From Eledone cirrhosa (lineage: Eukaryota), in NCBI GenBank assembly GCA_964016885.1, contig OZ024743.1, positions 75,144,001 to 75,208,000 on the forward strand: a stretch of 64,000 nt of DNA, given 5' to 3'. The translations under genes were made by a program, and so were the position numbers. Below are positions 1 through 64,000 of the stretch, piece after piece (within the stretch, counting starts at the first letter, position 1; each line of letters opens with the position of its first letter). The notes below the pieces were generated by a model. It was not told the DNA's origin. It did not search any database and was given only the letters and a program-made list of their open reading frames with translations.

Positions 1-300
1 GGTAACTAAATAAAGTTTAACTAGAACTTCAAAAATTATTAATCTTCCTCGTATATATTCCATTAAAGAAATATATTTCACCAATTAATCGATTGGTAAA
101 CGACAGTAGCCAGGTCCTGGATTTTCATCAAGGAAGAGGTCCAACCATCTGTGTTTACGCATCAAGTTCAAATCACCGACTGGCCAGTAACACGTGCTGT
201 ATCCACTAAAAATACACACATCATACCAGCTTCATCCCAGTGGCGTGAATAGGGTTATTGACAACTAGAAACAGCAGTCAAGTCCTTTCAACTGAGTTAG
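1..300. repeat. Dispersed repeat, diverged paralog of 51471-51781
   Basis: Both copies share GGTAACTAA-TAAAGTTTAACTAGA, CATTAAAGAAATATATTTCAC, TCTGTGTTTACGCATCAA and TGGCGTGAATAGG in the same order. Confidence 0.75.
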
Positions 301-465
301 CGGTGGTGGTGGCGGCGGTGGTTGGTGGTGGTGTTGGTGGTGCCCGTGCTGGTGACGATGATGACGATGATGATGATGATGATAACGACGAAGGTGGTGG
401 TGGTAGTGGTGACAGTGGTGGTAGTAGTGGTGACAATGGTGACAGTGGTGACAGTGGTGACATTG
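301..465. repeat. Compound (GGT)n/(GAT)n/(GGTGACAGT)n low-complexity tract
   Basis: Read directly. Confidence 0.9.
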
Positions 466-484
466 TGTAGATGATAGTTAATAA

Positions 485-1096
485 TGGTTTCTGATTTAGG
501 CACAAGGCCCACAATTTGGGGGTAGGGGGAAAGTCAATTAAATTGACTCCAGTGTATTACTGGTACTTTATTTTATCGACCCCGTGAGAATGAAAGGCAA
601 AGGTAACCTTGGCGGGATTTGAACTCAGAACGTAAAGAACCGTAACTCTATGCTACGAAGCACGTTGTTCGATACTCTACCGATACTGGCAATCCACTGC
701 CCTTAGATGATAGTTAATAATTGTTTCTACCTTTGGCACAAGGCCAGCAATTATCCCAGTGTATTACTGGTACTTTACTTTATCGACCCCGTATGGATGA
801 ACGGCAAAGTTAACCTCGGTGGGATTTGAACTCAGACCATAAAGGGCCGTAACTCTTTGCTGCAAAGCATGGCGTCCGACCCTCTACCGATACTGCCAAT
901 CTACCGCCCTTTGATAGTTAATAATTGTTTCTACTTTAGACACAAGGTCAGCAATTAACCAGTACATTACTGGTACTTTATTTTATCGACCCCGTAAGGA
1001 TGAAAGGCAAAGTTAACCTCGGCGGGATTTGAACTCAGGCTGTAAAGGGACGTAACTATGCTAGAAAGCATGGCGTCCAACCCTCTACCGATACTG
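485..1096 (-). mobile_element. Three tandem copies of a tRNA-derived SINE (Meta-SINE-like central domain)
   Basis: Minus strand reads TGGCAGTATCGGTAGAG (A-box-like), GAGTTCAAATCC (B box), then TTTGCCTTTCATCC...GGGGTCGATAAAATAAAGTACCAG. Copies at about 485-702, 719-910 and 923-1096. Confidence 0.85.
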
Positions 1097-2039
1097 AATA
1101 ATACCAAATAATATTAATGTTTGTGTGATGATGTGTAAGAAATGTTGAAGAAACATTAGGGACAAGCTTTCCCTGCACAGTTCCAATGTTGCTACAGATT
1201 AATTTAAACTCATTACCCTGAGTGTCTTTCATTGTTTCTGCATCTCCAATATCGAGCGAGTTTACTTCCGACAGATTCTTCGCTAGTTGTCAGTTTGAAT
1301 TAGAAACTTACACATTGATCTTGTCCATTAGGCCTGTCCTCCTCCTCCTTCAATTGGCTTTGCTCTTATATAAAGAATTAGTTTAGTTCTGTTTCGTGAA
1401 TGTTTTGTTGTTTGTTAACCAAGTAACGTTTAAGACTTCGCAATGTCGGACACCTGTAGTGTGTACAATAGACATAGGCAATTAAATTCTAAAGGATACT
1501 AGTTGGAACTTCGTAATTATTTCTTAGCTAATTTTAGTTATTGGGATTATATTATTTAACTGTTAGGATATTATATATTTATCTTTTACTAATATATTTG
1601 TGATAGATGACCGTGTGATATCTCTATATAACAAATTGTTTCATTTGTTGTTACATAAAGCAAAATGTTGGTTATCCTTCGATAATTAATATAAATTTAA
1701 TTTTCTGCTACCAACCAACATTATATCTTGTCTTTATATAATGCGTAATAGAAAATCACATAGGATTAGAGCCTATGACTGATTTTTAAATAAGTAACAA
1801 GACTCAGATTTGATGTAACTAGCAGTTTAGTTCATGTTTATGGTGATTCAAAATTAAGAACAGAAGCTATATAGAAGTTTCTACACATATTCTGGAAGTC
1901 TTAAGATGGTAGTAAATGTATGGATATTTCCATAATTAATATACACCTCATCTTTCACTAAGTGTTCATTAATTAAACAGTTTTATGCTTAGTGAAATAA
2001 GATCAGACCATATGTCATAACACTACCACTAATCTATCG

Positions 2040-2770
2040 TCACCAAATGATCCTACTGGATCATGAAGCGAGATCAACCGAGTTTGTGGATGATATCCAG
2101 CCATCTTGCCGTGGTCTATCTCGGTGTCTACTGCCACTAAACAGTTTTCCAAATAGTTTTCTCCCAAGAACATTCTGAAATTCATTCCTCACTCTCTGGG
2201 GTGACATCTTTTGATTTTAGCATTGCTTTGGTCTGCAGGAAGGGATTAAATCTTTGACCAGTGCCCTCTACCGAGACCGATGAGATTGCCGTCGTTACTT
2301 TTTGAAAGTTGAAGTTACAAGAATTCTGTGGTATAGAGATTAATGCAGAGCCCGGATGGTGTAGGTAGAGATAATATGTATGACGAGAAGAGAGTCGACT
2401 AATCTGGGAGAGACCCTGATTGGAATTAATACCAGACCTATTGGTTTCAAGAATATAAGGACACTGTAGTAGCGCTAGAAAAAGGCTTACAGAAGAGGCA
2501 GTGTATGTGGTTCGGCTGTAGCAGTGTGTTGATACAGACTTTCCACCAATTAATTGAGTCATGTTTTTTAGATGCGGTCTTAGATGAATGTATGGGTTTA
2601 CAGAAGCTTCATTTGTTCATCTCAACAGAGATGTGTACATGGTTAGTAGTTGTTGGATATTTTCTGGCTCTGAAGAAGGCCAGATTTAGTGGTAAAGTTA
2701 TTGCTATGTTAGAATGGGTATACTGACCTCACCAGTCTCGTGGGGCTTGAGTATGTTCTTGTCGTTGCCT
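2040..2770 (-). pseudogene. Possible highly decayed LINE ORF2 3' fragment(s)
   Basis: Weak motifs on the minus strand (YIHLRPHL near 2575-2600; SRHRDRPR near 2110-2135) with many stops. Confidence 0.3.
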
Positions 2771-3284
2771 CTACATTCCCAGTTTAAAATATATGCAATA
2801 GATAAGTCATTGGTATCATAGTTACATTAAGGTTATATGGAAGTCGTTAAAGCAGTGAAGAACTAACAAAAATTAATCTAAACTATAATAAAGTAAGGAA
2901 TGCAGGACTGCGTCCAGAATATTTTTTTATCCCGTTTGTAAAATAAGTTGGATTACTTTGAATAAATAATTAATGAATATTACATAATTTATCTACTAAA
3001 TTTCGTTATTCTTGATTAAATATAAATAATTTTGTTATTTTAAGATTCATTTCTTTAAAATTTTCAAATGTCAACACATTCGGTTAGCGATCGCTTAAAT
3101 AAACATTCATATATTCCAGTCACTAATTTTTAATGTATCATGGATTACGTTACTGATTACATAAGACAGTGTAACACAGTCTTCGTTCAATTTATGTGTA
3201 TATTGTTAATTACGATTTTATTTGATGTATCATATCTACATGCATATATACTTGCGTATAATATCAATATGTACACTACTCATC

Positions 3285-3322
3285 CTAGCAGAAAACCACC
3301 CGAAGGGTGGTTTTTCCGCTAG
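3285..3322. mobile_element. Hairpin plus CTAG, Helitron 3'-terminus-like
   Basis: CTAGCAGAAAACCACCC-GAA-GGGTGGTTTTTCCGCTAG followed by T. Confidence 0.5.
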
Positions 3323-4203
3323 TGTAAATAATGTCTTCAATTGCTTTAGTGAAATTTCATTAAATTTCAACTTTGTCCCATATTAATAACATTGAGTTTA
3401 CTACATAGGCTACTATTTTAAGTGTGCAGAATCTTTACAGATAAAACTTACAAAGAATTCAAGGATGAAAGGTTATTCTGCAGGATAAACGATAACAAAA
3501 TAATGGACGAAACAAGAAAAATTAATGGCGATAATATTTTTTTACGTAATTCCTCTTGTTTTATTTTTTTCATTCGACATTAGGAAACTAAAATATAAAT
3601 GTCACGTCTAAAACCGTATTATTCAACCGTATTTAATAATAGCCATGTTGTCCATTTTGTGAGGAGGATAGGAGTCACTGATATTTCTATGAATAAACAG
3701 TCTCAGTGTACCCGCACAAGATATGATAACGAAATCGCTAATCAACTTTGCGAGATGTGTTTATAATTCTAATCTGTATTTAAACAAACGATGATATTAT
3801 GGTGTGTTTCGGGTATGTTTTATAGTACTTTGTGCATGTTTTAAAACGATTTAACGCTCCAGAAGTGAGGCGGTTGCGTTGCCAGAATTTTTAATTAGAA
3901 TCATTTCCATTCAGCTTCGAGAAATGTTTAAAAAATGTTTAATTAATCTCATGTACATTAATTTCTCTACCACAAACCACATACTACATCATAAGTTGTA
4001 TATATTGCATGGATATTGTATACATTATCATTTATAATACAATATGCATCTATACATATTATTATGTACATTAGATATACTATTAGATATATTTCTTTTG
4101 TATACGTGCTGAAAATATTTGAGAAGTTTAGAATTGCAATAGAAATAGGAGCTTCGACGAAATATTTTTTATTATAATATAGTCTAATAACATACATACA
4201 TAC

Positions 4204-4608
4204 ATGGTGGCTGCCAACTCGTTTTCGAGTACGGCCACTACTTTTATATCCATGTCGGAGAACCCCTACCGATGCGCTGAACGAGTGTGACTTTTTAGTC
4301 CAGCCAGCGACCTGAAAACTCTGGTACAAACATTACACTTGTGACAATTATTGACACATAGTGCTGGGCCCATGGTACCATGTCACGACAAGTGCAGAGA
4401 GATCTCCAGATATAAAGCAATGCCTGTGCCGTGAAGCTTTTATAGTGAGCAAAGGCACTGCACAAAGCCAGTCCCACTCTCTTAACCAAGATGATATTTA
4501 CCAAAAAGAAGAACAAGTCAACATCATTGGATACCATCATAGTTGCAGGTGTTATATCAGAGTTTTCCTTCTCCTAGAATTCTGCCTTGACAAAGGCTAG
4601 GGGGTCAT
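4204..4608 (-). mobile_element. Non-autonomous RTE-derived retroelement, copy A (5'-truncated)
   Basis: Near-identical to 4691-5098 and 11070-11583. 3' end has an ACTCG-AAAA-CGAGT stem-loop plus (ATGT)n tail; 5' part resembles 18810-19030. Confidence 0.8.
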
Positions 4609-4690
4609 ACATACATACATACATACATACATACATACATACATACATACATACATACATACATACATACATACATACATACATGCATAC

Positions 4691-5098
4691 ATGGTGGCTG
4701 CCAACTCGTTTTCGAGTACGGCCACTACTTTATATCCATGTAGGAGAACCCCTACCGATGCACTGAACGAGTGTGACTTTTTAGTCCAGCCTGCGACATG
4801 AAAACTCTGGTACAAACACTACACTTGTAACAATTATTGACACATAGTGCTGGGCCCATGGTACCATGTGACGACAAGTGCAGAGAGATCTCCAGATATA
4901 AAGCAATGCCTGTGCCGTGAAGCTTTTATAGTGAGCAAAGGCACTGCACAAAGCCAGTCCCACTCTCTTAACCAAGATGATATTTACCAAAAAAAAGAAC
5001 AAGTCAACATCATTTGATACCATCATAGTTGCAGGTGTTATATCAGAGTTTTCCTTCTCCTAGAATTCTGCCTTGACAAAGGCTAAGGGGTCATCTCT
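4691..5098 (-). mobile_element. Non-autonomous RTE-derived retroelement, copy B
   Basis: Tandem with copy A and flanked by (TACA)n on both sides. Confidence 0.8.
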
Positions 5099-5191
5099 CA
5101 TACATACATACATGCATACATACATACATACATACATACATACATACATACATACATACATACATACATACATACATACATACATACATAC

Positions 5192-5918
5192 GTTGAGAAG
5201 GTATAATAGTATATTAAATATCAAATGATACATATTATATATAAATATAGTAAAATAAAAAATATATAATATTTATCTATACATATTATATATTATATAA
5301 TTTATTATATATAAATTAACGATTTATTATACATTATTTACAATTTGCGTGTAGATAGGTCTCTCTGGAAATAGCGATGGGTGGGTAACTGAGGGTCTTA
5401 TGTGGCCGTGAGTGTGTGAGGTGGCACCAAAAGTTTGGGAACATTTGATTTAAATGTTATTTGGATCTATGTTAAGCCTTTGGGTAGAAGCAGTCAATGG
5501 CACTGTCAATATGGAACTTTCTGGAGCCAGTTAGAACTTATCGGCTTTTAACAACAATGACTGAAATCTCATCTGGCATTCACTCAAGTAGTCCAAATGT
5601 TGATCTCAGCACAAATACAGAACACACATTGTGAACCTTTGTTTTATTTTTCCGAAGACCATAGTTTTCTTATTCGGGTGTTATATTCCCTGGTTATTTA
5701 TTCTTCGTCAAATTCCATTATAGGATATATTCTCGAATACTAGCGGCCGAAATAGGGTTCCTCCGAAGGGTCTTTGGAGTAACGTTACTTAATAGAGTGC
5801 GTAGCTCGGAGATCAGAGAGTCACTCCAGGTAGAGCCACTACTTCTCCGAATTGAGAGGTCACAGCTCTGATCTTCCGGACATTGTGGTTAGAATGTCTC
5901 AGGAAAGAATCGATGGAC
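5192..5918 (+). repeat. Inverted paralog of 22828-23444 plus 25182-25275 (MITE part, unique DNA, RTE 3' fragment)
   Basis: Reverse-complement match. 5735-5918 encodes RILAAEIGFLRRVFGVTLLNRVRSSEIRESLQ (RTE C-terminal region). Confidence 0.85.
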
Positions 5919-6073
5919 AGAAGAAGAAGAAGAAGAAGAAGAAGAAGAAGAAGAAGAAGAAGAAGAAGAAGAAGAAGAAGAAGAAGAAGAAGGAGAAGAA
6001 GAAGAAGAAGAAGAAGAAGAAGAAGAAGAAGAAGAAGAAGAAGAAGAAGAAGAAGAAGAAGAAGAAGAAGAAG
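5919..6073. repeat. (GAA)n microsatellite
   Basis: About 50 units. Confidence 0.98.
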
Positions 6074-8048
6074 ATCACAATTACCTTGGGATATTATCCT
6101 AAAGTTAAAGACAGAGAAAGGGGACTCTATTTTCACTGATAAAATAGAATATCACAGGGGTATATTTCAAGGAGACAGTCTCTCTGTGATATTATTTATC
6201 CTGTCATTAAACCCCTTGTCCTTTCTGCTCAAGAAATGTGAAGGATACATCATTGGCTCACAGAAGGACAGAAATACGAACATAACCCATAATTTCATTG
6301 TGGTTGATCTGAAACTCTATGCCAAGGACATAGATGGGATGAAGAAAAATCTTGACCTGGTTACAACATTCTCAAAGAATATAGGAATGGAGTTTGGCCA
6401 AGATAAATGCTCATATATGACTGTAAAGCGGGGTAAAACAACAACCCAATCTAGCAACATTGTCATCAATGGCCTAACTGTTTCGCCGATATCTGATGAG
6501 GACTGCTACAGATACCTGGGGATAGATGAGAACATATTCTATAATGGTATCTGTAACCAAGGAATACTACACCCGATTAAGAAAGATATGGACATCGGAA
6601 CTCACTGCGCACAACAAAACAGTGGCTCACAATGTGTTTGCTGTGCCTGTCCTAACACCAACGTTTGGAATACTCAATTGGACGATAGACGAAATCCGTG
6701 CAATTGATGTTAGAACTCGAAAAATACTAAACAACACCAGAAACTCCCACATCAACAGTGACATAGACCGCCTTTACTTGAAACGTAAGCAGTGAGGCAG
6801 AGGCCTAACATCAGTCCAGATAGCGTTTGAATGTCGCATCATATCCCTCCGACAACATCTACGAACCTCGAAGCGTAGGAGCCCGTATCTCGAGCAAGTC
6901 TATCTGCATTAAACAGATAAGATCATGAGATTGGGAAGGAACTCCTCGAGAGGTATTCTCTGTGTGATAATCAAAACCTCACACGCAGGGAAGTCGCTCA
7001 GCAGTACCGCAGTGAATCCATGGATGAAAAACTGCATGCTTATCAGCAAAAAATCATGCATGGATATGTTGCCAGGAAGCTCTAGAGTGAGAGTAATATA
7101 GATAAAGAAAGTAATCTATCTTAGACCAACAACCGCTATATTGGCTCCCACTTTGAAGGATACGCTTTTGCAATCCAAAAACAGGAAATCAACACGAAAT
7201 ACCTGATTCACAAAAGAGATAGGGATGCAAGAAAAACACCTAGATTTGATAGCAAGTGCAGACTCTGCAGAATTAACATCGAAGATGTCCAACCAAAGAT
7301 GTCATCGCGGTACTATCTTCCTATGAGGCATGATGTAGTGGCCAAAAAACTGTACAATGCGATCCGTAGAAAAGATAATAAACACATTAAAAGCTATAGC
7401 AATGTGGAAGACATCCATATACATAATATGAAAGAGTACTGGTGGAATGTTCCAGCAAAAACGCAAAAAAAATGCAGACATAACAGACCAGATATAATGA
7501 TATGAGACAGGGAAAAGAAGGCATGCATAGTAGTGGAAGTTAGCTGACCAGCAGATGCCAATATAATATCAACGATTAGCGAAAAGGAGAACATTTATGC
7601 AGAACTGATGAGAAATCTGCAGACACTCTACCCTGATAACACCTTCAGATTTATGCCTGTGATTATTGGGGCACTGGGGTATGTTAGTAACTGCTTCAAT
7701 ACAAATCTTGAGAAGCTAGGCTTCACAGGAACAGAAAGAACACAACTAGTTACGAAATTACAAGTACAATCCATTAATGGAACAGTAAAAATATGTAAAA
7801 CATTCCAAAATTGGTGCATCTAATAACTGCATATACACATGTTCAGATACTAAGCATATACACATGCACACATACAACTCAAAACTTACACATCCACACA
7901 TACAATAACATCCATATCTACACATGCAGACGTGCATACATATCTACCTCGTTGATGTTGTGTAAATTCCAATGAGAGAGTCTTGTGTCTATGTTAGAAA
8001 CCGACTCTCTCTCTCTCTAACATTTGTGAAATTATAAAACCAGAAGAA
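6074..8048 (+). mobile_element. R4/Dong-like RLE non-LTR retrotransposon, 5'-truncated and decayed
   Basis: RT motifs GIFQGDSLS, HNFIVVDLKLY (cf. HLLYMDDLKLY) and YRYLG; then CRLC, RHD, RPD and VVEVS restriction-like endonuclease motifs; frameshifts and stops. Confidence 0.85.
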
Positions 8049-8120
8049 CGTATATACGCCACGCACATACATACATACATATACGTACGTACATACAAAC
8101 ATACACACATACATACATAC

Positions 8121-9622
8121 ATGATGGCTTCCCCCTCGTTATCGAGTATGGCCATTGCACGAGGAGAAAAAAAAAATATTAATAAATAAATAAAAAATAA
8201 AATTAAATTAAAAAAAGAAATATATATATATATATACACACATACATATACATATATACACACATATATATACATACACACATATACATTAATAACAATA
8301 ATAATAATAATAACAACAACAATAATAATAACGACAACAACAATAATAATATACATATACATATATATATATACACACACACGCACACACAAAAATATCT
8401 ATACACACACATACACACGATAGCAACTAACAGCGCTGCGATCGAATGTGGCTTTTTAGCCCAGCCAATGATCTAAAATGTCTTGCACAGAGTCGGCAAC
8501 CAAAACATTCACTGGGAATAGCCGGCTGTGGTTGGAGTTCGTGTACTTTTGCATGTCGCTTGAGCCCTCCTGCTGATTTACATTCTCTACCACATGTTTG
8601 GCAAGCATGATGAGTAGCATCTCCAACAGCAGCCTGGTAGTCAACCACTGGTCTTACTTTATGACTGCGAAGATGACTTTCGAGTCCAGCTTTGCTTAGG
8701 CAGAGTCTCGCACAGACGCTGCATGTCAGCACCATAGGAGGACCCTCGCCGTCTGGAAGTGCAACAGCAATGCCCTTCCTCACATCCCGCTTTACTTTCT
8801 CGTATGCGATTCGAGATGCCTCAAAGGCAACTTTTCCCTCATATACAGTCTTTCTCCATTTATTACGATCAGCAGTAATATTTTCCCATGTATCAGCAGA
8901 GATATTAGCATGTTTCAAAGAGGCTTTCAAGGAATCCTTATACCTCTTTTTTGGTTTATGTGGCGGTCGTTTTCCTTTAACCAACTCTCCATAAAAGAGT
9001 TGTTTTGGTATTCTAGAATCCTTCATCCTGGCAAGGTGACCACTCCAACGGAGTCGTTGCTTAAGCACAAGAGCTTCTATACTGTCACACATAGAGCTTT
9101 CCAAAATCTCGACATCACTGATGTGGTCCCTCCAGTGAACGCCATGGATCCGTCTGAGACACATCTGATGGAAACGCTCCAATTGCTTAAGGTGGTGTCG
9201 ATATGTGACCCAGGTCTCGCAGGCATAAAGAAGACAAGAGAGCACACATGCCCTATACACCTTTACCTTTGTCCTCCTGCATATGTCTCGTCGACCCCAG
9301 AGTCGCCTTTCTAGCTTTCCGAAAGCATCACTTGCTTTCCTAATCCTAAGTGAGATTTCACTGTCAAGGTTGCTGTATCGATTGACAGTGCTTCCCAGGT
9401 AGACAAACTGATCAACCACTCCAAGTCGTTTGCCATACACATAGATGTTTGGTTCAGTGTACTGCTTACCAGGGGCAGGTTGGTACATGACGACGGTTTT
9501 CTTGAGACTGACAGTCAAACCTAGGGCAGTGCAAGCGTCAGAAAATGCATTCAAAATGTGCTGCATATCACTCTCTGTGTGCGCTACAAGATCGCAATCA
9601 TCTGCATACAAGAGGTCTCTCT
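8121..9622 (-). mobile_element. RTE-clade LINE, 5'-truncated copy 1 (RT C-terminal part plus three C2H2-like fingers)
   Basis: ORF 8427-~9620: DLLYADDC, FVYLGS, LRWSGHLARM, then CxxC-x12-H-x3-H motifs; 3' stem-loop CTCG-ATAA-CGAG and (ATGT)n tail. Confidence 0.92.
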
Positions 9623-10279
9623 CATACATACATACATACATACATACATACATACATACATACATACATACATACATACATACATACATACATACATACA
9701 CAGACACATACACACACACGCAACCTAACACTTTTGTCAAGAGTTGTTAATGTTGTTGATGTTACTGGTGTTGGTGGTGTTGTTATTGTGTTTGATGTTG
9801 ATGATGCTGTTGGTGTTGGTGTTGATGTTGTTGATGTTGATGGTGCTGGTGATGATGTTGTTGACGTTACTTTACTGTTGATGATGTTGTTGATGATGAT
9901 GATGATGATGATGATGATGAGGGGGAGGAGGAGGAGTTGGAGGAGGAGGGGGAGGAAGAGGATATGACAATTGTTTTTGCTATCACTACAAATGTCATTT
10001 TTTATTGCTCTTGCTTTATTCCATACTTCTATTTCTACAATCATGTTCACTGCCTTCCAGCATCAACTTCCGGTCGGGGGGCATATCCGGTTTCTTCATG
10101 ATTCCTATTGTGATCTTAATAACTGCTTCGTTACTTCAAGACCTGCTTCCACCATTCCTTATTTAGACATTTATTCACGTCTTAGCAATAAAATAAATGT
10201 TTTTGTTGTTTCGTACGGAAAGTTTAGAAACACCAGCAACAATAACTTGGGAATAGTTATTGTATAATGTCTTCATTTC

Positions 10280-10314
10280 ATACACACACATATATATATA
10301 TTCATATATATATA

Positions 10315-10371
<57 letters not shown>

Positions 10372-10375
10372 GTGA

Positions 10376-10463
<88 letters not shown>

Positions 10464-10469
10464 GTGTGA

Positions 10470-10555
<86 letters not shown>

Positions 10556-10573
10556 ATATATATGTTAATATTC

Positions 10574-10615
<42 letters not shown>

Positions 10616-10662
10616 TATATATATATATATATATATGAATATATATATGTTTATATTCATTA

Positions 10663-10698
<36 letters not shown>

Positions 10699-11069
10699 TA
10701 CATACACTCTCATATTCATACATATATACACACATAGGCATACACACTCATATTCATATATACTCATATAGGAATAGATATATACACATATTCATACACA
10801 TATACACACATATGAATTGATATATACACATATTCATACATATATACACACATATGAATACATACATACTCATATTCATACATAGATAGACACATATGCA
10901 TACATACATATTCATATTCATACATATATACACACATATGGATACACACTCATATACATACATAAAAACAAACGTACGTGCACACGTATAAACATACATA
11001 CATACATACATACATACATACATACATACATACATACATACATACATACATACATACATACATACATAC
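10280..11069. repeat. (TG)n, (TA)n and (TACA)n compound microsatellite block
   Basis: Read directly. Confidence 0.95.
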
Positions 11070-11583
11070 ATGGTGGCTGCCAACTCGTTTTCGAGTACGG
11101 CCACTACTTTATATCCAAGTAGGAGAACCCCTACCGATGCGCTGAATGAGTGTGACTTTTTAGTCCAGCCAGCGACTTGAAAACTCTGGTACAAACACTA
11201 CACCTGTGACAATTATTGACACATAGTGCTGGGCCCATGGTACCATGTCACGACAAGTGCAGAGAGATCTCCAGATATAAAGCAATGACTGTGCCGTGAA
11301 GCTTTTATAGTGAGCAAAGGCACTGCACAAAGCCAGTCCCACTCTCTTAACCAAGATGATATTTACTAAAAAGAAGAACAAGTCAACATCATTGGATACC
11401 ATCAGGGTTGCAGGTGTTATATCAGAGTTTTCCTTCTCCTAGAATTCTGCATTGACAAAGGCTAAGGGGTCATCTCTCCCGGTGATTTTGGATGGCCATT
11501 GACTCTTAAGAGCTCCTTTGCCCTTTGACAGGTTTTGTTTTTAGTCCTGCAGGATGTCCAAAGTCACCCGCCTCACCAAGAAA
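11070..11583 (-). mobile_element. Non-autonomous RTE-derived retroelement, copy C (longest)
   Basis: Same family as A and B with about 105 bp extra at the 5' end that can form a hairpin (GGTGACTTTGGA/TCCAAAATCACC); (TACA)n on both flanks. Confidence 0.8.
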
Positions 11584-11706
11584 CATACATACATACATAC
11601 ATACATACATACATACATACATACATACATACATACATACATACATACATGATGGCTGCCCCCTCGTTATCGAGTATGGCCATTGTACGAGAGGAAAAAA
11701 AAAAAA

Positions 11707-11761
<55 letters not shown>

Positions 11762-11762
<1 letters not shown>

Positions 11763-14700
11763 TTTCTTTATTAACCACAAGGGTTTACATAAAGTAGACA
11801 TTAAGGACAGTGCAGGACAATGCAGGACGGTACAAATGGGCATTTCTGCGTGTAAAAAAAACAAAAACAGAGGATGTAACAAAAATAACAATGAAAATAA
11901 CAATGAAAAATTCCCCAATAGGGGGGAGACTTCGGAGGGACATTTGTGGAGAAAGCCCAGTAAAAAGCCACAATGACCCTGACCACCAAGGCAAGTGCCC
12001 TCTCCCAGTTTTCCACCTTTAGTTTACAGATATATACTCAGAGTCGGCCCATTCACTCGGGCCATTCTTGCTTCTCTCACCCATCTTTCAACAAAATGCT
12101 GGGAAGAGAGCACTTCCTTCTCTACTCTGATTTTCCTTTTCAAATGAAATTTGAAAAAGTCAATCAGAGCATCACCGAAGAGGTAAGTGCTCGTCTTCAG
12201 CCCTTTCAAACGTGTCCACCATACTATCTCTTTCGCCATGGCCACCAGACAGATAAAAACTGCCTGCCCTTCCCGGCTAAAGGAGGAGGGCGGGGCAATC
12301 CTCACGATAGACTCAGATGATAGCTGGATCCGTCCTAAACGCGACAGCAGGTGTTCGACATAAACCCACAAGTCAGCAATTTTCGGACACTGGACGAGTG
12401 CGTGCAGGACGGTTTCGTCGCCCTGCGCGCATCTCGGACATGCCCGGCTGACGGCACCTCCATGCCTGTAGAGTTTATCCCGAACTGGCAAGGCTCCTCG
12501 GTAGCACTGCCAGGCCAGAGATTTCTGGAAGTTGTCCATAGGCCCTGGCCCGAAAGTTCTTCCGAAGAGATTGGCTAGTTGATTTTCGTCGACGCCTAGA
12601 GTTTCCCCAAGTACGTCGTCGCTCTTCCCCTCCACTAATCCTCTATAGAACGCCGAGGTGGAGTTTCCACCGATCACATTGCCCGATTGGTCGAGGGCTG
12701 TGAGCGCCTGAAGACATTCCAGTCTCCAGGCGCTCCCTCTCGGTCTTCGCTTGACCCAGGACTGCAGCTCCGTCAAGGAAACGAGCTGGGGAAAAACGCG
12801 TCTAGCAAACGGCGACCACACCTGATCACCGTCGAGGAAGAGGTGGAGATGTCGTAGCCTGAGCGCGTGCCTGCGCATCATCAGCCACGGCATGCCCAGC
12901 CCTCCACGTAGCGGGTGTTGACAACAGATGGACCGCCTGACCATCGGAGCACGTCCCTTCCACAAAAAGCGAAAGAGCAAACGCTCCAGCGCAGTCAGGC
13001 GAGGCTTAGGACAAGGTACGACGGTTAGGCGGTAGCAGATGACAGACGCGATGTACGCGTTAGCCACCTCCGCTCGACCTTTCAGGGATAGCTTCCTCTC
13101 CGCCCATTTCTGGGTGAGAGAAGCCACCCTGCTCGTCACCTCGTCCCAGTTTTTGTCCGTCTGGAGGTCCGGACCGAACCAGACCCCTAGCAATTTAACC
13201 GGTCCGTCCGTCCAGCGCCCGACGACGCTGTTGGACGGCATGGACCTGCCTCTCCAGGTGCCAAGCTGCAGGCCCACTGACTTTTCCTGGTTGATCATTG
13301 CTCCTGTCACCGCTTCGTATTCTCTTAGTGTAGTGCCGATCGCCTCGATGTGTTTGGCGTTCGACACCACTACGGTGACATCGTCCGCATATGCTGACAC
13401 GGATCTTCCGCATCCTAGTTCGCGCGGGACTCCCCTCAACGTCTCCAGTTTGTGCAGTAATGGCTCGAGAGTCAATACGTACAAGAGGGACGAGAGGGGA
13501 CATCCTTGGCGGACCGAGCGCATGATGTTGAACGGTTCCGAAAGGTGACCGTTCACTCTCACTACAGAGCAGATGTCGCTGTGCATGGCAGCGATCCAGC
13601 CTCTGAAGACGGGCCCAAAGCCAGCCGCCCTCAGGACTGCCGCTAGGTAACGATGGTCGACCCTATCGAAAGCTTTCGACTGATCTAAATTGATCAAGGC
13701 CCCACCCGTGCCAAGTTCCTTAGCTACCCTCTCTATGACGTATCGCATGAGGTGGAGGTTGTCGTGGATGGATCTGTCGGGAATGGCGCATGTCTGCGCC
13801 TCTCCCACCAGACCACCAACGACAAGCGCCAACCTCTTTGCTAGCACCTTGGCCAAAATCTTGAACTCTGTGTTTAGCAGAGTTATGGGCCGGAAATTAT
13901 CTATGTTATCCCCCTTATTCGGATCCTTTCTCAGCAGTGCCACCGCTCCTCGGCTCACAGAACTGGGAATTCTCCCGTTCTGTTGCCAGTTGCAGTAGAC
14001 GTCCGCCAAGAGGCCTCCGAACAAGTCTGGCATCTGTACGTAAAGTTCATAGGGCAGACCATCCAAACCAGGCGATTTACCCCTTGTGCAGCCAGTCATT
14101 GCCTCCCTTACTTCAGCGGCTGTTATCGGCTTTTCGCAACACTTCGCCTCAGTGGCCGAGAGCCGCGGCAGTCCGTCGAGGTAGACACTAAAGTCCATCC
14201 CTCTACCCGGCCCACCGCTGCCCCCGAACATCTGAGCGAAGTGTCGCTGAAAAGCTTCACACATTTGCCCAGGATCGAGTAGCATGCGCCCGTCGTGGTC
14301 CACCAAAGACCGGATCGTGGCTTTGTTGCCACGACGCGCCTCCGCCACTCGGGCCCATTGAACGGCTTTCGTCCCCTCTTGTCTGAGAGCACGCACCCTT
14401 GCTCTGACAACGCAGCCTTCGTGCTTTGCATTGAAGAATTGGTCAAGGGCCAATTTCGCCGCAAGCACGTCGGTCGCAATGCCTTTGCTAAGCGCCTCGT
14501 CTAATTTTCTAACTAGTTCTCCCTCTGCTCTATTTTTCTCTATTGCTAAAGCCTTACTAAACCTAATCGATTCTATTCTAATCGCTCTTTTCAGAGCAAA
14601 CCACCACTTGTTGTTGACGATGGCCCCCGTCAACGCCCGCTTAACTAGTTCGCTAATCCGGTCTCTGTAGGCCTTGCGCGCTGGTAAGGACGCGTTTAGC

Positions 14701-15006
14701 TTCCAGTAGCCGGGTCCTCGTCTATGAAGCCTATCTAAGTCAAGCACACAGATCACGAATTTGTGGTCCGTGTAGCTGACTATCTTGAATTGTGGACAGC
14801 CTATGCTAGACCAATCTATTTCCCTACAAAATACTCTATCTAGATATGATCTGGATGACCCTATGCGGTTTGTCCAAGTCCACATTAGCACATTCGGGAA
14901 ATCCAATCGGTACCTGTCAGACAGTTCAAAACGCCTGAGCAGGTTGGTGAGGCTCTTGCACCCTCCACCCCTATCCGCTAATCCCACACAGTCCCAGCGT
15001 GCATCT
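11762..15006 (-). mobile_element. L1/Tx1-clade LINE, 5'-truncated within the endonuclease
   Basis: AATAAA just before an (ATT)n 3' flank; GC content well above surroundings; uninterrupted ORF. Confidence 0.88.
12024..15006 (-). CDS. L1/Tx1-type ORF2 (partial APE, RT, CCHC), open for about 990 aa
   Basis: SYLDRVF, YTDHKFV, GYWKLN, KSPGLDGLP, FRPITLLN, LDQSKAFDRV, VRQGCPLS, AYADDV, CPRC...ETVLHALVQC. Confidence 0.9.
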
Positions 15007-15112
15007 AATAATAATAACGACAACAACAATAATAATATACATATTCATATATATATACACACACGCACGCACATAAGCATATCTACACACACACAAACAC
15101 ACACGATAGCAA

Positions 15113-18100
15113 CTAACAGTGCTGCGATCGAATGTAGCTTTTTAGCCCAGCCAATGATCTAAAATGTCTTGCACAGAGTCGGCAACCAAAACATTCACTG
15201 GGAGTAGCCGGCTGTGGTTGGAGTTCGTGTACTTTTGCATGTCGCTTGAGCCCTCCTGCTGATTTACATTCTCTACCACATGTTTGGCAAGCATGATGAG
15301 TAGCATCTCCAACAGCAGCCTGGTAGTCAACCACTGGTCTTACTTTATGACTGCGAAGATGACTTTCGAGTCCAGCTTTGCTTAGGCAGAGTCTCGCACA
15401 GACGCTGCATGTCAGCACCATAGGAGGACCCTCGCCGTCTGGAAGTGCAACAGCAATGCCCTTCCTCACATCCCGCTTTACTTTCTCGTATGCGATTCGA
15501 GATGCCTCAAAGGCAACTTTTCCCTCATATACAGTCTTTCTCCATTTATTACGATCAGCAGCAATATTTTTCCCATGTATCAGCAGAGATGTTAGCGTCT
15601 TTCAGAGAGGCTTTCAAGGAATCCTTATACCTCTTTTTTGGTTTATGTGGCGGTCGTTTTCCTTTAACCAACTCTCCATAAAAGAGTTGTTTTGGTATTC
15701 TAGAATCCTTCATCCTGGCAAGGTGACCACTCCAACGGAGTCGTTGCTTAAGCACAAGAGCTTCTATACTGTCACACATAGAGCTTTCCAAAATCTCGAC
15801 ATCACTGATGTGGTCCCTCCAGTGAACGCCATGGATCCGTCTGAGACACATCTGATGGAAACGCTCCAATTGCTTAAGGTGGTGTCGATATGTGACCCAG
15901 GTCTCGCAGGCATAAAGAAGACAAGAGAGTACACATGCCCTGTACACCCTTACCTTTGTCCTCCTGCATATGTCTCGCCGACCCCAGAGTCGCCTTTCTA
16001 GCTTTCCGAAAGCATCACTTGCTTTCCTAATCCTAAGTGAGATTTCACCGTCAAGGTTGCCGTATCGATTGACAGTGCTTCCCAACTAGACAAACTGATC
16101 AACCACTCCAAGTTGTTTGCCATACACATAGATGTTTGGTTCAGTGTACTGCTTACCAGGGGCAGGTTGGTACATGACGACGGTTTTCTTGAGACTGATA
16201 GTCAAACCCAGGGCAGTGCAAGCGTCAGAAAATGCATTCAAAATGTGCTGCATATCACTCTCTGTGTGCGCTACAAGATCGCAATCATCTGCATACAAGA
16301 GGTCTCTTATGATTGATGTAAACACCTTTGTCTTCGCAGCAAAGCGCCTGATGTTAAATATGCTGCCTGAGGTTCGATATCGGATGTAAACACCATGCTC
16401 GCAATTCCTGAATGCAATACAGAAAACCATTGCTAAGTATATGGCAAACAGGGTCGGTGCTGGAATATCCCCCTGTTTCACTCCATTTTTTACTGAGATA
16501 GGCTCCGACATGTTACCTCCGACATTAACCCAAGCCTTCATGTCGTCATGGAAAGACCTAACTAAAGCAAGGAACTTATCAGGGCAACCAAGTTTCTGGA
16601 GAACCTTCCATAATGCATCTCTGTTGACAGTATCGAAAGCCTTTGTCAGATCGACAAAAACCTGATACAGATCCAAGCCTTGTTCAATGCACTTCTCCTG
16701 GAGCTGTCTAGCTGAGAAGATCATATCAGTAGTGCCGCGTCCAGCACGAAAACCAGATTGACTTTCAGGAAGAACACAATCTGCAATGTGTGTCAGCAGA
16801 CGGTCCAGAAGCACCCTACATAAAACTTTCCCTACGACAGAAAACAATGATATACCTCTGTAGTTCCCACAATCATTCCTGTTACCCTTTCCCTTGTACA
16901 AGACCACCATTACTGCATCTCTCCAGTCCTCATGTACGGATTCATTAGCCCATATCCTTCCAAACAAAGAGTGCAGATGTTGCAGGAGTCTCTCACCACC
17001 ATATTGTAGGAGCTCAGCATGTATGCCATCCATACCTGGAGATCTTCCACTGTTCAGCTTCGAAATAGCCACTGCAACCTCCACAAGCGTCGGAGGTTCT
17101 GCGAGAGCTACTTTCACAGGACTTTCTGGAATGAGATTGAGGAAATCTTCACTGACGACAGACGGCTGATTCAAAAGATCATCAAAGTGCTCTCGCCACC
17201 TTCGTAGAATTCCCTGTGAGTCACGAAGAAGTTCTTTGCCATCCTTGCTGCGAAGCGGTGTCACCAGAGAAGAAGACGGTCCATAAACCTCACGCAAGAG
17301 ACTGTACAACAGCTTTGTGTTATTGGAATCAGACGCAGTTTGTATCTCACCAACCTTCTCACTCCACCACTGATCCTTCATCTGAGAAAGACTCCGCCTA
17401 ACACGTGATTTTACATCCCAGAGCTCCTCATGCAACGTATTCCTCTCCTGTGGTTTTGCCGTCAAGTAGCGTGACAGAGCACGCCTCTTATCAGCCAACA
17501 AGTCTTCTATATGTACATCATTCTCATTAAACCAGTCCTGATGTTTTCTCTGCACCAATCCCAGAACACGCCTGCCTACATCATAAACCGACTTTTTAAG
17601 GGTCGGCCAATCCTCACCAAGATCTGCAGCCTGCATCTCTTCTTCCAATGTCCTCTTCACATTTTTATCCTTAAGACGAGCAGCATTCAATCTTTTGGGC
17701 AGGGTAACACCAGGAGCCCGGATTTTACGTTTGGTGATTAGTTTCACTTTTGCGCGTACCAGGCGGTGGTCCGTCCAGCACTCAGCTCCACGAAGAACAC
17801 GAACACACTGCACATCCTGTCTGTCACGCATCCTGACTAGGACGTAGTCCAAAAGATGCCATTCCTTAGATGCAGGATGCATCCATGTGGTCTTGAATTT
17901 GTTCTTTTGTTGGAACATGGTTTTGGTAACACACAGATCCAGCTCCTCACACATCTGCAGCAGGAGCATACCATTGCTGTTACACTTTCCCACCCCATGC
18001 CTTACGATTACATTCCATGTGTTAAAATCCCTACCCACTCTAGCATTAAAGTCACCAAGCACGATGACTTTGTCTGCCTGAGGGATATTTCTTAGAACAC

Positions 18101-18600
18101 CTTTCAAGGCATGGTAAAAGGACAGTTTTTCTTCATCGACAGAATTCATAGTTGGAGCATACACACTCACCAGGGTAGCATATCTTCCTTTGTCCAGCGG
18201 AACTCTCATGGACATAAGACGCTCACTAATCCATACTGGGAATTCTTCTAATTTATTCACAAGTACAGTCTTAACAGCAAATCCTACCCCAGCCTCTCTT
18301 CTGGTTCCTTCATCTCTTCCTTTCCAGAAGAATGTATATTCTCCACAAAATTCCGTAAGATGACCATCTCCAGCTAACCTCGTCTCAGATAAAGCCACGA
18401 TGTCAAGATCGTAAAGTCGAAGCTCCTTTGCAACAAGAGCGGTCCTTCGTTCAGGACGCTCCAAGGAATCCCTGTCAAGCAGTGTCTGTACGTTCCAGCA
18501 GCCAAGACTAAATGCCTTGTTTGGCTCTATTACAATGGCACGATGACGAGCGGGCCCAGGCTGTGATAACTTGGGGCCCCTGCCCTTATTGCCAATGATC
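15113..18600 (-). pseudogene. RTE ORF (APE endonuclease, RT, three C2H2 fingers), disrupted
   Basis: GCWNVQTL, ALSETRL, VLGDFNARVG, LLDYVLV, WTDHRLV, QSGFR, FVDLTKAFDTV, GVKQGD, LYADD. Relative to copy 1 it has a TAC>TAG stop at 16086 and a 1-bp insertion near 15567-15571. Confidence 0.92.
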
Positions 18601-18731
18601 TTTTTTGTTCCAGAACCTAAATTGCCAATGATCTTTTTTGTTCCAGAACCTAAATTGCCAATTATCTCTTTTACATTGTTCTGGAACATCATTGAATTGG
18701 AAAAAAAAAAAAAAAAAAAAAAAAAGTAATA

Positions 18732-18782
<51 letters not shown>

Positions 18783-19352
18783 GTACACTATTAATAATTA
18801 TTAATGCACTCGTGCAATGCCTGTGCGTGACGAACATTTTTAAAGTGAGGAAAGACTGTGCACTGAGCCAATCCCACTCTCTGAGCGACAGTAGCTATAA
18901 CCCGAAAAGAAGAAAAGATCAACATCATCGGTAACTACTGAGCCGCAGGTTTTATATCGGAGTTATCCCAGTTTCCTGAGATGCCTTCTCCTAGAAGAAT
19001 GCCCTGATAAGGGCTAGGGGTTCTTCACTCCCAGTGGTTTAACTGCGCGATCGGGCATCCAGCCCGATTATTTCTATGTCCCCGCGCCAAAAAAAAAAAA
19101 AACTCACTTATTGACACTTATACGTACGACATACACACACACGCATACATATGCGCGCACACAGCAACACATACATATAAACAAACACACACACACACGC
19201 TACTCTACTCACTTACACGCACACACACACATATATATATATATTACCGTCATTACTGATACAAGATACATACATACATACATACATACATACATACATA
19301 CATACATACATACATACATACATACATACATACATACATACATACATACATA

Positions 19353-21417
19353 GACAGTCAACGCGATCAGTCGCATATTTTGGCGTGGGAGACTATTTAT
19401 TAAATTTAAGATGAATACCATCTCCGACAGTAATGCCACAACTACAGTCATGTTGAATAACTGGTTATTCTTCTAACTATATCTTCTGAAGACACCTTTT
19501 ATTCGAATTCGTAGAGATATCCGACTAAATACATAATTCATTTTACAAGGATTTGCTACAAACAGCATGGCTGAACACAACATCAACAAAAAAATTAAGG
19601 AAGTACCGAAGACAAATAACAAGGAAGGTAATCAAACTTTATTCAGTTGTAGCTACAGAAGAGACCGAAATTATAAATCGCATTTCTCTTGGAGTTGCGA
19701 ACTTAATGATGATTTATTTAATTGTTATAAAATGGCAAAAAACAATCCCTCCGTTGGCTATATGAATAGAATGAAGCTACACTGGGACGAAATGCACCCA
19801 GAGCTAAATTATTTCACTGTTTCACCGATATCTGATGAGGACTGCTACAGATACCTGGGGATAGATGAGAACATATCCTATAATGGTATCTGTAATAAAG
19901 AACGCGTAACCAAGGAATACTACACCCGATTAAGAAATATCTGGTCATCGTAACTCTCTGCGCAAAACAAGACAGTGGCTCACAATGTGTTTGCTGTCCT
20001 AACACCAACGTTTGGAATATTCAATTGGACGATAGACGAAATCCGAGCAGTTGATGTTGGAACTCGGAAAATACTGAACAACACCGGAAACTTCCACATC
20101 AACAGTGACATAGACCGCCTTTACTTGAAACGTAAGCAGGGAGGCAGAGGCCTCACATCAGTCCAGACAACATTTGAATGTCGCATCATATCTCACCGAC
20201 AACATTTACGAACTTCGAAGCGTAGGAGTCCGTTTCTCGAGCAAGTCTATCTGCATGAAACAGATAAGATCATGAGAGTTGGGAAGGAACTCCTCGGGAG
20301 ATATTCCCTGTGTGATAATCAAAAACTCACACACAGGGATGTCGCTGGCAGTGAATCCATGGATGAAACACTGCATGCCTATCAGCAAAAAATCATGCAT
20401 GGATATGTTGCCAGGAAGCTCCAGACTGAGAGTAATATAGATAAGGAAAGTAGTCTATCTTGGACCAACAACCGCTATATTGACTCCCACTTTGAAGGAT
20501 ACGCTTTTGCAATCCAGGAACAGGAGATTAGCACGAAATACCTGATTCACAAAAGAGATAGGGATGCAAGAAAAACACCTAGATGTGATAACAAGTGCAG
20601 ACTCTGCAGAACTAACATCGAGGATATCACCCATGTCATCAGCAGCTGTCCAAAGATGTCATCGCGGTACTATCTACCTATGAGGCATGATGTAGTGGCC
20701 AAAACACTGTACAATGCAGTTCGTAAAAAAAGATAGCCCCGATAATAAACACATTAAAAGCTACAGCAATGTGGAAGACATCCATGTACATAATATGAAA
20801 GAGTACTGGTTGAATGTTCCAGTAAAAACCCCAATAAGATGCAGGCATAACAGACCAGATGTTATGATATGGGACAGGGAGAAGAAAGCATGCACAGTAG
20901 TGGAAATTAGCTGCCCAGCAGATGCCAATATAATATCAAAGATTAGTGAAAAGGAGAACATTTATGCAGAACTGATGAGAAATCTGCAGATACTCCACCC
21001 TGATTATACCTTCAGATTTATGCCTGTGGTTATTGGGGCACTGGGGTATGTTAGTAACTGCCTCAATACAAATCTTGAGAAGCTAGGCTTCACAGGAACA
21101 GAAAGAACACAACTAGTTAGGAAATTACAAGTACAATCCATTAATGGAACAGTAAAAATATGTAAAACATTCCAAAAATGTTGCATCTAATAACTGCATA
21201 TACACATGTACAGATGCAAAGCATATACACATGCACACATACAACTCAAAACTTACACATCCACACATACAATAACATCCATATCTACACATGCATGCAT
21301 ACATACCTACCTAGTTGATGTTGTGTAAATTCCATTGAGAGAGTCTTGTGTCTATGTTAGAAACCGACTCTCTCTTTATTGGGGAAAAATTTGTGAAATT
21401 GTAAAACCAGAAGAAAA
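19353..21417 (+). mobile_element. R4/Dong-like element, internally deleted copy with both ends
   Basis: N-terminal W..E.N..L..CY..A..GY..RM..W..HPE fused in frame to the YRYLG region; CRLCRTNIEDITHVISSC, RHD, RPD, VVEISCP; (TACA)n on both flanks; closely similar to 6477-8048. Confidence 0.87.
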
Positions 21418-21509
21418 TACATACATACATACATACATACATACATACATACATACATACATACATACATACATACATACATACATACATACATACATAC
21501 ATACATACA

Positions 21510-22582
21510 TGGAGATTGCTTCACCTTTGCAGATGATTGCCGTCTCCCTATGCACCCCCATCAACCGTCACCATCACCAAACGTCCGTTCATGGCCCCTT
21601 AGGCGGCTTTTAAGTCCAGCATTAGATTTGCCCAGTCTGCAGCAAATGTGACAGACAAAAGATGATACATACATACATACATACATACATACATACATAC
21701 ATACATACATACATACATACATACATACATGTATGCATGCATACATGCTGATTGCTACTTCTTGTCAAAAGAGTGCTATCCCTTCATTGAACATTGCACG
21801 ATCATGCGCATGCAAGTTACTTTTCTGACCCGCTTTTGTTTTGCAGGTACATTCACAGACACATATATACACTTGAACTGTCTGTCTCCTGATAATACCG
21901 GTCGTGGTGTGTCTTCATGCATTTTACCATGTCTGGTCAGACCACCCGCTGACTTGCAAATCAAGCCACACTCACTGCAAATATACCGTGGAGTACGTAG
22001 CGGTAGAACCATCTCACAGTTGGCTCAATCTCTCCCTGGCCCGTGTGATTTCAAATGGTTAACAGAACCAGCACGTGTTAGAAGAAATCGGCCACATACA
22101 TTGCACCTCAATTCCTGCTGAATGTTTGCAGGCATTGCACTTACAAAGCGAACGTTTCAAAGCAGCATGCTCCACTCGCTTTTTCACAAAGACATCCCCT
22201 CCATATTTGATGATCTTTCTCCATGATGTACGGCCTTGAGCCAGTCTCTCCCAGTTCTCCATATCAATATACAGGGCTTTAAGATTGTCTTTTATGACAT
22301 CCTTGAACCGGTCCTTTGGTTTATACTGCGGCCTTTTTCCTCTTGTCAAATCCCCATAAAATAGCTGTTTAGGCAACCTTCCATCTTCCATCCTGACCAC
22401 ATGACCAGCTCAACACATCTGGTTCATAATAATCCTCCTCTCAATACTGGTGCTACCCGCTTTCTCAAGTACCGCAACATCAGGTATGTAAGAGAGCCAC
22501 TTGATGTTCAGGATGCGCCGTATACAATGCTGATGATATCTTCCAACTGCCTGATATGATGCTTGTAAGTTGCCCACGTTTC
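21510..22582 (-). mobile_element. Second RTE family, 3' fragment with several C2H2-like fingers
   Basis: GHVVRMEDGRLPKQLFYGDL; CSECGLICKSAGGLTRHGKMH; CHICCRLGKSNAGLKS; (ATGT)n tail; internal (TACA)n at 21666-21730. Confidence 0.82.
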
Positions 22583-22583
22583 G

Positions 22584-23015
22584 CTTCTTCTTCTTCTTCT
22601 TCTTCTTCTTCTTCTTCTTCTTCTTCTTCTCCCACTTCTTCCTGAGAGGGTCATGGGGGCAGAGTCCTCAAACACTCCTTCCAGGAGGTTCTGTCAGAAG
22701 CAACCGTCCCCAACTGATCCGGCTGGAACCCCAAGTGAGACCAGCCAAGCTCATGGATGTTATCCAACCATGTTACTCGGGGTCTACCCCAGGGTCTCTT
22801 GCCAGTTGGTTTTGCCCTTAAAATCTGTCCATCGATTCTTTCCTGAGACATTCTAACCACATGTCCGTAATATCAGAGCTGTGATCTCTCAATTCGGAGA
22901 AGTAGTAGATCTACCTGGAGTGACTCTCTGAACTCCGAGCTACGCACTCTATTAAGTAACGTTACTCCAAAGACCCTTCGGAGGAACCCTATTTCGGCCG
23001 CTAATATTCGAGAAT
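22584..23015 (-). mobile_element. Third RTE-like family, 3' fragment with (GAA)n tail
   Basis: HVVRMSQERIDGQILRAKPTGKRPWGRPRVTWLDNI; further copies at 26651, 33865, 35640 and 38630. Confidence 0.8.
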
Positions 23016-23297
23016 ATATCCTATAATGGAATTTGACAAAGAATAAATAACCAGGGAATCTAACACCCGAATAAGAAAACTATGGTCTTCGGAACAATAA
23101 AACAAAGGTTCACAATGTGTGTTCTGTATTTGTGCTGAGATCAACATTTGGACTACTTGAGTGAATGCCAGATGAGATTTCAGTCATTGTTGTTAAAAGC
23201 CGATAAGTTCTAACTGGCTCCAGAAAGTTCCATATTGACAGTGCCATAGACTGCTTCTACCTAAAGGCTTAACATAGATCCAAATAACATTTAAATC

Positions 23298-25377
23298 AAA
23301 GGTTCTCAAACTTTTGGTGCCACCTCACACCCTCGCGGCCACATAAGACCCTCAGTGCTCCCCACACCCCTATTTCCAGAGAGACCTACCTACACGCAAA
23401 TTGTAAATAATATATAATAAATAAAATCGTTAATTTATATATAACTAGCTGAGGTACCCAGCTTCGCCAAGGTTAACAAATGATAAGAGAAGACCGGCAG
23501 AAGAGAAAACGTCTGTATTGAATCCATTATCTTGTTTACAGTGTGTGAGTATTGTGTGTGTATGTGTGTGTGTGTTTGTGTATATATGTGTGTGTGAGTG
23601 TTCGTGTGTGTGGGGGGGTGAGTGTTCGTGTGTGTGCGTGTGTGTAAACCACCGTTGGAATCGGAGACATAGGCCGCGAAACACGATCATCACTGACAAC
23701 GAACTCGTAGAGAGAATCCCTTATGTTTGATTCCCAACCTGCTAGAAATAGCAGTCAGGTTGGTTAGCATACTTGGTATGTCTTTCTTCTTCTTTGGTGT
23801 TATAAAATTAGTATCAATAAACTTTCCTGGATATACTCTTATCCCAATCCTGTACATACTTTCCGATTGTCACTTTCCGGTTTTTTTCGTGTGATACGCG
23901 AAGGAACCAACCAACAAAGATCTCTCTTTTATATCTCTTTTATTTGTTCATTCGAAATATTTTTCAGCTAATTCTGTCGTACAATATACATCAGCAATCG
24001 TTAGCTAATGTTTAAAACATATGAATACCTGCGACATATGCACCATATAAATCAAAAACGATATGAGAATTGAATACCACACTAAAGCGCCAGTAAGCTT
24101 GGTAAGAACCTGCAGATAGAAATGTTAATAAATACAACATTTGGCTTGGGTAAACTTTAAGATGTTCTTTCATTGTAGGTTTCTTTTCTCAACTAGTACG
24201 TTAAAGAAAATTGATAGTTACAACAATAAAGGTTGAACAGAGAACACATTTTTTAACAAACTTTACAATAATTTGTACAACCATAATGGAAATTCCAAGT
24301 AACAGAAAATACATAAATTACATTGTTAGAGCCTCAGCATATACAATATTTTTTGTTCGGCCCTCGGGAGCAAAGATTAAGAGATTGTTTGGCGAACTCA
24401 ACCTAGAGCATCCTACATACAATTGACCATGGTTTTCCCAGATAAAAGCCAGCCACTTTTAGGGTTTGACCCTGAGCTTTGTTGATGGTAATCGCGAAGC
24501 TTAGTCTCTCTGTTTCTCTAGTAATATTTTTTCTTCTGAAGATCTGATCTTGCGGCTAGGCTAGGACTTTTGGGGTGGCATATCGGCAGTAACAATGACG
24601 ATAAGCCGTCTGTGCTTTCGTGAAATAAATACGTTTGTTATAACATTTTTTCTTCTGGAAAATCTGATCTTGCGGCCAGGCTGGGACTTTTGGGGTGGCA
24701 TCTCGGCAGTAACAATGACGATAAACCGTCTGTGCTTTCGTGAAATAAATACGTTTGTTTATATTTTGTTTTTGTGTATGCAAAAATATCTGTACACGAA
24801 TATATAATTATATATATATATTAAAATAACATATTAAAGTCTGAGCAAACGGGATCTTCTGAAACTAAAAAAATCAATCTGTGAACGCAGAAGTAAATAT
24901 TTCGAAAAACGTTGCAACCGAAAGAAAACAGGAAGATGATACTTTGGTTTGTGAAGACGTTAGGAATGTCGTATAACCGGAAGTGTTGACATTTGAAAAT
25001 GTTAAAGAAGTGAATATTTAAATAATGTCTTTAATCTTTTAACAAAATTCAGTAGACAAAAATACCCTCACTTTCTTACATGGAAAAAGTTACATCTATG
25101 GTGCAAATTTGGTGCTTTTTGGTCCAGCCGCTTGGCGGAAAGTTTGTTACTTACATACGGCCGTCAGCTTTATAGTATAGATAAATAATATAATATATAC
25201 TATGTATAAATAAATATTATATATTTTTTATTTTACAATATTTATATATAATATGTATCATTTGATATTTAATATACTATTTTATCATCTCTACCTCAAC
25301 CTCAGGCAGTAGCACCCCACCCCCTGGAACTTTTCAACGCCCCTGGGGGCGATAACGCCCACTTTCAGAACCTTTGA
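23298..25377. mobile_element. hAT-like MITE interrupted by a Helitron
   Basis: Terminal inverted repeats CAAAGGTTCTCAAACT / ACTTTCAGAACCTTTG; no TSD found. Confidence 0.6.
23445..25181 (-). mobile_element. Non-autonomous Helitron
   Basis: Minus strand starts TCTATACTATAAAG and ends CCTTGGC-GAA-GCTGGG hairpin plus CTAG; inserted between A and T; absent from the paralog near 5306; internal ~120-bp duplication at 24525-24760. Confidence 0.85.
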
Positions 25378-25414
25378 TGGTTCATATCCCTTCGAACTAG
25401 TAAGTGTCAAAGCC

Positions 25415-25812
25415 AAGTCCGTCTACATGGGGCAGATAACATCATGAGAGTTGAGAAGGAGTTTCTTGAGAAATACTTCCTGAAAGACGACCAAAACCTC
25501 ACCCCCAGGGAATTTGCACAACAACTGCAGGGAATAAGACGACCAAAAACTCACCCCCAGGGAACTTGCACAACAACTGCAAGGAATAAGACGACCAAAA
25601 ACTCACCCCCAGGGAACTTGCACAACAACTGCAAGGAATAAGACGACCAAAAACTCACCCCCAGGGAACTTGCACAACAACTGCAAGGAATAAGACGACC
25701 AAAAACTCACCCCCAGGGAACTTGCACAACAACTGCAGGGAATTAGAGGAGGAAAAGTTATCAGTTTATCAAGAGGTCTTGCATGACTTTGTTGCCAGAA
25801 AGCTTCAAGGTG
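25415..25812 (+). mobile_element. R4/Dong-like fragment containing a 52-bp x5 minisatellite
   Basis: DNIMRVEKEFLEKY and HDFVARKLQ align with DKIMRVGKELLGRY and HGYVARKLQ of ORF 19975-20736; repeat at 25483-25743. Confidence 0.75.
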
Positions 25813-25813
25813 G

Positions 25814-25815
<2 letters not shown>

Positions 25816-25909
<94 letters not shown>

Positions 25910-25910
25910 A

Positions 25911-25997
<87 letters not shown>
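25816..25997. repeat. (TAG)n microsatellite
   Basis: Read directly. Confidence 0.98.
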
Positions 25998-26549
25998 TGC
26001 TGTTGTGCTATTGTTGCTGTTGTAGTGGTAATGCTGGTGGTGGTGGTGGTGATAGTTAAGTTAGTAGTTTTGGTGTAGTTAATTGGTGTGGTAATGATGA
26101 TAGTAGTGTGGGAGACATCAAAGCTTTCATCCTGCCAGATAAAGAACAAGAATCTGCCTTCATTAGCGCAACACACATCAAATGATATATTTTTATTTGC
26201 CATTCTCTCAAGGTAATCATCGGATCTTTTATTAAAATTGTTTCATCTCCACTTCTCAACTTTTTATTCTGTTCAGATTTAGAAAAATTTATTTCCACAT
26301 ACTCTCTCGATAATTTATAATATTTGTTGATTGAATGTGTGTGTGTATGTATCAGTGTGGTGTGTGTATATGTATCAGTGTGTGTGTTTGTGTCAGTGTG
26401 TGTGTGTATGTGTCTGTGTTTATGTGTCAGTGTGTGTATATGTGTCTGTGTTTATGTGTCAGTGTGTGTATATCTGTGGGTGGGGTTTGTGTAGGCAGTT
26501 ATTCCTGTGCTTTAGTTATATTCAACCACATTCATCTTTCTTAAGCAGT

Positions 26550-27029
26550 TTACACATTACTAGTAACTATAAATCATCCACCACTTACTATAACTACACC
26601 ATTACAGGACTCGAACCAGTGTAGAAATATTTACACTGTCATTAGAATATTTGGAGTAACGTAGCTCGGAGTTCAGAGGGTCACTCCAGGTAGTGTTACT
26701 ACTTCTCCAAATTGAGAGATCACAGCTCTGATATCACGGGCATGTAGTTAGAATGTCCCAGGAAAGAATCGCTGGACAGATTTTAAGGGCAAAACCAACC
26801 GGCAAGAGACCCGGGGGTAGACCCCGAGTAACATGGTTGGATAACATCCATGAGCTCAGCTGGTCAAGCTTGGGGTTCCAGCCGGATCAGTTGGGGACGG
26901 TTGCTTCTGACAGAATCTCCTGGAAGGAGTGTTAGAGGACTCTGGCCCCATGACCCTCTCGGGAAGAAGAAGAAGAAGAAGAAGAAGAAGAAGAAGAAGA
27001 AGAAGAAGAAGAAGAAGAAGAAGAAGAAG

Positions 27030-27099
<70 letters not shown>

Positions 27100-27125
27100 A
27101 CCAGATGATGATGATGATGATGAAG
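26550..27125 (+). mobile_element. RTE-like 3' fragment with ~100-bp extra head and (GAA)n(CAA)n(GAT)n tail
   Basis: Inverted paralog of 33865-34327 including the head. Confidence 0.75.
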
Positions 27126-27278
27126 AACAAGGAGGAAAAGATTTAAATCAACAAATAACAGTAGATTTTTAACTTTGTTCCTGGATGTTGTGCTCTCCCA
27201 TTGATAACCTAAGAAATCGAGAAATTGAAATTGCGGGTTCTGTAACAAATCAGAAATACAGTGTATATATTTCCAAGT

Positions 27279-29951
27279 AGGCGAATTGGTAGAGTCGCGA
27301 GAACGTCAGATAGAATAGTTTGTGGTATTGGTAGAGTCGTTAGAACGTCAGATAGAATAGGCTGTGGTATTGGTAGAGTCGTTAGAACGTCAGATAGAAT
27401 AGTTTGTGGTATTGGTAGAGTCGCGAGAACGTCAGATAGAATAGTTTGTGGTAATGGTAGAGTCGTTAGAACGTCAGATAGAATAGTTTGTGGTATTGGT
27501 AGAGTCGTTAGAACGTCAGATAGAATAGTTTGTGGTATTGGTAGAGTCGTTAGAACGTCAGATAGAATAGTTTGTGGTATTGGTAGAGTCGTTAGAACGT
27601 CAGATAGAATAGTTTGTGGTATTGGTAGAGTCGTTAGAACGTCAGATAGAATAGTTTGTGGTAATGGTAGAGTCGTTAGAACGTCAGATAGAATAGTTTG
27701 TGGTATTGGTAGAGTCGCGAGAACGTCAGATAGAATAGTTTGTGGTATTGGTAGAGTCGTTAGAACGTCAGATAGAATAGTTTGTGGTATTGGTAGAGTC
27801 GTTAGAACGTCAGATAGAATAGTTTGTGGTATTGGTAGAGTCGTTAGAACGTCAGATAGAATAGTTTGTGGTATTGGTAGAGTCGTTAGAACGTCAGATA
27901 GAATAGTTTGTGGTATTGGTAGAGTCGTTAGAACGTCAGATAGAATAGTTTGTGGTATTGGTAGAGTCGTTAGAACGTCAGATAGAATAGTTTGTGGTAT
28001 TGGTAGAGTCGTTAGAACGTCAGATAGAATAGTTTGTGGTATTGGTAGAGTCGCGAGAACGTCAGATAGAATAGTTTGTGGTAATGGTAGAGTCGTTAGA
28101 ACGTCAGATAGAATAGTTTGTGGTATTGGTAGAGTCGTTAGAACGTCAGATAGAATAGTTTGTGGTATTGGTAGAGTCGTTAGAACGTCAGATAGAATAG
28201 TTTGTGGTATTGGTAGAGTCGTTAGAACGTCAGATAGAATAGTTTGTGGTATTGGTAGAGTCGCGAGAACGTCAGATAGAATAGTTTGTGGTAATGGTAG
28301 AGTCGTTAGAACGTCAGATAGAATAGTTTGTGGTATTGGTAGAGTCGTTAGAACGTCAGATAGAATAGTTTGTGGTATTGGTAGAGTCGTTAGAACGTCA
28401 GATAGAATAGTTTGTGGTATTGGTAGAGTCGCGAGAACGTCAGATAGAATAGTTTGTGGTAATGGTAGAGTCGTTAGAACGTCAGATAGAATAGTTTGTG
28501 GTATTGGTAGAGTCGTTAGAACGTCAGATAGAATAGTTTGTGGTATTGGTAGAGTCGTTAGAACGTCAGATAGAATAGTTTGTGGTATTGGTAGAGTCGT
28601 TAGAACGTCAGATAGAATAGTTTGTGGTATTGGTAGAGTCGTTAGAACGTCAGATAGAATAGTTTGTGGTATTGGTAGAGTCGTTAGAACGTCAGATAGT
28701 ATAGTTTGTGGTATTGGTAGAGTCGTTAGAACGTCAGATAGAATAGTTTGTGGTATTGGTAGAGTCGTTAGAACGTCAGATAGAATAGTTTGTGGTATTG
28801 GTAGAGTCGTTAGAACGTCAGATAGAATAGTTTGTGGTATTGGTAGAGTCGCGAGAACGTCAGATAGAATAGTTTCTGGTATTGGTAGAGTCGTTAGAAC
28901 GTCAGATAGAATAGGCTGTGGTATTGGTAGAGTCGCGAGAACGTCAGATAGAATAGTTTGTGGTATTGGTAGAGTCGTTAGAACGTCAGATAGAATAGGT
29001 AGTGGTATTGGTAGAGTCGCGAGAACGTCAGATAGAATAGGCTGTGGTATTGGTAGAGTCGTGAGAACGTCAGATAGAATAGGCTGTGGTATTGGTAGAG
29101 TCGTTAGAACGTCAGATAGAATAGGTTGTGGTAAGGGTAGAGTCGTTAGAACGTCAGATAGAATAGTTTGTGGTATTGGTAGAGTCGCGAGAACGTCAGA
29201 TAGAATAGGCTGTGGTATTGGTAGAGTCGCGAGAACGTCAGATAGAATAGTTTGTGGTATTGGTAGAGTCGTTAGAACGTCAGATAGAATAGTTTGTGGT
29301 ATTGGTAGAGTCGTTAGAACGTCAGATAGAACAGTTTGTGGTATTGGTAGAGTCGTTAGAACGTCAGATAGAACAGTTTGTGGTATTGGTAGAGTCGTTA
29401 GAACGTCAGATAGAACAGTTTGTGGTATTGGTAGAGTCGTTAGAACGTCAGATAGAATAGTTTCTGGTATTGGTAGAGTCGTTAGAACGTCAGATAGAAC
29501 AGTTTGTGGTATTGGTAGAGTCGTTAGAACGTCAGATAGAATAGTTTCTGGTATTGGTAGAGTCGTTAGAACGTCAGATAGAACAGTTTGTGGTATTGGT
29601 AGAGTCATTAGAACGTCAGATAGAATAGTTTCTGATATTGGTAGAGTCATTAGAACGTCAGATAGAACAGTTTGTGGTATTGGTAGTCTTAAAACGTCAG
29701 ATAGAACAGTTTGTGATATTGGTAGAGTCGTTAGAACGTCAGATAGAATGGTTTGTGATATTGGTAGAGTCATTAGAACGTCAGATAGAATATTTTGTGG
29801 TATTGGTAGAGTCGTTAGAACGTCAGATAGAATGGTTTGTGATATTGGTTTCAGCTCTCTGCTCTCTGCGTTTAAATCCTGCCGAGGTCAAATTTGCCTT
29901 TCATCCATTCAATGTCGATAAAAAAAGTACCAGTCAAGTACTGGGTCGATT
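27279..29951 (+). mobile_element. SINE expanded internally by a 42-bp satellite
   Basis: Starts GGCGAATTGGTAGAGTCG. After the array: degenerate B box GCGTTTAAATCC, then GCCGAGGTCAAATTTGCCTTTCATCC...GTCGATAAAAAAAGTACCAG. Confidence 0.8.
27287..29846. repeat. 42-bp satellite array 1 (about 61 units)
   Basis: Unit TGGTAGAGTCGTTAGAACGTCAGATAGAATAGTTTGTGGTAT. Confidence 0.98.
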
Positions 29952-30496
29952 CTTCCTCTATATTTATTTCTCGCTTGTATTCTATCACTCACTTTATCCT
30001 TCTTTGAAAGAAATCTGCTGTATTGATACCTGAAGAGGAGATGGGCTCCGTCAGGTTTAAAAATACCCTAGAAACACTGTATGTCAATGTGGCGCCCCTA
30101 CGACTCCCTCAGGTGTTACGAGACCATACATGTTTCCATGTGAACAATTGACTCCAGCGATTCATGGCGGATTTATGGGGGGTTTTTTTAATAAAGCTGG
30201 TTCAACAATCCAGATGTTAGGTCAGCTTTGTTCTGCTAAAACCTACATAGACGTCCTCCATATATGTCTCTGTGTCCAGAGACATATGAGGAGAATATGT
30301 ATCTACACAGACCTTTCTAGAACAAAGATGCCGTAAAACTGGATTGCCGAACCACACTTAAAACGCTAAAACTCACTCTGAGAACTAAAGTTGTCAGATT
30401 GGAACTAAACTAGTAGATTATGCTACTTTTCAGGTTGCACATGACTTTTGTTTTTCTTTTAAATTGGCTACTTACTACATTTGGGCTTACGTATTA

Positions 30497-30528
<32 letters not shown>

Positions 30529-30676
30529 CGGACTACACTCTGCTACTTTTGATTTTAAAATTTACATTAATTATATTTTTAAACAAATTTATAGACAAAT
30601 AAATACTGTAATGTGTGGATTGAGGGATATTTGGTTGCTATTTCTAGCATGCCAAGCGACTATTTAAAGGACCCTT

Positions 30677-31080
30677 GATGGTTTCTGATGTAAGCACAAG
30701 GTCAACAACTTTGGAAGAAAGGGAAAGTCTATTAAATCGACCACAGTTCATTACTGGTACTTTATTCTATCGACCCCGTAAGGATGAAAGACTAAGTTAA
30801 CCTCGGCTGGATTTGAACTCAGACTGTAAAGGGTTGTAACTCTGTGCTGCAAAGCATGGTGACCAACGCTCTACTTATACTGCCAATACCGCCCTGTTCC
30901 TTGGTGTAATAATTGTTTCTACTTTTGGCACAAGGTCAGCAATTACCCCCAGTACATTACTGGTACTTTATTTTATCGAGCCCGTAAGGATGAAAGGCAA
31001 AGTTAACTCAGAATGGCAGGGGCCGTAACTCTATGCGTCAAAGTATGGCATCCGACCCTCTACCGATACTGCCAATCCTT
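30677..31080 (-). mobile_element. Two tandem SINE copies (family of 485-1096)
   Basis: ATTTGAACTCAG and TTATCGACCCCGTAAGGATGAAAG motifs. Confidence 0.85.
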
Positions 31081-31176
31081 GGTATAATAATGTCAACCGA
31101 AACTTGTTAATAACAGTTTATATCTTCAGATCACCAAAGTCTCAACAAGCTACTTTTTATCCCAGTTATTTCATAT

Positions 31177-31555
31177 CTATACTCATTTATCAATGAGAAA
31201 TTGTTCAATGTGAGACAAAAATATTTATACTCATTTATCAATGAGAAATTGTTCAATGTGAGACAAAAATATTTATACTCATTTATCAATGAGAAATTGT
31301 TCAATGTGAGACAAAAATATTTATACTCATTTATCAATGAGCAATTGTTCAATGTGAGATAAAAATAATTATACTCATTTATCAATGAGCAATTGTTCAA
31401 TGTGTGATAAAAATATTTATACTCATTTATCAATGAGCAATTTTTCAATGTGTGATAAAAATATTTATGTTCATTTATCAATGAGAAATTGTTCAATGTG
31501 TGATAAAAATATTTATGTTCATTTATCAATGAGAAATTGTTCAATGTGAGATAAA
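31177..31555. repeat. 48-bp minisatellite, about 8 units
   Basis: TATACTCATTTATCAATGAGAAATTGTTCAATGTGAGACAAAAATATT. Confidence 0.95.
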
Positions 31556-32289
31556 AAGAATCAAAATTTGTGGCTCATTGATCTGCGTTTGTTTTTTATT
31601 GAGTGAGAGAGGTGAGTAAATTAATGTGTGATAGTCATAAAGCATTTTCTATTATAGCTTAGTTAGAATGAAAGGTAGTGTCCATGACACTTTCAGAACC
31701 TACAACATTGGTATTGGTATGGGAGGGAATGTATCAGCAAACTGGAGATCTAGAACGAAATGTTTGCACAGAGCGGATTCTGTTAAAGGCATCCAACGTC
31801 CAGTTGATGATGTTTAATAAAATTCACAAAATTGATTTAACAAATCATGCTTCTCCAGTTAAAGGGGAAAATCACGATAAACTCTTAAAACATTATTTTC
31901 TTCAGTAAAAAAATAACAGAATTAGAACTACAGTTAATAACATTTCTAGATTATTGAGCATATATTAGTAGCGTTGGTCATTTGGGACAACTTATTAAGA
32001 AATGAGATTGTTCGTGTTCCATTAAACTGAAAAGACAAAAAGGCATGACACTTAAAAGACATTTTATTGTTCCATCCTTACTGGAAAAGTAAATTGAAGA
32101 CATAATTAAAAGTCAGTTATTGATTCTGGTCGAATCAATGTATATTGCTAGTGAATAGCATCTGTGTGTGTACGTGTGTGTACGTGTGTGTATGTGTGTG
32201 TACGTGTGTGTATGTGAGGAATTTCAATAAACAACAAAGTTATATTGTATTACAGGTGGTCTAAAACAGTCTAAAGTCTGTCTCGATCT

Positions 32290-32550
32290 CGCAGGCTCAT
32301 CAGGCCAGTGCTTATCCCGGTTACCGTGGCATTAAGCGACTGAGAGTACATGATTCCCCCTGAACAGGACACCAGTCCATCGCAGGGTTAAACCCCCAGC
32401 TATTGCTGGTACACATTTCCATCTGAGTATACTGGAGCAACGTGAAATGAAGTGTTTTGCTCAAGAACACAACACACAACCCAGTACAAGAATCGAACCC
32501 ACGATGTTATGGTCGTAAGTCCAACACCCTTACCACTAAGCCACACACTT
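32290..32550 (-). mobile_element. tRNA-derived SINE, second family
   Basis: Minus strand GTGGCTTAGTGGTAAGG (A box) and GGTTCGATTC (B box), then GTGTTCTTGAGCAAAACACTT. Confidence 0.8.
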
Positions 32551-32654
32551 CCACATTACGAGTGATAGGGAAGTTAACTCCTGTTGCAAAACCTATTGTT
32601 TTGGTGTTGTATCAAGTCATGCAGAAAACTCTAGACTAATGTGTGAATATTAAG

Positions 32655-33068
32655 GCCAAAACATTTCGAAGGGAGGGCAAAGATAATTGAATCAAACCTA
32701 TTGCTTGACTGGTGATTTATTTTAGTGACCCTGGAAGAATGGAAAAGATGACCATCGCATAATTTGAACTCAGGACAGACACTGTAATGGCATTTTATAC
32801 GACGTTCTACCAATTCTGTCAATATACCCCACTCCTCTATATGTGAACTGATAAGGGTTTCTTATTTAGGAACAGGCCAACAATTTTGGGGGAGCAGAAA
32901 GTCAATTAAACCGATTCCAGTGCATTACTGGTACTTTATTTTATCGATCTCGTAACGATGAAAGGCAAAGCTAACCTCAGCAGGATTGTAACTCAGATCG
33001 TAAAAGGCCGTAACTCTATGCCATAAAGTATGTTGTCAAACGCTCTACTGATCCCTCAATCCACTGCC
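32655..33068 (-). mobile_element. Two diverged SINE copies (Meta-SINE-like)
   Basis: AATTTGAACTCAG and GATGAAAGGCAAAG motifs. Confidence 0.7.
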
Positions 33069-33864
33069 TTTTATGTGTGAACTAATATTAAAGACTTGTT
33101 TCCTAATGTAACAAAAGGAACTTCAATAATTTGAAACACCTAGCATTTTCTCTATATAACGAAATTGAATAATCCAAATTTGATTCTTATAAAATCTATT
33201 TACCACTTTCTCCACGTGCTGCTGGAAAATGACCTAACTTCTATTATCTTTTACGTGAATCGTACAACTGGTTTCAACACAACAATACGAAGAGAATTTT
33301 AACATAGAAATGTATAAATTAATCAACGATGATGGAGAACAATTGAAAATGAATGATTTCCATAAGTTTGTTAGCGAGGAGTAGCTTTATAAAACAACTT
33401 CCTTGCCTGTGGTCTACATTAAAATTACATTTTCAAATTACATCTAGCTGAGATGTTTTATGCGAGCTATGTACTGAAAGGCAACTAATGAATTTTATCT
33501 AGCCTTTATGTAAACTATGCTGAATACATTTGAAAAAATGACTTTGCTGTTCCAAACAGAAATGTCGAATTATTGTAGTATGTTTGAATAGCTCTGCAGT
33601 TTTATACTGTCTATGTTTACAAGAATGATACATCCTCATTGTGTAAATCTTGAAACGAATTTAGACATTAAACTATAGTACATACCAAGCGAAAAAGAAA
33701 ATGATTTTAAACACGGGTTCTGTAATATTTGGACAAACCAATTTCACAAGAACAAGAAAATGGAGTTTAAGCATTTTGAGACGGTGAAGAATTGGTGAAC
33801 TGTATGCTTAGAAATATTGACATACTTTGAAAGATTTTTTTTTCAATTATCTTTTCTTATGTCG

Positions 33865-34327
33865 TCTTCTTCTTCTTCTTCTTCTTCTTCTTCTTCTTCT
33901 TCTTCTTCTTCTTCCTGAGAGGGTCATGGGGGAAGAGTCCTCAATCTCTCCTTCCAACAGACCCTGTCAGAAGCAATCGTCTCCAACTAATCCGGCTGGA
34001 TCCCCAAGCTTGACCAGCTGAGCTCATGGATGTTCTCCAGCCATCTTGCTCGGGATCTATTCCTGGGTCTCCGGCCAGTTGATTTTGCCCTTAAAATCTG
34101 TCCAGTTATTCTTTTCTGGGACATTCTAACCACATGCCTATAATATCAGAGCTGTGATCTCTCAATTTGGAGAAGTAGTAACACTACCTGGAGTGTCTCT
34201 CTGATCTCCGAGCTACGTTACTCCAAATATTCTAATGACAGTGTAAATATTTCTACACTGGTTCGAGTCCTGTAATGGTGTAGTTATAGTAAGTGGTTGA
34301 TGATTTATAGTTACTAGTAATGTGTAA
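33865..34327 (-). mobile_element. RTE-like 3' fragment with (GAA)n tail and shared head
   Basis: Reverse-complement match to 26550-26965. Confidence 0.8.
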
Positions 34328-35629
34328 GCTTCTTCTGATCACCGAATGATGAAGCTAGTGTATTACTGCACCAGCTTATTATTATATTAGCTACACCCAT
34401 TTTATTTGTCATATGTACTTTGTCATGTAAAATATATTTCCATTTGCGCGATCAGTGGGATTTCGCGAAACTCAGAGTAACAACAGAATGTAGTCTCAAT
34501 ATTATAATTGATAATATTCTTTGCCTTTTTTTTTTGCATTTTTTCTTCTTACTTGTAAACTGAAACACACAGATGTCGGTGGAAGGGAGGGTGGATGTTG
34601 AACATGACTAAATGGTTTTTAATTAAGATTTCTTTTTTCAGACTAATCCCGATTAGTAAAAAGTTCAAATAATTACAATTATTCATAGTTTGATTCTCGG
34701 AATATATGTCATATACATTTGTAAAATTTCACTTTTGGAGTCTGAGATGACACCTTGTCAAATTCATAATTTTATCCATCTGGATATGGTTCCATTCCGA
34801 CTGTCTTTTAAGTAATCAATAAAAATAATAAAGCTTTTTGTGAGAAATCAAAAACATTTTCAATTATTTAGAACTAGTAGGATATAGATTGTATTTGATA
34901 AAAATTAGACAAAGTACTGGAAGACAACAGTATCTTCCAAAATCCTATCAACTCTGTTAAGACATTCTATTACTAGACTTTCTTTTACAAGTTTCTAGCT
35001 TTTTAAATGTTGGTTTTACTTAGTTATTTCTTTCAGTAGAGAAGCTTCAGAGATTCTTTTATAACGTCCAAAGACCAATTAACTGTAATCCCTGCCGCCA
35101 GTCGTAATTTACTGATAAACACCAAATATATGGACACGGGGGAGGGGGGCGGATAATATCGATAATTTTTCTAAGTTGTCTCCGTTGATTATTTTTTTAA
35201 ACCAGAATTAGTCGTTTAGTTTACATATTGAGACCCCAACCCATGCTATTTATTTTATAATGTATGAGATTTCTAGTAATGTACTTTTTTGTCATGTATA
35301 ATGTTTTTTTAATGTATAAAGAAAATTAATTGTTGCAAGAATGCTACCAATTAAAATAAAATTTCGCCGGAGATAGATTAGCAGAATTTAATAAGCGGGG
35401 GGAGGGGTTTAAGAGTAGAGAGAGTTGAAAAACTAAGCAGGGAGGGGACAATTATTCACGACCCGAGAGTAACTCTACAAGAATAAGGACAAAGGGGACT
35501 CAGCGTGACTCGAACTAAAGATGAAACTTAATATTTAAGGAAGTTAGTCAATCACTCCAGTAACAGAAATATTAACAACACTTCTTTGAAAATAAACTGC
35601 ATTTAATAAAATGAATATTGTGAAACAGA

Positions 35630-35859
35630 TTTTACGAGATAAACCAGCCAGCAGGAGACCCAGGGGTTAACCCCGAGTTATGGTTGGATAACATCAATGA
35701 GTTTGGCTGGTCTCATTTGGGGATCCGGTTGGATCAGTTGGAGACGGTTGCTTCTGACAGAACCCGCTGGTTGGAATGTTTGAGGACTCTGGCCCCACGA
35801 CCCTCTCAGGAATAAGTGGGCGAAGAAGAAGAAGAAGAAGAAGAAGAAGAAGAAGAAGA
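35630..35859 (+). mobile_element. RTE-like 3' fragment with (GAA)n tail
   Basis: Same family as 26651-26965. Confidence 0.8.
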
Positions 35860-35925
35860 ACTAATGTAATAAAGAAAACACCTACAGAAATGAAGTAGAA
35901 AAATAAAAACAAAGCAAAGGAACCT

Positions 35926-36268
35926 GGGTTAGGGTTATGGTTAGGGTTAGGGTTAGGGTTAGGGTTAAGGTTAGGGTTAGGGTTAGGGTTAGGATTAGGG
36001 GTAGGGTAAGGGTTAGGGTTAGGGTTACGGTTAGGGTTAGGGTTAAGGTTAGGGTTAGGGTTAGGGTTAGTGTTAGGGTTAAGGTTAGGGTTAGGGTTAG
36101 GGTTAGGATTAGGGGTAGGGTTAGGGTTAGGGTTACGGTTAGGGTTAGGGTTAGGGTTAAGGTTAGGGTTAGGGTTAGGGTTAGTGTTAAGTTTAGCGTT
36201 ACGGTTAGGGTTAGGGTTAAGGTTAGGGTTAGGGTTAGTGTTAAGGTTAAGTTTAGGGTTAGGGTTAG
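35926..36268 (+). repeat. Interstitial telomeric (TTAGGG)n with variants
   Basis: About 57 hexamers including TTAAGG, TTACGG, TTAGTG and TTAGGA variants. Confidence 0.95.
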
Positions 36269-37540
36269 TATCAGTAACGTATTTAAAAGGTGAGCATTAA
36301 ACAACAAACTCGGAGTTATGTGTTGAGATAAAACGATATTCTTGGAAGATTGATATTATTTTTCAGTTTGGGGGCAAGCCGTACTCTTTCGGTTTTAGTC
36401 GTACTCTATAAAGGAAGCTTAGCTTCCTCCGTACTTACTGAAGTAGTGAAGAAGGAATCACATAGTAGAGGTACCCGATTGTCAGGGTTAGAATTTGACC
36501 TTGCAGGGCCTAGGACACTTCAGGTTGGGGGACCCTTAAAATTAGAATACACAGCAATCGCCCCTAATTTTACATATCAAAGTTAGCTTGGCGCAAGTAA
36601 TTGGAATTGAAAAGTTATACATACAGGTATTAAATTCAAAAATTCTAACCATCCTAAAACTAAAAAGCCTAGTTGAGAGCACAAATATACTGCTTCGACC
36701 ATCGCTGGTGAGACCCGCCCCCCTCACACACACACACACACACACACACAGCTGGGAGCCCGAAGCAATTACCCCCTTTTCCCCCCAGCAGCCCTGATCA
36801 AGGCATCAAATTCTTGCTTGTATACACAAAAGCTGAAGATATACACAAACAAATGTATATCTTTGTCACTTCTTATTTAGAGGTAAGAGGAAATTAATTT
36901 TTCTACACTATCCGGCCCTGACTATTGGTTGGTCCAGAAACATGGAATTGTTTCAACATCTTCATCACCACCATTTAATGTATGTTTATTAGAGAATAAT
37001 TAATTTGGAAACACTGATTGGTCTCTATCACGTCCAGAATTGTAATGGTTCGAATCAAACACAATAAAATATTATAAATATATAGAAAATATATAGAAAA
37101 ACAGAAAGAAAAAAAAGAAAGAAAATGTTCATTTAACTCCTGCACTAATACGAAACAGATCAATTGCTTAACATTTCAGAGATTAAATTATGCATCAATG
37201 AGTTACCAGCTTTATTGATTTCTAGGAAAGGGAGAAATGAATATTATAGTTTTCTTTCATATCTTTTCCAGTTGCGTTAACGATGTGAGCCAAGTGAAAA
37301 AGCTATTACGAATGGAGATAGTAGTAAATTGAAGCCAGTGTACAGTGTACAGTGGAATACTACACCAAATAAACTTAAATAGTATTACTACCAGTAATAT
37401 AATGAAAGTAATGTTTTATCCAGTATATTTCAACACGATATTTCATGGCTATTACCCTCTTTTCAAATGTGGAGCTGGACATTTCAAAACAAAACGAATG
37501 ATTGATGTGTTATTCCTTAACTGGTCTACGTGTCTGAAAT

Positions 37541-37900
37541 AATTGTTTCTACTTTTGGCACAAGGCCAGCAATTATCCAGTACATTACTGGTACTTTATT
37601 TTATCGACCTCGTAAGGATGAAAGGCAAAGTTAACCTCGGCGGGATTTGAACTCAGATCGTAAAGGGACGTAATGGAAAACATGTCCGACCCTCTACCGA
37701 TACTGCCAATTCACTGAAATAATTGTTTCTATTTTAGGCTCAAGGCCAGCAATTACTCAGTACATTACTGGTACTTTATTTTATCAACCCCGTAAGGATG
37801 AAAGGCAAAGTTAACCTCGGCAGGATTTGAACTCAGATCATAAAGGGATGTAACTCTATGCTTCAAAGCATGGTGTCCGACTCTCTACCGATACTGCCAA
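37541..37900 (-). mobile_element. Two tandem SINE copies
   Basis: Same motifs as 485-1096. Confidence 0.88.
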
Positions 37901-38147
37901 TTAATAGCTCTACAGAATTAAAACAGTTATGGTCAGTTTATCAAGCTGTTTTATAAGCAATATAGATTTACTTAATAGCTCTACAGAACTAAAACAGTTA
38001 TGGTCAGTTTATCAAGCTGTTTTATAAGCAATATAGATTTACTTAATAGCTCTACAGAACTAAAACAGTTATGGTCAGTTTATCAAGCTGTTTTATAAGC
38101 AATATAGATATACTTAATAGCTCTACAGAACTAAAACAGTTATGGTC
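37901..38147. repeat. 71-bp tandem repeat, about 3.5 units
   Basis: TTAATAGCTCTACAGAA recurs at 37901, 37972, 38043 and 38114. Confidence 0.95.
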
Positions 38148-38629
38148 GTTTATTTTGTTGTGTTATCTTTGCGTGGTTCCTAGCAATGGTTGACTATATT
38201 TATGATATGTCTTATATTGTGAGGTTCCTGGCAATAATTAATTGTATTTATTATGTTTATATTTGTGTTTATATTTTTAGAGCCTATCATCCCCTTCTGC
38301 CTCTCTTTCATCTGTGGCTCAAGTGTATTGCTTTTTTCCTCCCTTTCCTCTCATTATGATATTTATAATCCTTTCCTCTACTTCTCCATACAGTCAGATC
38401 TGCTCTTCTTTACCCCTTACCCCTTTTATAATTACTTAATTTTGTTTTTATCTCTCTTTTTCATATTAATGTAATTATCAATGGTTTTTAAGACAATTTT
38501 GTGAGTGAAACACAAGATTTGTAATGTTATTTATACAACTGGGAATAAAATGAACATCTTCCCATTTGTAATGTCATACAAATGTTAATAAAATAAAAAG
38601 ATTGTGAACTTCTGTCTGTGTTTAAAACC

Positions 38630-38935
38630 TTCTTCTTCTTCTTCTTCTTCTTCTTCTTCTTCTTCTTCTTCTTCTTCTTCTTCTTCTTCTTCTTCTCTCA
38701 CTTATTCCTGAGAGGGTCGTAGAGGGAAGAGTACTCAAACATTCCTTCCAGCGGGTCCTGTCAAATACAACCATCTCCAACCGATCCGGCTAGATCCCCA
38801 AGCAAGACCAGCCAAGCTCATGGATGTTATCTTACTCGGGATCTAACCCTGGGTCTCCGGCCAGTTAGTTTTGCCTGTAAAATCTGTCCAGCGATTCTTT
38901 CCTGAGCCATTCTAACCACGTGCTCATAGTATCGG
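38630..38935 (-). mobile_element. RTE-like 3' fragment with (GAA)n tail
   Basis: Same family as 22584-23015. Confidence 0.8.
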
Positions 38936-39190
38936 AGGAACCACTGAATTAAATAAAACTGAGAACTTCTCTAATGAAAATATTTTTTTACAATCACTTC
39001 TCTTCGTCTCACATATTGTTTCTAATCAGTGGCATGCAGAGATTAGTATATCCACGGATTAGTAGTTTTATATGTTAAGAAGAGGAGTTAATAAGATAAA
39101 CCAGAGACTGGTATTAAATCGGATTAACTATCGATGAGAAAGAGGCTGTCGTTATGGTGCATATATATATATTCTTTTTATCAGTCTTGA

Positions 39191-39690
39191 AGGCGCGTGG
39201 CTTAGTGGTTAGAGCATTGGGCTTGAAATCGTTACGTTGTGAGTTCGATTCTCGGACCTGGTGATGTGTTGTGTCCTTGAACAAGACACTTTATTTCCCA
39301 TTACTCCAGTTTACTCAGCTGTAAAAATGAGTTGCGACGTCATTGATGCCAAGCTGAATCGGCCATTGCCTTTTCCTCGGACAACATCGGTGGCGTGGAG
39401 AGGGGAGACTGGTATCAGTGCTGGGTTTATCATTGTGCTTAGGTGTGCTTAAGAACACGTCCCCGTTAGCCAGGGGAGCCCATCTTCCTGCCCAAAAAAT
39501 TTTTTAACGATGAATTTTTCAAATGTTTTTCAAATGTAAGGGGCCTCATAACTTAACTAGCACGGGGCTTCATTTGTCCTAAATCCGACACTGACTGGTA
39601 TGCATGGGCGACAGCTGGTCTTCCATAAACAACTTTTCCCAAAACTTGTGTCTCGGAGGGGGAATTTTCTAGGCCCAAATCCATGGTCAT
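39191..39690 (+). mobile_element. tRNA-derived SINE interrupted by a MITE
   Basis: TGGCTTAGTGGTTAGAG (A box), GAGTTCGATTC (B box), GTGTCCTTGAACAAGACACTT. Confidence 0.8.
39416..39593. mobile_element. hAT-family MITE
   Basis: TIRs CAGTGCTGGGTTTA / TAAATCCGACACTG; exact 8-bp TSD ACTGGTAT at 39408-39415 and 39594-39601. Confidence 0.88.
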
Positions 39691-39854
39691 CAAATTTTTT
39701 ATCTATCATTCAGATCTTGGTCCTAGCTAAACCGAGTCACTTTACACAATGAATCTACTTTCACCTGCAGAAGAAAACCAGCTCAGATCTGTTGGTTTGT
39801 TCCACCACCACCTTTTTCTTTTCTTTCTTTCGCTCTAGTCATATATATTGGTGT

Positions 39855-40970
39855 GTTATTGTTGTGAGGTTCCCAGCAATAGTTGATTGTATTTATTATA
39901 TATGTTATAGTTGTGAGGTTCCTAGCAATAGTTAGTTGTATTTATTATATATGTTATAGTTGTGAGGTTCCTAGCAATAGTTAGTTGTATTTATTATATA
40001 TGTTATAGTTGTGAGGTTCCCAGCAATAGTTAGTTGTATTTATTATATATGTTATAGTTGTGAGGTTCCTAGCAATAGTTGACTGTATTTATTATATATG
40101 TTATATTTGTGAGGTTCCTAGCAATAGTTGACTGTATTTATTATATATGTTATAGTTGTGAGGTTCCTAGCAATAATTAGTTGTATTTATTATATATGTT
40201 ATATTTGTGAGGTTCCTAGCAATAGTTAGTTGTATTTATTATATATGTTATAGTTGTGAGGTTCCTAGCAATAGTTAGTTGTATTTATTATATATGTTAT
40301 ATTTGTGAGGTTCCTAGCAATAGTTGACTGTATTTATTATATATGTTATAGTTGTGAGGTTCCTAGCAATAGTTAGTTGTATTTATTATATATGTTATAG
40401 TTGTGAGGTTCCTAGCAATAGTTAGTTGTATTTATTATATATGTTATATTTGTGAGGTTCCTAGCAATAGTTGACTGTATTTATTATATATGTTATAGTT
40501 GTGAGGTTCCTAGCAATAGTTAGTTGTATTTATTATATATGTTATATTTGTGAGGTTCCTAGCAATAGTTGACTGTATTTATTATATATGTTATAGTTGT
40601 GAGGTTCCTAGCAATAGTTGACTGTATTTATTATATATGTTATAGTTGTGAGGTTCCTAGCAATAGTTGACTGTATTTATTATATATGTTATAGTTGTGA
40701 GGTTCCTAGCAATAGTTAGTTGTATTTATTATATATGGTATAGTTGTGAGGTTCCTAGCAATAGTTAGTTGTATTTATTATATATGTTATAGTTGTGAAG
40801 TTTCTAGCAATAGTTGACTGTATTTATTATATATGTTATAGTTGTGAGGTTCCTAGCAATAGTTGACTGTATTTATTATATATGTTATAGTTGTGAGGTT
40901 CCTAGCAATAGTTAGTTGTATTTATTATATATGGTATAGTTGTGAGGTTCCTAGCAATAGTTAGTTGTAT
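39855..40970. repeat. 49-bp minisatellite, about 23 units
   Basis: TGTGAGGTTCCTAGCAATAGTTAGTTGTATTTATTATATATGTTATAGT; two degenerate related units at 38160-38260. Confidence 0.97.
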
Positions 40971-41117
40971 CTGTATGTGTTATACTTATGTTTATATTTT
41001 CATTCTGAAAGAACTGTATGCAATTTGTAATGTTATTTATGTATATATTTAAAACAAATAAATTCCATCCTTTAAACTTCTTCCCTGCAGGAGTTAATAA
41101 ACACCTCACATATTTAA

Positions 41118-41216
41118 TATGGCTTACCTTCTATATGGCTTACCCTTCTATATGGCTTACCCTTCCATATGGCTTATCCTTCCATGTGGCTTATCTTCCA
41201 TGTGGCTTGCCCTTCT
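41118..41216. repeat. 16-17-bp tandem repeat, 6 units
   Basis: ATATGGCTTACCCTTCY. Confidence 0.85.
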
Positions 41217-41884
41217 TTCTACAACCTCTACAAAAGTTTTTCTCCCTCCCTCGCTTTCCAGATTCGATATCCTCTTTTCCTGCTTTTTGGTTTTATTTAG
41301 TTGTATTTTTTTACGTTTATGGGCATAAGTACGTGGACAAAAGCTCTGGGAACGTGATTCGTCCACGGTTTTGGCCGACATCCCCTCACACACATACACA
41401 CGTACACATACATACACACATACACACATACACATACATACACACATACACACATACACATATACACATACACACATACACATACAAATTCACACATACA
41501 CATACATACATATATACACACACACGCATACACACACGCACACATACATACATACATACATACATACATACATACATACACATACACACACACATACACA
41601 CACCAACATACACACATACACATACACACACACATACACACACAAATACACACACATACACATACATACACACATATATACACACACACATACATAAACA
41701 CACACACGCACACGCACACACATGCACACGCCAAGTAATTCGCTTTCTGACACTCCCATCTTTTTACTATACTTTTTACTCTCCTCCTTATTCTTCACTA
41801 TTTTCCCTCACTGCCTCCTCCTCTCTCTCTTTCTCTCTAACTATCTATCTCTCTAACTATCTCTCTCTCTCTCTCTCTCACTCA

Positions 41885-42021
<137 letters not shown>

Positions 42022-42189
42022 CCGGTAATAGACAATAATTAAATATATAAATAAATGCCATTGTTAAATAATAAATAAATCAACTAATACCTTAACACTT
42101 CACACAAAGTAAAACATTTCGTTTTAATCATTTTCTAACCCAGAAAAAAGAGAGAGAGAGACAAAAAATAATCGTCTCTTTCTCCCTGT

Positions 42190-42223
<34 letters not shown>

Positions 42224-42227
<4 letters not shown>

Positions 42228-42600
42228 GTTTCTACTTTAGGCACAAGGCCAGCAATTACCCAGTGCATTACTGGTACTTTATTTTATCGACCCCGTAAGG
42301 ATGAAAGGCAAAGTCAACCTCGGCGGGATTTGAACTCAGATCGTAAAGGGACGTAACTATGCTGAAAAGCATGGCGTCCGACCCTCCACCGATACTGCCA
42401 ATCCACCGTTATTATATATATTTGGCAGTATCGGTAGAGGGTCGGACGCCATGCTTTCCAGCATAGTTACGTCCCTTTACGATCTGAGTTCAAATCCCGC
42501 CGAGGTTGACTTTGCCTTTCATCCTTACGGGGTCGATAAAATAAAAGTACCAGTAATGCACTGGGTATTTGTTGGCCTTGTGCCTAAAGTAGAAACAATT
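42224..42600. mobile_element. Head-to-head inverted pair of SINEs
   Basis: 42224-42402 is nearly the exact reverse complement of 42423-42600. Confidence 0.92.
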
Positions 42601-42639
42601 ATATATATATGTATTATATATATATATATATATATATAT

Positions 42640-43537
<898 letters not shown>

Positions 43538-43980
43538 AATGGCTTCTACAGGACTAGAACTGTTTCATTCGGGAGAAATCATCTAGTCCTATAGAAGCTA
43601 TTTCTATATTAAATATGACTACTCCATTACCAAAGGTTTCTGGATCGCAGACAATAATAATATACGTCTGGTAGGACAGAGATGTTATAGATAAAAGATA
43701 TGAAATGAGATTTATAATCTGTTAAAAATTGCAAGTGAGGCTGGAAAAATAACAGGAAATATACATAAGCCTCACTTCCAATTTTTTACAGATTCTAAAT
43801 CTTATTTCATATCTTTTATCTATAACATCTCTGTCAGACGACCGATCCAGACGTATATTATTATCGTCTGTGATCCAGAAACCTTTGGTAATGGAGTAGT
43901 TATATTTTGTGTTGTTCAATTTCTAATTAAATAGCTCTGTTCTATACATAGAGCACTCTTTTCTTTCTTTCGGAATTACC

Positions 43981-44051
<71 letters not shown>

Positions 44052-44102
44052 ATCTATGTTGTTAATTTTACTGAGGGGGAAGATATGAATTTTAAAACAC
44101 AA

Positions 44103-44184
<82 letters not shown>

Positions 44185-44191
<7 letters not shown>

Positions 44192-46630
44192 TTAAGTATC
44201 GAGAGAGAGAAAATGGAAAGATAAGCGATACATATATTTAGTTGCCAATAGTTTGTGCAAATGTGCTCAATACTTGTGCCTACAGGTTTAAATATTAGAA
44301 GCGTTAATATTTAATGGGCGAGAAAATAAGCAGAGCGGTTACAAAAGAAATGAATACAAAGGAGTAAATACCGTTAAAACATGTTTATATAACAATGCAC
44401 CTACGTACGTTTCGCCCAGAACGAGCTTCTCAAGGGCATAGAAAACAAAAATAGGATCAGTACGCGACCCAGGAGGGGTTTTAAGGTTAAATTCACATCA
44501 GAGTTCATTGTTCGTTTGAGTACATGTGTTGTTAATCTCGCAGAGCAGGGGGAGCAACTCTGGCCGCTGCTTGGATAATCTTGTCCCCCTGGCTTTTATA
44601 TCCGTTCACATTATGGTGTTTTGCGTTATTATTTTGAGGGCGCTGCTTCACTAATGCCGGTTCGAACCGGGTCTGGGATGCATATTTAGTTCACAGATGT
44701 TTGTTTACGCCGCCTGCCCACCGGAGTGTTATGGTTTGGGCAGGGGGACCCAGTTTATAGTTTTCACACCGCAGTTGCTTCCCACCCGAAGTAAGACGCT
44801 TGCATTCGGTGCTTACAGTTTATGACTGATTCGGCTCTGCTGTTTATGAGCTCGTGGGATGTTCTTATGATGTAGTAAAGCTCCATGAGGCAAAGCTCGC
44901 ACTTCCTCTTGAAATTGTAGGGTGCAGCCCTACTGACAATATCCCAGCGTGTGGAGAAGCTGATGTTGGCGTCTTTTAATGTAGTGACGTAATTGGCAAG
45001 TGACATGGAGTGTTTTAGTTTTTTGTTCCCGAAAGAGTGGAGATGCGTTCTAAATCTCGTTTTGAACTGACCAGAGGTGGCCCCTATATAGTGTTTAACT
45101 CCACTATGGCTAGTTATGGTGCACCTATAAATAACCCTATCAGTCAGGCAGTTTCCCCTGAGAGGGCAGCCTCCCCTGTCACGACAGTTGCATTTTCTGT
45201 CACGGTCGCTCCTAGTTCCTGAAGTAAAGCTATTACTATTGCTACCTATGTTGTTATCTATGTCTCTATCTCGGTCATTGGTGCTGTTATATATCAAGGC
45301 GTGCGGGGTAGTACCATTATCCCTCCGCACGCTGCAGCCCGTTCCGTTGCCGGTGGGTAACCTGTGCGGGTGGCCAGCATATTCACCAGTCTCGCCTTGG
45401 TTATGTCGGTTTCGTCTGCCGGGGCTGCCACCAACACTATTGGGTGCTGTTAGGGAGACGTTAAGGTTGTTAGTGTTGTTGTCGGGTCTAGATGTATCTG
45501 TGCTAAGGTGCCGTGTTTTGGTGATCTTACTGTGGTTAGTTGCTCCTATGATGTCTGCTAGATTGGGGGTGGTAGAGAAGGATATTTTGATATTGTTCCT
45601 ATTAAGTATTTTCCTGTATCTATGATTAGGAGGGAAATTCTTCTCTAAGGCTTCGAAGAATATCCTCGGTAGGTCGGAGGCCACACTCCGAGAGTAGGAG
45701 GGGGGGAACCAAAGGACATTACGGTGGCGTTTCCGCTTTACCGTGGGTTTGCTACAGGTTGTGCTTCCTAGTTGGTTGTCCTTATGGTTGTTACGGTGCC
45801 GTAGCCAGTTATGCGTCCCCTTCGCTTTATGTTCCGGTGGTCGCGCCTTCCTTCCGTTATTTTTATGTGTGGCTAGACGCCGGTTGGAGGGCGTTGGTAA
45901 AAGGCCACCGTCGTTACTAATCTTATAGTTAGGGAATAATTCTAGTAGGCTACAGCGGGTGGCGTTACCAATCTGGTGACCCATACTGTGCTGTAGGTTA
46001 TCTTGGTCGCCACTCATGCAATTAACAGTGCAGCCAAGTTCCTTAGTGTGGTCTCTATACTATAGTTCTTGACTCTGTCTCGGCCGCAGCGTACTCCGTT
46101 ATAGGTATGGCTTACTATAACATTAGTCCTATGTTGGGGGTGGTTTCTAGAGCTAGCGTTAAGGATGTCGGAGATTCTCCGGTTAAATCCGGCATTTAGT
46201 AAGGCCTTATTGTAGTATTCGGCCGCTTGGTTGAAGATATCCTCATTGGCAGAGAGCCTCGAGATCTTATGAGATATGCTATATACTATGGAGTTGAGAG
46301 TAGACTTAGGGTGGTTAGATGCATAGTTTATATAAGACAGAATCTCGCTGGGCTTATGGAATGGCTTGTATAGGCCCGTGCTCAACTCCAGGGTTACGTC
46401 CAGGAAGTTGACTGTCTGGTGGTTGAGGTCCATAGTCACGGATAGGCCATACGTCTTTAAGAACCTGTGTATACGCTTGTTAAGGTTCTCTATCCTGCGG
46501 GGGCTATTGTTCCTAACCGTAAATAGGGCATCGTTCCTATATACACATCCCTGTAGGGCCGGTACCTCGTCCCTAAGTCTATGGAGGAGGTATATACCTC
46601 GTCCCTAAGTCTATGAAGGAGGTATATATA
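44185..46630 (-). mobile_element. Penelope-like element, Naiad-type, 5'-truncated
   Basis: YRND (decayed YRDD), VNFLDVTL, SNHP, RKRHRNVLWFPP, CNCRDRGGCPLRGNCL, VIY...YIG (GIY-YIG), CELCLME...CKH; frameshift near 46015; hammerhead-like motif at 44400-44442. Confidence 0.85.
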
Positions 46631-46635
46631 TATGT

Positions 46636-46705
<70 letters not shown>

Positions 46706-47164
46706 CTCTCTTCCTCAACCCCTTCTCACTAACTCTACCTCTTTCTCTCTTCTCCTTCTTCTTCTCTCTCTCTCCCTCTCCCTCTCTCTCTCTCCACCAA
46801 TCCATTTATTCGAGACCATCAGACAATATTCTATGTAATCTCTTACAAAAAAGTCATGCCTTAAACCTTACGTTTCTCCTCTACCTCATGGTACAACAAT
46901 TTATTCAACATTGGAACAGATTGAATTCTTTATTTACCAGTTTAGAACAACACTAGATTTTTTATGTTCTACCGTTTGTCTTGTGTATCAAGGTAAATTG
47001 CCTTTGGAAGACGATCAATGGCTGGCTCAAGAACGAGTTTAACAGCAACAATAACAAGCTACACTTGGTCCATTTGTGAACAAACCAAACCTTGATGGTT
47101 TATAAGATTAGTACAAGAGGTGGCAAGACAGACAATTAAACCAAACCGATACTTGAGCAATGCT

Positions 47165-47300
47165 ATTTATTTTATCGACTCAGGAAAAAATGAAAGACAA
47201 AATTGATTCCGGTGAGATTTGAATTGATGCCATAAATTACTGGCTAAACACCTCGACGGCATTTTCTCCAGCAAGCTTCCTGGTCTATTATCAACTGCCT
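47165..47300 (-). mobile_element. Diverged SINE fragment
   Basis: TTTTATCGAC...ATGAAAGACAAA...GATTTGAA. Confidence 0.6.
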
Positions 47301-47342
47301 TCATATATACATGTGTGTGTGTGTGTATAATATATATATTAT

Positions 47343-47412
<70 letters not shown>

Positions 47413-47523
47413 CGTTACACACTTAAATATAAATGCATGTATATATATACAAATGTATAAATGCATAGCTATATACATAAATGTATGTATATATGTATGT
47501 ATGTATGTATGTAGATTTATATG

Positions 47524-47595
<72 letters not shown>

Positions 47596-47596
47596 G

Positions 47597-47682
<86 letters not shown>

Positions 47683-47950
47683 ATTTATATATATATATCT
47701 ACATACATATATACATACATTTACGTATGTATATAGCTATGCATTTATACATGTGTATATATACATGCATTTATATTTAAGTGTGTAAGGATGTTGATAT
47801 GATCTATGTCTCCTTTTTTGGGTAAGGAGAACATTTTTGTCGCCAGATTTTATTACCTAGGGAGATTAAATACAACACTTCTGTCTGAAAGCCGACCAGT
47901 AATACACTGGGATAATTGCTGGCATTGTGCCAAAAGTAGAAACAATTATT

Positions 47951-48035
<85 letters not shown>

Positions 48036-48688
48036 GAGGGTCATGTTGCCAATAAGAAACACACGCACCAGTTGCTTTCACTTCAATTTATTATAAATTA
48101 AATTTATAAATTTAAGAATTTATAAATTTCCGGTTGGTTGGTTGGCTGGTTCCACAACCAGACGATTGTTCATATATTGTCAAAGTTCTTTCGTCACACA
48201 TTCTGTGACCTCTTCAGTGACTGGGGATTCTTTTCTTTATTTTTGTGCTTCTCCTTTGTTCTTTCCTACGCCATCTTGTTTTTGTGTGTGTTGTGTGCTT
48301 AGTTTCCGCATGTGTTACATCCGGGTGTCTATGTGTGTTTATATTTGTTTATTTACATGTTACTTGTTGGTTGTTTGTTCTGTGTGTGTGTGTTTTCATT
48401 TTGTCCTTAATTGTAAGTTGTGATGTTGTTATTCCATTCATGTTTTCTATTTAATTTTGGTTGGAGTTTATTTATGTTTATTGCCTCTGTGATTTGTCTA
48501 TATATATATATATATATCCAGGAAGCTCCAACCGCAAAAGGTTGTCTTTTTTCCAGGTATGTCAATATTTATTTATAAAACAAATCTGTATTTTATCTGA
48601 TGAAAGCGCACCATAATTTGCCTTGGTTGCCCTTGAAATATATATAATAAAATAAATATGGTTTTATAAATATAGTTTCCATTTATTA

Positions 48689-48734
<46 letters not shown>

Positions 48735-48735
<1 letters not shown>

Positions 48736-49847
48736 GTTAGAATATGTGTAATAAGGCCAAGACGATGCAGATATGGACATAGAAAAAAGAATGCAATAGT
48801 GAAAGATATTGATGAGAATTCGTCTTTCACCTTGAATTTATTTAAATGTCCTTAATTTTCGAGATAATATCTCTTCTTCGGAGGGAAGTAAAAGTCTCAG
48901 ACCAGCGTCTAAATTTCCAATGAAGCCATGCTGACCGGAAATAGTATAGAGTTCTAACTTTAATATCAAAGAATTAAAATTAGGTGGGTAAAGAGTAGTC
49001 TCCCTTTAAGAGGGGTTTGTTTATGTTTTTGTTGTGTTTTTTTAAATTTTATATGCGTGCCTGTATATGTGTGTGGGAGAAAGCATGAAGGTGTAGGTAT
49101 GTGGGTGTGTGTGTGTGAGTGTGGGAAGATAGGTCTAATCGTAAAAGTGGGGGGTAGGTGTTATCTGGTGTTAGAACTGGTTTTGTGTGTGTATGTGTGA
49201 GAGAGAATAAGTGGAGGTGTGCGCGTGCGTGTGTGTGGGGTGTGTAAAGTGGGGCTAGAGGCCCTATCAGGTTATAAATTGGGTGTTGAGCTCTAGTCTA
49301 TTATTGATTGGTGGATGTGTTCTATCTATAATGAGTGCTTCCTTGATTCTAAGATTGCCGAGGTTTCTTTCCTTAGTTTCTATCCTAACTGTTATGTTTT
49401 TATCAGTGTTTTTGCATTTAACTAGGTGTTTCTTAAATGAGGAAGCGTTAGTATTGAGGTGTTCTTTTATTCTTATGTGGAGTGGTCTGGTGGTGCTACC
49501 TACGTAGAAGTTGTTGCATTTGTCACACTCTAGTCTGTAAACTACGTAAGCCTGGTGGCATAGGTCTATGTCGTTGATGGGGCAGTTGGCTAGTCTGCAG
49601 CAGTTGTCATGTCTGGTGGAGTGTCTCTTAGCTAGCCGTCCACGCAAAGAAGGACCCGAATGGGCCAGTTGAATATCCAGACCTTCTCGTCTGATGGCTC
49701 TGCGGATGGCTGTTGTTGTTTCTTCACTGAAGTGTGGGAGCTTCAGGAAGCAAGTGTTAGTGCCTCGGTGTGGTGTCCTCTGTTCTTTCTGGCACGGTTT
49801 GTGGTGGATGTCGTGTATCCGTTCAGTTTGAGTACTATAACCTCCTC

Positions 49848-49850
<3 letters not shown>
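48735..49850 (-). mobile_element. Penelope-like element 3' fragment (GIY-YIG endonuclease and pLTR)
   Basis: YVVYRLECDKCNNFYVGSTTRPLHIRIKEH...KEALII...PPINN; hammerhead-like CCGAAGA-A-GAGAT/ATCTC-GAAA at about 48850-48882; (TA)n on both sides. Confidence 0.85.
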
Positions 49851-49921
<71 letters not shown>

Positions 49922-49975
49922 CGGCGATGAATTAGTTTTGCGAGGTTTTTTATATGAAATCGTGTGTCGAAACAA

Positions 49976-50330
49976 ATATTGTTATACTTGGGGAGGGTCA
50001 TATTTGTGTAATATTGCCAGAATTAATAACAGAATTATAGACAGACTAAATAAAAATGGCGTAGACATACAATGTAACGGGAGGAAACAATAGCACCACT
50101 GACGATGTTGCAGATGTGCAACGAAAGAACTTTGATAAACTATATATATGTGTTTGTATCTACATTGTATCTGTATTATTTTTGACCGTCGGTCAGTCAA
50201 TGGCAACATTGAGGACCGAATAAATTAGATTACCGATATAAAAGACACAGAAGCGAAAACCAACCAAACAGTGAGTGTGTTCTGTTATTAATTCTGGCAA
50301 TATTACACAAATATGACCCTCCCCAAGTAT

Positions 50331-50338
<8 letters not shown>
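49976..50338. mobile_element. Element with ~60-bp terminal inverted repeats and an internal hammerhead-like motif
   Basis: ATATTGTTATACTTGGGGAGGGTCATATTTGTG... is exactly inverted at 50280-50338; CTGACGA-T-GTTGCA/TGCAAC-GAAA at 50099-50126. Confidence 0.7.
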
Positions 50339-50662
<324 letters not shown>

Positions 50663-51436
50663 TGACTTTTTTTTAATTGCGTTTGAATTATTTTCCCATA
50701 TCTTACGTTAAATATTTTCCATCTTGACGTTATAGTCACTTATATATTATGAAATACTGTTGGCTTCTTGCTCACATTAATTTCTCTATTTTCATTTATA
50801 TATACACTCGGAATTTTTCATAGAGTGCTTAAAATTATTTGTGTCTAATCACGGCCTTTTTTTTTTAAAAACCGCGATAATATTGCTATATGCTGAACTC
50901 CATACATTTTTGTTGAGTTTTTTTCGGAATGTTTTGACTGCTGTTTCTTGTAAACAGACATTCGTTTCATTCTGACGTCACTAGCCATGTTCTCCATGTG
51001 TGTTTATTTTCATAATTCCACACGAGGTGTACTAGCCTGCTTTTAAAATTCCCTTTCTGGCATATTTTAGCAGTGGTATTTTGGTTATCGTGTTTGATCT
51101 CTACTGATGAACAACTCCAACCGTGACTAACTCCACTGAAAAGTTTCGTGAAATAGTCTTTTTAAGACTATATAGAGCATTTGTAGTTTTTCCAAATTGA
51201 AGGATGGGTATTTAACCTTAATTTTATTCTGAGTTAAGACTCTATTGATTTTTTCCGTGGATTTTACAAGATCTGTGGATAAAATTTCTGTCGTGACTTT
51301 TTTTTTAATTGAGTTTGAATTATTTTCTCATATCTTACGTTAAATATTTTCCATCTTGACGTTATAGTCACTTATATATTATGAAATACTGTTGGCTTCT
51401 TGCTCACATTAATTTCTCTATTTTCATTTATATATA
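50663..51436 (+). mobile_element. Non-coding hammerhead-bearing unit (631-bp period, ~140-bp terminal direct repeat)
   Basis: 50663-50804 matches 51294-51436; hammerhead inside. Confidence 0.7.
51099..51177 (+). ncRNA. Type I hammerhead ribozyme
   Basis: Stem I CTCTA/TAGAG; core CTGATGA; GAAA; stem III TAGTCTT/AAGACTA; AUA cleavage triplet at 51170-51172; stem II weak. Confidence 0.7.
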
Positions 51437-51470
51437 ATTTGTAAAGTGTGTAATCACACACTGCTAGGTA

Positions 51471-51781
51471 GGTAACTAATTAAAGTTTAACTAGATCATC
51501 AAATATTACCTTTTAAAAATGATTAATCCTCCTTGTATATATTTCATTAAAGAAATATATTTCACTAAAAATCCGTAAAGTCACAGTAGTTAAATCTTAG
51601 ATCATCAGCAAGGAGGAAGAAATAACTGTCTGTGTTTACGCATCAAATACAAATCTGCGAGTGACCCGTCGCACGTGGTGCAATTCTAAAACTACTAACA
51701 ACATGCCAGCGTCCTCCCATTGGCGTGAATAGGATGGTCGACAGCTATAAATAGCAGCCAAGCCCTTTCAACCGATTTAGC
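51471..51781. repeat. Dispersed repeat, paralog of 1-300
   Basis: See 1-300. Confidence 0.75.
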
Positions 51782-51912
51782 TCTACAGATAAGGAGCCGT
51801 TTATATATCCGAAATAGATTAAATTAAATTAAATTAAATTAAAGGAGTCATGTCCGAGACATGCGCCATATCCACTGTAGAATAAGCTCAAAGATTCCAA
51901 TGAATAGATCCG

Positions 51913-52074
51913 GGTCTGACGCCATGCTTTGCAGCAAAGAGTTACGGCCCTTTATGATCTGAGTTCAAATCCCGCCGAGGTTGACTTTGCCTTTCATCCT
52001 TATGAGTTCGATAAAATAAACTACCAGTAATACACTGGTACAGTTGCTGGCCTTGTGCCAAAAGTAGAAACAAT
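51913..52074 (+). mobile_element. SINE copy
   Basis: GAGTTCAAATCCCGCCGAGGTTGACTTTGCCTTTCATCC. Confidence 0.88.
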
Positions 52075-52084
52075 TATATATATA

Positions 52085-52120
<36 letters not shown>

Positions 52121-52127
52121 ACTATCA

Positions 52128-53395
52128 TCTATATATATAAAACTGAGGTTGTCTGTCTGTCTATCGATTTTTGGCACACATCTCCTCTTAGAATCTCTCA
52201 CGGAATTGCACCGAAATTGCTATACTTGTACATTGAGCCCTAGCGAAGACATCGGAAAAAAAATATTTCAAATTGACCCGCCCTATCTGACGAAATCGAA
52301 TATAATGTATCGATTTTTTAGCGTAAGTGATCAGTTATTTCCCTTTGTTCTGTTTACATTCAGCGTAGCGTCTTACGTTCTCTTTACATTTTCTGCGTGC
52401 AAAAATTAAAAAAATGATTTCCCTTTGTTCGGTTTACATTCAGCGTAGCGTCTTACGTTCTGTTTACATTTTCTGCGTGCAAAAATTAAAAAAATTACGC
52501 TGGCAAAAATTAAAAAAATTACGCTGGCTTTCTCAGCGTTTAAAATGACATTAACACAATACACGAACAGTTGTCGAGCCAGCAAAATTTTGACCTGCAA
52601 AATTCATCAGTTCGAACACTAAGCTTCCATTTTGCTTCATTTCCATTTAAAAGCCTTTTAAAACAATATTTTTACTTGAAAACAAGTCTATTTAAAGACT
52701 ACGTAAAACAAGCAAATATTTCGTAAAAAAAAGCAAAAATTATATAAGTTTATTTAAAATATATGTATCTGTAAATTTCGTTAGGCGTGCAGACAGACAG
52801 TCGTGCAGACAGACAGTCGTGCAGAGAGGTGATATAGGCGTGCAGACAGACAGTCGTGCAGAGAGGTGATATAGGCGTGCAGACAGACAGTCGTGCAGAG
52901 AGTTGATATAGGCGTGCAGACAGACAGTCGTGCAGAGAGGTGATATAGGCGTGCAGACAGACAGTCGTGCAGACAGACAGTCGTGCAGAGAGGTGATATA
53001 GGCGTGCAGACAGACAGTCGTGCAGAGAGGTGATATAGGCGTGCAGACAGATAGTCGTGCAGAGAGGTGATATAGGCGTGCAGACAGACATAACTGATAA
53101 TTTGGTTACGCTAATGTTTTTCTCTGCGTTGCAGTGTTTACATTTTCGATCTTTGTTAATAAATAACCAGTGCAGTTTCTATCCCCAGCATCCTCTTTTG
53201 TTATAACATTTGGGTTATCGTTATGTTTTCTTAACTTCATAAGGCATATTGTTGGTTGAGGGAATATTAATCAAAAACACCACATGCAAGTCTGCACAGT
53301 AGACACTACAGTTTTTAAGCCAAAAAAGAAACTTAACATTGTAACTTTAACACAGCTACTGAGCGACCCCGAGCAACGCCGGGCTTTACTGCTAG
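52128..53395 (+). mobile_element. Non-autonomous Helitron with internal 37-bp minisatellite
   Basis: Starts TCTATATATATAAAACTG and ends CCCGAGC-AAC-GCCGGG hairpin plus CTAG then T; repeats at 52338-52495 and 52783-53090. Confidence 0.85.
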
Positions 53396-53480
53396 TATAT
53401 ATATATAACTATCATACGGCCTACCGCATACGGACGCTTTAATCACCCAACACCAATTATATATATATATATATATATAT

Positions 53481-53683
53481 ATAGGAACGAGTAGGACCCC
53501 GACGGCTGAGCTCAAGCCGTTTCGACGGCTAATTCTGGACTAAATTAGTCCAGAATTAGCCGTCGAAACGGCTTGAGCTCAGCCGTCGGGGTCCTACTCG
53601 TTCCTATTACCCACTCTACTACCCTAAGTATTGAGTACTTTGGTGCGTTATGGTCCACCTGGTTCCTTACCACATTTCCTCCG

Positions 53684-53685
<2 letters not shown>
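53481..53685. repeat. Fold-back palindromic element, copy 2
   Basis: About 125-bp near-perfect palindrome centred near 53543; same family as 50367. Confidence 0.9.
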
Positions 53686-53768
<83 letters not shown>

Positions 53769-54691
53769 TGTATCCCGGGTTCAATAGGGGGTTAACCACA
53801 GTATGTAAGGTACTCAATACATAGCGGAGCATACATTTTTAATATAGAATTGGCTTCTACGGGACTAGAACTGTTTCATTCGAAGGAAATCATCAGGAAA
53901 GCCGACTGTCAATGTGATATGGTGGTATTTATAAGTTTTCTGGTGGTAGAGGAAGGTGGTGATTGGATGGGTGGAGGTCGTTGGCTGATGGATTTAAAGA
54001 ATGGGGATTCTTTGAAAAAAACTATATTTAGAGAAGTACTCTTTACCTACTTGCATTTTCTACTTGTATAAGTGTTCTTGTATGTATGAAAATGTGTATG
54101 TATGTTTATATGTACGTATATGTATGTATGCATTTGTGGTTATATATATATGTGTGTGTATATTTGTATATATATATATATATATGTGTGTGAGTGTGTA
54201 TATATGTGTATGTGTGTATATATGTGTATATATATATATGTGTGTGTGTGTGTGCGCGCGCGCGTGTGTGTTGGGGGTATGTGTATGTATATATATAGAG
54301 AGAGAGAGGGGGGAGGTTGATAGATATATAAATAAACATTTGTGTGGAAAATGGATGGTTCCTGACGATAGTAAAATAATACAACTATAGCAAAAAGTTC
54401 TGTCGCCAAAATCAGGCGCTTTTTATTTCATTAAGAAAGAAAATAAATATTGTATGAATGAAAATATATGTATTTAGTATTAAGCCATGATTTAATTTTT
54501 AAAATAATCGAACATCCGTCGTCCGTTAAAATCAGAAGACAGTAATTCAGTACTTTTAAACCGTCTACAATAACTAAAATGTCCTCGTGCTTTTGTTTGT
54601 TTGTTCTTGTTTTTATTGTTGTTTTGGTTTTTTTTATTCTTGTGTTTGTCTGTTTTTGTTTTTTATTTGCTTTGTTTTTTTTTGTATATGG

Positions 54692-55318
54692 CTCCTATAC
54701 TCCAGTGTTCCTATACTCCAGTGTCTCCTATACTCCAGTGTCTCCTATACACCAGTGTCTCCTATACTCGAGTGTCTCCTATACTCCAGTGTCTCCTATA
54801 CACCAGTGCCTCCTATACTCCAGTGTCTCCTATACTCCAGTGTCTCCTATACACCAGTGCCTCCTATACTCCAGTGTCTCCTATACTCCAGTGTCTCCTA
54901 TACACCAGTGTCTCCTATACTCGAGTGTCTCCTATACTCCAGTGTCTCCTATACACCAGTGGCTCCTATACTCCAGTGTCTCCTATACTCCAGTGTCTCC
55001 TATACACTAGTGCCACCTATACTCCAGTGTCTCCTATACTCCAGTGTCTCCTATACACCAGTGTCTCCTATACTCCAGTGTCTCCTATACACCAGTGTCT
55101 CCTATACTCCAGTGTCTCCTATACTCCAGTGTCTCCTATACACCAGTGCCTCCTATACTCCAGTGTCTCCTATAATCCAGTGTCTCCTATACACCAGTGC
55201 CACCTATACACCAGTGCCTCCTATACTCCAGTGTCTCCTATACACCAGTGTCTCCTATACTCCAGTGTCTCCTATACACCAGTGTCTCCTATACTCCAGT
55301 GTCTCCTATACTCCAGTG
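54692..55318. repeat. 17-bp minisatellite, about 37 units
   Basis: CTCCTATACTCCAGTGT and variants. Confidence 0.97.
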
Positions 55319-55439
55319 AAACAGTGAGAATGACACAAATATTGGCAAGTCTTGTTGAACTTGTCTTGTTCTCATCATCTGTGTCTTATACATAACTGAC
55401 TCAATAATGTATTAGTGTAGAGTACACCAACCCAAAGAA

Positions 55440-58400
55440 GGCGAACTGTCAGAGTCGTTAGAACGTCAGATAGAATGGTAGGGTGGTTAGAACGTCTGAT
55501 AGAGTGGTAGAGTGGTTAGAACGTCAGATAGAATGGTAGAGTGGTTAGAACGTCAGATAGAATGGTAGAGTGGTTAGAACGTCAGATAGAATGGTACAAT
55601 GGTTAGAACGTCAGATAGAATGGTAGAGTCGTTAGAATGTCAGGTAGAATGGTAGAGTCGTTAGAAGGTCAGATAGAATGGTAGAATTGTTAGAACGTCA
55701 GATAGAATGGTAGAGTGGTTAGAACGTCAAATAGAATAGTTTGTGATATTGGTAGAGTGGTTAGAACGTCAGATAGAATGGTTTGTGGTATTGGTAGAGT
55801 GGTTAGAACGTCTGATAGAGTGGTAGAATGGTTAGAGTCAGATAGAATGGTAGAGTCGTTAGAATGTCAGATAGAATGGTAGAGTCATTAGAAGGTCAGA
55901 TAGAATGGTAGAGTATTTAGAACGTCAAATAGAATAGTTTGTCATATTGGTAGAGTGGTTAGAAGGTCAGATAGAATGGTTTGTGGTATTGGCAGAGTGG
56001 TTAGAACGTCAGATAGAATGGTTTGTGGTATTGGTAGAGTGGTTAGAACGTCAGATAGAATATATTGTGGTATTGGTAGAGTCCTTAGAACGTCAGATAG
56101 AATAGTTTGTGGTATTGGTAGAGTCCTTATAACGTGAGATAAAATAGTTTGTGGTATTGGTAGAGTCGTTAGAACGTCAGATAGAACAGTTTGTGGTATT
56201 GGTAGAGTCCTTAGAACGTCAGATAGAATAGTTTGTGGTATTGGTAGAGTCCTTAGAACGTCAGATAGAATAGTTTGTGATATTGGTAGAGTCATTAGAA
56301 CGTCAGATAGAATAGTTTGTGGTATTGACAGAGTCGTTAGAACGTCAGATAGAATAATTTGTGGTAATGGTAGAGTGGTTAGAAAGTCAGATAGAATAGT
56401 TTGGTATTGATTGGTAGAGTCGTTATAACGCCAAATAGAATAGTTTGTGGTATTGGCAAAGTCGTTATAACGCCAGGTAGAACAGTTTGTGGTATTGGTA
56501 GATTCGTTAGAACGTCAGATAGAATAGTTTGTAGTAATGGTACAGTCTTTAGAACGTTAGATAGAGTTATTTGTGGTATTGGTAGAGTCGATAGAACGTC
56601 AGATAGAATAGTTTGTGTTATTGGTAGAGTGGTTAGAACGTCACATAGAATAGTTTGTGGTATTGGTAGAGTCTTTAGAACGTCAGATAGAATAGTTTGT
56701 GATATTGGTAGAGTCGTTAGAACGTCATATATTAGTGTTTGTGGTATTGGTAGAGTCGTTAGAACGTCAGATAGAATAGTTTGTGATATTGGTAGAGTCT
56801 TTAGAACGTCAGATAGAATAGTTTGTGATATTGGTAGAGTCGTTAGAACGTCAGATAGTAGTGTTTGTGGTATTGGTAGAGTCGTTAGAACGTCACATAG
56901 AGTAGGTTGTGGTATTGGTAGAGTCGTAAAACGTAAGATAGAACAGTTTGTGATATTGGTAGAGTCATTAGAACGTCAGATAGAATAGGCTGTGGTATTG
57001 GTAGAGTCGATAGAACGTCAGATAGAATAGTTTGTGGTATTGGTAGAGTCGTAAAACGTAAGATAGAACAGTTTGTGATATTGCAAGAATCGTTAGAACG
57101 TCAGATAGAATACCTTGTGTTATTGGTAGAGTCGTTAGAACGCCAGATAGAATAGTTTGTGGTATTGGTTTAGTCGTTAGAACGTCAGATAGAATAGTTT
57201 GTGTTATTGGCAGAGTCGTTAGAACGTCAGATAGAATAGTTTGTGGTATTGGTAGAGTGATTAGAACGTCAGATAGAACAGTTTGTGGTATTAGTAGAGT
57301 CGTTAGAACGTCAGATAGAACAGTTTGTGGTATTAGTAGAGTCGTTAGATCGTCAGATAGAACAGTTTGTGGTATTAGTAGAGTCGTTAGAACGTCAGAT
57401 AGAATAGTTTGTGGTATTGGTAGAGTGATTAGAACGTCAGATAGAACAGTTTGTGGTATTAGTAGAGTCGTTAGAACGTCAGATAGAATAGTTTGTGGTA
57501 TTGGTAGAGTGATTAGAACGTCAGATAGAACAGTTTGTGGTATTAGTAGAGTCGTTAGAACGTCAGATAGAACAGTTTGTGGTATTAGTAGAGTCGTTAG
57601 ATCGTCAGATAGAACAGTTTGTGGTATTGGTAGAGTCGTTAGAACATCAGATAGAACAGTTTGTGGTATTGGTAGAGTGATTAGAACGTCAGATAGAACA
57701 GTTTGTGGTATTAGTAGAGTCGTTAGAACGTCAGATAGAATAGTTTGTGGTATTGGTAGAGTGATTAGAACGTCAGATAGAACAGTTTGTGGTATTAGTA
57801 GAGTCGTTAGAACGTCAGATAGAACAGTTTGTGGTATTAGTAGAGTCGTTAGATCGTCAGATAGAACAGTTTGTGGTATTGGTAGAGTCGTTAGAACATC
57901 AGATAGAACAGTTTGTGGTATTGGTAGAGTGATTAGAACGTCAGATAGAACAGTTTGTGGTATTAGTAGAGTCGTTAGAACGTCAGATAGAACAGTTTGT
58001 GGTATTAGTAGAGTCGTTAGAACGTCAGATAGAAGAGTTTGTGGTATTAGTAGAGTCGTTAGAACGTCAGATAGAATAGTTTGAGATATTGGTAGAGTCG
58101 TTTGAACGTCAGATAGAATAGTTTGTGGTATTGGTAGAGTGATTAGAACGTCAGATAGAACAGTTTGTGGTATTAGTAGAGTCGTTAGAACGTCAGATAG
58201 AACAGTTTGTGGTATTAGTAGAGTCGTTAGAACGTCAGATAGAATAGTTTGAGATATTGGTAGAGTCGTTAGAACGTCAGATAGAATAGTTTGTGGTATT
58301 GGTAGAGTGATTAGAACGTCAGATAGAACAGTTTGTGGTATTGGTAGAGTGATTAGAACGTCAGATAGAACAGTTTGTGGTATTAGTAGAGTCGTTAGAA

Positions 58401-61400
58401 CGTCAGATAGAACAGTTTGTGGTATTAGTAGAGTCGTTAGAACGTCAGATAGAATAGTTTGAGATATTGGTAGAGTCGTTAGAACGTCAGATAGAATAGT
58501 TTGTGGTATTGGTAGAGTGATTAGAACGTCAGATAGAACAGTTTGTGGTATTAGTAGAGTCGTTAGAACGTCAGATAGAATAGTTTGAGATATTGGTAGA
58601 GTCGTTAGAACGTCAGATAGAATAGTTTGTGGTATTGGTAGTGTCGTTAGAACGTCAGATAGAACAGTTTGTGGTATTCGTAGAGTCGTTAGAACGTCAG
58701 ATAGAATAGTTTGTGGTATTGGTAGAGTCGTTAGAACGTCAGATAGAACAGTTTGTGGTATGCGTAGAGTCGTTAGAACGTCAGATAGAACAGTTTGTGG
58801 TATTCGTAGAGTCGTTAGAACGTCAGATAGAACAGTTTGTGGTATTCGTAGAGTCGTTAGAACGTCAGATAGAACAGTTTGTGGTATTGGTAGAGTCGTT
58901 AGAACGTCAGATAGAATAGGCTGTGGTATTGGTAGAGTCGTTAGAACGTCAGATAGAACAGTTTGTGGTATTAGTAGAGTCGTTAGAACGTCAGATAGAA
59001 TAGTTTGAGATATTGGTAGAGTCGTTAGAACGTCAGATAGAATAGTTTGTGGTATTGGTAGAGTGATTAGAACGTCAGATAGAACAGCTTGTGGTATTGG
59101 TAGAGTGATTAGAACGTCAGATAGAACAGTTTGTGGTATTAGTAGAGTCGTTAGAACGTCAGATAGAACAGTTTGTGGTATTAGTAGAGTCGTTAGGACG
59201 TCAGATACAATAGTTTGTGGTATTGGTAGAGTGATTAGAACGTCAGATAGAACAGTTTGTGGTATTAGTAGAGTCGTTAGAACGTCAGATACAATAGTTT
59301 GTGGTATTGGTAGAGTGATTAGAACGTCAGATAGAACAGTTTGTGGTATTAGTAGAGTCGTTAGGACGTCAGATAGAACAGTTTGTGGTATTAGTAGAGT
59401 CGTTAGAACGTCAGATAGAACAGTTTGTGGTATTAGCAGAGTCGTTAGAACGTCAGATAGAATAGTTTGAGATATTGGTAGAGTCGTTAGAACGTCAGAT
59501 AGAATAGTTTGTGGTAATGGTAGAGTCGTTAGAACGTCAGATAGAATAGTTTGTGGTATTGGTAGAGTGATTAGAACGTCAGATAGAACAGTTTGTGGTA
59601 TTAGTAGAGTCGTTAGAACGTCAGATAGAACAGTTTGTGATATTAGTAGAGTCGTTAGAACGTCAGATAGAATAGTTTGAGATATTGGTAGAGTCGTTAG
59701 AACGTCAGATAGAATAGTTTGTGGTATTAGTAGAGTCGTTAGAACGTCAGATAGAACAGTGTGTGGTATTGGTAGAGTCGTTAGAACGTCAGATAGAACA
59801 GTTTGTGGTATTAGTAGAGTCGTTAGAACGTCAGATAGAATAGTTTGTGGTATTAGTAGAGTCGTTAGAACGTCAGATAGAACAGTGTGTGGTATTGGTA
59901 GAGTCGTTAGAACGTCAGATAGAACAGTTTGTGGTATTAGTAGAGTCGTTAGAACGTCAGATAGAATAGTTTGTGGTAATGGTAGAGTCGTTAGAACGTC
60001 AGATAGAATAGTTTGTGGTATTGGTAGAGTGATTAGAACGTCAGATAGAACAGTTTGTGGTATTAGTAGAGTCGTTAGAACGTCAGATAGAACAGTTTGA
60101 GATATTGGTAGAGTCGTTAGAACGTCAGATAGAATAGTTTGTGGTATTAGTAGAGTCGTTAGAACGTCAGATAGAACAGTGTGTGGTATTGGTAGAGTCG
60201 TTAGAACGTCAGATAGAACAGTTTGTGGTATTAGTAGAGTCGTTAGAACGTCAGATAGAACAGTTTGTGGTATTAGTAGAGTCGTTAGAACATCAGATAG
60301 AATGGTTTGTGGTATTGGTAGAGTCGTTAGAACGTCAGATAGAATAGTTTGTGGTATTGGTAGAGTCGTTAGAACGTCAGATAGAATGGTTTGTGGCATT
60401 GGTAGAGTCGTTAGAACGTCAGATAGAATAGTTTGTGGTATTGGTAGAGTCGTTAGAACGTCAGATAGAACAGTTTGTGGTATTGGTAGAGTCGTTAGAA
60501 CGTCAGATAGAATAGTTTGTGGTATTGGTAGAGTCGTTAGAACGTCAGATAGAATGGTTTGTGGCATTGGTAGAGTCGTTAGAACGTCAGATAGAACAGT
60601 TTGTGGTATTGGTAGAGTCGTTAGAACGTCAGATAGAATAGTTTGTGGTATTGGTAGAGTCGTTAGAACGTCAGATAGAATGGTTTGTGGCATTGGTAGA
60701 GTCGTTAGAACGTCAGATAGAATAGTTTGTGGTATTGGTAGAGTCATTAGAACGTCAGATAGAATAGTTTGTGGTATTGGTAGTGTCGTTAGAACGTCAG
60801 ATAGAACAGTTTGTGGTATTCGTAGAGTCGTTAGAACGTCAGATAGAATAGTTTGTGGTATTGGTAGAGTCGTTAGAACGACAGATAGAACAGTTTGTGG
60901 TATTCGTAGAGTCGTTAGAACGTCAGATAGAATAGTTTGTGGCATTGGTAGAGTCGTTAGAGTGTCAGATAGAATAGTTTGTGGTATTGGTAGAGTCGTT
61001 AGAACGTCAGATAGAACAGTTTGTGGTATTGGTAGAGTCGTTAGAACGTCAGATAGAACAGTTTGTGGTATTCGTAGAGTCGTTAGAACGTCAGATAGAA
61101 TAGTTTGTGGTATTGGTAGAGTCGTTAGAACGTCAGATAGAATACATTGTGGTATTGGTAGAGTCATTAGAACGTCTAATAGAATAGTTTGGGGTATTGG
61201 TAGAGTCCTTAGAACGTGAGATAAAATAGTTTGTGGTATTGGTAGAGTCGTTAGAACGTCAGATAGAATACATTGTGGTATTGGTAGAGTCATTAGAACG
61301 TCTAATAGAATAGTTTGTGGTATTGGTAGAGTCCTTATAACGTGAGATAAAATAGTTTGTGGTATTGGTAGAGTCGTTAGAACGTCAGATAGAACAGTTT

Positions 61401-64000
61401 GTGGTATTAGTAGAGTCGTTAGAACGTCAGATAGAACAGTTTGTGGTATTAGTAGAGTCGTTAGAACGTCAGATAGAACAGTTTGTGGTATTAGTAGAGT
61501 CGTTAGAACGTCAGATAGAACAGTTTGTGGTATTAGTAGAGTCGTTAGAACGTCAGATAGAATAGTTTGAGATATTGGTAGAGTCGTTAGAACGTCAGAT
61601 AGAATAGTTTGTGGTATTGGTAGAGTGATTAGAACGTCAGATAGAACAGTTTGTGGTATTAGTAGAGTCGTTAGAACGTCAGATAGAATAGTTTGAGATA
61701 TTGGTAGAGTCGTTAGAACGTCAGATAGAATAGTTTGTGGTATTGGTAGTGTCGTTAGAACGTCAGATAGAACAGTTTGTGGTATTCGTAGAGTCGTTAG
61801 AACGTCAGATAGAATAGTTTGTGGTATTGGTAGAGTCGTTAGAACGTCAGATAGAACAGTTTGTGGTATTGGTAGAGTCGTTAGAACGTCAGATAGAATA
61901 GTTTGTGGTATTGGTAGAGTCCTTAGAACGTCAGATAAAATAGTTTGTGGTATTGGTAGAGTCGGTAGAACGTCAGATAAAATAGTTTGTGGTATTAGTA
62001 GAGTCATTACAACGTCAGATAGAATAGTTTGTGGTATTGGTAAAGTTTTTAGAACGTCAGATAGAATAGTTTGTGGTATTGGTAGAGTCTTTAGAACGTC
62101 AGATAGAATGGTTTGTGGTAATGGTAGAGTCGTTAGAACATCAGATAGAATAGTTTGTGGTATTGGTAGAGTCGTTAGAACGTCAGATAGTACAGTTGTT
62201 GGTATTGGTAGAGTCGTTAGAACGTCAGATAGAATAGTTTGTGGTATTGGTAGAGTCGTTAGAACGTGAGATAGAACAGTTTGTGGTATTGGTAGTGTCA
62301 TTAGAACGTGAGATAGAACAGTTTGTGGTATTCGTAGAGTCGTTAGAACCTCAGATAGAATAGTTTGTGGTATTGGTAGAGTCGTTAGAACGTTAGATAG
62401 AATAGTTTGTGGTAATGGTAGAGTCGTTAGAACGTCAGATAGAATAGTTTGTGGTATTGGTAGTGTCGTTAGAACGTGAGATAAAATAGTTTGTGGTATT
62501 GGTAGAGTCGTTAGAACGTCAGATAGAATAGTTTGTGGTACTGGTAGAGTCGTTAGAACGTCAGATAGAATAGTTTGTGATATTGGTAGAGTCGTTAGAA
62601 CGTCAGATAGAATAGTTTGTAGTAATGGTAGAGTCGTTAGAACGTCAGATAGAATAGTTTGTGATATTGGTAGATTCGTTAGAACGTCAGATAGAATGGT
62701 TTGTGGTAATGGTAGAATCGTTAGAACGTCAGATAGAATAGTTTGTGATATTGGTAGAGTCGTTAGAACGTCAGATAAAATACATTGTGGTATTGGTAGA
62801 GTCATTAGAACGTCTAATAGAATAGTTTGTGGTATTGGTAGAGTCCTTAGAACGTCAGATAGAATAGTTTGTGGTATTGGTAGAGTCCTTAGAACGTCAG
62901 AAAAAAATAGTTTTTGGTATTGGTAGAGTCGGTAGAACGTCAGATAAAATAGTTTGTGGTATTAGTAGAGTCATTACAACGTCAGATAGAATAGTTTGTG
63001 GTATTGGTAAAGTTTTTAGAACGTCAGATAGAACAGTTTGTGGTATTGGTAGAGTCTTTAGAACGTCAGATAGAGTTATTTGTGGTATTGGTAGAGTCTT
63101 TAGAACGTCAGATAGAATGGTTTGTGGTAATGGTAGAGTCGTTAGAACATCAGATAGAATAGTTTGTGGTATTGGTAGATTCGTTAGAACGTCAGATAGA
63201 ATGGTTTGTGGTAATGGTAGAGTCGTTAGAACGTCAGATAGAACAGTTTGTGGTATTAGCAGAGTCGTTAGAACGTCAGATAGAATAGTTTGAGATATTG
63301 GTAGAGTCGTTAGAACGTCAGATAGAATAGTTTGTGGTAATGGTAGAGTCGTTAGAACGTCAGATAGAATAGTTTGTGGTATTGGTAGAGTGATTAGAAC
63401 GTCAGATAGAACAGTTTGTGGTATTAGTAGAGTCGTTAGAACGTCAGATAGAACAGTTTGTGATATTAGTAGAGTCGTTAGAACGTCAGATAGAATAGTT
63501 TGAGATATTGGTAGAGTCGTTAGAACGTCAGATAGAATAGTTTGTGGTATTGGTAGAGTGATTAGAACGTCAGATAGAACAGTTTGTGGTATTAGTAGAG
63601 TCGTTAGAACGTCAGATAGAACAGTTTGAGATATTGGTAGATTCGTTAGAACGTCAGATAGAATAGTTTGTGGTATTAGTAGAGTCGTTAGAACGTCAGA
63701 TAGAACAATTTGTGGTATTGGTAGAGTCGTTAGAACGTCAGATAGAACAGTTTGTGGTATTAGTAGAGTCGTTAGAACGTCAGATAGAACAGTTTGTGGT
63801 ATTGGTAGAGTCGTTAGAACGTCAGATAGAACAGTTTGTGGTATTGGTAGAGTCGTTAGAACGTCAGATAGAATGGTTTGTGGTATTGGTAGAGTCGTTA
63901 GAACGTCAGATAGAATAGTTTGTGGTATTGGTAGAGTCGTTAGAACGTCAGATAGAATGGTTTGTGGCATTGGTAGAGTCGTTAGAACGTCAGATAGAAT
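55440..64000. repeat. SINE-head-derived satellite array 2 (29-bp units, then about 190 42-bp units; runs off the window)
   Basis: Same 42-bp unit as array 1; starts GGCGAACTGTCAGAGTCGTTAGAACG. Confidence 0.97.

What the first reader, a model, noticed from the sequence alone, without database searches (positions are those of the whole stretch)
27279..29951. Satellite apparently arising inside a SINE: about 61 copies of the A-box head upstream of a single B box and body
Seen: the array opens with a SINE-like start (GGCGAATTGGTAGAGTCG). After the last unit the sequence continues straight into the rest of the SINE found all over this window (degenerate GAGTTCAAATCC, GCCGAGGTC...TTTGCCTTTCATCC...GTCGATAAAA...GTACCAG). 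The 42-mer also resembles the head of the SINE at 32790-32822 on the minus strand (TTGACAGAATTGGTAGAACGTCGTATAAAATG). Inference: the first ~42 bp of one SINE insertion were tandemly amplified, giving a 2.6-kb array of Pol III A-box-like motifs at 42-bp spacing (about four helical turns). The GTAATGG variant recurs at 27451, 27661, 28081, 28291 and 28459 (spacings 210, 420, 210, 168), suggesting a nascent 5-mer higher-order repeat.
Basis: partly seen in the sequence, partly recalled or inferred. Interest (0 to 1): 0.75.

Follow-up and report, generated by a model that had tools for sequence, protein, structure and literature searches.

The report
Minisatellite hopping between SINE copies
A 42-base piece from the front end of a short jumping element (a SINE) is repeated 61 times inside one old copy, and the same repeat with the same rare variants sits inside three other, unrelated copies nearby, so it likely spread from copy to copy through DNA repair and likely has no function.

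Summary
The array is real: 61 copies of a 42-bp unit (27285-29849) between the 5' start and the body of one ~335-bp tRNA-type SINE. The element ends near 30131, not 29951, and belongs to a different family from the window's common SINE. It is a SINE-derived satellite, a kind described in reptiles (PMC10702118). It probably did not simply grow in place. Three more copies within 1.7 Mb carry the same unit (0-1 differences in 42) and share rare variants, including a two-base change. One of them is a 45-kb array starting at window 55440. Their bodies differ by 16-23%, like random copies, and their flanks are unrelated. Arrays were therefore likely copied between resident SINE copies by ectopic recombination; the founder is not identified. 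The same head also seeds 29- and 101-bp arrays, so the 42-bp spacing is not special. This copy's B box has lost its conserved C. The 5-mer higher-order repeat is weak (p=0.015 before correcting for 9 periods). No function is supported. This scan has already noted SINE-head arrays in this genome many times, including the 45-kb neighbour and the copy-to-copy idea.

The parts
27264..27278 (+). candidate left target-site duplication (12 of 15 identical to 30127-30141)
   Evidence: score not significant alone (p=0.2), position as expected; the family has TSDs (20 of 48 single copies score >=9 against 11 of 600 shuffled pairs)
27280..27284 (+). 5' start of the host SINE, outside the repeated unit
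27285..29849 (+). array A1: 61 head-to-tail copies of the 42-bp SINE head segment (A-box region); mean 2.5% from its own majority unit
29850..30131 (+). body and tail of the host SINE, 8.6% diverged from its subfamily majority
29870..29878 (+). single B box, GTTTAAATC; the conserved C of GTTC is changed to T
   Evidence: 59 of 82 single copies keep GTTC, 8 have GTTT; B-box consensus recalled
29880..29935 (+). central core shared with the window's common SINE family
30127..30141 (+). candidate right target-site duplication
55440..64000 (+). start of sister array A2 in another copy of the same SINE: native head, about 14 29-bp units mixed with early 42-bp units, then ~1,070 42-bp units; it continues 37 kb past the window to that copy's body

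Best explanation
This is a minisatellite of 61 copies of the 42-bp head of an old tRNA-type SINE, lying between that copy's own start and body, and it was likely copied between resident SINE copies of the neighbourhood by ectopic DNA repair rather than grown from this insertion alone; it likely has no function. Steps: (1) Shown: an old SINE copy with its own flanks and a candidate TSD. (2) Inferred: in one founder copy, slippage between short repeats 42 bp apart (ATT in the family, ATTGGT in this copy) duplicated the head, and unequal exchange expanded it. (3) Inferred from shared variants: a break in or near another copy's head was repaired on an array-bearing copy. The shared head and body served as homology arms (synthesis-dependent annealing or template switching; reinsertion of a DNA circle is not excluded), so a multi-unit block moved while the recipient kept its own body and flanks. 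(4) Shown: each array has since gained private variants and local block duplications. The direction of transfer is not resolved. A2 is the likeliest source (most diverse, with a 29-to-42-bp transition zone), and A1 is the alternative (longest seed repeat).
For: Majority units of A1-A4 (C4, 75.17-76.85 Mb) differ at 0-1 of 42 positions in 6 of 6 pairs. Single heads differ at 6.7 of 42 on average, with 1 of 231 pairs at <=1. Among 28 local single hits 0 of 378 pairs are at <=1 and none is closer than 3 to the unit; a few of these hits are misaligned or belong to the sister family. The four bodies differ at 16-23% of columns, against 20% for other subfamily copies, and share derived sites only at background level. 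Flanks share only dispersed repeats. The two-base variant GC at unit positions 34-35 occurs in all four arrays, first within the leading 2-11% of each, and all 19 genome matches to that variant pattern lie in A1-A4. 4 of the 5 adjacent double changes in A4 also occur in A1 or A2. Under vertical descent about 8-12 private fixed differences are expected and at most 1 is seen (rough P 0.003 to 0.00005). A5, A6 and A8 on C10 differ from A1 at 3-5 positions and share no exact unit with it. In 4 of 9 29-bp arrays (B2, B3, L101, A2 5' end) the first unit keeps ancestral letters while the interiors are near-identical across contigs. At the array-body junction of A3, 11 bases equal an inverted piece of the unit, as template switching would leave. 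Minisatellites cover 33% of 1.11 Mb around the window.
Against: The body tree is star-like and does not reject one clade for A1-A4 (p-AU 0.116; 1 starred branch of 48). A2-A4 were first found by searching with A1's own sequence, which favours look-alikes. Some variants recur at distant loci: the CG change of A1 is also in A8 on C10, and A7, 160 Mb away on C4, mixes exact A1-type units with another type. So either exchange is not only local or some variants arise repeatedly. The first units of A1 and A3 already carry the array's derived letters, which needs a tract starting within about 5 bases of the boundary or later homogenisation. A1, A2 and A3 share the B-box C-to-T change, which could reflect common ancestry. 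No transfer was observed directly and no empty allele was seen.
Confidence: 0.72

Rival explanations
1. Each array was born in place by slippage in its own SINE head, in a region prone to tandem amplification. Neighbouring arrays were homogenised afterwards by gene conversion, or converged by recurrent mutation.
For: The region is 33% minisatellite. Arrays with distinct units exist elsewhere: A5, A6, A8 and host-like 29-bp arrays B1, L063, L064. A1 has a 6-bp seed repeat found in only 4 of 82 single copies. A1's last unit keeps the ancestral G at position 32.
Against: It needs four separate births of the same 42-bp period among about 40 head-bearing copies in 1.53 Mb scanned, while only four other 42-bp arrays were found in 3.0 Gb (a lower bound). 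Without later exchange it cannot explain the identical units and shared double variants.
Confidence: 0.17
2. An array-bearing SINE copy was duplicated or retrotransposed long ago, and the four loci are its descendants.
For: One clade of bodies is not rejected (p-AU 0.116). All four fall in one loosely supported subfamily. Three share a B-box change.
Against: The flanks are not homologous. The bodies are as far apart as random copies while the units, including edge units of A1 and A3, are nearly unchanged. A 2.6-45-kb template with internal heads is unlike a SINE transcript (inference).
Confidence: 0.05
3. The array is a functional platform of Pol III A boxes, phased at four helical turns, that binds TFIIIC or makes small RNAs.
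For: 56 of 60 units match a relaxed A-box pattern (pattern recalled).
Against: TFIIIC binding rests mainly on the B box (established knowledge, recalled), and the only B box here has lost its conserved C. The period varies among arrays from the same head (29, 42, 101), copy number ranges from 3 to over 1,000, and a tail segment without any promoter box is amplified the same way in L018. No tRNA or Rfam family (one single-head copy) is recognised.
Confidence: 0.04
4. The sharing between arrays, or the array itself, is an assembly artefact.
For: Short-read contigs do not span the array or its 3' junction, so its length is not independently confirmed.
Against: Each array has private variant patterns. 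The window has no N. A short-read contig matches the 5' flank and first unit (27130-27328) without a difference, and others match the body and 3' flank; these runs may come from the assembled sample.
Confidence: 0.02

Closest known systems
SINE-derived satellites (sSat1-3) of squamate reptiles, Vassetzky, Kosushkin and Ryskov 2023, PMC10702118 (parts 1-4 of 5 of the text read)
   Same: Tandem units taken from part of a tRNA-derived SINE, with SINE termini kept at the array ends. Arrays run from a few to about 1,000 units, long arrays are homogeneous, subvariants alternate, and one variant is shared by many loci.
   Different: Units here are shorter (42, 29 bp against about 70-290) and cover the A-box part only. 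Both SINE ends are kept, a minor form in that paper. The cluster lies 75 Mb inside a 379-Mb contig, not at an end. In the parts read, the paper invokes unequal recombination and concerted evolution but does not compare host bodies with units to show transfer between resident copies.
Spread of Rsp-like satellite into 1.688 clusters in Drosophila simulans and D. mauritiana, Sproul et al. 2020, PMC7403614 (12 passages read)
   Same: A rare repeat spreads to new loci using homology with an abundant resident repeat. Interlocus gene conversion, template switching or circle reinsertion are proposed.
   Different: The landing site here is a dispersed retroposon and the moving repeat derives from that same retroposon. 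No circles or contact data were examined here.
Transposon-derived minisatellites of the human genome, Ahmed and Liang 2012, PMC3389668 (6 passages read), citing Jurka and Gentles 2006 and Haber and Louis 1998 (seen only as cited there)
   Same: Birth of a minisatellite between short direct repeats inside a SINE; multilocus arrays exist.
   Different: Most of those are short and single-locus; arrays here reach 45 kb and share polymorphisms between unrelated hosts.
Tandem SINE structures of the bivalve Scapharca broughtonii, PMC11481361 (section 15 and 4 passages read)
   Same: A mollusc SINE array with an intact head first and an intact tail last.
   Different: Those are 4-15 near-whole elements; here a 42-bp head piece is repeated 61 times.

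Membership tests
SINE-derived satellite (sSat, PMC10702118) | Tandem unit is a part of a SINE, shorter than the SINE | tested here: met
   The 42-bp unit differs from the majority single head at 4 of 42 positions; the family is ~335 bp long
SINE-derived satellite (sSat, PMC10702118) | At least four middle monomers, with terminal units continuing into SINE sequence | tested here: met
   61 units; start at 27280, body to 30131
SINE-derived satellite (sSat, PMC10702118) | Found at several loci with homogeneous units | tested here: met
   At least eight 42-bp arrays, A1-A8
SINE-derived satellite (sSat, PMC10702118) | Subtelomeric preference | tested here: not met
   A1-A4 lie at 75-77 Mb of a 379-Mb contig; a tendency, not a defining rule, in that paper; a TTAGGG tract lies 6 kb from A1
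tRNA-derived SINE | Dispersed copies with shared ends, simple-repeat tail and target-site duplications | tested here: met
   shared 5' and 3' ends, CATA-type tail, TSD signal in 20 of 48 single copies
tRNA-derived SINE | A and B boxes in the head | tested here: met
   B box GTTC intact in 59 of 82 single copies and TGGC A-box start in 63 of 82 (consensus recalled); this copy's B box is mutated
tRNA-derived SINE | Head traceable to a named tRNA; Pol III transcription | tested here: inconclusive
   No ARAGORN hit in the window and no Rfam tRNA hit for one single copy; transcription not testable here
MetaSINE / Ceph-SINE / RTE-bipartite superfamilies | Central domain matching the published domain | tested here: inconclusive
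   Core motifs were not found in the supplements searched (PMC4824008, one of two files; PMC5786205); no superfamily is assigned
Higher-order repeat satellite | A multi-unit block repeated more faithfully than its monomers along the array | tested here: not met
   Lag-5 z=-2.0 in units 1-37; spacing test p=0.015 uncorrected over 9 periods; blocks of 5, 5 and 4 units only

The most novel reading that the evidence does not exclude
The SINE family works as a genome-wide set of landing pads for a satellite that homes without an enzyme of its own. Once a head array exists, repair between SINE copies copies it into other resident copies: locally first (four 42-bp arrays in 1.7 Mb, a fifth mosaic array 160 Mb away) and genome-wide for the 29-bp form (10,063 junction matches, with native edge units and shared interiors on at least four contigs). 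This would explain how one SINE-derived satellite variant comes to occupy many loci without retrotransposition.
Probability: 0.45. Interest if true: 0.6.

Novelty: new variant of a known kind. Interest (0 to 1): 0.35.

Why it matters
SINE-derived satellites are known, so the array alone is ordinary. What this locus adds is a clean test of how satellites reach new sites. Each host SINE carries its own old mutations, which act as a barcode of the landing site, so a foreign array inside a native body can be recognised and counted. If the transfer reading holds, dispersed retroposons both seed satellites and spread them, and the distance, direction and rate of spread can be measured from one assembly plus a few more individuals.

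Tried and rejected
Hairpin as cause of the hotspot: rejected. 40 of 56 natural heads folded as DNA give mean z -0.4, and two array units fold at only -1.9 kcal/mol. Coding role: the array is open for about 890 codons on both strands, but 60% of shuffled units are also open on both strands, A2 carries stops and frameshifts, and the plus frame has no ATG before residue 835; the Pfam hits to LbR_Ice_bind and Galaxin_repeat are read as low-complexity matches. Segmental duplication: flanks are not colinear. Body tree: unresolved. MetaSINE identity, first recalled from memory: not supported by the supplement searched. Expression: no RNA holder listed. Short-read contigs and RAD reads could not span the array or show an empty allele. 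A clustering probability computed on six loci was dropped after A7 and A8 were found. The census is incomplete: 251 kb between A3 and A4 (76.387-76.638 Mb) were not scanned, 27 forward and up to 17 reverse junction matches remain unplaced, the 3' end of A7 was not seen, and A8 escapes the pattern, so more arrays exist. Paper searches returned no paper on cephalopod SINE-head satellites or on arrays moving between SINE copies; the library lacks most subscription journals, and supplements of PMC10702118 were not read.

Full report
Setting. The window is G000:C4:75144001-75208000 of a 3.0-Gb animal genome. That it is an octopus is recalled from the SINE core motif and stated in an earlier scan note; no call of mine names the organism. 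No host gene was seen. Of 58 open frames of at least 120 codons before 55400, I scanned 8: four hit reverse transcriptase, one GIY-YIG, two nothing, and one was the array itself.

The observation. TRF reports 61.1 copies of 42 bp at 27285-29849 with 95% matches. All intervals are 42 bp except one of 39 bp. The array starts 5 bases after a SINE start at 27280 and runs into a SINE body. The element ends near 30131. It belongs to a ~335-bp family whose shared 5' end, 3' end and CATA-type tail appear in the 30 loci. The 11 other SINE hits in the window share only the central core. The family has target-site duplications (20 of 48 single copies score at least 9, against 11 of 600 shuffled pairs); this copy has a 12-of-15 candidate at the expected place that is not significant by itself.

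Other arrays. The same head is amplified at many loci. 42-bp arrays: A2 (window 55440 to C4:75,245,057, about 1,080 units, beginning with about 14 units of 29 bp), A3 (C4:75.98 Mb, 22 units), A4 (C4:76.84 Mb, 116), A5 (C10:30.72 Mb, 9), A6 (C10:44.55 Mb, 67), A7 (C4:237.55 Mb, at least 38) and A8 (C10:43.59 Mb, about 32). The 29-bp tandem junction has 10,063 exact matches, and a 101-bp unit of head plus unrelated sequence fills all four stretches sampled at C1:318.17-318.40 Mb. Among 30 heads sampled on C1 by a strict pattern, 2 carried 29-bp arrays and none a 42-bp array. In 1.53 Mb scanned around the window there were 40 single-head hits (28, 12; about 6 look like the sister family), four 42-bp arrays and one 29-bp array. 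That density would mean roughly 75,000 copies genome-wide (inference).

In place or transferred? The majority units of A1, A2 and A4 are identical, and A3 differs at one site that is polymorphic in all four. This unit differs from the majority single head at four sites. Single heads differ from each other at 6.7 of 42 sites in the sample found by likeness to this body (22 heads), and at 3.3 in the sample found by a strict head pattern (18 heads, biased low). The bodies of A1-A4 differ at 16-23% of columns, as other subfamily copies do (20%), and share derived sites at background level; the first 20 columns of A2 and A3 are misaligned by deletions, which inflates their values. Flanks share only dispersed repeats. 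The arrays also share polymorphisms. A two-base change (GC) is in 5, 2, 3 and 7 units of A1-A4, first near the 5' edge each time, and all 19 matches to its pattern fall in these arrays. 4 of A4's 5 adjacent double changes recur in A1 or A2. Sharing of single changes with A2 counts for little, since A2 has 259 unit types. Vertical descent predicts 8-12 private fixed differences against at most 1 seen (rough estimate). The 29-bp arrays show the same signature: B2, B3, L101 and the start of A2 have ancestral letters in the first unit and near-identical interiors, while B1, L063 and L064 look host-derived. Against a simple local story: the body tree is unresolved and does not reject one clade; A7, 160 Mb away, holds exact A1-type units mixed with another type; and A1's CG change recurs in A8. 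Exchange therefore reaches further than neighbours, or some variants recur.

Mechanism. Birth by slippage between short repeats follows the model cited in PMC3389668. The family head has ATT at both ends of the 42-bp segment and this copy has ATTGGT; only 4 of 82 single copies show the longer match. Spread by repair on a homologous template follows PMC7403614. An inverted 11-base copy of the unit at A3's array-body junction fits template switching but is one case. These steps are inferred. The founder is not identified: A2 has the most diverged 5' zone and a 29-to-42-bp transition, and A1 has the best seed repeat.

Function. The units match a relaxed A-box pattern (56 of 60) and none a strict one, which the family head also fails (patterns recalled). 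The single B box reads GTTTAAATC, while 59 of 82 single copies keep GTTC. Periods of 29, 42 and 101 bp from one head, an array from the tail in L018 and 33% minisatellite cover in the surrounding 1.11 Mb argue for a mutational process. The proposed 5-mer is a local block duplication: spacing p=0.015 uncorrected over 9 periods. Open reading frames through the array are expected by chance.

Comparison and verdict. It meets the tested defining features of SINE-derived satellites (PMC10702118) except the subtelomeric tendency. It works like the Rsp-like invasion of 1.688 clusters without being a member of that system. Seven paper searches found no report for cephalopods or of transfer between SINE copies. 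Earlier notes of this scan describe sibling arrays, including A2, and propose copy-to-copy passage. I had first read the arrays as independent; those notes led me to test transfer, and the tests above are my own. Verdict: real, a known kind with a well-supported but inferred spreading mechanism; interest 0.35.

Noticed in passing
window 55440-64000, continuing to G000:C4:75,245,057: Sister array A2, 45.5 kb, with 29-bp units at its 5' end and long internal block repeats (about 33 units).
   Followed up: yes
window 35926-36268: Interstitial telomere-type tract, GGGTTA x57 at 86% match, just after a repeat fragment with a GAA tail; 75 Mb from the contig start.
   Followed up: no
window about 42224-42600: Two copies of the common SINE head-to-head in inverted orientation, about a dozen bases apart and nearly identical: a palindrome.
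   Followed up: no
window 12024-15044 and 16086-18797 (minus), 49267-50022 (minus): Long open frames with reverse transcriptase (1,006 codons with zf-RVT; 903 codons with endonuclease) and a GIY-YIG frame, probably LINE and Penelope-like elements.
   Followed up: partly
window 54692-55318, 39854-40970, 31173-31557, 25484-25747, 52802-53090, 37901-38153: Further minisatellites with 17-, 49-, 48-, 52-, 37- and 71-bp units; the 17-mer ends about 120 bp before A2.
   Followed up: no
G000:C1:318.17-318.40 Mb (L074-L077) and L110: 101-bp satellite made of the same SINE head plus unrelated sequence; also abundant in RAD reads of other samples.
   Followed up: partly
L072 8329-10000, L073 (C1:2.70-2.73 Mb) and genome-wide: 29-bp arrays from the same head: 10,063 junction matches; the C1 array abuts a 48-bp satellite.
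   Followed up: partly
L018 (C23:22.85 Mb): A 31-bp segment of the same SINE's tail is tandemly repeated at least nine times.
   Followed up: no
L035 (A3 array-body junction) and L036 (A4): A3 has an inverted 11-base copy of the unit replacing the start of the body. A4 has a deletion in its first head and a body cut by another repeat.
   Followed up: partly
G000:C4:75.59, 75.76 and 75.85 Mb (L178-L213): A 37-kb and a 95-kb array of 28-bp units, and 40-45-bp arrays that resemble the head of the window's common SINE family.
   Followed up: no
L266 (C4:237.55 Mb): Array A7 is a mosaic of two 42-bp unit types, one identical to an A1-A4 variant; its 3' end was not fetched.
   Followed up: partly
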